Below are positions 1 through 63,346 of a stretch of 63,346 bases of DNA, piece after piece (position 1 is the stretch's first letter; every line of letters begins with the position of its first letter). The notes under the pieces are model-generated. The model searched no databases. It worked only from the letters and a program-made list of their open reading frames with translations, and was not told the origin of the DNA. The translations under genes were made by a program, and so were the position numbers. The stretch covers positions 1-63,346 of the forward strand of contig CAWBHS010000012.1 of NCBI GenBank assembly GCA_963788655.1. Direction: 5' to 3'. Origin of the DNA: an uncultured Verrucomicrobiae bacterium. GTDB taxonomy: Bacteria > Verrucomicrobiota > Verrucomicrobiia > Limisphaerales > JAFGQR01.

Positions 1-36
1 ACAGTTCATGAACTCCGGGTGCGGGCATTTGAATCA

Positions 37-160
37 GCCCAACAAGCGGATGCACGCGAACCGCCGCCCCGAGTTTCGGGTCGGACGCGATGGCTATTTG
101 GACGCTGGATTCGCGCCAGCGCCCGTTTTCGGCGGCGGTCGGTGATCCTTGTCGTTCGGC
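37..160 (+). mobile_element. integron attC-like site 1
   Basis: R'' GCCCAAC (37-43) and R' GTTCGGC (154-160); imperfect inverted arms GGATGCACGCGAACCGCCGCC / GGCGGCGGTCGGTGATCC; 124 bp long. Confidence 0.65.
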
Positions 161-200
161 TGCACATGATGCCGCCGCCTTGTGGAAAGACCGGCAGCCG

Positions 201-493
201 ATGAAAAGAACATTTCGAACGCGACGAGAAGTTCGATTGTGCATGTGGCTATGCGCTGTTCTTGGCTGCTTGAGTGCTGTTTACTGGTACTGAGCTTTGG
301 TCCGGCGTGGCGCATGTATGCGACTGGCCACATGAGTCAATCCACATTTCTTTCAGCGTACGATCCGTTGTTATCGCTAGTCGAACACGAACATTGTCCG
401 ACTGCGATCCGGCAGGTGTTTGATTGGTACGCACGTCTATGTAATGATTGGAGGCCGGTGTCTCCGGCAAAGGCACGCGATAATAAATCCTAG
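201..493 (+). pseudogene. cassette-borne hypothetical membrane protein, apparent frameshift near 288
   Basis: ATG at 201 gives MKRTF...AVYWY*, which continues in the 182..493 frame as LSFGPAWRMY...; lies between the two attC-like sites. Confidence 0.35.
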
Positions 494-575
494 GCCATCG
501 CTGCGGGTGAGCGCGGTGAGGTCGTATTGAGACCGGAGGTTCAAGGCACCAGGATTGGAGCATGAAAACGAACAT

Positions 576-703
576 GCCTAACAATGAAGGGTGGAGACGA
601 ACTGCCGGCTCGCCCGTCCGCTCAACGCTGAGCGGCGACTCGAGAGTGCCTCGTGCATTCCACCGGTTCTGTCGGCGGCGGTCGCTCACCCCAATTGTTG
701 GGT
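576..703 (+). mobile_element. integron attC-like site 2
   Basis: R'' GCCTAAC (576-582) and R' GTTGGGT (697-703); arms GGGTGGAGACGAACTGCCG / CGGCGGCGGTCGCTCACCC; same architecture as site 1. Confidence 0.65.
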
Positions 704-733
704 TAACAAATGAAGCGAATTGAGAATTGCACA

Positions 734-1735
734 ATGAATCGAAAAGAGTTCCTCGAGCTTTCGGCGGGCATCATCGGTGGACTTGGCATTCCCGGAGTAA
801 TCGCGGACTCCGCCCGAGCCGCGGAAACCGAATCGAGCAATGGCGCCGCCTTGGACGATTCCTATCTGGTGAGAGGTCTAACGGGAATGGTTCGGGCCGA
901 GGGCTGGTTCGATGCTCATTGGGGGGCGGGCGTTCTCGCTGGCTATTATTTGTGCCGGGACAACCACCTTGGCGAAGAAGCCCTGGCGACGCCGCTGCCG
1001 GATTTGCCGGCCACGCTGTATCTGGAGTTCGCGCGCAACGGCAACCGGAGCCGGTTCGAGGCCCGCCACAAAGCCCGTCGCCAAATGCTGCATTACCTGA
1101 TCCTCGCTGAGTGTGTCGAGGCCCGGGGCCGGTTCCTTGATGCCATCGCCAACGCGGCGTGGGCGATTTGCGAGGAATCGTCGTGGTGTTATCCGGCGCA
1201 TATCTCCGCGCAGGCCGCCGGGGGCGGTTTGCCGGATGTCAACGAACCGATCGTGGACCTGTTCGCGGCGGAGACGGCAGTTTCACTGAGCTGGACGTTA
1301 TACCTGCTCGACGACGAATTGGACCTGGTTTCGCCACGCCTGCGCCCGCGCCTCGCCCAGGAAATTGACCATCGCATTCTGACGCCATTTCTCGAACGCG
1401 ATGATTTTGGCTGGATGGGTTTCTACCAGGTTACCCGCACCCATCGGCCCAATAATTGGAATCCCTGGATCAATGCCAGCGTGCTCACCGCTTCGCTGCT
1501 GGTGGAACCGGTGGCTACGCGCCGCGGGCAACTGGTCCACAAAGTCCTGCGCAGTGTTGACCGGTTCTTGCTGGCTTACCCGGCGGACGGCAGTTGCGAC
1601 GAAGGGCCCGGTTACTGGGGGACACGCCGGCGGTTAACCAAGGTTTGGGGGCCCCGAATGAACCGCATTTTGCTCGAAGCCAAAGCGCCAAGAACGCAGG
1701 GAACATCGAATATTCGCATCAAGTTGGACCCTTAA
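734..1735 (+). pseudogene. chimeric, internally deleted heparinase II/III-like protein with Tat-like N-terminus
   Basis: MNRKEFL Tat-like signal; middle has heparinase II/III-family motifs (ICEESSWCYPAH, DLFAAET, NNWNPWI, DGSCDEGPGYW), then jumps to a short VWGPRMNRILL tail. Confidence 0.55.
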
Positions 1736-1750
1736 ACTGAATTCGACCTT

Positions 1751-2923
1751 ATGCAGACCACTCGCCGACAATTCCTTACCGCTGCCGCCGCCACCGCTGG
1801 AGCCTTGCGTCTGAGCTCGCTCGCTCGTGGGGCGGAGAACTCCAAACGTCAGTATCGCGCCGCCGTCATTGGCCGAACCGGCGGCGGCGACTATGGGCAT
1901 GGCTATGAACGGATTTTTGCGGGACTGAACAACGTCGTCGTCGAGGCCATCGCCGATGAAAACGCGGAGGGATTGCAGAAGGCCGCCGAACGCTCCGGCG
2001 CGAAACGGACGTATCGCGACTACCGGGAAATGCTCGAACAGGAGAAACCCGACCTGGTGAGCATTGCCCCGCGCCTTCCGGATTGTCATCCGGCGATGGC
2101 GCTGGCGGCCATCAAGGTCTGTCGCGGCATTTTCATGGAGAAACCGTTTACCGAAACGCTCGCGGAAGCCGACGCCATCCTGGCGGCCGCCGAAACGAAA
2201 GGCGTTAAAATCCAGCTCGCCCACAACCGTCGGTGGACGCCGGATTTTGTTCGGGCCAGGGCATTGATCGCCGAAGGATTCCTGGGGCAAGTCCGACAAA
2301 TCCGTTGCCAGGGCAAGCAGGATTCGCGCGTTGGCGGCGAGGACATGATCGTGCTGGGCACGCATGATTTTGATTTCATGCGGTTCTGTTTCGGTGATCC
2401 GCAATGGTGTCAGGCCAGCGTTACGATGGGTGGTCGCGACATCACCCGTGCCGACGTCCATCGGGGTCACGAACCCATTCTGGTGGCTGGCGACACGATC
2501 CACGCGTTGTTCGCGTTCCCGCAAAACATCATGCTGCACTGGAGTTCGGTGAAAACGACCGAGGAATGGGGCGGCCCGCAGCGGGGACGCTGGGCCTTCG
2601 AAATCATCGGCACCCGGCGCATCCTGGCATACCAGGACGGGTTCGGCTTCGCGTATCTCGATTCCCCGTTCCTGGCCCACAAAGATGATCGAGGCAAATG
2701 GCTGCCGCTACCAGAGCCGAAAACCTTTGCGTGGCCCGACCACGAGCGGCATCCGATTAAGAGTCTGATTCACGCCCTCGAGACGGACACACAATCCATC
2801 TGCAGCGGCGACGACGGACGCTGGACCATCGAAATGTTGGCCGCCGTTTACGAATCGCAGCGAACGCGAGCGCGGGTGAGTTTTCCCTTGGCCGATCGCA
2901 CCAATCCATTGCTGCGAATGTGA
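1751..2923 (+). CDS. Gfo/Idh/MocA family oxidoreductase, Tat-exported
   Basis: TRRQFL Tat motif; AAVIG Rossmann strand, EKP motif, GTHDFD. Confidence 0.85.
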   Translation: MQTTRRQFLTAAAATAGALRLSSLARGAENSKRQYRAAVIGRTGGGDYGHGYERIFAGLNNVVVEAIADENAEGLQKAAERSGAKRTYRDYREMLEQEKPDLVSIAPRLPDCHPAMALAAIKVCRGIFMEKPFTETLAEADAILAAAETKGVKIQLAHNRRWTPDFVRARALIAEGFLGQVRQIRCQGKQDSRVGGEDMIVLGTHDFDFMRFCFGDPQWCQASVTMGGRDITRADVHRGHEPILVAGDTIHALFAFPQNIMLHWSSVKTTEEWGGPQRGRWAFEIIGTRRILAYQDGFGFAYLDSPFLAHKDDRGKWLPLPEPKTFAWPDHERHPIKSLIHALETDTQSICSGDDGRWTIEMLAAVYESQRTRARVSFPLADRTNPLLRM

Positions 2924-3272
2924 TGTGCCAAGGGTAGTAACTAGCGTTCGATCTGGAACGACGTGGAATCAGCCGCGCCAGCGTTGGGAGTGCGCGCCCG
3001 GCTTGCCGGTGCTTTCTCACCGGCTGGCCACCGCGGTTGAGGCACCCAGCAATCGTCCCACCGCCTTGGCGCAACGAATGTCGGTGGCGCGGGCCAGGCA
3101 ATGGACGCCCCGGACGAACCCAACGGATGGCCTAGCCGCCGGACTAGGAATTTTGCTGGCCCGCCGTTGCTTGAATCTTTAACCACGCTCCGATTTTCGC
3201 CGGATTGCTGAAGCACTACGGATGTTTAGGTTAAAGGGTCTGAAAGATGGACCTGAAAACTGCACGTAGATA

Positions 3273-3944
3273 ATGCAGACAAACGACGGAACAATGGGAA
3301 AAGAGGATGCGGCACGTCTGGCAGTCACCAGCGGAATGATGAGATCGTTGCTGCTGGTGAGTTTGCTTGTTTCGCTGATCAATGCTCCGGCTCTCGTGGT
3401 TGTGCGGGCTAGCGCGGTCAACACGCCGCCGGTGGCAGGATTGGATACGCTTGGCACCAGCGCGAATACCGCGGTGGACGCGCCGGTGGTAAAGCTGCTC
3501 GCCAACGACACCGACGCCGACGGCGATCCCTTGACGCTGGTGACGGCCGGACCGCTAAGCACCAACGGCGCGGTGGTGGCGCTGAAAGGGGAGTATGTGA
3601 CGTACTCTCCGCCAAAGGACTTTATCGGCGAGGATCGTTTCACCTACGTCATCACCGATGGGCAGGGCAGCAATGGGCAGGGCACGGTGGTGGTAACCAT
3701 TCGACCGGCAGGCGCTCCGTCGCCCAACCGGGTGTCCATCACCTTAACCTCCACGGGCAAACTGCTCCGTTTTACCGGCGTTCCAGGCCAGGCCTATTTC
3801 TTTCAACAAACCACGGCAGTCCCCGGCTCCTGGACGACGCTTTCGCCCCGTTTAGTGGCGGATGCGTCCGGATCGATCGAATACGAAGACCTGTTGAATC
3901 CCGCGCCAGCCCGGCGGTTTTACCGAACGGAGTTGGCTCCCTAA
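3273..3944 (+). CDS. secreted Big_9/cadherin-like Ig domain protein with C-terminal RFYR domain (start uncertain)
   Basis: NTPPVAGLD...LLANDTDADGDPL...YSPPKDFIGEDRFTYVITDG; ends RRFYRTELAP. Confidence 0.7.
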   Translation: MQTNDGTMGKEDAARLAVTSGMMRSLLLVSLLVSLINAPALVVVRASAVNTPPVAGLDTLGTSANTAVDAPVVKLLANDTDADGDPLTLVTAGPLSTNGAVVALKGEYVTYSPPKDFIGEDRFTYVITDGQGSNGQGTVVVTIRPAGAPSPNRVSITLTSTGKLLRFTGVPGQAYFFQQTTAVPGSWTTLSPRLVADASGSIEYEDLLNPAPARRFYRTELAP

Positions 3945-3963
3945 CCTTCAACCAGAGATACTC

Positions 3964-4695
3964 ATGAACAGACAACGCAATTTTCTCGTCGCCGTTGGCG
4001 CCGGCTGGCTTTTGTTCTCCTCGTTACCCGCGCTCGCGACCACCATCACTGACACCACCCGTTTTGATGTAAATTCGGTGGTGCCCGACAACGATCCCAA
4101 AGGAGTCGTTGACGAGCGCACTTTGACGTCCGCCGTCCAGTCCCTCAGTGGCCTGCAGGTGACACTGCAAATCGCTGGCGGCTACAACGGTGATCTGGTG
4201 GTGTGCCTGACGCGCGGTTCGCAAACCGTGGTCCTGGTAAACCGGCCCGGACGCACCAGCGGGATCGAATACGGGTATTTCGACAGCGGTCTCGACGTGA
4301 CCTTCGCCGATGACGCCGCCAGCGGCGACATTCACAACTACCACGCGGTGGTGAACCCCGCCGGCGCTTCGTTGACGGGCACCTGGCAGCCGGATGGTCG
4401 CGATTTGCTTGCCCCGAGCATCGGGGCGGGCTTCGCTCCCACAGGAGCCATGGATACCACCCCGCGCATCGGTTCGCTGGCGGATTTTAACGGAATGAAT
4501 CCCAACGGCGTGTGGTTCCTGTACGTGGCTGACCTTTCCGCTGTGGGAACTCCCACCATCATTAACTGGGGGCTCACCGTGAGCGGCGATCCCGTGTCCG
4601 TGCCGGACCGAAGCCGCACACTGGTCCTGTTTGCCCTGGCGCTCGGGGCAATGTTGCTTGGCCGCCGCCAAGTCAGCTTCCGTCATCGCTCTTAG
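3964..4695 (+). CDS. PEP-CTERM/VPDSG-CTERM protein with proprotein-convertase P-like domain
   Basis: signal peptide; LADFNGMNPNGVWFLYVAD; C-terminal VPDRSRT + hydrophobic helix + RR. Confidence 0.75.
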   Translation: MNRQRNFLVAVGAGWLLFSSLPALATTITDTTRFDVNSVVPDNDPKGVVDERTLTSAVQSLSGLQVTLQIAGGYNGDLVVCLTRGSQTVVLVNRPGRTSGIEYGYFDSGLDVTFADDAASGDIHNYHAVVNPAGASLTGTWQPDGRDLLAPSIGAGFAPTGAMDTTPRIGSLADFNGMNPNGVWFLYVADLSAVGTPTIINWGLTVSGDPVSVPDRSRTLVLFALALGAMLLGRRQVSFRHRS

Positions 4696-5202
4696 TAGAG
4701 GAGGCCGGAGCCGGAAGGGCGGACTTGAACCGACCGCAGTGGTCAATGTCCGTTTCACGGCTTCAGGCCCCTCAACGAACCGGACGAGCAGAATCCCACA
4801 TCCGGCTCTCCGAGCACCTTCATCACATTGCTTCATCGCGCCTTCACGGGCCGGGTCCAGCCCGCCTTCAAAGGCAGCGGCCTCAGGCCATCGAAGGTAG
4901 GCAGCGGCTTGTCCGGATAGTCCGTCCAGAGCGCTCGGGCGCCGTCCTGTTTGATTCGGCGCCGTAGGACAGGCGTCTCGTCCGTCTCGAATCGCCAAGC
5001 ACACCCGCCCCTGAGGGTGTCCGGGAGAGACTTCCTACGCCGCGGTGCAAATCGATAGTTGGCAGTCGTTCGGACCGGCGGGACTCCGGTCCTATTGAAT
5101 CGTCACGGTTCAACCGCAATGAGACGAAGTGCATAAAGAACGTGAGTGAGTATCTTTGCGCGCTTCGTGTCCTTGGTTTGCTTTTCGAAGTCCGCTTCGT
5201 CG

Positions 5203-8200
5203 CTACGGCACAATTTCCGGTTTGGCCGTCTCGCCTTCGATCTGCGCCGGCAAACGCCAGACGTGGGTGCCATCCCGGTCGGTGAAGTAGAGCTGCGAGG
5301 CGGAAGGCTGGCGTGCATGCCCGTCAGCCCACAAGGCGTAGAATTCCGGCTGCGCGTTGAGCGGGCGCCGGGCGTAGGTGTGATTGAACGGACTGTCGTG
5401 GGTGAGTTGCCTGAGTTTCTTCCAATGCGCGCCCTGGTCGTGGCTGATCCACATCACCATTTCGCCGCCGGGATTGTACGGCTGGGGACCAGTAGCGGTC
5501 GGGGCGATAATGCGCCAGGTGCCGTCCGCCTCCAGGTAAAGCGAGCCATGATCGTAATTGTTGTCGGACGTGGTCACGTCATGCACTTCCCACGCGGTGC
5601 CTGTCCAGCGAATGGTATTCCATTGGCGCGGTCCATTTTGCGGGCCGGAGGCATAACCCTTGGCTCGTCAGAAACAGAATTACGGGCCGACCTTTGGCGT
5701 CGAAATTCAGGTCTTTCAAATACACCAATCGGCTCTCACGCACGGAATCGTAGATGAGGGCGGCATTCTGAGCATTGGTCAGGGGCAAGGCAACCGGCGT
5801 GTCCGCGGCAGTGCTCCACGTGGCCCCGAAGTCAGCGGTTTCGAGATAATAAATGTTGGCCCGGGCGTTGAGACCCAGCGGTGAAGGATGAAAATCCAGG
5901 GCCGTGGCCAAGCGTCCCCCGTGCGGCCAACTGATCTGGTAGTCACCTTGGGCGATGGCTGCCAGCGCGTGCGGCGAAGACCATTCGCGCCCGTCGCGGC
6001 TGGTCACCCATCCGAGGCAACGTTGCGCTTTGACATCCAAGCCTGCGCCGCCGTAACGGGTATGCAGGAAGACAAAGCCCTTGTCCTTCAGATACCATGC
6101 TTGCGGATACGAGAAATTGCCGGTGAACACCCGCTCGAACTCGTCGATGGAATACGGCTTGGTGCTGCGATGAATGTAGGAGGGCCGCGCGGTGCCGTGC
6201 GAGGGCGAAAAGACCCACAGGTAGCCGTCGGCGTCCACCGCCAATGTCGGATTGTCATGCGCGTCACTGGTATGCTTGTTCAGCAGGATCCGCGGACGCG
6301 GCACCGTCCCGGTGGCATGATCGAACCAGGAAACAATATGCAAGACTTCCTGCCGATCGGCGGCCTCGCGCGCCGTCGTGCCGCCATACACGAAAAACGT
6401 TTTGTTCACTTCCGGACAATAAACGGCGATGGGCTCGTGCTGCTGCGGATACGTAGCCATGCCGCCGCTGTATTTGTAGCGATACTCATCTTTGGACGGC
6501 TGGTTGTAATACCAAATCCCGCGATAGCCATCGGCTTGGGGTAACACCCGAATGGTGTTCGTGTCACGAAATTCCAAGCGCACCGGGCCGAGCAATCCAG
6601 AACGCATCAGGGGATCGTCGGAAGCAAAGCCCTGATACGCTTTGAGGGTGCGCGGGCCTTGCTGGAGGGCCAGGTTGGACTTGGTTATTCGCCGGGCCGG
6701 CGGCAGCCCCGGCATCGCCGATGAGCCGGTTGACCCAAGTGTTGACAACATCAATCTCGAGTTCGTTCCGACCCGGCACAGCGGCGCCTGACAGTTCCAC
6801 GTTCCACGGATCGGTCCACACGATGCCAAGGTCTTTGCCGTTCAACCGCACTTGGGCAATGCACCTGACTTCGCCGAGTTGGAGGTGGCTGGCGCGCCGG
6901 GCTTCGTCGGCAGTCAGCTCGAAGGTCTTCCGATACGTGGCGCGGCCGGAGAAAAACCGGATGCCGTCATCGGGGTTTTGGTCCCATGGAATGAGCTGCG
7001 CAAACACGGCGGACTCCGGCGCTCCGCGGCCGGGCTCGAAGTGCAGGGTCCACGGTCCAGTCAAAGTTGCTTCCGTCGAGCGCGGCGGCGCTGGCGGCGT
7101 GAATGCAGGCGGCTGCCCAGGTTGGCGGAAGACCACGAACATTGAACCGTTTTCCGGCAGCGTCAGCGGAACAATCGTGCACGACCGTCGTGGGTCACCC
7201 GCCAATTGGCCGCAGTGGTGATTGTGCCATTGACTGCATTCCAAAACTCCGCCTGCTTGCCGGCTACGCGGAAGGTGCATTCGACGGCCCCATGACCGGA
7301 GACGAAGTAGATGTCGGTACCGCCGGCCCGACGATGGGTGTAGTCGCAAGGACCTTCAAAATCCGGCGCGAGGTGTTTCGCGTTCAACGCCTCGTCCAAA
7401 TCCAGCGCGTTGTTCCAAAGCTTATCCGCCAGGCGGCGCACTTCGGTATCGCACGCTGGATAATTGGCGAGTCCGGGAGCACGTTCCGGTTTACGCTGAC
7501 CAAAGACCACCGTGGCGCCGGCCTGCTTGAGCGCAGCAATTTTGCGCAACGCTGGAGGTGGGACGGTTTCGTCATCCAAATCCACGACCAGGACGCGATA
7601 GCTCATGCCGTCCGGTAGCACCAGGTTACCGTTCGTGACGGCCATTCGATTGAGCAACACTTCGGTATCAATGAGGTCATAGGTATAGCCCGGTGGCAGG
7701 CGCAATGTAGCCCGCGAACTCCAATTGGAACCGCGCCCCCAGTGCTGATACGTCCGATCCCCAACGTAGGCGCATACGTCGCTGACAAACTGACCCTGCC
7801 GCAGCATGAATTGGCAACGCGCCAGATAGCCGAGGAACGGCCCGGCCAGCGGGAACCACGTCACGTTGCGGTTGATGTGAGTGCCGGCGAAATACTCGCT
7901 GCCGGGCTTTCCGAATTCCGGTGGCGAACAGGTGAACGTGTGCCAAATAAACTGATTGATGCCGTCGCAGAAGGCCGCGTCGGCAAACGGTTTCAACGCC
8001 GCGGGATAAGCCGACCAGTGCCGGGTCATGTGCGTGAACGCCTCGGTGGCCGCGAGTCGTTTGCCGTAAACGTGCGCGGTCATGGCTGGCGGACGGTTCA
8101 TTTCCTGCCGACGCTTGATCGGATACCCGGTGAACCAAAATTCACCCTGCGGCATGTCGTTCCGGCCCAGGAACGCCAGTTGGTCGGCCTCCCGGAACGA

Positions 8201-9313
8201 GGCAAGTCGGCGGTTCCACGGGCCACCGGATTCGGAGTGCCATTGCAAGCCGGCTTGATGACACAAGTCCTGCATGGTGCCGTAAAAGTTGTTGCGAAAG
8301 GTGTCACCAAGCGTCTGATAATAGTCGTGCAGAAAACGCTCCGATTGCTCGCGGCTTTTCAGGGTGAAGCCCGCCAGCACGGGCAACCAAGGACGCAATT
8401 CGTAACCGCGATACTTGGCGAACTCCCGCTCGAGCGCCAAGGTCCACGTCGGCACGGCACCCTCCCAACTCACGCTGTAGAAATGCGTCAGCGTGGTGCC
8501 GGCCAGTGGTCCGGCATCGTTCAAGATCGTCCGCCCCATCCGTTCGAAATGGCGCTCGACCGCTTGCGGGTCCAGCACGTCCACGTCGTATTCGTGCCCT
8601 TCCATGGTAACGCATCCAAACCGGAGCAATGACCACGTCCCCGCCGGCACATTCCAGACCAGGCGGCCTTGCGCATCCACATTGGCGGTCAGATCCACCA
8701 CTTCCGTAGCGGCATCCAAAGAAGGAAGCCGGGACGTAACTTCGTTCCAATTATCCGCCCCTGTGGCTGTTGAGGCCGGGCCGTTGCCCCGGATTGCCAT
8801 TAGCGCCACATCCCAAAACCGCTTTCCCGATGGACGCTTCAATTCGTAGCTCAATCGCTGCGGTCCTTGCACGGTCGCGGCGGACCAGATGAGTCTCTTG
8901 GGCGCGTCGTCGCCGACCAGCCATGGTCCTTTGAGCGCCCCGGCGCAACTGCTCAGATTGATGCTCACCTGCAAGTCCAAGCGGTGCGCTTCAGTGAGCG
9001 TGTGCTTGACCATTCGCTGCCATTGCGGGCTCATGAACTCCATCTTGCTCGGTGGCATGACCACGTGATTCTGGTCGTCATGATAGCCGCGGGCGTCGAA
9101 CATGAGGAACCCGCCAATGCCTTGCGCCCGCATCGCTTCCAAGTCGCGTGTAATGGTGCGCTCGTCCACGTTGCCGTTGAGCCACCAGTAATACACCCAC
9201 GGCCTGTCCGCCTCGGGCACGTGACGGAAACCTTGTTCCAACGAAACCGTTTCGGCGCGCGTGCCGGTCAGCGAAAGCGCCAGCAGGAAGATCAACAATA
9301 GCCTGGTTTTCAT
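5203..9313 (-). CDS. GH106 alpha-L-rhamnosidase-like glycosidase fused to a BNR_4-repeat domain (frameshifts near 7185, 6715, 5662)
   Basis: RPWVYYWWLNGN, MPQGEFW, AATEAFT; C-terminal VVNTWVNRLIGD and SGLLGPVRL read in frame into ADGYRGIWY...DAHDNP (BNR_4). Confidence 0.75.
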
Positions 9314-9424
9314 AGGTCACTAATTCGGTCTGCGCCGAAGTTTGTATTACAATTCAGGACTCAAAGCCACAGGGTTTTCCGCATGAGCCGTCGGTCGGCG
9401 CACCGGCGTTGTCGAGCGCCGCCT

Positions 9425-9709
9425 TCCCCCTCACCCCAGCCCGCTCCCTCAGGGAGAGGGAGAATCACCCTCCGCTGGTTTGAAATGTTCGACGCGTTCG
9501 GTTCTTCGTTCGGCCTTTGGGCGAACAGACAAACAGCGGAGATTGCAGTTGGTTCTTGCGAACATCTCGCATCGGCCGACTGCTGTTCCCTCTCCCCGGA
9601 GAGAGAGGGAGAATCGATGACCCCACTTCTGAAAACACGATGTCCCTTGGTTTCCGTAGCGGACCTCCATCTGTTCCCTCTCCTTGGGGAGAGGGTTAGG
9701 GTGAGGGAG
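9425..9709. repeat. REP-like palindromic elements (CCCTCACCC...GGGAGAGGG family), about 3 units
   Basis: ccctcaccccagcccgctccctcagggagaggg; ttccctctccccggagagagaggg; ttccctctccttggggagagggttagggtgaggg. Confidence 0.7.
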
Positions 9710-9880
9710 AAGGAGCCGATTGAATATCACCATGCGTAGTCCATCCCAAGCTCTCATCAGTACTCCTTGGTCCAGGCCCTGTCGTCTATCCGGCAGTCTG
9801 CGCCGTATGAACGCGGCCCAGCGCCGGCACCCCGGCACCAACTTGATTTTCCCCACCCCACAAGTAAACTGTTCCCATTC

Positions 9881-12800
9881 ATGCCCAAACTATTTGCTAG
9901 CCGGCCTGTAGCGGCTTTTCTCGTCGCTGGTGTTTATCTTGGCTCCATGGCTGCGCATGCGCAATTCGTGCCCAGCGATGTGGGCACGACGGTCGCGGGA
10001 TTTCAGGATGACTTCAACGGTACCGCGCTCAATCCTTCCTGGGTGGCGCGTGGACAAAACGTGTTCTCGGTCAGCGGCGGCATGCTGCACGTCACCAGCG
10101 CCAGTGGTGATCCCAACCATTTGCTATACGAAGCCGCCGGTTACAACAATTCCGTGCAGGAAGTGCTCGCCCGCATTCGCGTGACGAGCTTCGGCACCGG
10201 TGATCCAGCTCGCACGGGCGTGGCCGTTGCGGTTGATCCGAGCAGCAGCCAGGGCATCAATCTGCACTTGCGCGACGAGCCGAATCCGGGACAGCGGCAC
10301 GTCGAATTTCTGGATGATGCGCGCGCGTGGGCGGTCGAATATTCGCTCAACTGGCAAAACAACACGTGGTACTGGATGCGTCTGCGCCACGAGCCGAATG
10401 CCGCGTCCCTGGGCGGCGCGAACGATGTGTTCGGCAAGGTTTGGTTGGCCGATGGCAGTCAACCGGAACCCACCGCGTGGCAAATGTCCTGGGATTACAC
10501 ACCCGCCAGCAGCGCCCGGACGGGCTTCGCCGGCATTACCGCCGGCAGTCTCGGTGGCACCGCCGAGTTCGATGTCGATTACCTTCTGATCAAGGCTTCC
10601 GGTTTGCCCAGCATACACGTGGCGCCCAGTTCCTTTGTCCAAATTCCGGTGAACATCACCAACCAGCCGCCAGCCAGCCAAACCCTGGTGGAAGGCACTC
10701 CGGCAACCTTCAGCATCGGCGTGGAGGGTAATCCGCCACCGACATTACAATGGTATCACGACGATCTGGCCATTCCCGGTGCGACCAATGCGGCCTATAC
10801 AATTCCATTTCTGCAACTCAGCAACACCGGCGTGTATCACGTCGTCGCCCAAAATGTCGTCAGCAACATTCAGCACACCGCCACCAGTAACGACTCGGTG
10901 CTGACGGTGCTCCCCGATGACGGACCGCCGTCGCTGGTGTTGGTGCAGGCGTTGGGCTTGACCCAGGTCCAGGTCACCTTCTCGGAACGCATGGCCGCCG
11001 ACACCGTGACCAACCAGGACAATTTTCAAATCACCAATAGCACCGAAACAATCACCATTGCGGACGCTGTGCTCGATGCGACGCAAAGCAACGTGGTGCT
11101 GAACGTGAGCGCCATGACCGAGGGCGTCACGTACATGCTGGTCGTGAACAACGTCACCGATGCCGCCAGCGGACGGAATCTCATTGCGCCCGATACCCGC
11201 ACGAATTTCACGGCCATTTCGTTTGCGCGCGCCGCGGTGGGCAATCCGCAGCCGGCCGGCGGGACCGTCGCCGTACCCGGTGGTTTGAATGTTACGGGCG
11301 GCGGTGCGGACATTGGCGACACGGCGGACCAGTTTCAGTTCAGTTACCAGCCACGCACCGGCGATTTCGATGTGAAGGTCCGCGTGGACTCGCTGTCGCT
11401 GGCCGATGCATGGTCGAAGGCGGGGCTGATGGCGCGGGAAGACGTGAGTGCGGGTTCACGTTTTGCGGGAACGATGGCGACGCCGACGATCAGCGGTTCC
11501 TATTTTCAATATCGCACCGCGCCGAACGCCGCTGCGGTGCAAACCGGTTCGTTCCCGGTGAATTATCCAAACACGTGGCTCCGGCTGAAGCGCGCGGCCA
11601 ATCAATTCACGAGTTATGCGGGATTCGATGGTGAGAACTGGACCACGCTCGGATCCGCCTCCATTTCGATGCCGGCGACGGTGCTCCTGGGCTTTGCCGT
11701 GTCGAGTCACAACACGAACCAGACAGCAACGGCGGCATTCCGGGATTTTGCCAATGTCACCACCGCTACCGACAGCACCGCGCCGTTGCCGGTGGAATCG
11801 CTGGGCCAATGCAGTCGGCGCACCAGTCTGGTGATTTCGGAAATCATGTATAATCCGCTCGACCGCCCCGACGGGAAGAATCTCGAATTTGTTGAGCTGT
11901 TCAATTCCCTCAGCACAGCGGAAGACCTCAGTGGCTGGCGGCTCGATGGTGACGCCGATTTTAACTTCCCCCCCGGCACGGTGATTCCCGCCGGAGGGTT
12001 CCTGGTGGTGGCCCAATCGCCCGCCGACGTGGAGGCGGTTTATGGGATTACCGGGGTGTTGGGACCATTTTCGAACACGAACAGCCTCCCCAATTCGCGC
12101 GGCACGATTCAACTCCGCCACCGGACCGGTGCCGTGTTCCTCGAAGCGCACTACGATACGGTGAGGCCCTGGCCGGCTGCGGCCGACGGCGCCGGCCATT
12201 CGCTGGTGCTGGCGCGTCCATCCTACGGCGAAGGCGAGGTCGAAGCGTGGGCGGCGAGCGACGCCGTGGGCGGTTCCCCGGGCCGGCTCGACCCGGTAAC
12301 GGTCGATCCGTTGCGGAACGTGATGATTAACGAGTTCCTGGCGCACACGGATGATCCGCAAGTGGACTACGTCGAACTTTACAATCACAGCAACGTGCCG
12401 GTGGACATTTCGGGCTGCTACCTGACTGATGCACGCACCACGAACAAGTTTACCATCCCGGCGGGCACGGTGCTGGCGCCGGGCAGTTTTGTCTCGTTCG
12501 ATCAAAACGAACTGGGCTTTGCGCTGAGTGCCGGCGGCGAGACGATTTACTTCCGCAATCCGTCGAACACACGGGTGCTGGATGCCGTGCGTTATCGGGC
12601 CGCAAGCTAACGGTGTGTCCTCGGGCCGGTTTCCGGATGGCGCGCCTACGTTCAGCGAACTGGCCACGCCCACACCCGGCGCCAGCAACAGCGCGTTCCT
12701 CGTCCGGGATCTGGTCATCAACGAACTCATGTATGCGCCGATCTCGGGCAATAGCGATGACGAGTATGTTGAACTCTACAACCAGGGCACCAGCGCCGTG

Positions 12801-15800
12801 GACCTGGCCAACTGGCGCTTGGAAGGCGGCATTAATTTTACGTTCCCGGCCACCGCGTCTATTTCGGCGCACGGCTACCTGGTGATTGCGCGCAATGCCG
12901 CCTGGTTGATGCCGCGTTATCCCAACCTCGACGCCAACAATACCGTGGGCGATTATTCCGGCAGCCTGGCCAACAGCGGGGAACGCGTTGCCCTGGCGAT
13001 GCCCGAAGCTTCGACCACGACCAACCACAACGTTGTCATCACCAACTTCGATTACATCGTGGTGGACGAAGTAACCTATCGCGACGGGGGCCGTTGGGGC
13101 AAATGGTCCGATGGCGGGGGCAGCAGCCTCGAATTGATCGATCCACGCGGCGACAATCGCCTGGCCGCGAATTGGGCCGACAGTGATGAAACCGCCAAGG
13201 CTCCGTGGAAGACGGTTTCCGTGACCGGTGTACTCGACAACGGCAATGTCTCCGCCGACCAACTCCAGGTGTTGTTGCAAGGACCGGGGGAATGTCTTAT
13301 TGACGATGTGGAAGTGCGCACAGCTACCGGGGTAAACGTAATTGCCAACTCGACTTTTGAAAGCGGGGCTGCCAACTGGACCGCGGAAGGCACGGAGGAA
13401 CAATCCGGGCTGGAGCCTACCGAAGGGTATGGCAGTACGCGCTCGTATCATGTTCGCGCCAGTGATCGCGGCGACAACCAATTGAACCGCATTCGCACTC
13501 CGTTAACCACCGCGCAACCCTCCGGCGTCACCGACACCATCAACGCCAAAGTCCGCTGGCTGCACGGGCATCCGGAAATCCTGTTCCGGTTGCGCGGCAA
13601 CTGGCTGGAAGCCCCGGTCGAAATGGATTTGCCCACCAACCTCGGCACGCCGGGCGCGGTGAACAGCCGGGCCGTGGCGAACGCCGCGCCGGCCATCTGC
13701 GCGGTTTCGCATCATCCAATTTTACCCGCCGCCAATGATGCGGTGGTGGTGACGGCGCGCGTTGACGATCCGGATAGTTTGGCGTCGGTGCAACTGCGAT
13801 ACCGCGTCGATCCCACTGCCACCATCAACACGGTGCCGATGCGCGATGATGGCGCCAGCGGGGATGCGGTGGCCGGTGATGGGCTGTTCAGCGCGACCCT
13901 TCCGGGCCGGTCGGCCAATACCCTGGTGGCCTTCCATGTGCAGGCGACGGATGGGGCGGTTCCCGCCGCGACCAGCACCTTCCCGAACGATGCGCCCACG
14001 CGCGAATGCCTGGTCCGGTTTGGCGAGAGCGTGCCGACCGGGAGCTTCCCGTCGTATCGAATTTGGATGACGCAGGCGACCTTCAACACCTGGGACACGC
14101 GGAACAATCTCAACAACACGATGAACGATGTCACCTTTGTCCTGGGCAACCAACGGGTGATCTACAATGCCTTGGCCTCGTATGCGGGCAGCCCGTACAT
14201 CGCGCCCGGATTCAATACGCCCAGCGGCAATCGTTGCGGTTACAGTCTGGAGTTTCCGCCCGACGATTTGTTCCTGGGCGACACTGCTCTGGTGTTGGAT
14301 TGGCCGGGCGGACACGGCAATGAAAATACCGCCATCCAGGAGCAGATGGCGTATTGGATCGCCGATCAAATGGACCTGCCGTTCAGCCATCGCTATTTCA
14401 TTCGCTGGACCGTCAACGGCGTTACCGATATGGATCGTCACGGAATTTTCGAAGCCGTGTTGCAGCCCGGTGGGGAATACGTGCAACAATGGTCGCCGGG
14501 CGACAGCAACGGGGATTTCTACAAGATTGACCGTGCCTTCGAGTTCAATGACAGCGGCGGTCTGGTGGCCGATCCGATGCCCCAGCTCAAGGTCTATACG
14601 ACTCCCGACCTGGTCCACGGTGGCACCCGCATGAAAACCGAGCCGTATCGTTGGACGTGGATCAAGCGCTTCTACGACCGCGCCAACGATTACACAAACG
14701 TGTTTGTCATTGCGAACGCCGTCAACGCCGCCAGCCCGGAGCCCTACACGTCACAAACCGAAGCGCTCGCGGACGTCGAGGAATGGATGGGCGTGTTTGC
14801 GGCGGAACATATCATCAACAATTTCGACAGTTGGGGACACGACATCGGGAAGAACATGTATATGTACAAGCCGCAGGATGGCCGCTGGCAATTGTATATG
14901 TTCGACCTCGATTGGCTGATGCTGGTGTCGCCCAACGGACCAGGCAATTACACGGCGACTACCGGCCCGCTGTTCAGTTCCAACGATCCGACGGTCACCC
15001 GCCTGTACAATCATCCTCCGTTCCGTCGGGCGTATTTCCGCGCGGTACAGGCCGCCATTGACCGCGCGTTTGTGCCGTCGAAGTATGAACCGCGCATGGA
15101 TGCCAAGTATCAGGCGCTGGTGGCGAATGGCATCACCTGGTGCGATGGCCAGACCCTGACGGCGCCCAGCGCGGTCAAGACCTGGTTTAGCCAACGCCGC
15201 AGTTACTTGGTCGGGCAACTCAACGCGGTGGCGACGAATTTCGGCATCACCGCCAACGGTGGGCTCGATTTCACAACCGACACCAATCTGGTGACGCTGA
15301 CGGGCACGGCGCCGATTGACGCCAAAACCATTCGGGTCAACGGAATCGAAGCTCCGGTGACTTGGACGAGCGTGACCACTTGGACGCTGCCCGTGGTGCT
15401 GAGCAACGGCCTCAACGCGCTGACGTTGCAGGGTTACGATGCGAACGGACTGCCGCTGCCGGGCGAGGCCGCTACGATCAACGTCACCACCACCGCAACA
15501 CCGGAGTCGCCCGTGGGCCGCGTGGTGATCAACGAGATCATGTACCGTCCGCTCGCGCCGGAGGCCGAGTTTGTCGAGCTTTACAACGCTTCAATGACCA
15601 CGGCGTTCGATTTTTCCGGCTGGCGATTGAACGGAGCCGATTTCACGTTTGCCGACGGCACGATCATTGAACCCGGCGCCTACCTGGTGATTGCGGAGGA
15701 CCGCACCGCATTCGCTTCTGCGTATGGAAGCGATATTCAAGTGGCAGGCGAGTTCAACGGCCAACTGGATAATGGGGGCGAAACGCTCACGTTGATCCAA

Positions 15801-17585
15801 CCCGGCACTCCGCCCAATGCGGACGAGGTGATTGCTCGCGTCAGCTATGACGATGATCCGCCGTGGCCGGACAGCGCGAGAAATCAGGGATACTCGCTTC
15901 AACTCATCGACGCCAATCAGGACAACAGCCGGGTGGCAAATTGGACCGATGGCAACGGTTGGCGCTGGTTCACGCAGACGAGCACGGCCCCCGGTGTCGG
16001 TGCGTCAAGTCTCCTGCTGTATCTGGGTTCCGCGGGTGATTTGTACGTGGATGATGTCTCGCTGGTGGCCGGCGACCAACCGGAAGTCGGTCCAAATCTG
16101 TTGGTCAATGGCGGCTTCGAATCCGGCAACCTTACCCCGTGGCTCGCGACGGGCAACCATGCGGGCAGTGTGGTGACCGCCGGCGTCGCATATTCCGGAA
16201 CCCACAGTCTGCATTTGATCAGCACCGGTGGGGGCAACTCCAGCTCGTTGATCTCGCAACCCATCACGCCGTTGGATCCGACCGGCACGTACACGGTGAG
16301 CTTTCGCTATCATCCCAGCACCAACGGCGCGGTATTGAACTTTCGGGTGAGCAGCGGATTCCGCCTGTTTCCTCCACTGGCCTACGCTCCGGTGACGGCA
16401 ACACCTGGCGCCATCAATAGCACCGCGGCGCCGTTACCAGCCATTCCGCCAGTGTGGCTCAATGAACTACTTCCGAACAATCTGACCGGGGTCACGGACA
16501 ATGCTGGCGAACGCGAACCGTGGGTGGAACTCTACAACTCCGGCGCCAGCACGATCAGTCTCGATAGCTGGTATCTGGCGGACAATTACACCAACCTGAC
16601 GCGCTGGCCGTTTCCCGCCGGAACCACCATCGGCCCCGGCCAGTTCCTGGTGGTCTGGTTGGACGGGGAACCGTCTGAAGCCACCGCGAACGCGCTGCAC
16701 ACGAATTTCCGCATTGACCCAATCCAAGGCGAGTTGGCGTTAGTGGGATCGCTCGACGGGCAATTGGCTATACTGGATTATGTCAATTACGCGGTTGGCG
16801 CCGACCGCTCCATCGGTCGTTACCCGGACGGCGAAACCGGGCCGCGCCAGACTTTCTTCCAAACCACACCCGGTGCGCCGAACGACAATTCGCCGCCGGC
16901 GTTGCCAATATTCATCAACGAATGGATGGCCGCCAACTCCACGTTCATGGCCGATCCGGCGGACGGCAACAGCGACGATTGGTTCGAATTGTTCAATTCA
17001 AACGACCTGGCCGTGGACCTCACCGGCTACGCATTGGCCGACAATCTGGCCGGCAGTTCACGCTGGACAATTCCATCCGGCACCACGCTCGGCGCCCATG
17101 GCTTTCTGCTGGTGTGGGCGGACAACGATGTGGAACAAAACGGAACCAACAGCGTGGCACTGCACACCAATTTCAAACTCAGCCAGGACGGCGAGGCCAT
17201 CGCGCTGTTCGCCCCAAACGGCAGCGTCATTGACGCCGTCAGCTTCGGTCCGCAGACCAACGACGTCAGTCAGGGCCGATGGCCAGACGGTGGAAACGAT
17301 TTCTATTTCATGCCGACTCCCACACCCGCCACGTCCAATGTCATTGCCAGCAATCCGCCGCCGGAGGTTCACCTCGCCATTCATAGGCTGGCTGGAGGAT
17401 TGGTGGCGATTTCATGGGATTCCGAAGTGGGACGGAGTTACCGGCTGCAATTCAAAGACGATCTGGCGGCCGAAACCTGGACCGACCTGTCGGAGGTCAC
17501 CGCCACGGCCACACTGACGTCCTTGACCGACACCATTGGCGGCGCGACGCAACGGTTCTATCGCATTCAGCAAATGCAGCCGTAG
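9881..17585 (+). CDS. giant secreted lamin-tail-domain/CotH-kinase protein, ~2,570 aa (frameshift near 12596)
   Basis: signal peptide; Ig domain; repeated VI(S/N)EIMY/INE..A lamin-tail motifs; CotH-like KNMYMY...FDLDW; C-terminal QRFYRI domain; DAVRY|GPQANG joins the two ORFs. Confidence 0.8.
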
Positions 17586-17908
17586 TCATCTCGTTTTTTG
17601 GTCTTCAAGGCATCCCCACCACGATTCCCATTCGTCGCGGTGCCTTGGATGAGAGCGTTAATCGTGTCGCGCTCGGCAGCCTTGTGAGCGGGGAACTCGC
17701 GGTGCCGTTGCATCGTGACAGCGCCGTCGAAGGTGACGGCGAGATGCGTGGGCTGACGGTGCTTCCGGATGTCGAGCAGCGTTTGCGTGAACACAAACAG
17801 CGCCGAGCAATTGAATCCTTGCGATGTCATCAGCGGGCGTTCGATCTACGCAAAATGCCCCCGATAGACCAACGGCATCACGTCCAGCAAGAACAGCGTC
17901 TTCTGCAT
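17567..17908 (-). pseudogene. polA: DNA polymerase I remnant with in-frame stop and very large internal deletion
   Basis: MQKTLFLLDVMPLVYRGHFA*IERPLMTSQGFNCSALFVF...PTHLAVTFD...RHREFPAHKA (5'-3' exonuclease N-terminus) joined to AERDTINALIQGTA (family A polymerase C-terminal motif); TAG at 17846-17848. Confidence 0.7.
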
Positions 17909-18030
17909 GCCGTCGCGCTAACCCAGCGGCGGGCATTTCCCAACCATGTTTGATTGACACTGCACGCGCCTCTGCGCTAACAACGGATCAAAATTGGGTA
18001 TTTGAAGTGAATTGAGTGAAAGCGATAACT

Positions 18031-18462
18031 ATGACGACATCCGGACCGGCTTCGAAAAACGTGTTGAACTCTGACGTGGAGATCAAAGGCAATCTCAAGT
18101 TCAGCGGCGAGCTGACGTTTGAGGGTAAATTGGACGGTGAAATTCATTCCGACGGCAACCTGCAATTGGGCGATGGCTCGGTGGTCAATGGCAATATCAA
18201 CGTCGGTTCGGTGGTGGTCCGAGGGAAAGTCACCGGGAACGTCTCCGCCAAAGACAAGATCGAAATCAAGGCCAAGACCGAGTTGTTCGGCGACATTCGG
18301 GCCTCGAAGCTGACGATTGAAGAAGGTGTGACGTTTGTCGGCAAATCCGAAGTGAATCCCAACAAACTGAGTCCAACCTCGGCTGCCAGCAAGCACCCCG
18401 AACTCCCCAAAATCGCCGAAGCTCCCAGGCCCAGCGAACCTGCCCGGGCCGCCGTGCGTTAG
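18031..18462 (+). CDS. bactofilin (polymer-forming cytoskeletal protein)
   Basis: DVEIKGNLKFSGELTFEGKLDGEI...GDIRASKLTIEEGVTFVG beta-helix pattern. Confidence 0.9.
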   Translation: MTTSGPASKNVLNSDVEIKGNLKFSGELTFEGKLDGEIHSDGNLQLGDGSVVNGNINVGSVVVRGKVTGNVSAKDKIEIKAKTELFGDIRASKLTIEEGVTFVGKSEVNPNKLSPTSAASKHPELPKIAEAPRPSEPARAAVR

Positions 18463-18467
18463 CCATT

Positions 18468-18950
18468 AACGTGCTGCCGGCATCTTGCCGGCAGATCGAA
18501 CGCAGCAGTGCGCCGCGAACCGAGGTCGTAGTCCGATCGCTTCCGGACCATTCGTTTCTGCCGGCGAGACGCCGACAGCACGCTGTCCCAATGTGCTGCC
18601 GGCATCTTGCCGGCAGATCGAACGCAGCAGTGCGCCGCGAACCGAGGTCGTAGTCCGATCGCTTCCGGACCATTCGTTTCTGCCGGCGAGACGCCGACAG
18701 CACGCTGTCCCAATGTGCTGCCGGCATCCTGCTGGCAGATCGAACGCAGCAGTGCGCCGCGAACCAAGGTCGTAATCCGATCGCTTCCGGACCATTCGTT
18801 TCTGCCGGCGAGACGCCGACAGCACGCTGTCCCAATGTGCTGCCGGCATCCTGCTGGCAGATCGAACGCAGCATTGCGCCGCAAACCAAGGTCGTAATCC
18901 GATCGCTTCCGGACCATTCGTTTCTGTCGGCGGGACGCCGACAGTACGTT
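18468..18950. repeat. four tandem 122-bp units, each bounded by inverted REP-like ends
   Basis: units start at 18471, 18593, 18715 and 18837; ends GTGCTGCCGGCATCTTGCCGGCAGA / TCTGCCGGCGAGACGCCGACAGCAC. Confidence 0.95.
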
Positions 18951-19002
18951 GCCCGCAGTTCAGCGATCCAAATGTTCCACCAGCTTCGCGGACGGCAGCC
19001 GC

Positions 19003-21789
19003 CTACGGCTCCTTGACGATTTGTACGTTGGAAATTTCAAACTCCACCCGTTCGTATTTCTCGCCGAAATAGCCGCCCCAGCCGATGCGGATTTCCGCCA
19101 CATCCTTACGATCCAGCCGGCCATTGGCATCTTTTGACCAGCCGGCCAACTGGAACTTGCTCAACGGGACGAATGTCTGACTTTGACCCGGTGCGCCCAG
19201 TGAGCGTCCCGAACTGGCAAGATAATCGGCCCCATTCTTCTCGTGCAGGATCACGAGCAGTTGATTGGACGTCCGTTGCCCCGCAGGCACCGTGCTGTCA
19301 AAAGCCAGCATATCGGCGTCGCTCAAGTCCAGTCCCTGCGGAAACAAAAAACGCACAAAGAGGAACGTATCGACTTGCGACTTGGTCAAGATGCCTCGGG
19401 CACGCCAAAGTTTCCGGCCGAGTTGACCGGGCGCGTCCTCGCCCAGCAACTGCTGCTCGACAAACTCCCCGCCGGCTACGGCGGTTTCACCCACCGGCAA
19501 ATCTTTCGAAATCACGTTGGGCAACGCGCCAGTTTGCAGCGGAACGCGCGTGCCAACAGGCGCCGTGGTGAAACGCAGCAAGGTCGCCTCATAGCCGCCC
19601 AACTTCAGCTTGAGGTTCCGGTTGCCCGTGAGGATGGTAGCCGTGCCCGTGACAGGATCCCATTGCTCCCCGTCGCCGGAAGCCCGGACATTGATTTCCC
19701 CTTCCCAGGTTTCGGCGCGGTCGTTGATCAAGAAATACACCTCGTGCCCATCAATCCGTCGATGCGTCACCCGCAAGGGCGCGTGCTTGTCCGTGATCTG
19801 CACGTCGGACGCCAGGAGCTGGTTCAGCAGCCCGGGCAGCAAACCGACCGCGCCTTCCGGTAAATAAATACCCGCGCCACCGGCAGCATTGGCGTTCACC
19901 CAAGGCTTGTCGTTATTTGGACCGAACACATCGCGCGCAAGAGCCTGCACCCGGGGCGAAGGAAATTTGCTATCGCTGTTCGCCGGCAACGCACCCACCG
20001 CCACCACGATTCCGCCCTGCTTGACGAACGTGGCCAGGTTCTCCCAGGCCGCCAGCGGCAAAGTGTCAGCCATGGGCAACACCACCACGCGCCATTGCAG
20101 CGGCCCATGCACCAATCGACCACCTCCCGGCTTGGCGTTCATCAGGGCTCGACCGTCCACGTAGGTAAAGTCCCGCCGGGCGGTGAAGAGACTGTCCGAT
20201 ACGGCGCGGTAGGCGTTTTCAATCCGCATGGCTTCCGGCGCTTCTTGGGCCCACAGATGGGCCGGGAAGAAACGCGGCCAAATACTTTCAATGGGATAAA
20301 CCACGGCAACCTCGGCGACTTGATGCCCGCCGGTTAGCATCGTGCAACAACGTCCAATCCACTCGTTGAGCCGCCGGATTGCTTCATCGCTGAGGCCAGC
20401 ATAACTGTAGTAACTGGTGATGCAATTGACGCCACTGACAATGAGCCGATTGCACGTTCCGCGAATCTCTGCTTCCGTCACGGTCCGCACCGGGCGCTTG
20501 TCACCAGCCGGCCGGTAACGTTGGGCGTGATCTGACGTTTCGCACATGACCACTGTTTTACCCTCGAGTTCCGCCGCACTACTCAACAGGCGGGCGATGT
20601 ACCACGGCACGTTGGACGGCAGGCTGGTCAGGCAGTCGATGCTCGGGGCGTCCAGGCGCCGGGCGCAGCGAAAGAAGTCGCCATACAACGGCACGTGCGA
20701 CAGAATGTTTTCTTCGGACAACAGATGGCCGCCGGAACGCAGGTCATGCTGGGCGCACCATCGCTGAATTTGCCCAAAGTAGTTTTCGGAAACCAATTCG
20801 CCCACCGTGCGCCAGAAATCGTAGCGCGCCTTTTGTCCGGCCGCACCGGCATCGGCCAACAGCGTGGGCACCAGCGGCTCGATCGCATAACCGCGGCGTC
20901 GCTTGAACTCGTCCGGCAGGTTTGGCCCCCAGGGCAACGGCCGATACGGCTGGCGCCGCAGAAACAGGCTCATTAAGGAAGGTTCGTCAGTGAACGTGGC
21001 AACAAACCATTGGCCCAGGTCATTCCCCAAGTACTGCGCGTAACGTTGATGCGTGACTTCGAGAAATCGGGCAGTCGGCTCGGGCAGGAGCAAATTCGGG
21101 TAGGGCATCTTGGCGGCCAAGTTGAGTTCCGCGTGGGTGCCCTCGTACAGGGAGCTTTCGGTGATCGCCATCACACGCCACGAACCTGGCGGCGCCTGCC
21201 AGGACAATTTACCGTCCGCAACGTTGCCGGTCAGATCGACTTTGCTGTCCAATTGAATCTCGCCCTTCACCACAGGAAAGGCGGCCGCAAGAAAGAGCTT
21301 TCCGGGTGGCACCGACAACGTGACTTCTCCTCCCTGGCATTCGGTGTCGGCCGCCAGCAAACCAGTCGCTTCCCAATCGGGATGGTCTCGCAACACCAGC
21401 CCGCCGGCGTTGGCAGACGGATACCCCTTTTCGTCGTAAAGCCACAAAGCCATGCCGGCTTGTTTGGCCGCCTTGACGGCGCGTACGAACGCGGCCCATT
21501 TGGCGTCGCTTTCCAGGTAGTCCTGGAAGTTCACGTTGCAAACCACTCCGCCGAAGCCTTGCGTTTGGAGCCGTTGGATCAATTGATCCTGCGCGGCGGC
21601 TGCATCCGGCCAGTTGTGGATGATTTTTACAATGCGCGCTTCGGCGGGCGGATGGGTAAAGCGTTCCTTCAAATCAGTCGAGCCGGCTGAGGAAGCCGCG
21701 GCGACTTGTTGGGTCTGACTGAAGCCCTGGCTGATTGTCAGCAAGAATACCAGCAGGGGCCAGACAACGCGAGTGTGTTTGCTGATCAT
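19003..21789 (-). CDS. secreted GH106-like glycoside hydrolase with C-terminal CBM-like domain
   Basis: signal peptide; WLYDEKGYPSANAGG, FTDEPS, GGHLLSEE. Confidence 0.65.
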   Translation of the reverse strand: MISKHTRVVWPLLVFLLTISQGFSQTQQVAAASSAGSTDLKERFTHPPAEARIVKIIHNWPDAAAAQDQLIQRLQTQGFGGVVCNVNFQDYLESDAKWAAFVRAVKAAKQAGMALWLYDEKGYPSANAGGLVLRDHPDWEATGLLAADTECQGGEVTLSVPPGKLFLAAAFPVVKGEIQLDSKVDLTGNVADGKLSWQAPPGSWRVMAITESSLYEGTHAELNLAAKMPYPNLLLPEPTARFLEVTHQRYAQYLGNDLGQWFVATFTDEPSLMSLFLRRQPYRPLPWGPNLPDEFKRRRGYAIEPLVPTLLADAGAAGQKARYDFWRTVGELVSENYFGQIQRWCAQHDLRSGGHLLSEENILSHVPLYGDFFRCARRLDAPSIDCLTSLPSNVPWYIARLLSSAAELEGKTVVMCETSDHAQRYRPAGDKRPVRTVTEAEIRGTCNRLIVSGVNCITSYYSYAGLSDEAIRRLNEWIGRCCTMLTGGHQVAEVAVVYPIESIWPRFFPAHLWAQEAPEAMRIENAYRAVSDSLFTARRDFTYVDGRALMNAKPGGGRLVHGPLQWRVVVLPMADTLPLAAWENLATFVKQGGIVVAVGALPANSDSKFPSPRVQALARDVFGPNNDKPWVNANAAGGAGIYLPEGAVGLLPGLLNQLLASDVQITDKHAPLRVTHRRIDGHEVYFLINDRAETWEGEINVRASGDGEQWDPVTGTATILTGNRNLKLKLGGYEATLLRFTTAPVGTRVPLQTGALPNVISKDLPVGETAVAGGEFVEQQLLGEDAPGQLGRKLWRARGILTKSQVDTFLFVRFLFPQGLDLSDADMLAFDSTVPAGQRTSNQLLVILHEKNGADYLASSGRSLGAPGQSQTFVPLSKFQLAGWSKDANGRLDRKDVAEIRIGWGGYFGEKYERVEFEISNVQIVKEP

Positions 21790-21956
21790 GGAGCTATTAA
21801 ACCCGCGCCGGCGAACGGCGTCATGATCAAAATACTAAAGGCGGTGGATTATTCCATTAAGCAAATCAGCGCAATTGTAAGTCGATACATGCCCTGCCCG
21901 GATGAGGGTGTTGTCGTGCGCAGGCAGTCCTGCAATTTGCACACCTACCCAATCCT

Positions 21957-22271
21957 TCAATCGAGACGGATCAGCCACGTCAGCGGATCTGACCGGCTGG
22001 GGATCAGCGAGCCAATGATCAGCGTATCGCCACTGAGCCCGTAGAGAATGAAGAAAGGAAAGGCGCGAAGATTGCGGCGTCGCACGTCGCGCACTACCTG
22101 CGATCAAGTGTTCAAAAAATGGCCAGCAGCTTGGGGCGCGGCCTTGATCCTGGCCAGGGCATCATCGATCTCCCTGCGAAAACGAGCCGCTAATCCCATG
22201 GAAATCTTCTCGTAATCCTCTGCGAAATTTTGAATGTCCCTGGGAAAGTCGGGGTGGTAAACAATCGTCAT
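21957..22271 (-). pseudogene. RelE/ParE family toxin with in-frame TGA
   Basis: MTIVYHPDFPRDIQNFAEDYEKIS...HFLNT*SQVVRDVRRRNLRAFPFFILY...; TGA at 22104-22106; ATGA overlap with the antitoxin gene. Confidence 0.75.
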
Positions 22272-22471
22272 CGCAGTGCTGTTCGGAATTCTTCCTCTGA
22301 CAGGCCAGAAGTCCGCCCTTCAACTACGTCTTCAAGGCGGTGGATTCCTTCGGTTACCGCTGCATTCAGCGAAGCAGGAACTACCACGCTTTCGATTAGC
22401 TGTCGCGCCAGTTCCAAACGGTCTTCCACCGAAAGTTCCATTATTGTCTGGTTGATTTCTTCAGAGAGCAT
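22268..22471 (-). CDS. addiction module antitoxin (TIGR02574-like)
   Basis: 67 aa acidic protein, LSVEDRLELARQLIES...RRLE-type signature, directly upstream of the toxin. Confidence 0.75.
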   Translation of the reverse strand: MLSEEINQTIMELSVEDRLELARQLIESVVVPASLNAAVTEGIHRLEDVVEGRTSGLSEEEFRTALR

Positions 22472-22539
22472 GCAACAGAAATTACAACTCGAACAGCAGT
22501 GCGCAAGAATGAATACACCATTGACTTACTGAAGTCCGC

Positions 22540-23907
22540 TCATCGCCCGGGCGGTTGCCAGGGGACGGCACCGCCCCGCTGGATGTGGACGCGCAGGGCG
22601 GCTTCCATTTCGTTGAACACCCTGCGTTCCTTCCCCGCGAGGTCCGTCGTTTCCGCCGGGTCGTTTTTCACATTGAACAATTCCAACGGCGCAAACGGAC
22701 TGTCCTGGACGAGCTTCCAATCGCCGCGTCGCAGCGCTTCGATGGTTTTGCCCCCATAGGTGTTGTTGCCTTCGCGCCGGACAAAATAATACTCCCGGCT
22801 GGCGGGCGCTGGCTCGGTTCCCAACAACACCGGCAGGCAACTAACCCCATCAATGCCCGCCGGCACGTCGGCTCCGGCTGCCTCGAGCAAGGTGGGCAAC
22901 AAATCCATGGTCAATGCAACCTGGGCGCTGCGGCTGCCGGACTTGATTTTGCCCGGCCAACGCGCGGCAAACGGCACCCGCAACCCGCCTTCGTACATGT
23001 GCTGTTTGCCGGAACGCCAGGAACCATTGTTGGCGCCCGCGCTCAGCAAACCGCCATTGTCGGACGTGAAAATCACCAGCGTATTCGTGGCCAGGCCCGT
23101 TTGATCCAGCGTCTTCAATACGCGGCCAATGCCCGCATCCAAGTGCTCGATCAAGGCCACCAGTTTAGCCCGGCGCAGCGGCAGGTCCGGTTCACGCTGA
23201 CGCACTTTGGCCAGCCAGTCGTTGGGCGGCTGGACCGGGTTGTGCGGCGCGTTGTAAGCGAGATACAGGAAGAAAGGGTGGTCCAACCGGGCCTGCTCCT
23301 CGATCCAGGCGCAAGCCCAGTCGGTAAACAAATCCGTCGCGTGCCCTTGGGGATTGATGACTTCGCGATTCAGCCGGAGGTAATTTGTTCCGTGCCGGAG
23401 ATGCGTCCAGTAGTCGTCCATCATGTCGCCGAGAAACCCGTGAAAGAAGTCAAAGCCGCGGTCGTTGGGCGTATTGGGGGCGGTCAGGCCCAGGTGCCAT
23501 TTACCAACAATCCCCGTGTGGTAGCCAGCCGGCTTGAGCAACTGCGGCATCAGCACGGCCTTCGCCGCCAGGTATCCCCAGGAATCGTCCGCGTGACTGC
23601 GAATGACTCCGGGCACGCCCACCCGATCCGGATAACATCCGGTCAACAACGCCGCGCGTGTGGGTGAGCAAACGCAGCAACTGGCGTAGAAATTGTCGAA
23701 CGTCATCCCTTCCCGAAACAACCGGTCCATGTGCGGCGTCTTCAGATCGCGCGTGCCGTAGGCGCTGTATTCGGCCCGCCCCTGGTCGTCGGTGAGAATG
23801 ACCAGCAAATTCGGCAAGGCCGGTCGGCGCTCAACCTGGGCCGCACCCAAAACCATCCACGAAAAAGCAATGAACAACAGCAAGAGCCATCTGCTTACGC
23901 ATTTCAT
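22540..23907 (-). CDS. sulfatase (S1, formylglycine-dependent)
   Basis: ILTDDQG, CSPTRAALLTG, GKWHLG, FTSDNG, YEGGLRVP. Confidence 0.95.
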   Translation of the reverse strand: MKCVSRWLLLLFIAFSWMVLGAAQVERRPALPNLLVILTDDQGRAEYSAYGTRDLKTPHMDRLFREGMTFDNFYASCCVCSPTRAALLTGCYPDRVGVPGVIRSHADDSWGYLAAKAVLMPQLLKPAGYHTGIVGKWHLGLTAPNTPNDRGFDFFHGFLGDMMDDYWTHLRHGTNYLRLNREVINPQGHATDLFTDWACAWIEEQARLDHPFFLYLAYNAPHNPVQPPNDWLAKVRQREPDLPLRRAKLVALIEHLDAGIGRVLKTLDQTGLATNTLVIFTSDNGGLLSAGANNGSWRSGKQHMYEGGLRVPFAARWPGKIKSGSRSAQVALTMDLLPTLLEAAGADVPAGIDGVSCLPVLLGTEPAPASREYYFVRREGNNTYGGKTIEALRRGDWKLVQDSPFAPLELFNVKNDPAETTDLAGKERRVFNEMEAALRVHIQRGGAVPWQPPGR

Positions 23908-24187
23908 AATCGGGCAGAGTCTATCCCGTATCGCCGTGGCAACGCAACGCAGCAGGAAATCGAAGGAACGCGAATGGAGCGGCGGGAATTCCGATGGCCG
24001 AAATTCGAGGCCCGAAAGAAGCCCGCAGTCAGCAATCCAGAATCAAGTGTTCCGACCCGAGATCGCTTCGCCCGGCTGCGGCTTGAAATGAGAGCGGCCA
24101 TCGGATTTCGGATTTCTCTCGGATTTCGGCCTTAGTTCTTCGGATTTTGAACCGCCCGCCGGCTACTCGAAAAAGCGCCGAATACCT

Positions 24188-24299
24188 TTGACATCCATCG
24201 GGGGGATTTGCTAAACAAGAGCCGGTGCTGGTAGCAGGAATATCACCTCAAAGGGATTCCCCATCCCGCCTCCTTGGCTCTGCTACCAGCGCCATTTTT
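24188..24299 (+). ncRNA. candidate small RNA with its own promoter and U-tract
   Basis: TTGACA (24188-24193) and TGCTAAACA; 14-bp stem 24224-24237/24280-24293 followed by ATTTTT; inner GGGAT-TCCCC-ATCCC hairpin and CCTCCTT. Confidence 0.4.
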
Positions 24300-24350
24300 A
24301 ATTTGGCTTCTCCGTTCTGCATGACCCGTTCCGATTTTTCCGTTTCGCGC

Positions 24351-25751
24351 CTACTTCGGTGACGGCACGGAATTGGAGGCACCGTTGCCCGACTCAATTT
24401 CCACCGGTTGATTGAACATGGACTTGTAGAGTGAGAAGCGGCGAAAGACATCATTGAACGAGACGTAGAGCATGAACGAGATCAACAGCACCGCAAACCC
24501 CGTGGTCAACGCACCCTGGATACGCGGGTTCAGCGGGCGGCCCCGCACTTTCTCAAAAATCGACAGCGTAATATGGCCGCCATCGAGCACCGGAATCGGC
24601 AGCAGGTTGAGAATCGCCAGGCTGATGTTGAGCAGCACCATGAACTTCAGAGCCAGCCGATAATCGGTCTTCACCTCGGCGGCGAGCATGGCCAAAATGC
24701 CGGGTGGACCGCTGAGATCGCCGACGCCGACCCCGCTGCGCTTTCCATGAAACAAAGCCGCCAGCGTGCCGAACGTTTGCTGACAAACCTGGCCCACCAT
24801 CGTCCAAGGTAAGGGACCGGGACGCTCCACTTGATAAATCACCGTGCTGTTCGGAATCAACATGACGCCCAGAATGCCGGTGTTCGCGCCGGGGACGGCC
24901 TGGGGCGTAACCGTCAGCTTCAGACGTTCCGAACCGCGTTGGATTTCCATCGGCGTGGTTTTCTCGGGCCGTTTGCGAATGAGGTCGATCAACTGTTGTT
25001 GATCAGCGATCGGGATTCCGGCAAAGGAAATCACCTCATCGCCCTTCTTTAATCCGGCCTCGGCACCGGCGCCATCCCGCGACACGCTGGCGATGCTCGG
25101 CCGTCCCGACGGTTCGAGCTCGAGCACTTTAACGTCCAGTTCCTGGTTAACGATCGCGGGCAAGTGATACGTGGTGCGCGTACCGTCTCGCTGGATGGTT
25201 ACGGGCAGTACATTGGTGAGCGCCAGGGCGGTGGTCTGCTGAACTTCCTGCCAGGTTTTGACGGGCTTGCCGTCCACGGCCACGATGCGGTCGCCGGCGC
25301 GGATACCCAATTTTGCCGCCGGCGAATCGGGTGGCACCATACCTATGACGGCTGGGTTGGCGGGCCGCGGCAGCCCCAGAAAATAGATGGCGGACGCAAT
25401 GACGAAAGCAAACACCACGTTCATGACTGGTCCGGCAAGGGCGACGAGGATTTTGGAGCCAGGCGAAGCCGGTGGCAAGGGTTCTTGTTCCTGCGTTTCG
25501 CCCTCGAGGGATTCCGCGGTGACCATCTGGGGCAACTTGACGTACCCGCCCGCTGGAATCCACCGCCAGCTATAGGCAACGCCGTCGCGCATCCAGCCAA
25601 AGATCTTGGGGCCGAAGCCGATCGAAAACTCCTCGACTTTCAGCCCGCGCCGCCGGGCCACCCAAAAGTGTCCGAATTCATGAACGAACACCGATGCCCC
25701 GAAAAGGAGCACCACCGCGGCAATCACATAGACCCAACTCAGTAATTCCAT
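24351..25751 (-). CDS. rseP: RIP metalloprotease RseP (M50, two PDZ domains)
   Basis: HEFGH, FSIGFGP, IPAGGYVK, AGPVMN, NLLPIPVLDGG. Confidence 0.9.
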   Translation of the reverse strand: MELLSWVYVIAAVVLLFGASVFVHEFGHFWVARRRGLKVEEFSIGFGPKIFGWMRDGVAYSWRWIPAGGYVKLPQMVTAESLEGETQEQEPLPPASPGSKILVALAGPVMNVVFAFVIASAIYFLGLPRPANPAVIGMVPPDSPAAKLGIRAGDRIVAVDGKPVKTWQEVQQTTALALTNVLPVTIQRDGTRTTYHLPAIVNQELDVKVLELEPSGRPSIASVSRDGAGAEAGLKKGDEVISFAGIPIADQQQLIDLIRKRPEKTTPMEIQRGSERLKLTVTPQAVPGANTGILGVMLIPNSTVIYQVERPGPLPWTMVGQVCQQTFGTLAALFHGKRSGVGVGDLSGPPGILAMLAAEVKTDYRLALKFMVLLNISLAILNLLPIPVLDGGHITLSIFEKVRGRPLNPRIQGALTTGFAVLLISFMLYVSFNDVFRRFSLYKSMFNQPVEIESGNGASNSVPSPK

Positions 25752-26026
25752 GCCGCGACTCTAAGCGATAACCGGGCTAAAAATCCAGAGTTAGAGTTTC
25801 AGTTTGTGGACTATTTTCAGACGAGCGCGGCGCGGTATGCGGAGTGAAACCGAGGGCCGAAAGAAGCTGAAATCCGAATAATTTCCGCTTGAAGGCGTCT
25901 TGCCGAGGAATGGGCTAAAAGCGCTTCGAAATTCAGCACTTTCGGATTTTGGCCTTCGGATTTCATGCGCCTGCTCACGGAGGCTTGTTTCCTCGCGATT
26001 GCGGCTTCATGCTCACGGGCGCTACC

Positions 26027-26926
26027 ATGAAAGCGCTCTGCATTCACGCTCATTTTGATGACTACGAATTTGTCGTCGCCGGCACGTTTGAATTGTGTCG
26101 TCGCCGATTGGGGAAGGACTTTCGCGGCCGGGTGATTGTCTGCACCGACGGCCAGGCCGGCCACCATTTTCGCCCCCGCGAAGAGACGGGACAGCTTCGG
26201 CTGAAGGAGCAACACGCGTCGGCCGCGTTGGGCCAATACGAATTCGAATTGCTCCGGTTGCCGAACGGACAGGTGCCGCGGGAAGCGTGCCAGACCGTGA
26301 CCTCAGATTTTTTGGCGGCGCTATGGAAGGCCATTCGGGATTTTGAACCGGACTATTTGTTTTGCCCGCCGTTGCCGGCCGATCCGCGGGCGGGTGTTCA
26401 CAGCGATCACGTGGTCGTAGCCGAAGCCGTCCGCCGCGTGGCGTACATGATCAATGTGCCGCATGCGTTCACCCCCGAATACCCCGCCGATGAAACGCAA
26501 TCCGCGCCGTGCAAAGTCCCCGTGATCTTGAACGTTTATGACGGTTACATGTTCGGAGCCAACGCATTTGATTTTGCGGTCGATGTCGAGGAAGCGTTCC
26601 CCTTGATTGGCCGGCTGTCCTGGTGCCACCAATCGCAAATCACCGAATGGCTGCCCTGGGTGGGCCGGCATGACATGCAAGCTCCGCACAACCTGGACGA
26701 ATGGACACAGACCTTGCGGCGGCGGTTCACGCGCAAGAACCGCGAACTGAGCCTGGCCACGGAGCACGCGATGGAGGTCTTTACGGTTACCGCCTGGGGC
26801 GTGATCCCGACGGTCGAACAGCTTTGCCGTGATTTCCCGGGCATTGTCCCCGACTTGTCCTCGCTGGAGCCGCTGGGAAAACGATTGGCGATGTGGCGGG
26901 GAGAGTCGAATGGGGTGAAGGATTGA
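26027..26926 (+). CDS. PIG-L/LmbE family deacetylase
   Basis: HAHFDD, TDGQAG, HSDH motifs. Confidence 0.8.
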   Translation: MKALCIHAHFDDYEFVVAGTFELCRRRLGKDFRGRVIVCTDGQAGHHFRPREETGQLRLKEQHASAALGQYEFELLRLPNGQVPREACQTVTSDFLAALWKAIRDFEPDYLFCPPLPADPRAGVHSDHVVVAEAVRRVAYMINVPHAFTPEYPADETQSAPCKVPVILNVYDGYMFGANAFDFAVDVEEAFPLIGRLSWCHQSQITEWLPWVGRHDMQAPHNLDEWTQTLRRRFTRKNRELSLATEHAMEVFTVTAWGVIPTVEQLCRDFPGIVPDLSSLEPLGKRLAMWRGESNGVKD

Positions 26927-27212
26927 AGGGGTGAAGCGTGAAGCGTGAAATGTGAAGAGTTGAAGGGGCGGAGGTTGGTGAAGTGACGCGGAGTTTGTAG
27001 GATCACAGCAGAACCTAGCGAAACCGCCAACACGCAGGACAGCCGTCCCGACTGTTCGGAAGCAGAAGGCGCGTTCGAGATGACAGCGAGGTTCCGTAGC
27101 AGCGGAAGCTTCCAGCGCTTCGAGACAGGCGGGACGCCTTTCCTACCATTTCAACAGCGTCGCTTGAGTTTCAGTGCAGAGGATCCGGCAAAGAGCGGTG
27201 TTCACCGGTTGG

Positions 27213-28637
27213 TCATTTAGAGTCTGCCGACGCGTTGGCCGGCAACCGCAGGCTGGGATCGCCGAAGAGCATGAATTTCATTCCCTGGAAAAAGATGCTG
27301 GGCGGGTACCAGCTTTGGGTTGGCTTCAAGCTGGCCAGATGTTCCTTCCCGTAATAATGGCGGATGGCCTGGGCCCAACAATCACCGAGACGCGGTTCAT
27401 GGGTTTTGGCGAAGGCGGTGACGAAACCTTCCACGAGGGTCAAACCGCACGGCTGGCTACCGGTGTTGCAACCGATGTACGCCACGGCTCCGTTGGCGTT
27501 CCGCTTGAGAATCTGCTCGCCCAGGCCGGTGGGATTGAAACGACCTGATTGGAACGGCGCGGGCGGCGGAGGCGGTGCTTTGAACTGCTCACGGTGATAA
27601 GTGCCCGCGTGTTCCTTGCCGTCCACGTCCACGTAACCATCATACGGCGCCAGGGGCGCAAAGTAAGCCGTGCTGCATCCCGCTGAAATGACAACCGGCA
27701 ACCGCGCTGCATTGGTAATGCGATCCAAGTCGCGCACGGAAAAACACTGCTCCCAGGCATCCGGTTGGCCATGGCCGGTGTGTACGGCTAGATCCAATCC
27801 GGCGTTTAGAAGCGCACGCAGTTCCTGATGATTAGGCGGCGGCGTGCCGGAGGATCGGCGGGCATCGGAGTAAAAGCGTTTGTCCACCGTCCATGCGTTC
27901 GTGAATTGAGCCGCCAGCCGCCCCATCTGGCGGCGGCTGTCCACCCAGCCACCCACCGCGAAGAATGCCGCCCGTCGCTGGACCACAGTCGTGTTGGTGA
28001 GCACGCTATCTTCGTAAGCCATGGTTTTATCAGCCACGCGGCGCACTTCCTCAGGCGTGCTAACCGGCCAGCGTCCCACAGCAATATCCGGACGGTAATC
28101 GACCCGGTCGAAGTTGATCGGATCTTGTTTATTTTTCTCGCCGCGCACTTCGCCGAAATAACCGGCATGGAAGGACTCCTGTTGGGCATTCCAATTGTCG
28201 AAGGCGCCGTCCGGCTTGGCAAGGTCGCTGTAATACAGATCGCTTGGATAGAAAGCGTAGTCGAAAGCCTCCGGCGTGACGCGATCCAGCACCATGTAAC
28301 GCACCGGCATTACGTCCACGTCACCGACCAACAACGTGTAGCCGAGGCCGTGCTGACGCCATTCGTTGTACAGGAAACGCTTGAGTTTTTCGGGCGCATC
28401 CACGCCGGAGGTGTTTTTGAGAATGTCCTCCAGCGAGCATAGTTCCGTGGGCAGAAGTTTTTGTTTGTGCGCAATGAATTCGCCCAATGCTGGAACGAAA
28501 GTGGATGGCGTAATCACGAGGAGCCGCTGAGACGCCGGTGCGGGTCTCGGGCGCACGTCAGTAAGTTGGCCGCCGGCAGACAATGCCGCCAGAGCGAACG
28601 CAAATGTCACGGAGATTAACGGATGTATTCTGATCAC
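27213..28637 (-). CDS. C25 (gingipain-like) cysteine peptidase
   Basis: LLVGDVD, SDLYYSDL, AVGRWPV, HTGHG, GCST, LFGDPSL. Confidence 0.8.
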   Translation of the reverse strand: MIRIHPLISVTFAFALAALSAGGQLTDVRPRPAPASQRLLVITPSTFVPALGEFIAHKQKLLPTELCSLEDILKNTSGVDAPEKLKRFLYNEWRQHGLGYTLLVGDVDVMPVRYMVLDRVTPEAFDYAFYPSDLYYSDLAKPDGAFDNWNAQQESFHAGYFGEVRGEKNKQDPINFDRVDYRPDIAVGRWPVSTPEEVRRVADKTMAYEDSVLTNTTVVQRRAAFFAVGGWVDSRRQMGRLAAQFTNAWTVDKRFYSDARRSSGTPPPNHQELRALLNAGLDLAVHTGHGQPDAWEQCFSVRDLDRITNAARLPVVISAGCSTAYFAPLAPYDGYVDVDGKEHAGTYHREQFKAPPPPPAPFQSGRFNPTGLGEQILKRNANGAVAYIGCNTGSQPCGLTLVEGFVTAFAKTHEPRLGDCWAQAIRHYYGKEHLASLKPTQSWYPPSIFFQGMKFMLFGDPSLRLPANASADSK

Positions 28638-28686
28638 AATGAGCTAAGACCTGGGGTTTCGGACCGTAATTACAATAATGGTTTCA

Positions 28687-28804
28687 ACGTGCTGTCGGCA
28701 TCTTGCCGGCAGTTTGGAACGGGCCGTTCGCATACTACCCCCCCGAGCGCATTCGAAGGCCACAATCGAGTCCGTTTCTGCTGGCGAGACGCCAGCAGCA
28801 CGTT
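28687..28804. repeat. dispersed copy of the 122-bp-unit REP family (same ends, different core)
   Basis: AACGTGCTGTCGGCATCTTGCCGGCAG ... CTGCTGGCGAGACGCCAGCAGCACGTT; a single end also occurs at ~42937-42964. Confidence 0.8.
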
Positions 28805-28868
28805 GCTGAACTCGTACGTCGGGTGCCCAATCCGGCGCGTATTGCTTCAACCGAGCCACTGGCGCCTA

Positions 28869-30407
28869 TCATTTCGGTCCTTCAGCTTTCGGACTTCTTT
28901 CGGATTCCGTCACGGGTTTCATCGTCAGTGGATCGCGCAGTGGCAATTCAGTAATAGGGCCAAAATCGGACAGTTTTTGGGAGTGGTCTGGATGGCCTTT
29001 CAGGATGTCGGCCTTGTGGCCGACGACGAGGACGACGAGCCGCGCCTGCTTCAAATACTTCTTTGCCACCCGCTGAACGTCCGCCGCCGTCACCGCGTCA
29101 ACCCGGCGGCGGTAGTTTTTCCAGTAAGCCGGATCCTCCGCGTAGCGACCGGTGAACTCATCCTGCGCAAAGGTGTTCGCCACCTGGCTTTTGGTGGAGA
29201 ACCGCCGGGGGAAGGTGTCAATGAACGATCGTTTGGCGGTCGTCAGTTCCCCAGCACTGACGGGCTCAGCGCCGATTTGCTGCATCTCTTTTTTCATGAT
29301 CGCAATGGCGTAGGGCACGGTGCCGGATTTGGTTTGGAAACCGGCGGTGTATGGCGGAGCGTAATAGACACCGCCGGGGAAGCGCGAATGAACGGAGTAG
29401 GCCAGACCCTCGTCCGAGCGCACCCGGTTCATCATGCGCGAAGTAAATCCGCCGCCGCCCAAAATGTCGTTCATGACCATGATGGCAAAGTAGTCGGGAT
29501 TGTCGCGCATGACGCCGGGCAGCAGCAGATCCACACGTCCCTGGTTCACATCCTTGTCCACGAGATAAACTCCCGGTTTGGCCAATTCAATCTTGCCGGG
29601 GACAGTCGGAGCGCGCTCGCCTTCGAACGGCCAGTTGGCAAACAGCTTTTCCAGCTTCTGAAGCATCGTGTCGCGGTCGAAGTCACCATTCACTGCCACA
29701 ATAAAATTGGCCGGATGAAACCAGCGATGGTGGAAGGTGCGGAGATCGTCCTCGGTGATGGCATCCAGCGAGGCCTGGGTGGAGTAGCGATTCGCCCAAA
29801 ACGATTCGCCGTAAGCCAGGAACCCGCGCTCGCGGCCTTCGATGTCGGACGAGTCGTCGTTGCGCTGTTTCATCGCTTGCAGCATTTGCTGTTTGCGCAA
29901 CGCAAATTTGTCCGGTTGGAAGCGCGGTTCGGTGAGGACCTCGCGCAGAATGGACAGCCCCTCGTCCAGGTCTTTGGAAAGCAGATTCAAGCTGATGCTG
30001 CCTTCGGTAGCGCCCACGCCGGAACCCAGGTTGGCCGCGAGAAATGCCAGGCGTTCTTCGAGATCTTCGGCGGTGCGGGATTTGGTGCCGCCACGCGCCA
30101 AAAGGTAACCCGTCAAACTGGCCAGGCCCTCTTTGCCGGCAGGTTCCAGGTAGTCGCCGGTGCGGACATAAATGACGAGGTTGACCAGCGGCAGTTCGCG
30201 GTCGGGAACCACATAGGCGATGGGCCCGGACTTCAGTTCAACGCGATACTCCGCGGGATTCGGCGGCTCATACACCAGTGGTGGGAAGGTGAGTTTCTCC
30301 GGCCGGTCGGGAATGCCGGTGGTTTTGGTTTGGTCTTGCGGCGGACTGAACGCACAAAGGGCGGCAACCAATCCGAGGCCGAAGATAAAAGTCGCGTGGA
30401 TTTTCAT
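28869..30407 (-). CDS. M16 peptidase, non-catalytic subunit
   Basis: [29 protein letters not shown]; no HxxEH. Confidence 0.85.
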
Positions 30408-31992
30408 GACTTGGTTTGAGATTCCTTGGTGGAGGAAGGCTTGCGGGTGTAAATGGCCACGTTGCGGTTTTCGCGCGTCAAATATTCGTTCACGACGCGT
30501 TTGACATCGGCGGCGGTGACGGCTTGGTGCCGGGCGCCGGCCTCGTTGATTTCGCGCCAGTTGCCCAATCCGTCATAGAAGATCAATTGAAAGAGGATCG
30601 ACATATTCGAACCCAGTTTCCGGTACTCGTAGGCGGCAAAATTGTTTTTGACCTTCTGCAATTCTTCCGGCGGCACCTCCTCGTTCTTGAGCTTGTCCAG
30701 TTCCGCATAGATGGCCTGTTCCACTTCCTCGGGCGTATGGCCGTCTTTGGCTTCGGCTTGGATGCCAAACAGACCGGCCCATTTGCGATGGTCGGCATAC
30801 GAGGAAGCTTGCGTGGCCACTTCCTTGCCCAGCACCAATCCTTTGTAAAGCCGACCGGTGCGCGTGGACAGAATCTGGGAAAGAATATCGAACACGTACG
30901 AATCCCGATGCCCAAATGGCACCGTGTGCCAGACGAATATCGACCTGCGGATTGGCTTCCGCCTCGGCATACATGCGCTTCTCGGCAAGTTGCTTGATTT
31001 CCGCAGTCACAACTTCCGGCGCATCCGCTTTGCCGCGCGGGATGCGGCCAAAGTATTTCTCCGCCATCGGCGCAATGGCATCCGGTTTGAAGTCGCCCAC
31101 GAGGATCAAGGTGATGTTTTGCGGCGCATAATAAAGGGCGTAAAACTTGTCCGCCTCGATCCTTGGTGATGGCGGGCAAATCCGATGGCCAGCCCACCAC
31201 CGGCCAACTATACGGATGCGATTCCCAGACCATCGCCTGGAAGGCTTCCTCGAATTTGCCCAACGGCGTCGAGTCGGTGCGCATGCGGCGTTCTTCGTGG
31301 ACCACGTCCCGTTCGGCATAGAATTCGCGGAAGACCGGGTGCAAAAGGCGCTCGCACTCCATCCAGCACCAGAGTTCCAGTTTGTTGGCCGGCACCGTGA
31401 TGAAATACGCGGTCATGTCCTCCGAGGTGAAGGCGTTCATGCCGGAACCGCCCGCAGTGGTATAAACCCGGTCAAATTCGTTTTTCACGAGAATGTCGCG
31501 CTGTTCGGCAATGAGCTTCTGAAATTCCTGGTCCAATTCCTTGAGGCGCGGCGTGCGATTCTCCGGCTGAATACGGATTGTCGATTTCCCCCCGCCGCCA
31601 GGCGGCGCGCAGTTTGGCCTGTTCCGCCGCATGGCGCCGCGCAATTGTTCCTGTTGGGCGATGATCTCAAGATCCTTGGGGTAGTTCCGGGTGCCAATCG
31701 TCGGCGTGCCTTTGAACATCATGTGCTCGAACAAATGCGCAATGCCGGTGATGCCCGGATGTTCGTTGGCGCTGCCCACGTGCGCCACCCAACCACCGGA
31801 AATCGTGGGATCGTCAGGGCGCTCGACCAACAGCACGCGCATGCCGTTGGCCAAGGTCTTCTCGACCACCGGCACTTGTTGGGCGACCAATGACCCGGTG
31901 ATCACGAGAAACAACAGCAGCAAGCCAATCCGGGCCCAAAGCTCGCCGGCCGGTTCCCAACGAATGAGAATGGATGGTTTCGGTTTCAGCAT
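30404..31992 (-). CDS. M16 (pitrilysin-like) peptidase, catalytic subunit; several frameshifts, start uncertain
   Basis: [48 protein letters not shown]; frame changes near 31620, 31575, 31160, 30940. Confidence 0.8.
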
Positions 31993-32210
31993 GTCCCCAG
32001 CACACCAGCAAAACCGGGCATCGTCAACCGGCAAACCGTGACCACAAACCGCGGGAAGACACGACAACGCGACTGGCTTGTGCCGGCGACTTACGAGTTC
32101 GCAGGGCGTTGGCAGCCCGAGTGTGAAAACACTCCGTGGTTGCGGCTTTACGTCTCTTGTGATAACTCGATTCCCTTGGCACCCAAAAACGTCTCTTGAA
32201 ATCGCTTATT

Positions 32211-35200
32211 ATGGCATCGCATCTGAAATGGTTCTTCCGTCCAATCCAAATCGCCATGGGGTTCCTGCTGGCGGCCACTGCTTTGGTGAAGGCCCAGTCA
32301 TCGGCGATGCCGCCCGGAAGCCTGTTTGCCCGGAATCCGAATAACCGGCAGTGCCTGCTCATTGGCCCGATGGAACCGGGCAATGCGATTCGCAGCGGGG
32401 GCTGGCGCATGAAGAATCCGCGCATCGAAACCGCCGCCGGCCTGGAGCCCAAGGTCGGTCGAGCCGCTTTGGTATTCGCGGGCGAAGCGGAAATCGCCGG
32501 CAGCAAGGGCGACTTCACGATCCACGGGGACTTGCCCGGCGATACCGACGCGCTGGGCCTGTGGATTCACCTGGCCGCGGATGCCAACGTCGAGCGGGCA
32601 GGCATTCAGGTTTACGACGCCCAAAGCGAAGCGCTGATGATGCTCGTTCCGGCGGATTGGCTCGGCTGGAAATGGATTGAATTCGCGACGACCGGCGACT
32701 CCGTGCATCAATCCTATCCCCAGCCGAAGAAGAACTCCCGAATCGATTCGCCGCTGAAAAGCGTGAATGTGGTCTGGTTCGCCAAAGCACCGGGCGCCAC
32801 GCAGATCGCGGTGGACGGCCTGGTAGCGCTGGTGGACCGCACCGCACTGGGAGACAAAACGGGAGTCACCTTCAGCCTCTCCGCCCCCGACATTGTCCCA
32901 CCGGGCCAACCGATGCCCGCCAGCGTCCTGGCGGTTAATTACACGGACCAATCCGTTGATGTTGAGCTGGCCTATTCGTTACAGCGAGACTCGGCGTTGT
33001 ATTCAACGCCGTTGCCCGATCCGGTCGCGGGATCAAATCATGCGCTTGGAATGAAGAGTTGGTCGGTGGCGGATGGCGAAACGATTGAAACGGGTTCGCT
33101 GACCGATGGATTGCGCTGGACCGACGCCGGCACGGTTTACAAGACCGATCATTTCACGGAGGCCTTCCAATACGTGGAGTTGGATAAAGTACGGCGCATC
33201 ACGAAAATGTCCTGGCTGTCCGGCGACGCGAATCACACTTGGTTTGTGGACGTGGCTGCTTCGCAAAATGGTCAGAAGTTCAATCCGGTCGAAGGACTCC
33301 AGAACGTAAATCAGTACAAGCAATGGGGCTGGCAAGATTATCCACTAACGTCGCCCTTCGAAGCCAAGGTGATTCGCTTCCGCTACCACACGGGTGACCC
33401 GGACAAGAAGGTTCCCAATATTCGGTTCCCCTCCGAGTTGGCGCTTTACGACGGTGTGGCCGACGAGCGCGTCGAATTGCCGCAGGTTGGGGCCGTGCTC
33501 GAGGCCGGGACAATCCCAACGACGATCCCGGCCCGGTCATTTCGGTTGGTTGCGTTGCCGCTTCAGGCGACGATCGAGGCGGGTGCCTGCTTTCTGGGTC
33601 TGGACGCCACTGGATCAGGCCGGCGCACCTTGGACTACCGCCACCTGTTCATTGCCCCCAAGGCGGACGCAGCGCTGGTTTCAACCAATTCGCGGTTTGG
33701 ACTGAACGCCGCGCATCGCCCGTTGGCGCCCAAATTGCGCGACCTGGGGATTGGCTGGGTGCGCTTCGAGAACATGAAATGGCCCTTTGTTTCGCCCGCC
33801 CCGCAGCAGTATGCCTTCGACGGTTCCGTCGCCCCCTGGCATGTGAACACGGACGAGATTTTTGAAACCTATCACCGGAACGGATTGAACGTGTTGACCT
33901 ACATGTTCCTCACTCCGCATTGGGCTTCCAGCGCACCGCCGGACACCAAGCCGGATCGGGTGACCACGTTTCCGCCTAAAGATCCCGCATTGTTCGGTGA
34001 GTTCTGTTTCCAGACGGCGGCGCGCTACGGTAACAGGCGCCATCCGGCCGACACGTTGCTCAGCCGCGACAAGAAATCCGGCCTGGGTCTGGTGCATTAT
34101 TACGAGCTGTGGAATGAGCCAGGATTGAACCCGAAGCCCACCGCCACCTGGGGCGGTTGGTCGGCCTCGCTGGACGAGTATTACCAGATGATGCGTTATG
34201 GCGCCGAATCGATCAAGCGAGCCGACCCGACCGCCACGGTCACCAGTGCCGGCTATGCGGGCATCCAGGTCGAAACCGTCAACCGTTTGCGCACCTACAC
34301 GTATCCGGACGGAAAGCACCCGCTCGATTTCGTCGAGGTGCTCAATGTGCATTATTACTCCGGGCGGCAGCCCCCGGAAACCGCCACCGAGGATGGCAAC
34401 GCGCGGGTGCAAAGCAGCACCACGTTTCGCCAGGACCTCGAAGCGTTGACAACCTGGCGCGACCAATATGCCCCCAAGCTACCCATCTGGATGACGGAAA
34501 CCGGCTATGATTCGGACGGTCCCTTCGGCACGAGCGAGGCCGTGCAGGCCGCGCGGTTACCCCGAGTGGTGATGCTGTGCCTGGCCTTTGGCGTGGACAA
34601 AGTCTTCGTCTATCGCGAATCCGGTTCCACTCCCTCGATGCATGCCTGCTCCGGGCTGCTGCGGAACGACTTCACGGAGAAACCCTCCTGGTTCACCTTC
34701 GCCACGCTGGTCCGGCAGTTTGCCGCGGTGCAGGGCGGCGCCGAGCGGTTGCCGCACCCGGACGAACGCGTCTGGCTGTTGAAGTGGAATGCCGGCGGCG
34801 AACCGCTGCTGACCGCCTGGACGGTGGATGGCCAAGCCCGGTTGGGAGTTGACCTCGGACACTGTGAGATCACCGACGCATTTGGCGCACGTATCGAATC
34901 CAAGAACACGGCTGAATTGGAGCTCACGCCTTATCCGGTTTACCTCCGCAAGCTAAGCGCCAGCGCCGGATGGCGGGACTTGCTAAAGGCGTATGACGCA
35001 CAGCAACGCGAGCAGTTGAAGCGCCGCGAGCGGGCAAAGGCGTGCCGCAAATACCTCTACGACTTTGGCTCCGCCGAACGCTTGGGAACGCATCTGCTGG
35101 AAGGGATCAAGTTTCCCTACATTCCGGTCCAAGCCGCGGATGTTTGGAATGAGGCCCGAGGTTATGGTTTCAATTCGCCCGCCCTGCAAAATGAAAACCG

Positions 35201-35489
35201 CGCCTGGGACCGCTCGAAGCTCGACGGCGACGGTTGCCGGGTACGCGACGGCCTGCAATTCCGATTCCGCGTCGAGCCGGGAAAGTATCATTTGGCTGTT
35301 GGCTTCAGCCCGTTCGCGGAAAAATCAAACCTGCGGATCGAAGGATTGGCGGAAGCGTTGACGCTGCCGGTAACCAAGCGGAAGCCACTCATCAATACCG
35401 ATCTGGTCATCGCCACCCCGACGGTCCTCACGGTGTCGCACCCGGGCTACGGCGAAATCCGCTGGCTCAGCCTTGTCGAAAAGGAGTGA
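32211..35489 (+). CDS. modular clan GH-A (GH39/GH5-like) glycoside hydrolase with F5/8-type and other beta-sandwich modules
   Basis: LGIGWVRF, YELWNEP, NVHYY, PIWMTETGY. Confidence 0.7.
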   Translation: MASHLKWFFRPIQIAMGFLLAATALVKAQSSAMPPGSLFARNPNNRQCLLIGPMEPGNAIRSGGWRMKNPRIETAAGLEPKVGRAALVFAGEAEIAGSKGDFTIHGDLPGDTDALGLWIHLAADANVERAGIQVYDAQSEALMMLVPADWLGWKWIEFATTGDSVHQSYPQPKKNSRIDSPLKSVNVVWFAKAPGATQIAVDGLVALVDRTALGDKTGVTFSLSAPDIVPPGQPMPASVLAVNYTDQSVDVELAYSLQRDSALYSTPLPDPVAGSNHALGMKSWSVADGETIETGSLTDGLRWTDAGTVYKTDHFTEAFQYVELDKVRRITKMSWLSGDANHTWFVDVAASQNGQKFNPVEGLQNVNQYKQWGWQDYPLTSPFEAKVIRFRYHTGDPDKKVPNIRFPSELALYDGVADERVELPQVGAVLEAGTIPTTIPARSFRLVALPLQATIEAGACFLGLDATGSGRRTLDYRHLFIAPKADAALVSTNSRFGLNAAHRPLAPKLRDLGIGWVRFENMKWPFVSPAPQQYAFDGSVAPWHVNTDEIFETYHRNGLNVLTYMFLTPHWASSAPPDTKPDRVTTFPPKDPALFGEFCFQTAARYGNRRHPADTLLSRDKKSGLGLVHYYELWNEPGLNPKPTATWGGWSASLDEYYQMMRYGAESIKRADPTATVTSAGYAGIQVETVNRLRTYTYPDGKHPLDFVEVLNVHYYSGRQPPETATEDGNARVQSSTTFRQDLEALTTWRDQYAPKLPIWMTETGYDSDGPFGTSEAVQAARLPRVVMLCLAFGVDKVFVYRESGSTPSMHACSGLLRNDFTEKPSWFTFATLVRQFAAVQGGAERLPHPDERVWLLKWNAGGEPLLTAWTVDGQARLGVDLGHCEITDAFGARIESKNTAELELTPYPVYLRKLSASAGWRDLLKAYDAQQREQLKRRERAKACRKYLYDFGSAERLGTHLLEGIKFPYIPVQAADVWNEARGYGFNSPALQNENRAWDRSKLDGDGCRVRDGLQFRFRVEPGKYHLAVGFSPFAEKSNLRIEGLAEALTLPVTKRKPLINTDLVIATPTVLTVSHPGYGEIRWLSLVEKE

Positions 35490-35545
35490 TCGCTGAATTA
35501 CCACCCGACAAGGCGCGGAGTTGAATTCTGGCAGGCGCCGGCTGT

Positions 35546-36268
35546 TCAGTCGTAATTGGGAAAATTGGGCGCCTGAGCCGCTCGCGTCATGGCGCGAGCC
35601 AGCATCAAGCCCCGCCAGCAATTCATGAGAATGAACGCCGCCATGATGCCCAGCCAGACCGAGTGTACGAACACGGCCAACGCGACCAAAGCGATGACCC
35701 CCACAAAACCAATCATCGAAGTCACCAACAGGCTGCGGGCGCGGCCGAGCGGGAACCAGAGCAGCGAGCGCAGGATCTGTCCACCATCGAGCGGATAGAT
35801 GGGCAGCAGATTGAAGATCAGCAACGCGAGATTGACCCACCAGATCGTATAGAGAAACGTGTGCAAATTGGGCATGGCCAACGGGTCGATCAACAAACCG
35901 ATCACCACACGGAGAAAGGTGAGGACGGGAATGAGGGCGACGTTCACCAGGGGCCCGGCGGCGATGCTCCACAACGTGGCCCCGGGACGCGGCGGCGGAT
36001 TCACATACGCCACACCGCCCAACGGCCAGAGCACGATTTGATCGGCTTGACCACCCACCTGCTGGCACGCCAGCGAGTGGCCAAATTCGTGGGTCAGCAC
36101 AATCGCAAACAGCGCCACATACTCCAGGACGTTCCACACGAGCGACGTATATACCGTAGCGCGGAGGCTGATGGCATAAACCACCACCAGAAACCACGAC
36201 CAGTGCAGAAATACGTCGATTCCCGCAAAGCGGAACAAATGAAATGAGCCTTGTCGAGTGGGCAACAT
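35546..36268 (-). CDS. site-2 protease (M50, SpoIVFB-like)
   Basis: GIDVFLHWSW, HEFGH, LWPLGG, AGPLVN, NLLPIYPLDGG. Confidence 0.9.
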   Translation of the reverse strand: MLPTRQGSFHLFRFAGIDVFLHWSWFLVVVYAISLRATVYTSLVWNVLEYVALFAIVLTHEFGHSLACQQVGGQADQIVLWPLGGVAYVNPPPRPGATLWSIAAGPLVNVALIPVLTFLRVVIGLLIDPLAMPNLHTFLYTIWWVNLALLIFNLLPIYPLDGGQILRSLLWFPLGRARSLLVTSMIGFVGVIALVALAVFVHSVWLGIMAAFILMNCWRGLMLARAMTRAAQAPNFPNYD

Positions 36269-36502
36269 ACGCGGGCAATAAACACGCAGGAACCGGCGGC
36301 GGCAAGTTTTTCGAGCGTTTAGATTGCTGGCGGAGATAAAGAAACATGGCGCAGTTTGGTTCACCGCGGTGACAAACAGCTTGGTTCGCCAGCAGGTTTT
36401 GCTGGACCGCAGGCGACTTGCATCTGGTTTGGGCTCGCAGGAAAGGCATTCCTCCCGGTCGATAAAACTCTGCGATGCACCGCGGCGCCGGCGCAAACGC
36501 GG

Positions 36503-36590
36503 CAGCGTCTTGGAGTGCGGCAGTCCTCTGCCGCTTTTGAATGTCCCACCGCCTCCCAAAAGCGGCAGAGGACTGCCGCACTCCAAAACC
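36503..36590. repeat. REP-like inverted repeat pair
   Basis: TTGGAGTGCGGCAGTCCTCTGCCGCTTT ... AAAGCGGCAGAGGACTGCCGCACTCCAA. Confidence 0.85.
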
Positions 36591-36651
36591 TGGCGGCCAT
36601 TCGTATGGCCCTTTTCAATGTTGCAGTCCCACCTTGTGGTAGCGCTGAGTT

Positions 36652-37440
36652 TCAATCCGTGGCACCACACTGCGGCGATATTTCCGCCACCGGCAGGCCA
36701 AAAGATTTTAGAAACTCGTCCGTAGGCGCTTGGATGTGGACAGGCTTTCGTTGAAACGGATCAAAGTAGCCCAGGCTCACGGCACGCAAACCAAGCGGAA
36801 AGCGGGAACGGTTTCGTGAGGACGCCGTTTTCGCAGAGTCTGCTGCCGGCCCATAGAGACGATCACCCACGACGGGATGTCCCGCCGCGAGCAGGTGAAC
36901 GCGAATTTGATGGGTACGCCCCGTGACGGGCCGGGCTTCGATCAACGATCTTTGGCCCTGGGTGTGCAGCACGCGAAAGAACGTCTCGGCCTCCTTCCCA
37001 TCGTGCGGGGCAACCATGATCCGTCCGATTTGCCGGGGATCGCGACCCAGCCGGGCCCCACAGGTCCATTCGGTCGATTGGGGGACACCATGCACCACGG
37101 CGAGATACCGTTTCTCCATTTTTCGCGACTCAAACAAGTCCGCGTAGGTGTTGACCGCCCCGAGGCTTTTTGCAAATAAAAGGATGCCCGTGGTGTCGCC
37201 ATCCAGCCGATGCACGTGCCGGAGGAATTTGAGGTTGCGCGATTTGGCCCAGAAGTCTCGCGCGGCGATGGACGAAGTGATGGCCGCCTGGAGATTGCGT
37301 TGCGTGCGTTGCCAGGAAAATGGCACCAGCATCCAGCCCGCCGGTTTGTCGATGGCGATCACCGACCGGTCCTCGTAGAGAATCGGCAGCCGGGTCAGAT
37401 CCCGTTTGCGGCCCAGTTCAATAAATTGCGGTCGTGCCAC
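36652..37440 (-). CDS. RluA family pseudouridine synthase
   Basis: DKPAG, VHRLDGDTTG, TGRTHQIRVH, GHPVVGD. Confidence 0.9.
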   Translation of the reverse strand: MARPQFIELGRKRDLTRLPILYEDRSVIAIDKPAGWMLVPFSWQRTQRNLQAAITSSIAARDFWAKSRNLKFLRHVHRLDGDTTGILLFAKSLGAVNTYADLFESRKMEKRYLAVVHGVPQSTEWTCGARLGRDPRQIGRIMVAPHDGKEAETFFRVLHTQGQRSLIEARPVTGRTHQIRVHLLAAGHPVVGDRLYGPAADSAKTASSRNRSRFPLGLRAVSLGYFDPFQRKPVHIQAPTDEFLKSFGLPVAEISPQCGATD

Positions 37441-37547
37441 AACGCCAGGATACCGGAGGGTCCGCAGGATCGAAATGAGATTTCCGAAACCAGTTTAAGC
37501 TTGAGCCGCGGGCCGAAACCGCCTAAAGCCGGGCGGCAACATTAACT

Positions 37548-38685
37548 GTGATGACCGCTAAAGAACTGCAATCCATTGCCAAGCAATTCGGCACCCCCGT
37601 GGTGGTGGTGGACCATGATATCATTCGCCGAAACTACGCCGCGTTCCGCAAGCACCTGCCCAAGGTCCAGGCCTATTACGCGGTGAAGGCCAATCCGGCA
37701 CCGGAAATCGTACGCACGCTGTACCAGGCCGGCGCCAGTTTCGACGTGGCCTCGCTGCCGGAGTTCATGCTGGTTTACGAAGACATTCAGACGCTGCCGC
37801 CCAAGGAGCAGCAGGATTTCATTTGGGACAAAATCATTTACGCCAATCCCACCAAGCCCAAGGAAACGTTAAAAGTCCTCGACCAATACAAGCCCCTGGT
37901 CACTTACGACAATCCCACCGAGTTGCAGAAGATCAAGCAGCACGCGCCGCACGCCGGCCTGGTGTTGCGGTTGCGGGTGCCGAACACCGGGTCGATGGTG
38001 GAACTGTCGTCCAAGTTCGGCTGCGATCCCGGCGAGGCGGTGGACTTGATCCTCGAAGGCTTCCGGCATGGGACTGGTGGTGGAGGGGATCAGTTTTCAC
38101 GTCGGCAGCCAATGCACCAACTTCGAAAACTTCGTGCAGGCGCTGAACATGGCCGCCGCGGTGATCCAGGAAGCCAAGTCCCGCGGGCACGCAATCAAAA
38201 TTCTCGACATTGGCGGTGGTTTTCCGGCGCCGTATGACAAACACGTGAAGCCGTTCGAACAACTGGCGCGGAAGATTAACGCCGAGATTGACCGGTTGTT
38301 CAGTCCCGAAATCCAGATCCTGGCCGAACCGGGCCGGTTCATCGTGGCCACGGCCGCGACCTCGGTGGCGCGGATTATTGGCAAGGCCGTCCGGGACGGC
38401 AAACCGTGTTACTACATTGACGACAGTGTTTACCACACGTTCAGTGGCATCATTTTTGACCATTGCCAATATCACGTGAAGGCCTTCAAGAAAGGCCGAA
38501 TGGAAATCTGTGCGGTGTTTGGACAGACGTGTGATGGGCTGGATACCATTTCCCAGTCCGAGGAATTACCGAAGCTGGAAATCGACGATCTGGTGTACGC
38601 GGTGAACATCGGCGCCTACAGCAACGCCTCAGCCACGTGGTTCAACGGTTTTCCGCCGGCAAAAGTCGTGCATGTGAACACGTGA
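37548..38685 (+). CDS. type III PLP ornithine/lysine decarboxylase (frameshift near 38067)
   Basis: YYAVKAN, FDVAS, SKFG, SFHVGSQ, DIGGGF, EPGRF, GQTCDGLD, GAY. Confidence 0.85.
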
Positions 38686-39042
38686 CAAAAGCGAAGAATT
38701 GACCAGTTTCCTTGGCCCCATCGGCGCGCGACATCGGTGTCACTGGCGAGGGTGCCATTGACAGCGCCCGAGGTGATTACGCTCCCTGTCGGAATGGGGA
38801 GCACGGGCGCCCCGCCCGTCCCCCGGTGCGCCTCGCACCGGTCGTCGGGCAAGTTGGAGAGAGTCTTGTAATAAATCGAGCGCCCCCGCCCATCCGGCTC
38901 AACGGCGAGGCGCCGTTGACAGCGCCCGAGGCGGGCGCGCTCCCCAAAAAGAATGAGCAATACCCAAAATGACCCGCGTTGCGGCGAGCGGCGGCTCAGA
39001 TTCGAAGGGGAGTTTCGGAATTGGGCCTGCGGTGGGGCTTGG

Positions 39043-39984
39043 TCACTGGACGCTGCTTATTCCAGGCGACGTGGCGGATTTCAGCGAGCGGACATACAGC
39101 CAGTTCCCTAATGGAACCAGCACGGCGGCGGTCGCCAGGCCGGCGAGGACATCCACCACGTAATGATAGCGGCAATAGACCGTGGCGCAGCACAGAAGAA
39201 TCGCCACGGCTAAGTGCCAGTAGCGGATGGGGCGCAGATAACGAAACGAGAAATACACCGTACACAGTGCCACCGCCACGTGGCTGCTGGGAAACGCGGC
39301 GCCGGGCGCCTCGAACACCCGGTAGATGAAGGCCATGAGTTGAAAGAACATCCCCGATTTCACCGCGGCTGGATAGACATCCGTGGCGGCCAGGATTTGA
39401 ACTTCAGGGGGGAGAGTATATCCTTCAATTTCGCGAAAAAACACCCGCGGTCCAATCACTGGGAGAAAGATGTAAACGATGTAACAAATATAAAAAACAA
39501 ACGAAACGATGGAGACGTAGTGAAAGAACTGCCGGCGGTTTCGAAAAAACAACGCCAATCCCACCCCAGCGATCATGATGTAATACGAAAAATAGGCAGC
39601 GTAGAACATCTCGCTAACCGCCAAATAGGGAAGTTTATCCATGAACAGCACGCTGGGCTGGATGCCAAAGAGGGCCTGGTCCCACGCGATAACCATCGGA
39701 TCCATGTAGTCCGTGACCAACATCCGATTCAGCATGCCCGTTTCCCGAAAGAACGCCGTGTACAGCAACACAGGATAAAAGTGGCGAAAAAAATCGAGGA
39801 TCTTGCCCGCGCGGCCGCGACCGTGTCGCTGGATCAACCAATGGACTGCCACCACACAGGCGGCGTGTCCGGCCAGCATCCATTGCCAACTCGGGACGGT
39901 GTCATTGTGCAGCAGCATCATCAGCAAGCCCGCCAACACGGTGTAACCTTGCGTGGCGTAATCGACAAAGGTGTAGTGCTTCAC
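39043..39984 (-). CDS. PAP2-superfamily membrane enzyme, inositol-phosphorylceramide synthase (AUR1)-like
   Basis: multiple TM helices; PVIGP, AAFPSSHVA, HYVVD; located in the spt cluster. Confidence 0.7.
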   Translation of the reverse strand: MKHYTFVDYATQGYTVLAGLLMMLLHNDTVPSWQWMLAGHAACVVAVHWLIQRHGRGRAGKILDFFRHFYPVLLYTAFFRETGMLNRMLVTDYMDPMVIAWDQALFGIQPSVLFMDKLPYLAVSEMFYAAYFSYYIMIAGVGLALFFRNRRQFFHYVSIVSFVFYICYIVYIFLPVIGPRVFFREIEGYTLPPEVQILAATDVYPAAVKSGMFFQLMAFIYRVFEAPGAAFPSSHVAVALCTVYFSFRYLRPIRYWHLAVAILLCCATVYCRYHYVVDVLAGLATAAVLVPLGNWLYVRSLKSATSPGISSVQ

Positions 39985-40156
39985 GGCGTGGCTGGTGGTG
40001 GAAATGGACCTCTGACTTGGCGGGCTCTCAGCGCAGGCCGAAAGGTTTGGCGCCAGCCAGGGTGCCCGCTACCATGGGTGCCATCTTTTGGCCAAAACCG
40101 TCTCATCCGCAATCGTGGAGTGCAGAGGACTATGCGCCCAACCTCGAACCCCATCA

Positions 40157-41140
40157 TCACAACCACCCCTCCTGGCGGTACCACGCCAAGGTCTCGGCAA
40201 TGCCGTCCGCGAACGGGGTGGCAGCCACCACGCCAAGTTCTTCGCGCAACCGGGTGGGATCACATACCCAACCCGGAGCGCGCAGTTCGGGATATTTCTG
40301 CAAACCCAGCACGTGCGCCTGGCGCGTCAGTTGCGAAATGGCTTCTTGAGCGAGGCAAACCGGCCACAACAGTGGCACCGGCAGCGGTAATGTAACTGTC
40401 CACGTCTTCAGTTGCCGGGCAATTTCCCGCGCAAACTCATCGCCCGGCAACACCGTCGGTGACGCCACGTAATACGTGCGACCCGTCGCCGCCGGATGCG
40501 TGAGACAACTCAACACGGCGTCCGCCAGGTCTTTTACATACACCATGCTCAACGCCGCAATGCCGCCCAGGAAATGAGGAATGACGTGAGCTTTGACCGC
40601 TTGGAAGAGTGACAAAAAACCGTCGTCGCGCGGCCCATACACCGCGGGCGGGCGGACAATAACGTATGGCACCTGGCAGATCGACTTCACTGCCTCTTCA
40701 CCGCCGAGCTTGCTCTGGCCGTAATCGGAAATCGGCTGCGGGGAATCGTCCTCCCTCGCGGGCTTGGCCGGCAACGCCGGACCACCGACTGCCAGGCTCG
40801 AAATATGGACCAGACGCTGGATGGAGTCGCGGTGCTGGCTGACGGCCTCGGCCACATTGCGGCTGCCGAACTGGTTGCCCTGGTAAAAGTCGCTTCGCCG
40901 AAGGGCCTTGGTCAAGCCGGCGCCATGAATCACATGGGTAATCCCGCGCAGCGCCCGGCGGAGGCTTTCGGGATCGCCAATGGAACCGGTGCGAACTTCA
41001 AGGGTGGGTAAGTGCGCCCGAAGGAATCGCGGATTACTGGTCGAGCGCAAGAGCACCGCCGTATCGATATTCCGGTTCCGTAATACATCCAGAATATGGC
41101 TTCCCACGAAGCCGCTCGCACCGGTGAGAAGAACTTTCAT
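40157..41140 (-). CDS. NAD-dependent epimerase/dehydratase family, candidate ceramide reductase CerR
   Basis: TGASGFVG, HISSLA, YGQSK, RPPAVYGPRD; directly downstream of spt. Confidence 0.7.
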   Translation of the reverse strand: MKVLLTGASGFVGSHILDVLRNRNIDTAVLLRSTSNPRFLRAHLPTLEVRTGSIGDPESLRRALRGITHVIHGAGLTKALRRSDFYQGNQFGSRNVAEAVSQHRDSIQRLVHISSLAVGGPALPAKPAREDDSPQPISDYGQSKLGGEEAVKSICQVPYVIVRPPAVYGPRDDGFLSLFQAVKAHVIPHFLGGIAALSMVYVKDLADAVLSCLTHPAATGRTYYVASPTVLPGDEFAREIARQLKTWTVTLPLPVPLLWPVCLAQEAISQLTRQAHVLGLQKYPELRAPGWVCDPTRLREELGVVAATPFADGIAETLAWYRQEGWL

Positions 41141-41209
41141 GCGCCGCGGGGAGGAACGGGCCAACCCGCCAGTACCGTTGCCAGGACGAGCATCGTGAAA
41201 GGATTCCGG

Positions 41210-42532
41210 TTAGCGCAGTCCCAGCTCTCGGCCCACCTTGCCGAGCTTGTCGAGCGCGAAATCGATTTGCCGGTCCGTATGGTTGGCCATCAGGCTGATG
41301 CGGATCAATTCCTGGCCCACCGGCACGGCGGGAGAAACCACCGGATTTACAAACACGCCCTCTTCCTCGAGGCGCTTGCACATTTTGAATGCGGCCATGA
41401 GATCGCGGCAATACACCGGGAGGATCGGGGTTTCCGACTCACCGAGATCAAAGCCCAGCGAAGCCAGACCACCTTTCATGCGCTCGGTGTTCCGCCAGAG
41501 CTGCGCCATGCGTTCCGGTTCGGCGCGCATGATTTCCAGCGCCGCCAGCACGGCCGCAGCGTTGGCGGGGCTCATACTGGCGCTAAAGATCAAGGGGCGG
41601 GAATGGTGCTTGAGGTAGTCAATCGTGGCGGCGTCGGACGCGATGAAGCCGCCCAGGCTCGCCAGCGATTTGCTGAACGTGCCCATGATCAAATGGACAT
41701 CGTCCGCTATTCCAAAATGACTGGAAGTCCCGGCGCCCGCTTGGCCCAGTACGCCGATGGCATGCGCGTCATCGATCATGACGGCCGCGCGATACTTCCG
41801 GGCCAACCGGCACAGGTCCGGCAATTGGATGATGTCGCCTTCCATGCTGAAGACGCCATCGACCACAATCAGTTTGCCAGCCTCGGGATCGAGCTTGCGC
41901 AACCGGTTCTCCAAGCCGGCCATGTCCTTGTGCGGAAAACGGACGAACTCCCCCTGCGACAGCAAGCATCCTTCCACGATGCTGGCGTGGTCGCTTTTGT
42001 CGGCCAGAACGTACTCGCCCTTGCCCACCAGGGAGCTGATAACTCCGAGATTGACCTGGAACCCGGTGCTGTAGAGCAGCACGGACTCCTTCTTTACCAG
42101 TTGGGCCAAGGCTTGCTCGAGTTCGAGATGAATGTCGAGCGAACCGTTCAGGAAGCGCGATCCCGCGCAACCGGTGCCGTACTTGGTTACCGCCGCGCGG
42201 GCGGCTTCTTTAATCTTTGGATGATTGGTAAGGCCCAGGTAACTATTGGAGCCCAGCATCAACACCTTTTTGCCGTTGATGATGACTTCGGTATCCTGGG
42301 CGGAAGAGATGGTGCGAAAATAGGGATATAAACCAAGCGCCCGCACCTGGGCGGCGCTACGGAAGTTCCGGACTTTGTTAAACAAGGACAAGTGGTTTCC
42401 GTCGCTCATCGACCGTCCTGGGTGGCGCCGATTATCGACCTGCCGGGATGCGGCGGGCGGCGGCAAAACGTTGGGTTCAGTTTTTTCCTTTCTGCCTTGT
42501 TCGAAGATTGCCATGGTATCTTGGGCAGCCAT
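41210..42532 (-). CDS. spt: serine palmitoyltransferase (AOS family; start uncertain)
   Basis: [41 protein letters not shown]. Confidence 0.75.
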
Positions 42533-42979
42533 AGTGCGGAAAAGTTGGAGTGAATCAAAGTCAAAGGTTCAATTTGTCGGCCGCCGGGTTTCCACCGGGG
42601 CAAATTGTGCAGCCGCCCCGCCGCTACCCGCCGGCATCCCGCCACGCTCGCAACCAAAGCGGTCATCACGCGGAAAACCAATTGCCCGGCTCTTCTGGGT
42701 GCCAAAAGAGCCGCCTGTTCCCGCAGTGTTTGGGATTTGGTTACGATTTGCAAACACGATAGTCCCAAGCCTCAGTTTAAATGCCGCTTTCTGTCAATAT
42801 GTTTTAGCGGGCCTGACCCCCAAGAAAAAGCCGAATCGGCCCTTCCAATGTGCGGCCGGCCTCCGGCCAGCCATTTGGCAACGGGCACTTCGATCCGCCA
42901 CCCGCCGGACAATCGAACGCTTCCCTGGCAGTCGATTCTGCCGGCGAGACGCCGGCAGCACGTTGCGGCCGTGCCGGGT

Positions 42980-45194
42980 TCAATGGAAGAGCCGAGTGGT
43001 CATCGCGTAGATGATCAGCAACAGCAGGATAATGCCCAGCCCAAAGAAGAAGTAGCCAAACGAGCGGGCGATGGTTCTTCCAGCGTTCCCATTCATCCCG
43101 TATGCGGTACTGAATCCAACCGGCCTTCGGCCACCAATCGGTCATACCAGCGTTTGCGCTCGTGCAGCATCTCGGTCTTGGAGACGCGGCCGGAGAAAAT
43201 GACGGTATCCATCGGGAATTTCTCGATGCGGAAATGCGTGTTGAAGAAATGGATGGAGAAGATGAAGCCCGCCGCCAGCAGCGCCTCGTCCGAGTGAATG
43301 ATCAGCGCGATGTTGATGATCCAGCCCGGCAGAAAGCGCGTGAAGAACGGTCGGAAACCACATGATCAGTCCGGAAGCGCCAATGATGGCCACGCCCCAG
43401 AACACGGCGAAGTAATCGAACTTTTCCCAATACGTCCAGCGGTCAAATTGCGGTTTCGGCCCCTTGCCAAAGAACCATTTGTTGTGCGCCACAAAATCTC
43501 TCCAATCCTGCCAGGTTGGCATCATGGAATCCGGGCCGAAGAGCACGTGCCAGAGCCGTTTGAACTGGAACTTGCCGCGTGGCGGGATCGCGCAGCGATT
43601 TCCTGCCTTTCCACGCCTTGCCCATCAGCGAGGCCAGGTGCAGGCCGAAGTAAAGGAACGTGACCAGCGCGCCGAAGCGGTGCAACGTGCGCGCGGTTTC
43701 CGGGCCGCCGATGACGTTGAAAATCACCTTGGCCCAGTCCGTGTAGTAGAACTTGAGCGGCATGCCGGTGATGACCAGCAGCAGAAAACTGGTCACCACC
43801 AGGAAATGCAGGAAGCGTTCAAACGGCAGGAAGCGAGTGAACCATTCGTCGTCCACCTGCGTTTGGATTTTGGCTTCGCGGAATTTCTTCGAGTCGTGCA
43901 GGTAAAGATAAACCGCGCGGACGAGCCAGATGATGGTGTGCAGGCCAAAGAACGTGAAGACGCCGATCAGCAGGCCCGTCATGCCCAGAAAGACGGCGTG
44001 GAGCAACGGATAATGCTTGCCGTCCAGCGGGTTGGCGTGCGGATCGTATTGCGTGAAACCGATCGTTGCGCCGGGATGACACTTCTGGCAGGTGGCCAGA
44101 ATGTTGGTTTGGGACAGATGCGAGCGCGGATCGGACGGCGGCAGCACGTCGTGATAGCCGTGGCAGTCGTAACACGCGGCCACCGCCGGAGCGCGAATTC
44201 GGTTTGCCCAGCGCCATGGCCTTGCCGTGGTAGGTGTCGTGGTAATGCTCCAGGCGATCTTCGTGGCATTTGCCGCAACGTTGGTCGCTGATGGCCTTGA
44301 AGTTGTTGTTCGGCGGGATTTTCAATTTCGTGCGCGGTGTGGCAATCGGTGCAAACCGGCCCGCGCTGGTCGCCTTTGGCCAGCAATTGGCCGTGAACGC
44401 TTTGATCGTACGTCTGCTCGATGCCCAGGTGGCATTTGCCGCAGGTCTTGGCGACGTTGGCGTGGTTGATCGGCGAATCGCGGTCCACGTCGCGTTTGAT
44501 GTCATGCACGCCGTGGCAATCGTCGCACGACGGCGCCACAATCAATCCCATTTTCAGCAAGGCGTGTCCGTGGATGCTGTCCACGTATTCGGACGCCGCC
44601 TCGGGGATACTTCATTTCGTATTCCTTCGTCAGACCCGGATTGCTATGGCACTTGGCGCAGGTTCGCGGGAGATTCAACTTGAAGACCGGCGACGCCGGA
44701 TTGTTGACCGGCAAAATGTCGTGCGAGCCGTGGCAATCCCAACAATTGGCCGCGCCCGAGGCGCCGAGCTTGTGGCTCACGCCGTGGATGCTGGTCGCAT
44801 ACGCTTTGGCTTCGTCTTCGTGACATTCAGCGCAAATCGGTGGCGGCAAATTGCTGGCGTGAACGAGCTCTTTAATGCCGGCGTGACAATCCACACAATC
44901 CAGAATGGCATGCACGGAGAGGTCGAACGTATTCGTGGGGAAGACCGGCATCGGCACTTCCTTCCCGTTCACCGTGCGGACCTGGTCGGGTTCCAGGTGA
45001 CAATCCAGGCAATCGGAGTTGGCAATAGTCTCGGGCGCGGCCGCCGGTTCGGCTTCCGCGGCGCCAGCGTTGAAACCCACCAGCGGCAACAGAACCGCAA
45101 CGAGACATCCTCCTCCCATCCTGGCGAACGAGCGGCGATTTAGAATTGTACGGGGCATTGAATGAAGAGGAACAACCGGGACACGCATGGCCAT
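42980..45194 (-). CDS. CbcL-like multiheme c (11 CxxCH) plus cytochrome b membrane protein; several frameshifts
   Basis: CLDCH, CVDCH, CAECH, CWDCH, CAKCH, CDDCH, CGKCH, CTDCH, CGKCH, CYDCH, CQKCH; then ERFLH..ITGMPLKF, LHRFGA, RWTYWEKFDYFAVFWG, IHSDEA. Confidence 0.75.
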
Positions 45195-45195
45195 T

Positions 45196-46674
45196 CTATA
45201 ATCCTCCCGTATGACAATCGCTGCACAGGAAGTCGGGGTCGTATGCATCACTCGGATGTTTGAACTCCTGCCCTTCGGCACTGAGGTGATTAAGTTCTTC
45301 GCCGCGGCCCTGCGTCAAGATGATGTGACAGGCGTTGCAATCACCGGACTTGATCATCTCCTTGCCGCCATCCGAAACGTGTTTGCCGTCGTGACAACGG
45401 AAACACCCTGGCCACATCTTATGTCCAATATTATCGGGATAGGCTTTCCAGTTGGCCTTCATCTCCGGGAAGAAATTCTCGCTATAGATCGTCTGGACGG
45501 CGCTGATTACCTTGCGCGCCTGGGGGCTGTTGGGATAGCTGCTGGCCAGGGACGTCGCAATCTTCTGGAGCGCGTCGGTTTCATTCGTGTACGTTTGGGT
45601 AAGGACGTACATGGCATTGCTCTTGACCAAGGGAATGGAAGGATCAATGTTCCCCAGACTCATGGCCAGGTTCACCGCGTCGTTGGGCGATTTGTAAATG
45701 TGCGCCGGCCGGTTGTGACAATCCATGCAGTCCACGGTTCGAATTTCGCTTTCCGCCACTTGGTTGGTGAAGTCTTCAACCCGAAACACCGTCACCACGC
45801 CCTGGGCATCGGTGAGCCGCACCCACGGAATATCCTGGCGCGCCTTGTCGCGGGGGAAATACTCGACCTTGTTCCCGACGTTCATGTGCCAGTGGATGCC
45901 GCCCACCGGTCCGGAAGTCGGATCGCCCCCACCGACCTTGAGCAGCAGGCGCACAGAATACTCGGTGTTGGTCTGGTCGGTTAAGAAATGCGAAAAAGTG
46001 CGGTCCAAATTGCCGACAAACTTTCTTGGCCAATGACACTGCTCACACGTGTCCTGGGCCGGGCGCAGATGCTTGATCGGGGTGGGAATGGGCCGCGGAT
46101 ATTTATCCGCCAGGGTGGCGTACACCTGATACGTGCCGGACAGCTTGGAACGGACAAACCAAGTGGCGCCCGGACCAATGTGGCATTCGGTGCAGGCAAC
46201 GCGCGCATGCGGCGAATGTTGGTAGGTGACCAGTTCCGGTCGCATCACGGTATGGCAGGCCCCGCCGCAGAACTGCACCGATTCCGTGAAATGATAAGTC
46301 TTATAGCTGCCCAGCGCCGACAGCAGCAGGAAGAGCACGCCGCCGGTCAGGAAGTACGCAAAGATCCGGCGGTCCCGCGGCCGCGACAGATTGATCGTCA
46401 TGGGCAGCGGTGCGCCGTGCGCTTTGATCACTTGCCGGTGCCGCAGAAAAGCGCCCAGCAACGTCAGGCCAATCCCAAGAATCAGGAAGGCAGGCGCCAC
46501 GATGAAATTCAGAATCCCAACGTACGGATTCGAGGTCGGGGCGAGGACATGAATGAACAGCAGGAGAAAGAACGAGAACAAGCTGGCGGCCATGACCGCC
46601 ATGCCGCACCAGCTTAACCAATTGCGGAACAACGCGAGGCGTGTGGGCGGTTTTGCAGGGGAATCATTACTCAT
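45196..46674 (-). CDS. ImcH-like NapC/NirT family heptaheme inner-membrane cytochrome
   Basis: 3 N-terminal TM helices; CGGACH, CTECH, CEQCH, CMDCH, CFRCH, CNACH, CSDCH; GIHWH, HNRPAH. Confidence 0.8.
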   Translation of the reverse strand: MSNDSPAKPPTRLALFRNWLSWCGMAVMAASLFSFFLLLFIHVLAPTSNPYVGILNFIVAPAFLILGIGLTLLGAFLRHRQVIKAHGAPLPMTINLSRPRDRRIFAYFLTGGVLFLLLSALGSYKTYHFTESVQFCGGACHTVMRPELVTYQHSPHARVACTECHIGPGATWFVRSKLSGTYQVYATLADKYPRPIPTPIKHLRPAQDTCEQCHWPRKFVGNLDRTFSHFLTDQTNTEYSVRLLLKVGGGDPTSGPVGGIHWHMNVGNKVEYFPRDKARQDIPWVRLTDAQGVVTVFRVEDFTNQVAESEIRTVDCMDCHNRPAHIYKSPNDAVNLAMSLGNIDPSIPLVKSNAMYVLTQTYTNETDALQKIATSLASSYPNSPQARKVISAVQTIYSENFFPEMKANWKAYPDNIGHKMWPGCFRCHDGKHVSDGGKEMIKSGDCNACHIILTQGRGEELNHLSAEGQEFKHPSDAYDPDFLCSDCHTGGL

Positions 46675-46827
46675 AGATTAATCTTCACGAAACAAGTTGG
46701 TAAATGGGGGACGGATTGCCGGTGGCCGGTGGCATCGTTTGACCGTGCCAACCACGGGCAAGGCTCAAGTCGCCGCGCTTCCCGAGGGGGCTGATGAAAA
46801 ACTGATGGTCTGCGACGGCCGGCTCCC

Positions 46828-48089
46828 TCATGGCGCTTCCCCGCTGGTGGCCAAAACGGCGGAACTGCCGGTTGAATGATGTTCGCTGCTTTCGAGGTCG
46901 GGCGGCAGGAACAACTTGATAAAAACCACCAGAATGAGAAACGGCAGCAACAAAAGAAAGAGTGACATCAGCATACCTTCCATTCCAATGAATTCCATTT
47001 TGTAGCTCATGATGCCACGCAAGCTTTTGGAGAAAAGCTGGCCCCCAATGACCACGTTCCAGCGCATTGCCAGCACGCCGACGAGGATCAGCATCGAACT
47101 CGCAAAATACATCCGCCGCCGCTGCAATTCCGGCACGTGCTTGCGGATCAACTGCAACGACCCCAGCAAAATCAGCGGCACCAGCGTGCCACACAAGGCC
47201 TGGCCCAGATTCAACGTGTAAAACAGTCGTTCGTGGGCCATGTATTGCATGACTTGGAAGCCTTCTTCCGCCGAATAGACCCGATGGATCCAATCCAGGC
47301 CTTCCAGGGACGCATCAACAACCAAGGCAAAAAATAGAAACATCCCCATGACATCGAGACACTTCATGTCCACGGTCTTCCGGCGGACCCAGCTCAAAAC
47401 CATGTAATTGAACACACACAGCGCAATGCCGGAAACAATGGCGGACATGATGAAAATGATCGGCATCAGCACATTGCCCCACCAGGGATTGGCCTTGATC
47501 GAACCGAAGATAAAGCCCACATAACCGTGCAACAGGAACGCCGAAGGGATACCCACAATGGAAAGGATCACGTCCAATTTTAGCATCCAGCGCGAGCGCT
47601 GGCGGAGAGACATCGGTCACTCCCACGGTAAACAGCCGGTATAGAATACCTTTCAATCCCGCCTGGTTTTCGGACCATTCCACAAAATCGTGCCGATAAT
47701 CAAACCACAACTCCAGCAACAACACCGCCATCAAATACCAGGCATAAACGAATCCGAAGATCGCCATGGGCGAAGTCAGATGCGGCGTCATCATGATTTC
47801 GAAGCACCGCTCGGGATGCCCCAAGTGGCAGAGCAGCGGCAAGGCGGCGCAGAGCAGGAAGGCGAACGCCGTCAACAGCGACAACCGATACACCGGCTCC
47901 AGGGCCTTGACCTTGAACACCCGCACCAGCGAGGCCATGATGAAGGCACCCGCCACCAGCCCGGTGATGTACGGATACAGGACGATCAACATGCTCCACA
48001 GCGGGTGCATGCGTGGCCTCATTGGGATAGACATATCCTTCCAAGTGCGGCAACACTTCCACGACGATATTGGTAATTGCGTTCGTCAT
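46828..48089 (-). CDS. NrfD/PsrC family membrane subunit (CbcU-like); frameshifts near 48015 and 47575
   Basis: IVLYPYITGLVAG, HLGHPER, TSPMA, LHGYVGFIFG, MRWNVVIGGQ. Confidence 0.8.
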
Positions 48090-48090
48090 G

Positions 48091-48900
48091 TTATCGAACC
48101 TCCTTGTCAATGCCCGCGTAATAGACCCGCGGGGCCGTGCCCAGGTGCGGTTTCAGCGCTTCCACGCGATTGTTCCGGTAAAACACCTGGATGGGATCAT
48201 CTGGACCTGCGGTCAACAAATCACCAAAGATTCGCGCTTGCGTGGGACAGACCTCCACGCAGGCCGGCTTCAGGCCACGGGTAATCCGATGATAACAGAG
48301 CGTGCATTTCTCCGCGGTCTTCGTCAGCGGGCTCAAAAATCGGCAGCCGTAGGGGCAGGCCTGGATGCAGAAGCCACAACCAATGCAATACTTCGGATCA
48401 ATCAGCACCGCACCGTCCGGAGCATCAAAGGTGGCCCCGACTGGACAGGCCTGGGTGCAAGGTGAGTGCTCACAAAGGTTGCACAGTTTGGGCACGAAAA
48501 ACGAATGCTGAATCTCTTCCGCGGGAACCGGCACAGTTGAGAAGCCGTGCATTCCGCCGTCCGGAGAATCCACCAGCGTTTCGCCCCGGGCTTCACCCGA
48601 TCCGGGCTTGGGTTTGGTGATGATATAGCGTTCAATCCAAGTGCGAAAGTAGGGTCCTTCCGGCACATGGTTCTCTCGCTTGCAGGCTTCGGCGCAAAGG
48701 CCACAACCGATACACCGATTGGCATCGATGGCCATGACCCACTTGTGCTTGGTGGGGTCATAACCTTTGGGGGCACCGGAGGAAACAAATACTTTTCTTA
48801 CCGCTGCCTTGGCGGTCTTTAACGCCGGCAGGGCAGCTAACCCCGCGACAATGCCACTGATTCGGCCGAGAACGCTGCGCCGGGAAATCGTCTTTTTCAT
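48091..48900 (-). CDS. Tat-exported 4Fe-4S dicluster protein (NrfC/CbcT-like)
   Basis: SRRSVL; CIGCGLCAEAC, CNLCEHSPC..CP, CIGCGFCIQACPY, CTLC..PACVEVCP. Confidence 0.85.
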   Translation of the reverse strand: MKKTISRRSVLGRISGIVAGLAALPALKTAKAAVRKVFVSSGAPKGYDPTKHKWVMAIDANRCIGCGLCAEACKRENHVPEGPYFRTWIERYIITKPKPGSGEARGETLVDSPDGGMHGFSTVPVPAEEIQHSFFVPKLCNLCEHSPCTQACPVGATFDAPDGAVLIDPKYCIGCGFCIQACPYGCRFLSPLTKTAEKCTLCYHRITRGLKPACVEVCPTQARIFGDLLTAGPDDPIQVFYRNNRVEALKPHLGTAPRVYYAGIDKEVR

Positions 48901-49356
48901 GGCACCTCCGTCGGTTGATGGGGCACATGACACTCGGTGCATTTGTCACCGGCGTAATGCTCTTTGGAGTTGATCTGCTTGTGCCATTTCGGCCGGGAGG
49001 GATTGGCCTCATGGCAGCGGACACAGTGGCTATAAGTCAAAATCGTCATGGAATGGATGTCGGGATTGTCCACATGGGCCTGCCCGGCGCCGTGGCATCC
49101 TTCGCAAGACAACGTTTTGTGTACGCCCGTCGGTTACTTTTTCATACTCGTCGGCGTGACATTCTTCACAAGCTTTCGAACCCGCATAAACGCGGTCATA
49201 ACTGGCCAGTTCCTCCAGAGCGTTGCCCCGGTACCACCCGTACTCGTTGAACGAAGGCGGCGTCAGAAAAAATCGCGCCACCGAATACGAGCCGACAATA
49301 CCAATTGTCAGCAGCAAAATCCGGGTGACTTGCGGGGGGATCTTAGGGCGCAACAT
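48897..49356 (-). CDS. membrane-anchored tetraheme cytochrome c (CbcS-like); frameshift near 49130
   Basis: N-terminal TM helix; CEECH, CEGCH, CVRCH, CTECH. Confidence 0.75.
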
Positions 49357-49360
49357 ATTT

Positions 49361-49405
49361 AAAAAGCGAACCGGGAACCGTCCCTTTGTCCCGGTTCCCG
49401 GTTCG
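49361..49405 (-). terminator. intrinsic terminator inside the cytochrome cluster
   Basis: perfect 14-bp stem CGAACCGGGAACCG/CGGTTCCCGGTTCG followed by a T5 run on the minus strand. Confidence 0.7.
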
Positions 49406-49537
49406 TCGTTTCATTCGTATAACAATGGAGATAAAGACTCAAACTTCGGAAGCGAACCGATCCGAGTCCATGGTGTTGGGATCCAACCCACGTCCGGAGC
49501 CTCCGGATGGACCGTTGCTCGCTGAATCCAGCCGCAG

Positions 49538-49873
49538 TTATTTCTTCATCTTGCGGATCAGGTCAACCAAGGCCTTGATATCGGCATCGGAGAGGGTCGA
49601 AGCGTAGCCTTTCATCACGGTCCGCGAGCCTTCCTTCTTGCCTTCCTTGATGATCTTGGTGGCTTCTTCGTCGCTGAAGGCGGCCTGCACCTTCGCATCC
49701 GTGTAATCCTTGCACTTGAGCTTCTGGCCCATTTTGGTGTCGCCTTTGCCTTCCTTGCCGTGGCATTTGGCGCATTGTTTGTCCCAATTGGCCTGAGCAT
49801 CGGCAGCCGAAACGTTCCAGGTAAAAGCAGTCACGGCCAGCGCGGCGATTGCGGTTTTTAGTTTCCAGTTCAT
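49538..49873 (-). CDS. periplasmic monoheme class I cytochrome c
   Basis: signal peptide, CAKCH, distal Met in VMKGY, very Lys-rich. Confidence 0.9.
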   Translation of the reverse strand: MNWKLKTAIAALAVTAFTWNVSAADAQANWDKQCAKCHGKEGKGDTKMGQKLKCKDYTDAKVQAAFSDEEATKIIKEGKKEGSRTVMKGYASTLSDADIKALVDLIRKMKK

Positions 49874-50004
49874 AGCTATTTTTGTTTTGTCAGTATTGTA
49901 TTTGCTTACGATTTTTTATGCGGCACGGCCCTCGACACAGAGAGCAGCGTGCCAAAGTTGGACGGGGAAATCAGCCACGGTATTCTGTTGCGCACGTCGG
50001 TTTC

Positions 50005-52236
50005 TCAAAACAGATACTGGATGCTGGAATAAACCATGTGAGCTTGATAGTCGTTATAGCCCCCGGACGCATAATCCCGATTGTCAAAGTATCCGTATTT
50101 CAGGGTCCAGCGCATACGCGCGTTGATCCGCCGGATCATCGCCAACGTGACGGCATGCTCTTCGTCATCCGCTCCATAGGGCACACTGACGCTGGAGTTG
50201 TCCACGAAGTTGTTGGCGCGGTAATAGGAATAGTTGGCCTGGAGATCCGTCTTGGCGTTGAGGTTGTAACTGACCATGAAATTGGCGCTCCAATAGTCGT
50301 TCTTCGACGGCAACACCAAATTGGCATCCGCTCCAGCCAAGTCGTTGGCCGGGGTTTCGGTCTTGTCGAACGCGACATTGGCACTCGCCTGCAAGAAAAG
50401 TCGATTGCATGGCACCCAGGAGATGCTTTCGCCAAAGATGTGCGAAGTGGTTTCAGCGCTTTGGATTTCGGTCAGCCCGTTTCCCCGGGTGTCGATGCGC
50501 GAAAGTTGGAAATCGTACCGGCTCACGAAGGTCAGATTGTTCAACGGGCGCAGGGTAAAGCGGAAGTTCACATCATCCGTGTCGAATTCCTGCTCGTCGA
50601 TGAAGCCGGGATACCGTTTGTAAGTCGTTTGCGGTGCCCAGATCACAGAATGGTCGTAATCGTTGTTCCGCATTTTGTGATAGTACTGGGCGGCGAAATT
50701 CAGGCGCTTCCACGGATACCAGTTGGCGCCTATGCTGTACTTCTGGGTGAAGCGGTTGTAGTCGGTTTGCTGCGTATAGGCGTCCGGTAATAGGGGATTG
50801 CTAAAGAGGGACAGCCCTCCCGAAAAACGGTCGTTCTTGTTGCCCTGGTCCTGTGCCCATTCCGCCCGGCCGTAGAACACCCAATTCGTGAGGCGCGAGT
50901 AACGCAGGTCCAGGCGCTCCGAAACCGCCAGCAAATCGCGGTCACTGTCAGCGCGCGAACTGATGAGGGAGTTGCGCGGACTGGCAAGATCGTCAAAGAT
51001 CGAACTGGCCTCGGTATCTTGTTTTTCCACCCGCACAGACGGCACCACCGAGAAGTATTCCCAGGGCTTGTAAGCGAGGTTGAGGTTGACGACGTACTCC
51101 TTCAACTGCGAGCCACCGGAGAGGTTCCAATAGCCCTCATCGCCGGGCAGCGCCCGCAGCCCGAAAGTATTCAAGTCGTACGCCAGATCGTAACCCGCCC
51201 CATAAAACCGGCTGCCAGACAAATCGCTGTCCAACGTGGTGAAGGAAGCTCCGGCCGTCAGCATCAGCTTGTCATTGAACCGGGTGATCGCCGAACCATG
51301 AACGTTGAACAAATCAACGTTGTTCTTGTCCCGGGTAGTCACGTAACGGTCGGGTTGTATCATCAGCCCCGGAAAGGATTCGCCGGGACGCCGATGCACA
51401 TTCAGCGAATCATCAATTTCCGAAGTTTCATAACGCAGGCCCAGGCCCAGAGTGGTCTTGGCGATCGTGTGCCGGCCAGTTAATTCAAAAATGTCGCGCT
51501 TCTCGTCAATATCCCGGAAGGAGGGCACAATGCCGCGCAGAAAAGGATCGGCCGCATTGGGACGATTGACGGTGGAATAATCTCCCCACGAGGTGGAGTC
51601 TTCCAGGCCGCGGCGAAATTTGTGATCATACCGGAACTTGAGTATCGGCAGATCGGGCATGGTCAATCCTGCTTCGAACCAAGCATCCCCGCGATCGATG
51701 TGCAAATTCTCGTTGTACAACGAAAACCATTTTTCGCCCTGGGGCAGAAACCCACCGCTGCCGTCATACCAAGTCCGATATTCCCGATACCCGGCCCGCA
51801 CATAACCCTTGTCCGGATACGAATAATCCAGCTTCAGGTTGTAGTCGTGCAGATCGAAGATTCCACGCCCGTCCAGTTTGAACAGTCCTTCTTTCCCGAC
51901 GCTCTTTTCGTAATGAAAACCCTCGACGCCACCAAACGCACCGCGCGGCAGGTTATGCCGTTTCATGAACTGCGCTTTGTCGCCGTCCACGGCCACGCCG
52001 CCCACTGAAACATTCACCCAATTCTTCAGTTCCGAAACGTCCACTTCGGGTTCTTCTTCCGCTTCGGCCTTGGGCTCGGGTTGGTCATTGGATTTCGCCG
52101 CCGAGGCATCTTCGGCGGCCAGCGCCGGGCTGCCCATCAGGCACAAGCCGGTAAACAACACGAGCCCACGCGCAAATCGGCGATCCTTGGATTGAGTATT
52201 GGATTCTAGTTGCATAGGTTTCTGAGGTTCCGGCAT
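50005..52236 (-). CDS. MtrB/PioB-like outer-membrane beta-barrel porin
   Basis: signal peptide; alternating aromatic beta-strands; C-terminal QYLF; immediately downstream of the MtrA-like gene. Confidence 0.75.
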   Translation of the reverse strand: MPEPQKPMQLESNTQSKDRRFARGLVLFTGLCLMGSPALAAEDASAAKSNDQPEPKAEAEEEPEVDVSELKNWVNVSVGGVAVDGDKAQFMKRHNLPRGAFGGVEGFHYEKSVGKEGLFKLDGRGIFDLHDYNLKLDYSYPDKGYVRAGYREYRTWYDGSGGFLPQGEKWFSLYNENLHIDRGDAWFEAGLTMPDLPILKFRYDHKFRRGLEDSTSWGDYSTVNRPNAADPFLRGIVPSFRDIDEKRDIFELTGRHTIAKTTLGLGLRYETSEIDDSLNVHRRPGESFPGLMIQPDRYVTTRDKNNVDLFNVHGSAITRFNDKLMLTAGASFTTLDSDLSGSRFYGAGYDLAYDLNTFGLRALPGDEGYWNLSGGSQLKEYVVNLNLAYKPWEYFSVVPSVRVEKQDTEASSIFDDLASPRNSLISSRADSDRDLLAVSERLDLRYSRLTNWVFYGRAEWAQDQGNKNDRFSGGLSLFSNPLLPDAYTQQTDYNRFTQKYSIGANWYPWKRLNFAAQYYHKMRNNDYDHSVIWAPQTTYKRYPGFIDEQEFDTDDVNFRFTLRPLNNLTFVSRYDFQLSRIDTRGNGLTEIQSAETTSHIFGESISWVPCNRLFLQASANVAFDKTETPANDLAGADANLVLPSKNDYWSANFMVSYNLNAKTDLQANYSYYRANNFVDNSSVSVPYGADDEEHAVTLAMIRRINARMRWTLKYGYFDNRDYASGGYNDYQAHMVYSSIQYLF

Positions 52237-52240
52237 TCAA

Positions 52241-53063
52241 CTAATAGTGCAAAGACGGGCTCACTTGTGAACCATGGACCGCTTCGTGACAGCCGGCCGT
52301 CCAACAGGTGCCGCGCGCCAGAAAATCTTGATGGGGAATATCCCCAATGAGAATGCCACTCGAGGTGCGTTGTTGGAAATGACATTTCAGGCACAAGTTG
52401 GCGTTGCGCTGGCGCAGCAGCTTGGCATTGACCGAACCATGCGGGTCATGGCAGGTGGTGCAACCTTCCCGCATCGCCTCATGCTGGAAAACGAACGGAC
52501 CGCGCTGCTCGATGTGACAATCAAAACACAGCGCATCGATCGAGTCCGTCGAAGTACCTCGATGACCCAACAGCGATCCTTTATGCGGATTGTGACAATC
52601 GCTACAGCTCATCCGACCTTCAAGCACCTGGTGGTGATAGGGCATGTTTTGGAACTGTCCCCGCTTATCCATGTGGCATTGGAAGCAGATTTCCGGTGAC
52701 TTGCGCGGATTGACGATGTTTCCCCGGCCGCCGCCCGCATCCGAATGGACGCTTCCCGGGCCATGGCAAGCCTCGCAGCCCACATTGATCGCATTGGGGC
52801 TGTTGACCTTCAACAGCGCGTGGTCCGCTCCCGCCTTGAATCCCTGCGTGATTTGATCGTGGCAAATCATACAGTCTTCCGACCCAATGAAGGTCGCCCC
52901 GGGAATCTGCGAAGGAATCACCAGAGGACTGGTTAGTGGAAACACAAGACACCACTACCAGGGAAACCACCAAGGCGCTGCCGGCCACCCAGAGTCTCCG
53001 GTGGCGAAGCCACCTTCCGAAGCGAAATGTGTTTGCGTCTGTGGACGCGGTTTCAGGTTTCAT
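52241..53063 (-). CDS. MtrA/DmsE/PioA-family cytochrome with 8 heme motifs; lipobox-like signal; frameshift near 52937
   Basis: VVVSC; CMICH, CEACHGPGSVH, CFQCH, CSDCHNPH, CFDCH..RGPFVFQH, CTTCHDPHGS, CLKCH, CWTAGCH..VHGS. Confidence 0.8.
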
Positions 53064-53173
53064 CGTTATTCTAAGTGATCTTGCTGCGCCGGTAACTTCA
53101 CACGTTCAACAGAGGCCAATGGCCGTAAATGATCGCGCGCGATGTCGACCATTTGCGCCGGCCGTCCCCTGCC

Positions 53174-54856
53174 CTATTCGACCTGATCCAATTCGGCATT
53201 GACCAGATACTCCGCCACACTCAACAGATACCGCTCGTAGTCCGCGTTGTGTACGCCGAAGCTAGCGTCGTGCTCCACCAAATAAAGGTTAAAACGCGCT
53301 TGTTTGATGTTGTCAGGAATCAACGCCTGCTCACTGGAAGACGGTCCCTTTAGATCGGGATTTCCGGTGGGATTCGAAAGTTGGCCTTCGTTGGTGTATT
53401 CCCAGGCCAGAGTTCCGTATTGGGTCAGTCCGGCAGGTGCTTTCATGGTGGCCCACGTATCGAGCAGATCCTTCACCTGCGCGATGCGATTGGTGATCTC
53501 CGTTTGGACATGCGCGATGAACAACTCTGCTTCACTTTCGGAATGGCATGGCGCGCACGAGTCCAGCCGCGGCCTAAAACCATGTCCGGTATAGACCGGT
53601 TCTTCGTCACTGGGTTCTTCCGGTTCTTCCGGGTGCATGTGGCAATGCGCGCACTGCTCATCCACCTGACGATGGTAGGACTGCGGCGGTGGCAGCGGCC
53701 CCAATTCATAACCGCCGTCTCCGATCAAGATATTATACTGCGGCGAATGGTGCGGTGGCCGGCTGGTATCGTCCCATTTGGCGCCCCGCTGATTATGGCA
53801 CTGGCCGCATACATTGATGTTGGGATTGTACTGCGCGGCAAAATCGACGCTGGTCTGGTAGGAGAAGAATTCCAAGGACTCCTCGGGATTGCGCAGTTGG
53901 AGGTCGTTCCCGGTCGGGGTGTGGGGATTATGGCAGACCACGCACGTCACGGCCGTGACGGCCGCTTCTTCCGCAGTGGGCAACAAGCCATCCAGCGGAA
54001 GGTTCTCCTTATAACTCTTGAGCATGGCCAGCCGCACCGCGCCGGAGTGGCAAGCACCACAGGATTTCATGCGCGACGCATTCGATCCTTCGTTGATCGC
54101 ATCCTCGACCACTGCCCCGTGGGGCGACGTGGACCAATCATCGTAGGTCGGATGGTGAAAACCGTTGTGGCACCCGCCGCACAATTCCGCTGCTTCCCAG
54201 ACAATCGGCGGCTTGGTAAAGAACGGACTCCGCGCATGGTCACCCGCCGGACCGTGACAATTTTCGCACTGCACTCCCGCCAAATTGGCATTGGCCGTCT
54301 CATTCGTGAAGCCCGTGGGCAATCCATATCCCACCGTGTGGCACTGCAAGCACTCGCTGTTGTGGTCCTGGTGAATCCGTTTCAGCGTCTCCAGCGCCGT
54401 GGCGTGGTGGGTGTTGACCCACCCGGCGGTTTCCGGATTGAAATTGGTGTGGCAGGTCAGACACACGCCGGCGCCGGCAAACAGCGGAGCCGGAGTAGTG
54501 ACGCGGAAATATTGGTTGTCGCTGGTCGCGGGCAAGGTGAAGTTGGTGCCGTAAGTCTGGGTCACCATGGACCAACTTTGCGTTCCCAACGTTGGTGTTT
54601 GTTGCAGCGTGAACGGCCCGCCAAACGGATCCCACCATTGAACCGTGACTTGCTGGTTGCTGCGGACCACCGAGGTGATGTATGGAAGCGGCAGAATCCC
54701 CCCTTCGTGCAACACGGGTTGGTCAAAAGTCTCAGCCACCACGCGTGGCGCCGGGCCCATTAAACTCCAGGCCACAGCCAACGCCATCATCGTTAATGAC
54801 GACATGTAAGTCATCTTTCTCGCGAGGGTTTTTGATAAGTGCATTTGCGGCTTCAT
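53174..54856 (-). CDS. nonaheme cytochrome c (c554-like N-part, c552/OmcB-like C-part), probably outermost component
   Basis: CLTCH, CLQCH, CENCH, CGGCH, CGACH, CVVCH, CGQCH, CAHCH, CAPCH; C-terminal FNLYLVEHDASFGVHN. Confidence 0.75.
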   Translation of the reverse strand: MKPQMHLSKTLARKMTYMSSLTMMALAVAWSLMGPAPRVVAETFDQPVLHEGGILPLPYITSVVRSNQQVTVQWWDPFGGPFTLQQTPTLGTQSWSMVTQTYGTNFTLPATSDNQYFRVTTPAPLFAGAGVCLTCHTNFNPETAGWVNTHHATALETLKRIHQDHNSECLQCHTVGYGLPTGFTNETANANLAGVQCENCHGPAGDHARSPFFTKPPIVWEAAELCGGCHNGFHHPTYDDWSTSPHGAVVEDAINEGSNASRMKSCGACHSGAVRLAMLKSYKENLPLDGLLPTAEEAAVTAVTCVVCHNPHTPTGNDLQLRNPEESLEFFSYQTSVDFAAQYNPNINVCGQCHNQRGAKWDDTSRPPHHSPQYNILIGDGGYELGPLPPPQSYHRQVDEQCAHCHMHPEEPEEPSDEEPVYTGHGFRPRLDSCAPCHSESEAELFIAHVQTEITNRIAQVKDLLDTWATMKAPAGLTQYGTLAWEYTNEGQLSNPTGNPDLKGPSSSEQALIPDNIKQARFNLYLVEHDASFGVHNADYERYLLSVAEYLVNAELDQVE

Positions 54857-55134
54857 AGATAATTGCGAGCTTGCGTTAGATTTATCGTTGACCAGCGATC
54901 CCCATAGCACGCCCGCTCCTGCAACAGGAGGGCAATTCTTGAATTGTATCGCTGTTATTCATGACCAACGGGAGGTGAGAGTAGTTGCGGCCAAAAACGG
55001 CGTAAACACCGATCTTGCCTTTACCTTTGCATATTTTGCCTTGAGCAAATCGCCAACCAGCCGGGCTCGAAACAGAGGTTCCCGACGACGGCCCCAGCCC
55101 GCAACCTGTCTGGAAGTCCCTTCCCGTTGAAACG

Positions 55135-55701
55135 TCATGAGAGGTTGGAGTGATTGCGGGAATTTCCCGGTCGGCGACAGCAGTGCCGCGCAAGTTTGGT
55201 GGAGGCCGGCTTCAGGGTTTGCCCGGCTCGCGAGCGGACGAGCGTCTGACTGCCGGAGGAGGTCTGCGGTGCCCGACCTACCTTGCGTTTGAGTTCGATC
55301 ATGCACTGCACCACACTGGCCAGACTGGTGTTGCGCAAGGCGTCTTGGATCTGCCCCCGAATCTTCTTCCAGATCTTTTGCGTGGGGCAAACACAGTACG
55401 CCGTGTAGTCGTCCATTCCCAACAGGCACTCCCCGATCCAGGCTTTGCCTTCAATCGCTTCCACCACGTCCAGCAGGGAGATTTCCGTGGAAGGCCGGGT
55501 AAGAAAGATGCCGCCGCGATAGCCTCGTTTGGTGGTGACCAGGCCTTTACGGGACAATTGGTTGATGATCTTGGCCAAATACGGTTTGGGAATGGCAGTA
55601 CACTCGGCAATGTCACGAATCAGGCGGGGATGACACGTCGGGTCTTCCAAGCAGCACAACGCGTGTACCGCGTAACCCGTGGTTTGTGAAAGGCCCATCA
55701 T
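55135..55701 (-). CDS. Rrf2 family transcriptional regulator
   Basis: YAVHAL, IPKPYLAKI, TKRGYRGG, ISLLDVVEAIEG, CLLG...CVCP. Confidence 0.9.
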   Translation of the reverse strand: MMGLSQTTGYAVHALCCLEDPTCHPRLIRDIAECTAIPKPYLAKIINQLSRKGLVTTKRGYRGGIFLTRPSTEISLLDVVEAIEGKAWIGECLLGMDDYTAYCVCPTQKIWKKIRGQIQDALRNTSLASVVQCMIELKRKVGRAPQTSSGSQTLVRSRAGQTLKPASTKLARHCCRRPGNSRNHSNLS

Positions 55702-55748
55702 AATTCGTTTTTGGCAGAATCCTAACTGATATAGAAATTGTCAATTAT

Positions 55749-55772
55749 AAAGATGACCCAAAGATCATCTTT
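55749..55772. promoter_or_regulatory. candidate Rrf2 operator
   Basis: AAAGATGA-N8-TCATCTTT perfect inverted repeat next to a minus-strand TTGACA upstream of rrf2. Confidence 0.5.
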
Positions 55773-55923
55773 TTAACCAGAGGAATGTTTTGTATGTTGA
55801 TTCCTTAATGCGCCATGCGCCGACAATGGGCGCGCCTCATTGGTGAACAGGGGGCTTCCGGCCGAACTGAACGCCCCCCTACGGCAGGAAACCCGCTGGT
55901 GAACCGATCGGCTCGACCGGCCT

Positions 55924-57075
55924 CTACAGCAGAGCCACGGCTCGCTCCAACTCGCTGTCGGTGTTGTAAAAATGGGGGGAATAGCGAAGATACCGCTGCC
56001 CGGCGCGGTCGGAACGCAACGAAACAACAATGCCAGCTTTTTCCAGTTTCTGGTGCAATGCTGGCAGGTCGGCGTCCAGTCGATAACACGTTACGATGCC
56101 GCTGGCATGTTCCGGCGGGGCTTCGGCTTGCAGCACCTGATACCCTTTGGCCTGCAAGGCTGGCACCAGCCAATTACGTTTGCGCAACAGTTCTCCAGAA
56201 ATCTCTTCCACCCCCAGTTCCATGATCAGTTCCAGCGCCGCATGGATGCCCACCAAGCCCAACAGATTGTCGGATCCTGCTTCGTATCGACGCGAATCCG
56301 GTGGATAAACCAATTCCTCCTGGGAGATGAAGTCCGGACACCGCACATTGTGCCAGCCGTAAATGGGTGGCCGCAACTTGTCCTGCCAGGCTTTCCGCAC
56401 ATATAAAATGCCGGCGGCACAAGGTCCGAGCATCCACTTGTGGGCGTCGGCAGCCAGGAAATCAATGTGTTCGACCGTGGTCGGAAACGCTCCCACCGTT
56501 TGAATGGCATCCACGCAAAACGCAATGCCGCGCGAGTGGAGAAACCGGCCAATGCCATCCAAGTCGATCCGCCAACCGCCTACAAAGTGGCAGGAGGCCA
56601 GGGCCACCAGGCGGGTTTGCTCATCAACTTGACCTTGCACGTCCACCAAACGAATCCGCCCCAGTTCGCGTACGTTCAGGAACCGGACCTCGACGCCCCG
56701 GTCCACCAAGGCCATCCAGGGATAGACGTTCGAAGGATAATCGTCGTGGTAGATCACGACGTTGTCGCCTTTGCCGCAGGGAAAGCCGCTGGCAATGAAA
56801 CTCAATCCGAGCGAAGTCGGTCCCACGAAAGCGATCTCTTCCGGTTGCGCCTTCAGCAAGCGGGCTGCCATTTCGCGCGTCTGCTTAACCCGCAGACCGG
56901 GTCCAATGGTTTCCTGGTCGCCTAGGGTTGACTGAGCGGCGTAATCTCTAATGGCTTCCGCCACCCGGCGCGGCAAGGGGCATACTCCGGCATGCGCCAG
57001 GAAAGCCTTCGCGCGCGCCACGGGAAATTCGTGGCACCGCAGTTCTTCGTTCGCGTGGAGTTCAGTCAGCGTCAT
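55924..57075 (-). CDS. class V PLP-dependent aminotransferase-fold enzyme
   Basis: YPSNVYPW, VDAIQTVG, ADAHKWMLGP, RYSPHFYN. Confidence 0.85.
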   Translation of the reverse strand: MTLTELHANEELRCHEFPVARAKAFLAHAGVCPLPRRVAEAIRDYAAQSTLGDQETIGPGLRVKQTREMAARLLKAQPEEIAFVGPTSLGLSFIASGFPCGKGDNVVIYHDDYPSNVYPWMALVDRGVEVRFLNVRELGRIRLVDVQGQVDEQTRLVALASCHFVGGWRIDLDGIGRFLHSRGIAFCVDAIQTVGAFPTTVEHIDFLAADAHKWMLGPCAAGILYVRKAWQDKLRPPIYGWHNVRCPDFISQEELVYPPDSRRYEAGSDNLLGLVGIHAALELIMELGVEEISGELLRKRNWLVPALQAKGYQVLQAEAPPEHASGIVTCYRLDADLPALHQKLEKAGIVVSLRSDRAGQRYLRYSPHFYNTDSELERAVALL

Positions 57076-57136
57076 GCCGGAACGTTAGTGGCAAAGCCTT
57101 GGCCGGCACAATTGAAAAGCAGCACTGGCAAACCAC

Positions 57137-58411
57137 CTATTCCCCCGGTACCAGATCGCCGATCAGCATGAGCGCCCCGGCGTACCACGCACGGCCATCA
57201 AATCGCTTCGGATCGTCCATTTTCTCATTTCGCCGGCTCAGGATTTTTACCTTGTCAGGTTGCTCGGGATGAATCTCGATCCGGACCGAATGGACCGTGT
57301 CCTGCAGCCCTGTCCCCACCCACAACTGGGCCAGCCGATGGTAAGTGCAATACGCGTCAAACCGCGGCACTGTCACCGGCGGACGATCGTCCAGGTGGAC
57401 AATGACCTGCCCGCAATCCGGGCCCAACAAATCGTAAATGCCCGCCATGGTGCCGCGAAACTTGAACTCAATGCTTTCGCCCGGTGTTTGGGCGGTCCAC
57501 ATCTCCGGCAACCGATTGGCAAAGCGCCGCGCCAAACCATCTTTCGCGGGATCCATCTTTCGCCAACCTTGGCTCAGCTTGGCCCGATTCAGGGGCACTA
57601 GTTTGGCCGCCTCCCAATTGTCAGCCACAAACGGAGTTCCCAGCGGGTGCGAGCCGGTTTGCCCGACGCCACGGATTTCCGTCATGCTGCGCACAATCGC
57701 TTCGAGGTACAGTTGATGTCCGGTATCGGGATACGGATGCACGCCATCCGGTGAAAATGGTATCTTGTCACCTACGGCTGCTTTTTGGGCGTCGGTCTTC
57801 GGCTTGCTGCCTTTGAAGATCAGCTTGGCCGCCTTTTCCAAACGAGCCACCTCCAATCCCAAGTTGATCGAAGGGATGTGGTAATGCTCGGCGATCTTTT
57901 CCATGGCTTGATAAGAACGCGGCAGCGCACCTTCCTGCAAGGTCTGGAGCATGTTGCCTGCTACGGTGTAAACAAAACAAATATCTGTTTGTGGATCGTG
58001 GCGCCAAGTTTGCCGCACGATCCCTTCCATGCTGCGATAAATCCGCTCGGGCGACGCGCCCCCGTCGTTTACGGCAAACTCCACAAACATCAAATCCGGC
58101 TCATGGTCCAACACGTCTTGCCGCAATCGAAACACACCCAGGTCCGAACCCGTCCCGCCAATCGCCGCATTGATCTCACTCACCCGTGCATCAGGATATT
58201 GTTCCTGAAACCATTTGAGCGTTTTGGGACGCCAACCCGCTTGCGCCGTGATGCTACCGCCCAGATACGCGATCCGGACCGTGTCCCCGTCCTTCAATTT
58301 AGCCAACACGTTGGGCAAACCGCCGCGCGGGTTGCACTCGGTCAAATTCGATTCCGCCGCCACGGCGCCCAGGGCTATGGCCAAAATAATATGGAAACAA
58401 TTAATTTTCAT
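57137..58411 (-). CDS. SGNH/GDSL hydrolase (secreted esterase)
   Basis: YLGGSIT, AIGGTGS, EFAVND, DGVHP. Confidence 0.85.
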   Translation of the reverse strand: MKINCFHIILAIALGAVAAESNLTECNPRGGLPNVLAKLKDGDTVRIAYLGGSITAQAGWRPKTLKWFQEQYPDARVSEINAAIGGTGSDLGVFRLRQDVLDHEPDLMFVEFAVNDGGASPERIYRSMEGIVRQTWRHDPQTDICFVYTVAGNMLQTLQEGALPRSYQAMEKIAEHYHIPSINLGLEVARLEKAAKLIFKGSKPKTDAQKAAVGDKIPFSPDGVHPYPDTGHQLYLEAIVRSMTEIRGVGQTGSHPLGTPFVADNWEAAKLVPLNRAKLSQGWRKMDPAKDGLARRFANRLPEMWTAQTPGESIEFKFRGTMAGIYDLLGPDCGQVIVHLDDRPPVTVPRFDAYCTYHRLAQLWVGTGLQDTVHSVRIEIHPEQPDKVKILSRRNEKMDDPKRFDGRAWYAGALMLIGDLVPGE

Positions 58412-58630
58412 TGCTGATGCGAAGGAGACTACCTGCCGCGGCTCAGAAAACCAAGAAATGCTCACCTCCGAGACACTCCACGCTCAGTCTGCGCTCCGAT
58501 CACTTCTGTTTTTTGCGCCAAATTCCTGTCAAAAAGATGGCGCGATATCCTTCACATAAATGGATTACAGAGGCTGATCCGGTTTCGTCGGAGCAGCGAA
58601 CCTTGAAAGAATCGCCTCAGCCTCAAAACG

Positions 58631-58963
58631 CTGGAGACCGGGCCGATCACGCGATTTGCCGGGGCGGGTAATTACGTTTCCTATTGTCGGGGGGTGCGCG
58701 CCGAGAAACTTTCCAACGAGCGCAAGAAAGGCCAGAACAACCGCAAATGTGGGAACAAGTATCTGGCCTGGGCCTGGATGGAAGCTGCGCATTTTGCGAT
58801 CCGCTACAGCCCGCAAATCAAAGCCTGGTATCAACGCAAACTCAAACGCTGCGGCGGCCAGACGGCGATCGCCCTAAAAGCGGTCGCGGCCAAACTGGCC
58901 AACGCGGCGTATTACCTACTCAAGAATCAAGCAGATTTTAAGATTCAACAAGTCTTTGGCTAA
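58631..58963 (+). pseudogene. IS110-family transposase, C-terminal (Tnp_20) remnant
   Basis: LETGPITRF..AGNYVSYCR...SNERKKGQNNRKCGNKYLAWAWMEAA...KAVAAKLANAAYYLL. Confidence 0.85.
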
Positions 58964-58967
58964 GCTT

Positions 58968-59287
58968 TCGGTGGGGGCGGCAAACCAGGTGAAGGGGTTG
59001 GTGTGAAACCACCAGGACTGATTGGAGCGCCGCCACCGGATCCATTTAACCGCTCGGGCGAGCTGGCAGTAAACGCTGTTTTGTCCGGCCCAAGAGTCAG
59101 CGTGGGTTGAACGCGGGCGGACGGGAAACCGCCCCGGCCGCGAGTCATGGGACTGTGCGCTCCTTATTGTACCTGGGTTGGTACGAATGATTTTCTGGCT
59201 CGGCGCGCGCGGAGTGGGGCCGGTTCGAAACGCAGGCCGCCAGGCCTGCCGGACCGGACTAGAACCAGATGGATGACCGGACAAAAC
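58968..59287 (+). ncRNA. candidate IS110 bridge/seek RNA
   Basis: stem 58968-58981/59029-59040 encloses guide-hairpin-guide; second stem GTTTTGTCCGG (59078-59088)/CCGGACAAAAC (59277-59287); guides match the element's right junction. Confidence 0.6.
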
Positions 59288-59429
59288 GGATGGCGCCCCG
59301 CAGGCGGGACGTTAAACGTTGGAACCTGGCGAGGGAAGTTGTCGGTGCAACGGCGGACCTGGCGGCACGGACGAGCATCGGTGCGTCGTGTCAAAAAACA
59401 GTTTTTTGGCAACCGAATAATTTTGTCTC

Positions 59430-59460
59430 TTGACACGAACCTTTAATGGATGACCCGTTT
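59430..59460 (+). mobile_element. predicted IS110 right end and junction with target
   Basis: outward TTGACA (59430-59435), then ...TTTAATGGA-TGA-CCCGTTT. Confidence 0.55.
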
Positions 59461-59466
59461 ACGTTT

Positions 59467-59592
59467 ATGGTGGCGCGCCTGCGAGCCGAAACGACCATGA
59501 CCTGGCGTTGGATTGCCGAGCAATTGGCGATGGGCCACTGGCGGACGGCGGCGAATGCGGTGCGGGCGGTGGGATTGAACCGGCGAAAATGA
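59467..59592 (+). pseudogene. C-terminal fragment of a REP-associated tyrosine transposase-like protein
   Basis: ARLRAETTMTWRWIAEQLAMGHW resembles the HTH tail of Verrucomicrobia RAYT-like proteins; followed by CTGACCCTTT at ~59624. Confidence 0.5.
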
Positions 59593-59636
59593 CTATGGCG
59601 TCCACATACTCCATTAGACATCTCTGACCCTTTGAC

Positions 59637-59835
59637 AGTCGGGTCCGCAATTCCAAAGCGGCCTTCGCCTTGAGCCTCTTCCGTCGGGTGGTCGTCAGTT
59701 TCGCTCAGGTGTGGGTGGACCGATGCCGGCAGATCAATCCATGCAGCCGCGTCACCACCCGTAAGTTTTAAAAACGCTTCGGACGCCGCGACGGCGGCCC
59801 TGAGCGCTTGCACGCACTAATTTCCGCAAAATTTC
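59637..59835 (+). pseudogene. possible ISAs1-like transposase C-terminal fragment
   Basis: SRVRNSKAAFALSLFRRVVVSFA... with an internal TAA; resemblance only. Confidence 0.3.
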
Positions 59836-59938
59836 CGGAGTCCTGGAGCTTACCGAGTCGAAAAGGTGCGTCCTACGGCCCAGTAGATTTAGAAATTTAC
59901 ATCTTGACTATTCGTTTTCTTTCTGGCAGAAGCGAGAC

Positions 59939-60316
59939 GTGAGCAATGCTGAGACGGCGCTGAAACCGAGCAGAACACTCAAAAGAGTGAATTGTTGCAT
60001 CGGCTCGCTATACCTTGAAACGCTGGACAGTTCGGGCGAAGCAGAAACTGCAAACCGGCTTCTTTGGATAAACTCGCTGATTTCTGAAGAAACTCTTGAC
60101 GTTAGCGGCGTCGGGGGCGAGCCAGGCACCGAGGGCATGACCGCACTGTCGAGTGATTGGCCTGAACTTGGCTACGCCACCGAAACCTCGTCGGGCCAGT
60201 ATCAATTTATCGATCCGGACGCGGCAAGCCTTACGCAGCGTTTTTATGTCGTTCGAGCAAGCAGTGGGGCTGTTCCCACGACTTTGCATTCAAAATCAGT
60301 TCAGCCCAAGGATTAA
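59939..60316 (+). pseudogene. gene remnant ending in the RFY C-terminal domain
   Basis: WPELGYATETSSGQYQFIDPDAASLTQRFYVVR; no credible N-terminus. Confidence 0.4.
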
Positions 60317-60402
60317 CAAAACATGACTTTCCAGATATTGAAAACCTCAACCAACAGAATGGCTAGCGCCCCCATCCTGAATGTTCAAAAGGAGAAAGCA
60401 GA

Positions 60403-61473
60403 ATGAAAAAGTATCAAAACCAGACAATGGCACCTGTGGTCCATATTGGAGGGCTTATCCTATCGGTTGCTCTCGCTGGCTGCGATCAGGCGAAAACCGA
60501 CTCCGCCTCCCAACCGGAGGTGACGGGCAGGGCAACCGGTCATCAATCGAGTTCCGGAGCTCAGCCGTCTCCAGGATCATCAGAAAACCGAGTATCCGAT
60601 CCCGTGACTCTGGCCAAGGGATACGATAAGGTCCATCCTTGCGACGCATGCGCGGCGCATCCGAAGGATCCGGATCGGATGGCGCCTGGGGTGGAAATGG
60701 ACAAGATCGTTCCGCGGTTGGCATTGATAAATTGTCAACAGGCAACAAAAGAACATCCTAATACAGCGCGATTTCATTACCAACTCGGACGCGCGTATGC
60801 CGCGTCAGGCCGTCCCCAGGAAGCCTTCCAGTGCTACCTAAAAGCCAATGCAATGGGTTACCGGATGGCCGCCTTCAACCTGGGTTGGGCGTACGCCGAA
60901 GGCGAAGGCGTCACGGTGGATGCGGAAAAGGCCGAGAAATTCTTCCGCCGCGCCAGCCAATCCGGTGTTGACGCCAGCGAAGAGTTGGCGCGGTACGTCT
61001 TCACCTCCAAGGGGTATTCGAATCCCAAATTTTTTCAGGCGGCTTATGACGGCAAGTTGCAGGAGGCAAATCCAGGCGCATTGGCAGCATACTTAGTGCA
61101 GTTTCTGAGTATGTTTCGCAACACCGACGGCTGCCAAAACGTAGTGTCCACCTATGCCTACGCGAAGATCGCCGAACACGGCCAGATGAATATGCTTGGT
61201 CAGATGCTGGGCGGTTTAGCCAGTTCCAGAAATCGGCATACCCCCGGCGATTTTGCGGGCGCTGCCAAAGCAGGCTATGCAGCAGGCCGGCAGTTCCAAC
61301 TGAATCTGGCGATGAACGTGGACAAAGCGCGGACGGATGCGCAGTTGTTTTACGACCGGCACGGTTGCAGTTCTCCTGTAGCCAAGCGTTTCTTCAAAGC
61401 CATCCAGGATTACTGCGCCGCTTTGGGAAGCGCCTCATTTCAGAAAGAAGTGGAGCGAAACTTCAGACGCTGA
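60403..61473 (+). CDS. Sel1/TPR repeat lipoprotein
   Basis: lipobox LAGC; ARFHYQLGRAY, AAFNLGWAYAEGEGV..DAEKA. Confidence 0.75.
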   Translation: MKKYQNQTMAPVVHIGGLILSVALAGCDQAKTDSASQPEVTGRATGHQSSSGAQPSPGSSENRVSDPVTLAKGYDKVHPCDACAAHPKDPDRMAPGVEMDKIVPRLALINCQQATKEHPNTARFHYQLGRAYAASGRPQEAFQCYLKANAMGYRMAAFNLGWAYAEGEGVTVDAEKAEKFFRRASQSGVDASEELARYVFTSKGYSNPKFFQAAYDGKLQEANPGALAAYLVQFLSMFRNTDGCQNVVSTYAYAKIAEHGQMNMLGQMLGGLASSRNRHTPGDFAGAAKAGYAAGRQFQLNLAMNVDKARTDAQLFYDRHGCSSPVAKRFFKAIQDYCAALGSASFQKEVERNFRR

Positions 61474-61507
61474 GGACTGCCTCGACGAAACTAACCAAGC
61501 TAATATT

Positions 61508-63346
61508 ATGAAAGCCAATCCCCTATTTGCTGTTTTTTCTCGGCTTGCCACCAGTGTGGTCTTGCCTGCCATCGCTTCTGGCTCACACAAAATCTGCAAG
61601 GCACTGAGTGTTTTGCTCCCCATAGTACTAGCCTCCCAATCCATGGCAATCGGCGCCTTTAGCGAGCAGGATTGGGTAAGTATGGGCGTGACACCAACCA
61701 TCAGCGGGGGCAGCGTCAACGCAATGGTGGTTGACGACTCAGGAAAGGTTTACATTGGGGGACGCTTCAACATGGCTGGCGGCGTATTCGTGAGCAACGT
61801 AGCCATGTGGGACGGCAGCGTTTGGCATCCGCTGGGCTCGGGACTAAATGACCAAGTGGATGTGCTCGCCGTCTCCGGGAACACATTGTACAGCTGGGGG
61901 CTCTTTCACCGAGGCTGGCGGGATTCGGGCAAACCATGTGGCCCAGTGGGACGGCAGCGCTTGGGCGCCAATGGGGAGCGGTCTCGAAATCTCTGAGCCG
62001 CGTCTCCCTGTCGATGTCACTGTGTTACGTGTGTGGAACGGCGATCTTTACGTCGGCGGCACATTCGCTTATGCGGGCGGGCAACTCGCCCAACTCTATT
62101 GCGAAGTGGGATGGGACGATGTGGGTTCCTCTTGGTTCAGGGGTGGTGCGCATGTGGGAAAACCTAAGCGGTAAGGTTTTTACCATTCCTGGTACCGTCT
62201 CAGTTCTTACAGGTCTTGGCGACGACCTGTACGTCGGAGGCGTGTTCACCAACGCCGGCGGAATCCAGGCCAATTCCCTCGCCAAATGGGATGGGAGTTC
62301 TTGGTCATCCTTGGGCACGGGCTTTGTAGTCGCGGTTTCGGTTCTGGCAGCGTCGGGCACCGATCTCTATGTCGGGGGAAACTTCAATACGGCCGATGGA
62401 ATAGAGGCCAATGCGGTGGCCAAATGGGATGGGAGCGGTTGGTTGGCATTGGGGAGCCCTTGGACGGCTCTGGTTTCAGTTGCAAACGGAACCCGGGGAA
62501 GAGGAGGCCAGATAAGCGATTTAGTGGTATTAGGCACAGATTGTACCTAGGTTACAGCGACTGGGCGAGTGGCTTTGAGTCCATCGTCAAGTGGGATGGA
62601 AGCGCCTGGTCACCTTTGGGTACCGGGCTGAATAGCAGTGTCTATGATCTCGTGGTGATAGGCGACGACCTAATCGTTGCGGGAGGCTTTAGCGCGACGA
62701 TTGGCATGCCCCCCCCGGATCCTCGCGGAGACCCTATCGGCGTCATTGAGTTGCCAGGTATCGGGAAGTGGAATGGAACGGAATGGTCCCGGATGGGTTC
62801 AAAATTCACGGGCGGGGGAGTTCTGGTGACAGCGGGGACAAACCTCTATGCTCACGGTAGTTTCGAATGGTCTCCGAATGCGGGGTGCGTCGCACAGTGG
62901 GACGGGAACAGATGGTGGCCGCTTGGCATGGGGCTGGACGGTGGCGTGAACGCGCTGGCGGAGTCAGGTACAGACCTTTACGTGGGAGGCAGGTTTCAAG
63001 GGGCGGGTGGAAAGGCCGTTAACGGCATCGCACGTTGGGACGGGGTGCAATGGTCGTCATTACGTGACGGGCTCGCCGATGCTCATCTTCCTCGGTACTT
63101 CAATGCATTGGCAGCGTCAGATGCCATTGTTTACGCCGGGGGCTACTTTTTCGAAAGTCGGTGGGGCGCAGGCCCAAATAACCCAATGGGACGGTACGGC
63201 GTGGTCCGCGTTGGGTGCCGGGGTGAACAATGGGGTGAATGCGCTCGCGTTGTCCGGAACAAATCTCTACGTCGGCGGCCGATTCACGACTGCGGGCGAA
63301 GTTACCTGCAGAGGTGTTGCCCGGTGGGACGGAACAACTTGGCACG
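61508..63346 (+). CDS. secreted beta-propeller-type repeat protein (LYVGG.F..AGG...IAKWDG..W..LG); frameshifted, runs off the window
   Basis: repeated WDG..W..LG.G units spread over several frames. Confidence 0.7.

Follow-up and report, generated by a model that had tools for sequence, protein, structure and literature searches.

Does this run of genes from an uncultured bacterium encode a complete path for electrons between the quinone pool and the cell exterior, and if so, in which direction would they flow? The window (the whole stretch of DNA analysed, 63,346 bases) carries ten genes of interest, all on the minus strand and running from 55701 to 42983 (Table 1). A preliminary description had correctly placed them at 42980-55772; the strand was added here. 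Its gene order, its haem count for each gene and its total of about 40 haem-c motifs agreed with a six-frame motif scan and with profile and solved-chain searches made gene by gene along the locus, and each of its gene assignments was upheld by family, structure or architecture evidence. The window contains 40 CxxCH motifs, of which 38 fall between 44090 and 54463 on the minus strand; with one CX4CH in the octahaem gene and one CX3CH in the ImcH-like gene, the locus total is 40. We read the locus as an operon-like extracellular electron transfer cluster of the verrucomicrobial porin-cytochrome type, which probably sends electrons outward to Fe(III) or humics (probability about 0.75). Its host looks like an uncultured, polysaccharide-degrading member of the Limisphaerales/Pedosphaerales lineage from soil or sediment.

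Table 1. Genes of the locus, in gene order, with haem-c motifs per gene
Gene product	Position	Strand	Haem-c motifs	Basis
Rrf2-family transcription regulator	55138..55701	-		188 aa as read; Pfam Rrf2, TIGR00738
Nonahaem c-type cytochrome, OcwA/NrfA-family	53177..54910	-	9	9 CxxCH, 6i5b_A match
Octahaem MtrA/DmsE-like cytochrome, lipoprotein	52244..53063	-	8 (7+1)	7 CxxCH + CX4CH, 6r2q_A match
Outer-membrane beta-barrel, 743 aa, intact, MtrB-like fold	50008..52236	-	0	structure model, 26 strands
Periplasmic monohaem class I cytochrome c, signal peptide	49541..49873	-	1	Pfam Cytochrome_CBB3, Cytochrom_C
Membrane-anchored tetrahaem cytochrome, CbcS/NrfB-like	48900..49356	-	4	4 CxxCH over two frames
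Tat-exported four-4Fe-4S-motif protein, NrfC/DsrO/TtrB-like, intact	48094..48900	-	0	Pfam Fer4_11
NrfD/PsrC-family integral membrane quinone-interacting subunit	46831..48089	-	0	Pfam NrfD on both pieces
ImcH-like inner-membrane heptahaem cytochrome, intact, 492 aa	45199..46674	-	7 (6+1)	CX3CH + 6 CxxCH, Pfam Cytochrom_NNT
CbcL/MtoC-like fusion, 11-haem c domain + C-terminal b-type membrane domain	42983..45194	-	11	11 CxxCH over three frames

Four of the genes are broken by a total of 11 single-base insertions, bearing out an earlier suspicion of indels. One insertion lies at about 52925-52937, immediately past the lipobox cysteine of the octahaem; one is in the tetrahaem gene (about 49122-49128), two are in the NrfD gene (about 48011 and 47569) and seven are in the CbcL-like gene (about 44606, 44311-44317, 44193, 43577, 43351, 43113 and 43076-43079). 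With the extra bases skipped, the frames were free of stops and 63-78% identical to orthologues from other families: 95/150 residues for the tetrahaem against the intact 150-aa L025 orthologue, 328/421 for NrfD against that of L025, and 506/712 for the CbcL-like protein against the intact 718-aa L015 orthologue. So many breaks within 12.8 kb, with seven in a single gene, could also be those of a decaying locus in which the CbcL-like, NrfD, tetrahaem and octahaem genes are pseudogenes, but this is highly improbable: every break is a single extra base, and the same kind of break is found in rpoB (2 frame breaks) and rpoC (at least 4, plus a TGA) of the same assembly and in a decarboxylase elsewhere in the window. 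When the locus was divided into 30 bins, RNA contigs from one sediment library matched 25 of them at 90-95% identity. These contigs stem from a related population, and DNA may be present in a library of this kind; at 43349 and 44194, the only break sites that they span among the matches listed, the extra base is absent. Because rpoB and rpoC are broken likewise, the skipped frames are stop-free and the RNA contigs lack the extra base, we judge the 11 frameshifts to be errors of an error-prone assembly.

The octahaem and the barrel form the outer-membrane part of the proposed path. The octahaem carries seven CxxCH motifs and an invariant CX4CH, a 7+1 pattern kept in 69 of 70 orthologues; 61 of the 70 have a lipobox-like motif. 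It scored 157.1 bits on TIGR03508, under the cut-off of 192.2, and matched the MtrA chain of the Mtr complex (6r2q_A) at E 4.2e-31; by sequence it is a homologue of MtrA, as had been proposed. The barrel gave no Pfam or NCBIfam family above its cut-off and was negative in each sequence-family test for MtrB/PioB, a family matched by only 1 of 15 barrel orthologues (E 0.0076). Its AF2 model (pLDDT 87.7, pTM 0.84) has 26 long strands. Foldseek returned 6r2q_B as the best match of this model (E 5.2e-15, TM 0.57/0.64), and VIA gave Z 20.9 against MtrB, with an rmsd of 3.9 across 560 residues, and 14.3 for the runner-up. On the model, MtrB is the nearest solved fold, well above all others. The earlier label of an MtrB-like porin thus stands for the fold but not for the sequence family.

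In a model of the two proteins together, the octahaem sits inside the barrel, with a score of 0.89 against 0.00 for the best of three controls; among solved complexes 116 of 157 reach that mark, and among mismatched pairs 2 of 215. As the Mtr complex is already solved, the pass may in part reflect likeness. Contacts agreed by at least 79% between runs, partner pLDDT was at least 73, and the octahaem is contacted by strands all round the barrel (residues 93-693). Modelling of this pair had been proposed in the preliminary description together with the doubt that the barrel might not be MtrB-like or might not house the cytochrome, and both the fold match and the complex model speak against that doubt. 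The synteny search that it had also proposed covered 80 related loci and showed the octahaem gene to come immediately before the barrel gene in 71 of the 71 whose flanks were long enough. The arrangement resembles that of Shewanella MtrCAB (PDB 6R2Q) in its MtrA-homologous wire, its 26-strand barrel with MtrB as nearest fold, the cytochrome gene immediately 5' of the barrel gene and the cytochrome inside the barrel (modelled here). It differs in that the wire has eight haems, not ten, and is a lipoprotein; the barrel is 13-14% identical to MtrB without a sequence-family match; an OcwA-like nonahaem stands in place of an MtrC-type decahaem lipoprotein; and the quinol oxidase is not CymA.

The nonahaem has a Sec signal, with no lipobox in it, and an N-terminal Fn3-like beta domain. 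Nine CxxCH motifs are also found in 30 of 32 orthologues. Its best solved relative by sequence is OcwA of Thermincola potens, likewise with nine haems (6i5b_A, PDB 6I5B, E 2.2e-16), and Foldseek, with a model of pLDDT 71.7, also placed 6i5b first (E 2e-6, TM 0.33/0.38), followed by the S-layer undecahaem of Carboxydothermus ferrireducens (6QVM). Both relatives are cell-surface terminal reductases of iron reducers, but their hosts are Gram-positive and have no outer membrane; identity is about 22%, TM is only 0.33-0.38 on a middling model, and the Fn3-like domain is extra. Part of the locus could instead be a periplasmic Nrf-like system, in which a soluble NrfA/ONR-like nonahaem is fed by an NrfBCD-like set of tetrahaem, 4Fe-4S protein and NrfD. 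The nonahaem does weakly match Cytochrom_C552/NrfA (Pfam E 3.3e-7; Foldseek about 2e-3), its signal without a lipobox would suit such a role, the FeS and membrane subunits score on NrfC and NrfD models, and the authors of the Limisphaera isolates label their 9-haem counterpart periplasmic where they tabulate it (PMC13608581). Nevertheless, we regard this as quite unlikely, since all nine motifs are CxxCH without any CxxCK, the solved surface cytochromes rank ahead of NrfA, and the nonahaem accompanies the barrel and octahaem (upstream of the barrel in 25 of 63 related loci and downstream in others), whereas the NrfD module lies beside them in only 5 of 43.

All three inner-membrane entry modules that had been proposed were found by architecture. 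The ImcH-like protein has three TM helices, its CX3CH at residue 136, 36.8 bits on Pfam Cytochrom_NNT (cut-off 24.1) and a match to NrfH 2j7a_C at E 0.0026. It shares with Geobacter sulfurreducens ImcH (GSU3259) the three TM helices, seven haem motifs, NapC/NirT homology and conserved quinol-site residues, E131, H141, K177, Q183 and Y192 corresponding to E127, H137, K173, Q179 and Y188 at a constant offset of +4. The CbcL-like protein weakly matches Pfam Ni_hydr_CYTB and DUF4405 and NCBIfam FdnI; its membrane domain is FdnI/HydC-like (FdnI 1kqf_C, E 5e-4, with an orthologue as query). Like CbcL (GSU0274), it fuses a multihaem c domain to a dihaem-b-type membrane domain, with 11 haems against nine in Geobacter. 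The third module resembles Cbc4/CbcSTU (GSU0068-0070), which likewise comprises a membrane-anchored tetrahaem, a 4Fe-4S protein and a membrane subunit. Its tetrahaem has one N-terminal TM helix and four haems in the L025 orthologue; its 4Fe-4S protein has a twin-arginine signal and four Cys-cluster motifs, with Fer4_11 at E 1.8e-24 and scores of 180, 157 and 142 bits on TtrB, DsrO and NrfC, all under the cut-offs; and the NrfD pieces cover positions 10-132 and 141-311 of the Pfam profile, whereas Geobacter CbcU is annotated as a b-type cytochrome. These Geobacter likenesses are of architecture and published residues. The three systems are encoded at separate loci in Geobacter, as the preliminary description stated, but are contiguous here.

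The remaining cytochrome is the monohaem (Cytochrome_CBB3 E 5.8e-11, Cytochrom_C E 1e-9), whose nearest solved chains are of the c-552 type (E 1.2e-7) and whose gene lies downstream of that for the barrel in 51 of 75 related loci. In 22 of 43 loci an ImcH-like gene follows on the downstream side within 10 kb. When each family of the order was represented by a single relative (60 in all), 29 had a barrel orthologue, 26 an ImcH-like protein, 16 a CbcL-like protein and seven the NrfD module, and all of the 16 and all of the seven also had the ImcH-like protein. At least two other genomes have all four modules of the locus contiguous, and the same-genus genome G001 (93% complete) matched none of the barrel, ImcH-like and CbcL-like queries. 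The Rrf2 gene is set apart: its product is a clear family member (Pfam E 2.9e-29; TIGR00738 106.8 bits, cut-off 73.3), with cysteines at 92, 103 and 105, which we take to be the positions where Rrf2 proteins ligate an Fe-S cluster, and its long C-terminal tail may be an indel artefact. None of 80 related loci showed an Rrf2 relative beside the cluster, which makes the link of this gene to the electron-transfer system weak, and any regulatory role would be conjectural.

In the path so read, menaquinol would give up its electrons at the inner membrane to any of the three modules, the ImcH-like NapC/NirT-type cytochrome, the CbcL-like cytochrome b fusion or the Cbc4/Nrf-like complex; electrons would cross the periplasm, possibly on the monohaem cytochrome, pass along the lipid-anchored octahaem threaded through the barrel and leave by the nonahaem, presumably at the surface, to Fe(III), humic quinones or other insoluble acceptors of that sort. 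This predicted function, and with it the order of hand-over, the substrate and the direction, is drawn from gene content. Direction cannot be read from sequence, and the conduit could run inward in the manner of Mto/Pio, supplying the quinone pool with electrons taken from a partner cell, from reduced humics or from Fe(II) outside the cell. The mto clusters of Fe(II) oxidisers include the monohaem MtoD, and the order of MtrA-like protein, barrel, monohaem c and CbcL/MtoC-like protein here parallels theirs. By Zhong and Shi 2018 (PMC6295460), MtoC and MtrH are presented as CbcL homologues of metal oxidisers that are probably bidirectional. Inward flow nonetheless appears unlikely: the window is rich in glycoside hydrolases, with a sulfatase and carbohydrate-binding proteins, which fits an organoheterotroph in need of an electron sink; Geobacter ImcH is linked to reducing acceptors of high potential; the outer cytochrome looks like the terminal reductases that iron reducers use; and the sole known phenotype in the lineage, as given in the Limisphaera report, is Fe(III) reduction (PMC13608581). 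If outward transfer is correct, a fermentative sugar degrader could shed reducing equivalents through respiration.

The system is not new, and the locus is a good example of a kind already described in Verrucomicrobia. The preliminary description rightly mentioned reports of porin-cytochrome genes there: He et al. 2017 (mSphere, PMC5615132) reported a verrucomicrobial porin-multihaem cytochrome cluster from humic anoxic settings. Judged from their published description, the shared features are a porin of at least 20 strands, an adjoining cytochrome with eight conserved haem sites and a further multihaem cytochrome. Those authors termed their system non-homologous to Mtr or Geobacter PCC, and their text on the cluster names no inner-membrane partners, whereas in the present locus the octahaem is clearly homologous to MtrA, the fold of the barrel is that of MtrB and three quinone modules are contiguous. 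The suggestion that any novelty lies in the combination is the weak point, as the same modules recur jointly in related genomes and, by architecture, in iron-reducing Limisphaera isolates. These isolates (Life 2026, PMC13608581) are polysaccharide degraders that grow by reduction of ferric citrate and ferrihydrite, a phenotype reported there from isolates. Their likeness to the locus is one of architecture. It comprises three products with adjacent accession numbers (a porin of 26-28 strands, an SPII cytochrome carrying 6-7 CxxCH and a cytochrome of nine haems) and an inner-membrane pair of 3 TM/6 CxxCH and 6 TM/10-11 CxxCH. In that report the modules lie at separate loci of one to three genes, and no Cbc4-like module is listed alongside. 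Verrucomicrobial ImcH and CbcL homologues were also tabulated by Zhong and Shi 2018 (PMC6295460), where the genes are given singly, without porin-cytochrome context. In that table, the haem motifs are spaced as in the L015 CbcL-like orthologue both in Opitutus terrae Oter_2603 (729 aa, 11 haem motifs, 6 TM) and in a CbcL homologue from a Verrucomicrobia MAG (723 aa, 11 motifs), and Oter_2584 (472 aa, 7 motifs, 3 TM) has its motifs at the positions of the ImcH-like protein of the window minus 16-17.

Stop-to-stop reading combined with Pfam and NCBIfam scans resolved a run of ten co-oriented genes, listed in the table together with the other features discussed. Scanned in six frames, the 63,346-base window has 40 CxxCH motifs, 38 of them on the minus strand at 44090-54463, and the 40 haem-c motifs which a preliminary description had ascribed to the locus were counted here as well. 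The best reading of the locus, at a probability of about three in four, is an outward electron conduit, and the overall interpretation given in that description stands. In such a conduit three quinol-oxidising modules would supply electrons, which the monohaem cytochrome might relay to the MtrA-like octahaem threaded through the MtrB-like barrel, and the OcwA-like nonahaem would reduce Fe(III) or humics on the outer side. Promoter and terminator sites in 42500-56200 were no commoner than in shuffles (4 versus a mean of 6.1, and 20 versus 17.7). The G + C content of the locus (55-57%) is slightly lower than that of the remaining window (58-62%).

Features of the electron transfer locus, its surroundings and related regions (G000 is the window's own genome; L023 and L025 are loci in other genomes)
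Feature	Sequence	Coordinates	Strand	Content
Ten-gene locus	window	55701 to 42983	-	putative extracellular electron transfer cluster
Gene 1	window		-	Rrf2 regulator
Gene 2	window		-	nonahaem cytochrome
Gene 3	window		-	octahaem cytochrome, 7 CxxCH and an invariant CX4CH
Gene 4	window		-	743-aa protein without haem (barrel)
Gene 5	window		-	monohaem class I cytochrome c
Gene 6	window		-	tetrahaem cytochrome
Gene 7	window		-	Tat-exported protein, four 4Fe-4S motifs
Gene 8	window		-	NrfD-family membrane protein
Gene 9	window		-	492-aa ImcH-like cytochrome, three TM helices then CX3CH and 6 CxxCH
Gene 10	window		-	CbcL-like, fusion of 11-haem cytochrome and b-type membrane domain
Two very large secreted proteins	window	9740-17582	+	956 and 1685 aa; Lamin-tail, CotH, CBM_4_9 and Ig-like domains
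ORF without family	window	28620-30416	+	599 aa, poor third-position GC
Peptidase_M16 match	window	30586-32205	-	profile positions 1-58 only
Orn/DAP/Arg decarboxylase gene	window	37527-38682	+	split in two frames near 38050-38234
Transposase fragment	window	58607-58960	+	IS110/IS116/IS902 family, 3 kb upstream of the locus
Second porin-cytochrome pair	L108 (G000:C38:117000-136000)	about 8824-12193	-	octahaem paralogue, then barrel paralogue
Nine-haem CbcL-like paralogue	L109 (G000:C97:8000-22000)	about 5876-7516	+	about 28-35% identical
Second three-gene module	L023	3014-6388	-	follows the NrfD module
Second three-gene module	L025	101-3430	-	follows the NrfD module
rpoB and rpoC	G000:C45	51013-58956		broken reading frames

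The nonahaem cytochrome has nine CxxCH motifs, a Sec signal and an N-terminal Fn3-like domain, and is without a lipobox. Its best solved relative by sequence is 6i5b_A (E 2.2e-16), from an entry titled as the outer cell-wall cytochrome OcwA. A fold search with its model, which is of middling confidence (pLDDT 71.7), placed OcwA (6i5b, TM 0.33/0.38) and the Carboxydothermus S-layer undecahaem cytochrome first, and NrfA enzymes after them. By its number of haems and its similarity to OcwA the protein is OcwA-like. An Nrf-like function of part of the locus in the periplasm would suit the NrfA matches and the Sec signal without a lipobox; with OcwA and the S-layer cytochrome ahead of NrfA in the fold search, we consider such a role quite unlikely.

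The octahaem cytochrome shows, by sequence, clear homology to MtrA (chain A of the Mtr complex, 6r2q_A, E 4.2e-31). It scored 157.1 bits against the MtrA/DmsE decahaem family TIGR03508, below the curated cut-off of 192.2, the protein having eight haem motifs and the family ten; it was also below the cut-off of the GSU2203 decahaem model of NCBIfam. A lipobox Cys was found in thirteen octahaem orthologues and in the upstream frame of the window, and among 70 orthologues the 7 + 1 motif arrangement is present in 69 and a lipobox-like motif in 61. A second pair of porin and cytochrome genes is present in the window's own genome: the octahaem paralogue shares 48% identity and has 7 CxxCH, and after it comes a barrel paralogue that shares about 25% identity and is itself read in two frames. 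Just 5′ of the barrel match lies one CxxCH, which recalls a one-haem porin listed for Limisphaera in the available part of its description.

The barrel had been described as an MtrB-like porin, and its fold agrees with this; sequence-family models give no match. There was no match to Pfam MtrB/PioB (PF11854) at E <= 0.01, none above cut-off among all Pfam and NCBIfam families, and only chance matches, with no MtrB chain, when PDB chains were searched by sequence and by profiles of 15 and 85 sequences. One of 15 orthologues matched PF11854, at E 0.0076 and below the cut-off, and PF11854 is found on 10% of the members of one Atlas cluster, which is taken as a lead only. The barrel family is large: a threshold of E <= 1e-3 admits 971 representative clusters, and one of E <= 1e-30 still 312. 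The barrel of MtrB has 26 strands. The AlphaFold2 model of the present barrel, built from an 85-sequence alignment (pLDDT 87.7, pTM 0.84), has 26 long strands, and Foldseek returned MtrB (6r2q_B) first with E 5.2e-15 and TM 0.57/0.64, followed by TonB-dependent receptors at about 1e-10 and TM 0.32-0.44. Comparison with 6r2q_B by VIA-align gave Z 20.9 and an rmsd of 3.9 over 560 residues at 14% identity, the next best Z being 14.3.

Only 8 bases separate the end of the octahaem gene from the start of the barrel gene. Modelling of barrel residues 60-743 together with the octahaem gave a score of 0.89 against 0.00 for the best of 3 controls, a pass that may be partly likeness because the Mtr complex has already been solved; this mark was attained in 116 of 157 solved complexes and in 2 of 215 mismatched pairs. 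Contact agreement in the runs was at least 79% and partner pLDDT at least 73, and the contacts fall on alternate residues of the strands all around the barrel. A barrel unable to house the cytochrome had been named as grounds for abandoning the reading; as modelled, it houses the adjoining MtrA-type octahaem. Electrons might also flow inward through such a conduit, which we regard as unlikely.

Three putative inner-membrane modules accompany the conduit. In the ImcH-like protein the TM helices lie at 26-44, 52-70 and 104-122, PF03264 (NapC/NirT) matches with 36.8 bits, above the cut-off of 24.1, and the 6 + 1 motif arrangement recurs in 29 of 29 orthologues. Three N-terminal TM helices, seven c-haem motifs and NapC/NirT homology are the hallmarks of ImcH in the available part of a recent preprint (bioRxiv 10.1101/2023.05.03.539133), which also gives as conserved residues the haem-1 His, a distal Gln and nearby Glu, Lys and Tyr (E127, H137, K173, Q179 and Y188). 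These correspond at a constant +4, by offset and not by alignment, to E131, H141, K177, Q183 and Y192 here, and the haem motifs lie 16-17 residues beyond the positions tabulated by Zhong and Shi for the ImcH homologue of Opitutus terrae. Atlas neighbours, again a lead only, are 450-510-aa NapC/NirT cytochromes of Acidobacteriota, Verrucomicrobiota, Pseudomonadota and Thermodesulfobacteriota. On its helices, haem motifs, NapC/NirT homology and conserved residues, the protein is predicted to be an ImcH.

Intact orthologues of the CbcL-like protein have 718-746 aa, with 11 CxxCH followed by 4-5 TM helices on a crude scale; one of them matched FdnI (1kqf_C) at E 5e-4, and the pieces in the window gave weak Ni_hydr_CYTB and FdnI matches. 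Geobacter CbcL has nine haems, whereas the protein here has eleven. Its motif pattern is that of the verrucomicrobial CbcL/MtoC/MtrH homologues of 729 and 723 aa, with 11 motifs and 6 TM, in the supplementary table of Zhong and Shi 2018 (PMC6295460), as far as that source was available. A CbcL/MtoC/MtrH architecture, with a multihaem c domain joined to a HydC/FdnI-type dihaem b domain, is predicted on this basis. Another region of the genome encodes a nine-haem CbcL-like paralogue, and six relatives have a paralogue of this kind directly 3′ of the 11-haem gene.

In the NrfD module, the tetrahaem orthologue has one TM helix and 4 CxxCH, and the FeS protein carries four cluster motifs behind a Tat signal. 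The two genes have the make-up of CbcS, a membrane-anchored tetrahaem cytochrome, and CbcT, an iron-sulfur protein, as Cbc4 is described in the accessible part of PMC13591261. Compared by description, Geobacter CbcU is annotated as a b-type cytochrome, whereas the membrane subunit here is of the NrfD family. A second three-gene module, absent from the window, follows the NrfD module in L023 and L025 and encodes a small cytochrome with 2-4 haems, a protein of 328-407 aa resembling FeS proteins, and a membrane protein of 581 aa.

Four of the genes are broken. Intact orthologues from related genomes were aligned to the window DNA with a frameshift-aware script, which placed 11 breaks in the locus, each due to one surplus base. 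The CbcL-like gene has seven of them, the NrfD gene two, and the tetrahaem and octahaem genes one each; an extra skip at 45081, in the poorly conserved CbcL-like N-terminus, appeared in one of two CbcL alignments and was left out of this count. With the extra bases skipped the frames are stop-free, and they share 506 of 712 (CbcL-like), 328 of 421 (NrfD) and 95 of 150 (tetrahaem) positions with orthologues in other families of the order. The source assembly (8.96 Mb, 115 contigs, 86% complete, 5.6% contamination) has rpoB in three frame pieces and rpoC in at least 5 pieces with an internal TGA, which points to frequent indel errors across the whole assembly. Words of the locus were found in one public run only (share 0.06), a sediment metatranscriptome kept as contigs, and no DNA run containing them was found among the public runs searched. 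With 90-95% identity to the locus, the RNA contigs cover 25 of its 30 bins; at 43349 and 44194 they are one base short, matching two inferred break sites (43351 and 44193), the only ones spanned among the contigs listed. Given the stop-free repaired frames, the broken rpoB and rpoC and the RNA contigs without the extra base, the breaks are almost certainly assembly artefacts and not, as the preliminary description had allowed, real frameshifts. Decay of the locus, to which broken genes might otherwise be attributed, is highly improbable, because rpoB, rpoC and the decarboxylase of the same assembly share such breaks and the repaired frames are free of stops.

Programmed +1 frameshifting was considered for the uniform direction of the breaks and rejected, since breaks of the same kind affect essential genes outside the locus. 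The decarboxylase gene, outside the locus, matches Pfam Orn_Arg_deC_N positions 4-145 in one frame and 150-247 in the next. The Peptidase_M16 fragment and the 599-aa ORF on the opposite strand probably represent another frameshifted gene and a spurious antisense ORF.

Sixty relatives, one per family of the same order, were searched for the modules. A barrel orthologue (E <= 1e-120) was found in 29, an ImcH-like protein in 26, a CbcL-like protein in 16 and the NrfD module in 7; all four occur together in five genomes. Every CbcL-like holder and every NrfD holder also has the ImcH-like protein, which adjoins the CbcL-like one in 13 of the 16 CbcL-like holders. None of the modules was found by these queries in a genome of the same genus (93% complete). 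In a search of species-representative genomes the single barrel protein retrieved no relative and a 15-sequence barrel alignment retrieved 171. The best 80 of these 171 loci come nearly all from MAGs labelled Verrucomicrobiota, Limisphaerales or Pedosphaera, and among them the octahaem lies directly 5′ of the barrel in all 71 loci whose flank is long enough. The nonahaem gene is found upstream in 25 of 63 and the monohaem gene downstream in 51 of 75; an Rrf2 relative beside the barrel was found in none of the 80. Where at least 9 kb of downstream sequence was present (43 of the best 80), the ImcH-like gene occurs in 22 loci and the NrfD module and the CbcL-like gene in 5 each. The order of the window (conduit, monohaem, NrfD module, ImcH-like) is common to five loci (L070, L082, L088, L093 and L098), and in the genomes of L088 and L082, the latter judged by coordinates, a CbcL-like gene directly follows the ImcH-like one; the all-in-one arrangement is therefore uncommon but not unique. 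In a phylum-wide sample the barrel was found at E <= 1e-40 in 6 of 150 other genomes, so it is not widely found outside the order in that sample. Clear orthologues of the barrel also occur in records labelled Methylomirabilota, Akkermansia muciniphila, Acidoferrum, Bifidobacterium, Sulfopaludibacter or Binatia (L029, L043, L044, L068, L080, L087, L089, L091 and L103), which are probably mislabelled or mis-binned MAG contigs.

A locus of this kind is already known. He et al. 2017 (PMC5615132) described, in the part of the paper available, what they called a "novel porin-MHC" from six MAGs of bog Verrucomicrobia, Opitutus terrae being among the organisms that have relatives of it. It comprises a porin of at least 20 strands, an adjoining cytochrome with eight haem sites and sometimes an extracellular MHC nearby, and they proposed that it transfers electrons to humic substances. 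By description the present locus fits that cluster in its strands, eight-haem neighbour, further MHC and verrucomicrobial host. Zhong and Shi 2018 (PMC6295460, available part) list 4 CbcL-type homologues and 1 ImcH homologue in Verrucomicrobia. The accessible part of a 2026 Limisphaera paper (PMC13608581) describes dissimilatory iron reduction as a first for the phylum, and the protein set of its Table S5g matches the locus by architecture. We found no literature treating ImcH, CbcL, porin and Verrucomicrobiota together, and no title on the fold of this barrel in literature from 2019 on MtrB homologs in Verrucomicrobia. The novelty hoped for in the combination of modules mostly falls away, and what holds is that the locus is an unusually complete member of its kind. 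Modestly new beyond the cited papers are the MtrB fold of the barrel around an MtrA homologue and the conserved ImcH-like/CbcL-like tandem pair, often joined to the conduit.

The MtrB fold, with an MtrA homologue modelled inside it, ties the system to the Mtr/Mto lineage. We tentatively suggest that the verrucomicrobial porin-cytochrome complex may be a deep branch of MtrAB, with a 26-strand barrel of drifted sequence and an eight-haem, lipid-anchored MtrA homologue, and not an independent invention; in Limisphaerales it would have combined with a Cbc4-like module and an ImcH-CbcL gene pair to form a self-contained island, through which abundant polysaccharide degraders in soil, sediment and bog could reduce Fe(III) and humics in a potential-tunable way. 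If the locus functions as an outward conduit, many Limisphaerales/Pedosphaerales could respire iron oxides or humic substances, and carbon would be diverted from fermentation and methanogenesis, as the available text of He et al. 2017 proposed (PMC5615132). As one of the most complete single-locus versions, the locus suits heterologous expression or use as a marker set.

Soils, peat, lake sediments and groundwater commonly harbour Limisphaerales and Pedosphaerales, which are regarded as sugar degraders. Outside the locus the window encodes GH106 rhamnosidases, a sulfatase and large carbohydrate-binding proteins, which fit the polysaccharide degrader that the preliminary description had proposed as host. 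The two very large secreted proteins, with two adjoining GH106 rhamnosidases and the sulfatase, look like a polysaccharide-utilisation neighbourhood.

Follow-up and report, generated by a model that had tools for sequence, protein, structure and literature searches.

The locus described here, part of a window of 63,346 nt (the whole stretch of DNA that was analysed), is very probably a 5'-truncated IS1111-type insertion sequence that still carries a readable bridge/seek RNA after having inserted, under the guidance of that RNA, into a REP-like site. It is a remnant of the IS110 family, IS1111 group, not a functional member. Judged by homology, the remnant is the right-hand two fifths of the IS, the N-terminal two thirds of the transposase and the left end having been deleted. 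The RNA layout, as predicted from aligned relatives, is the norm of the clade and not a new architecture. Every motif cited in an earlier sequence-only reading of this DNA is present where that reading had placed it. The features, with the evidence for each, are:

58631..58963, + strand: IS110-family (IS1111-type) transposase C-terminus, 110 codons plus stop (Pfam, NCBIfam, protein and DNA homology)
58969..59038, + strand: target-binding loop (loop 1), seekRNA-like (covariance model, covariation, guide-flank pairing)
Stems of loop 1: outer stem 58969-58981/59027-59038; CCAG 58985-58988 with TTGG 59022-59025; hairpin 58999-59014
Guides of loop 1: 5' guide (RTG) GTGAAGGGGT, 58989-58998; 3' guide plus core (LTG) GGACTGA, 59015-59021
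59078..59287, + strand: second domain, closed by helix P-0 and holding loop B and a donor-binding multiloop (cognate duplex energies)
Helix P-0, the 11-bp stem noted earlier: GTTTTGTCCGG 59078-59088 with CCGGACAAAAC 59277-59287
59086..59180, + strand: loop B, a second target-loop-like unit (RNAalifold, likeness to LTG)
Parts of loop B: P-a 59086-59099/59168-59180 (including AAGAGTCA); RTG' ~59100-59107; hairpin ~59108-59147; LTG' TGGGACTGT 59148-59156
59187..59195, + strand: candidate left-end guide (RDG) AUGAUUUUC (alignment of relatives)
59269..59276, + strand: left-donor guide (LDG) AUGGAUGA (identical to the right-end octamer 59446-59453)
59430..59453, + strand: IS right end (motif in relatives; multi-copy identity lost exactly there)
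Parts of the right end: TTGACA 59430-59435 (putative -35 half of a circle-junction promoter); subterminal repeat region 59436-59445; ATGGA 59446-59450; core TGA 59451-59453
59453..59462, + strand: right half of the target (RT) ACCCGTTTAC (pairing with the 5' guide)
59465..59592, + strand: flank outside the IS, a RayT-like Y1 transposase tail, last ~42 codons (protein homology)

The open frame at 58631-58963 reads ...LETGPITRFAGAGNYVSYCRGV...FKIQQVFG-stop, and its 110 retained codons contain neither a stop nor a frameshift. The 110-residue piece matched PF02371 at E 2.1e-6, above the Pfam cut-off, and positions 239-342 of the 343-position NCBIfam profile NF033542 ('IS110 family RNA-guided transposase') at E 2.7e-11, with a score below the full-length cut-off, only 110 aa being left. 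Compared with longer proteins, the piece gave 268 matches at E<=0.001 among 461 candidates; its best relatives are 84% identical, 353-355 aa long, and carry PF01548 plus PF02371. The best named protein relative comes from a Verrucomicrobiota MAG, and L001, the closest genomic relative, from a Verrucomicrobiales MAG, so that the host is probably a verrucomicrobium. Aligned with 28 full-length relatives, the remnant fills the last ~110 columns, equivalent to residues ~246-355. The N-terminal DEDD/RuvC-like catalytic domain, PF01548, is present in all 28 of these relatives and is absent from the remnant, in which homology begins only at residue ~246. At the DNA level, homology to L001 starts at ~58628-58632, upstream of which the sequences are unrelated. 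Because homology starts there and only the last ~110 columns are covered, the left end and ~245 codons have been lost. The sequence-only reading had recognized an IS110-family remnant; this was borne out, the element being of IS1111 type, and the transposase homology does start at ~58631. The ORFs at 59147-59446 and 59446-59592 matched nothing in Pfam, and an OleD match to a 48-aa ORF (NCBIfam, E 0.0011) was rejected as noise, its score being 18 bits versus a cut-off of 580.

One scan of genome contigs for relatives yielded 78 loci. The clade includes members from Verrucomicrobiota, Gammaproteobacteria, Nitrospirota, Desulfobacterota, and others. L001 is collinear with 58632-59452 through the same right end, its contig stopping at ...TTTAATGGATG (also given as ...AATGGATG). 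The motif TTGAC-N-(T)AATGG-N-TGA is found in 52 of the 78 distinct downstream regions, and, of the 26 regions in which it was missed, several stop early at the end of a contig. Identity between copies of multi-copy relatives stops exactly at the right end. Thus, six Rudaea copies share TGAAGACTCATG[TCGCCGCCGCC]...[GGAGGCGGCGA]AATGG-TGA, after which their flanks diverge as C(A/G/T)CCG(T/C)T; two Desulfobacterales copies end in ...CTCTTGACCAGGCCTCTAATGGG-TGA-CCCC. The core is TGA at the remnant's right junction, and TGA (or CGA) at both junctions in relatives. Left ends in relatives read TGATAATCAT, most being TGA-TAATCAT, with the variants TAAACAT, TAAGCAT, TATTCAT, and, in Rudaea, AGACTCATG; the protein match begins 48-260 nt downstream of them, leaving a short upstream non-coding region. 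Subterminal inverted repeats, 7-12 bp long, occur in relatives, for example AAGGCGGC/GCCGCCTT in L061 and TCGCCGCC/GGCGGCGA in Rudaea, and the search for such repeats found none for 12 of the loci examined. The stop codon and the right end are 490 nt apart in the remnant versus roughly 370-650 nt in relatives. As the ends of relatives, the motif, and the distances agree, the right junction proposed earlier, ATGGA-TGA-CCCGTT at 59446-59459, is correct, the IS right end being at 59450/59453, and the non-coding region is of a size usual for the clade. The same distances speak against the earlier suggestion of an unusually large insert and a distinct architecture. A BLAST search of the window with 58600-59620 found no second copy.

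Just 3' of the stop codon, nearly all relatives have a stem, ACC(A/G), a 5' guide, a UGG-hairpin-CCA, a 3' guide ending in UGA, UUGG, and the other side of the stem, and this loop 1 is kept in about 60 elements. The corresponding strings in the window are AAGGGGT (58992-58998), the hairpin TGGTG/CACCA (58999-59003/59010-59014), and GGACTGA (59015-59021). A covariance model of the target loop, R1, built from 58 sequences, gave 84 matches at E<=0.01 in 79 sources; its single match in the window, at 58969-59037, scored 61.6 bits (E 3.7e-14) and ranked 19th of the 84. The covariation score of loop 1 was 0.267, versus 0.186±0.009 when shuffled (0/500) and at most 0.193 when the partners were slid. 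Only 61.6% of cells were paired, a pair count that we keep as weak support and that is low because bulges and register of the outer stem differ between lineages.

The guides of loop 1 match the flanks of their own elements. The 5' guide paired with its own right flank at 7.29 of 10 positions, versus 6.12 for other flanks (49 distinct pairs; 0/2000 permutations), and the hexamer that precedes the core in the 3' guide agreed with the left flank at a mean of 4.27 of 6 (48 pairs; 0/10000 permutations), these permutation counts, like those below, overstating independence, many related loci sharing ancestry. Over the five distal positions of the 5' guide, the value was 2.72 for the own flank and 2.16 for others. 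In the remnant, the 5' guide GUGAAGGGGU and the right flank ACCCGTTTAC form eight Watson-Crick pairs, one G-U pair and one mismatch over 10 positions, and 0/48 foreign guides pair as well with that flank. The match is better than chance: of the 1802 TGA sites in the window, counting both strands, four pair with this guide equally well, and the real junction is one of the four. A Nitrospirota element that has the guide AAUAGGAC instead of the usual ...GGGGU adjoins GTCCTATTG, a 9/9 match. The remnant's 3' guide equals the left flank of L061 (AGGACTGA); in the window itself, guide-junction pairing involves the right side only. As described for IS1111 seekRNAs (PMC11187229), the top-strand match lies 5' of the bottom-strand match, as in loop 1. 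Judged by its sequence and that of its relatives, loop 1 is the target-binding loop, with a TGA core. The earlier claim that its guides predict the right junction held up, with 9/10 positions paired when the G-U is included and cognate pairs exceeding shuffled ones in relatives.

The predicted ideal target, AGGAC-TGA-CCCCTTCAC, is the real insertion site of L061 (Verrucomicrobiia), whose junctions read CTAGGAC-TGA-[IS]-TGA-CCCCTTCACGTTTT. The flank of the remnant, TGACCCGTTTACGTTT, is a two-substitution variant of the L061 site. That site lies among TAGGAC(T/C)G(A/C)CCC repeats, ~100 nt downstream of a gene tail, ...TARWVSERLKMGHYTRVTQAISRV. In the remnant's own flank (59465-59592), homology starts at ...ARLRAETTMTWRWIAEQLAMGHWRTAANAVRA and extends to 27 longer proteins at E<=0.01, most of them 294-329 aa long with PF01797 and some named 'REP element-mobilizing transposase RayT'. 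Taken together, the L061 repeats and the RayT tail at the flank show that the target of the element is a REP-like repeat linked to RayT genes. Members of the IS110 family are known to target REPs, as described for IS621 and for ISPpu9/10 (PMC12288879). A second target-like site, ATCTC TGA CCCTTTGAC, is present at 59625. No unoccupied predicted target was found, using the 17-mer with up to three mismatches in the window and exact matches in the loci.

The second domain has a common order in 37 aligned elements: P-a with loop B, a block NGATTTTCTGG, the hairpins P-b and P-c, and (C/T)TTGATCCNG-ATGGNTGA-CTGG. RNAalifold predicted 23 pairs in this alignment, 18 of them with at least one compensatory change (P-a, P-b, P-c); P-a was predicted as 12 pairs, most with compensatory changes. 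P-0 was assessed by pairing the 26 nt before P-a with the 26 nt after ATGGNTGA, using own versus foreign partners. The mean energy of the cognate duplexes was -13.8 kcal/mol (37 elements) versus -10.0 kcal/mol for 1330 non-cognate pairs (0/5000 permutations). The remnant's duplex, at -18.8 kcal/mol, was equalled in stability by 0/36 foreign partners. The sequences of the helix vary between lineages, and the 11-bp stem earlier proposed to close the donor loop is a conserved, covarying helix in relatives. The octamer ATGGATGA (59269-59276), earlier read as a donor guide, was confirmed as the right-end guide: the match in the remnant is 8/8, and the LDG (ATGGNTGA) equals the element's own right-end octamer in 30/36 aligned elements and is one base off in the other six. 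Eight distinct LDG octamers occur (ATGGATGA, ATGGGTGA, ATGGCTGA, ATGGGCGA, ATGGATGT, and others), and 0/10000 permutations reached 30; a search made without the alignment gave a concordant result.

The better candidate for the left-end guide is GAUUUUC (AUGAUUUUC), which can pair with GA(T)AATC with one T-T mismatch that is universal. It lies on the 5' side of the multiloop, with the right-end guide on the 3' side, mirroring the order in the target loop. Wherever a listed element has T at position 7 of the left end, the base facing it is A or G. Where position 7 is A (12 listed elements), the facing base is T in six and G in five, with L016 ambiguous; where it is G, the facing base is T (L002, L010), C (L078), or G (L058). 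In Rudaea, GAT in the guide becomes GAGT where ATC in the left end becomes ACTC. A non-pairing base faces position 7 in L015, L037, L053, L058, L061, and L067, and a 6-mer search found no guide complementary to the left ends of L061 and Rudaea. The lineages are related, so that independent events are few; because several elements misfit and those that fit are related, it is with moderate confidence that we regard GAUUUUC/AUGAUUUUC as probably reading the left end.

Loop B is, from its predicted pairs and guide-like strings, conserved in the clade. The six nucleotides before its TG resemble the element's own left target guide, with 3.64 versus 2.19 of 6 identical (0/5000 permutations). Thus, LTG' is GGGACUG versus AGGACUG for LTG in the remnant, and the two are alike in L040 (AGGUUUG) and in Nitrospirota (GAGAAAUGA). 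The comparison of RTG' with RTG gave 3692/5000 permutations, with registers misaligned; by eye, RTG' of L052 repeats UGUAGGGGU exactly, and those of L043 and Nitrospirota follow their own unusual guides. Loop B was also considered as a donor loop and rejected, its 5' guide matching no left end (L061, L040, Rudaea). Some members of the clade carry two tandem target loops. The literature on IS1111 bridge RNA and seekRNA, as far as it was available to us, does not describe a second target-type loop; the nearest published idea in it is the two-base handshake guides of IS621, and multi-loop donor sites in IS1111 elements have already been published (Durrant et al., PMC11208160). That the 3' RNA of the clade acts as a three-loop bridge RNA, in which loop B is nested in the donor domain and its left guide tracks the element's own target, is a tentative and rather unlikely extension of these observations.

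We propose that the RNA of an IS1111-type element directed its insertion into a REP-like AGGAC-TGA-CCC(C/G)TT(C/T)AC beside the tail of a RayT gene. A deletion then took away the left end together with about 735 bp of the transposase gene, and what is left is the final 110 codons, the complete 3' non-coding region, and the right end. In the RNA, the target loop directly after the stop codon has a 5' guide that pairs with the top strand on the right side of the core and a 3' guide that has the sequence of the top strand on the left side, with the core included. A second, target-loop-like loop B is nested in the RNA, its role being conjectural. The donor multiloop, closed by P-0, presents AUGGAUGA, equal to the right end plus core, on its 3' strand, and AUGAUUUUC, which probably reads the left end, on its 5' strand. 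Going by the sequence and by published IS1111 behaviour, the excised circle would join TTGACA to GATAAT, creating a junction promoter for the transposase gene and the RNA. The copy in the window, lacking left end, promoter, and catalytic domain, can neither move nor, most likely, express its RNA.

The region 58960-59460 has an RNA folding z of -2.4, with 0/100 shuffles folding as well. Rfam 15 gave no match at gathering scores in the whole window and none at E<=10 in 58300-59900. No + strand sigma-70-like promoter was found in 58300-59700 by a scanner that recognizes the sigma-70 type only, and the gene upstream of the remnant is on the opposite strand. In intact relatives, joined ends would place GATAAT (core GA plus TAAT) 16-17 nt downstream of TTGACA; junction promoters have been described for IS110/IS1111 circles (PMC12288879; review). 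In the remnant, no such junction promoter can form because the left end is gone. With neither a promoter nor a transposase, the remnant is probably inert and dead, its RNA unexpressed, and the earlier idea that the RNA had outlived its transposase as a working RNA finds no support here. The deletion may be of recent date, given that nothing in the RNA region has been lost.

Three other explanations have to be weighed. The sequence-only reading posited a two-loop RNA that would recognize a donor ATGGA-TGA-CTCTT via AAGAGTCA plus ATGGATGA, with a 190-nt insert peculiar to this element. It was right about ATGGATGA and the closing helix, and AAGAGTCA (59092-59099) is indeed found immediately downstream of the helix's 5' strand. 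The left-end guide that it took from AAGAGTCA or GAGTCAT is, however, wrong: the GAG(C/T)CA block is conserved in 37 elements, forms P-a with compensatory pairs, and is part of loop B, and GAGTCAT (59142-59148) combines the 3' strand of the hairpin in loop B with the base at which the 3' guide of that loop begins. L061 has the same motif, as GAGTCAG, yet its left end is TGATAAACATT. Left ends had been predicted to begin with TGACTC, but 0/48 listed left ends do, and the supposedly peculiar insert is present in 37/37 aligned elements. We consider the two-loop reading highly improbable, and give slightly less credence still to the view that the guide-flank matches are chance, arising between a structured, G+C-rich untranslated tail and its neighbourhood. 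It is true that proximal ACCCC/GGGGU carries little information because it is nearly invariant across the clade, and that three other TGA sites in the window score like the junction. Chance does not account, however, for cognate pairs exceeding shuffled ones for RTG, LTG, LDG, and P-0, with 0 permutations as extreme as the observed value in each of the four tests, or for the matching guides of lineages with different targets, such as the Nitrospirota element with GTCCTATTG.

Less remote than either, though still improbable, is a live orphan guide-RNA gene. Such a gene would either be expressed from a host or cryptic promoter, its bridge RNA serving in trans the intact copies elsewhere in the genome, or be a self-mobilizing module like the orphan ssr9 copies of ISPpu9 in Pseudomonas putida. 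All the RNA elements are complete, with scores like those seen in full elements, as the R1 match illustrates, and the coding piece is uninterrupted over its 110 codons; on the other hand, this intactness may only reflect a recent deletion. Action of bridge RNA in trans between IS621 copies is considered possible (PMC13626964), and orphan sRNA modules of an IS110-family element have been described (PMC12288879), but Ssr9 of ISPpu9 is not a bridge RNA and is dispensable for transposition (PMC12288879). Also contrary to an orphan gene are the lack of a + strand sigma-70-like promoter upstream, the opposite orientation of the upstream gene, and the finding of no other copy, target loop, or intact target site in the 63-kb window. 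An inert, truncated element remains our preferred reading.

Like the members of the IS1111 group that have a seekRNA (ISEc11, ISPa11, ISKpn4; Siddiquee et al. 2024, PMC11187229), the element has PF02371 and a long non-coding region downstream of tnp. It further resembles them, as they are described in that source, in having a short stem-loop RNA right after the gene with two matches that overlap at the insertion point, in the subterminal inverted repeats with short terminal extensions of its relatives, and in its REP-like target (PMC11187229). It differs in that the published long seekRNAs are 148-172 nt, whereas the non-coding region is 490 nt here and roughly 370-650 nt in the clade; in that the transposases of the clade are 350-355 aa, versus the 330-350 aa quoted for IS1111; and, as a remnant, in having no catalytic domain or left end. 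As in the IS621 bridge RNA (PMC11208160; Hiraizumi et al. 2024, PMC11208158), guides come in LTG/RTG pairs for the target and, with the RDG as a candidate, in LDG/(RDG) pairs for the donor, each left guide includes the core, and both strands are recognized. Unlike the IS621 RNA as reported there, the RNA of the clade is 3' of the gene instead of 5', with the order of guides within a loop reversed; the core is TGA and not CT, with RTG covering only its last base; the donor guides are ~80 nt apart in a multiloop and not in a simple internal loop, a feature noted for many IS1111 elements; and the donor domain has loop B, an additional target-like loop, nested within it. ISPpu9 and ISPpu10 of Pseudomonas putida (PMC12288879) are likewise IS110-family elements that insert in REPs, and are described as having circular intermediates, with orphan RNA modules at other places in the genome. 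In contrast to the remnant, their bridge RNA is upstream of tnp, and Ssr9, a distinct sRNA, is dispensable for transposition; and the orphan state results from truncation in the remnant but from modular transposition in ISPpu9/ISPpu10, according to the same source.

RNA-guided IS110/IS1111 recombination, REP targeting, and multi-loop donor sites were already published. What the analysis of this locus contributes is that a stretch without annotation can now be read as a dated scar, left when an element inserted under RNA guidance at a REP-like site next to a RayT tail and a deletion came afterwards. The comparison with relatives gives the anatomy of one large IS1111-type clade, comprising target loop, loop B, donor multiloop with its guides set apart, right end, and the halves of a junction promoter. 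If loop B were functional, the target would be read twice, for example in capture and then in the donor/excision complex as an extended 'handshake', and truncated copies like this remnant could in that case still programme intact ones in trans. Knowing the anatomy of the clade could help in annotating such elements and in choosing new programmable recombinases.

Nested within the donor domain of the IS1111-type remnant (window 59078-59287, closed by helix P-0) is a second unit resembling the target-binding loop, designated loop B, which occurs at 59086-59180 of the window and in all 37 elements of alignment A7. The 3' guide of loop B tracks the left target guide of the element in which it lies. 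At 59167-59200 (+), ATGATTTTCT follows a hairpin that resembles a terminator, and this stretch overlaps the candidate left-end guide. Because its T-run is kept in relatives within NGATTTTCTGG, the sequence points to an RNA structure or guide, probably not a terminator.

The core at the junctions is not invariant among the related loci: in a few elements (L023, L026, L018, L020), CGA replaces TGA at one or both junctions. The donor guide of L023 matches the CGA core (ATGGGCGA), while its target-loop guide is still UGA.

The remnant is flanked in the window by the following features.

57137-58465, minus strand: 442-aa ORF, the upstream neighbour, opposite in strand to the remnant
59465-59592, plus strand: isolated gene tail of about 42 codons, from a RayT-like Y1 transposase of the PF01797 family
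59617-59645, plus strand: second target-like site, ATCTC TGA CCCTTTGAC, then AGTCGGGTC

Judged by its sequence alone, the upstream ORF looks like a secreted GDSL/SGNH-type hydrolase. The RayT-like (REP element-mobilizing transposase) tail starts only about 12 nt past the right end of the IS, and the remainder of the gene is absent; the tail is therefore a second mobile-element fragment. Downstream of it, the target-like site with CCCTTTGAC forms, together with AGTCGGGTC, a GACCC/GGGTC inverted repeat that is probably a REP-like hairpin.

In two relatives, L042 and L067, the last ~24-26 nt of the element's right end recur in tandem just outside it.

L042, about 2310-2365: TTGACCAGGCCTCTAATGGGTGA, twice
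L067, downstream of its right end: GGAGAGGGCTAAT..., again

These repeats look like a scar that an insertion, either earlier or nested, left behind.

In some relatives the target-binding loop itself occurs as a tandem pair, the 5' guides of which differ and the 3' guides of which are near-identical.

L022: loops at 3157-3223 and 3330-3397
L027: loops at 1144-1211 and 1224-1291
L040: loops at 3514-3581 and 3623-3688; L042 has a like pair

Such pairing of loops may endow a single element with two target specificities.
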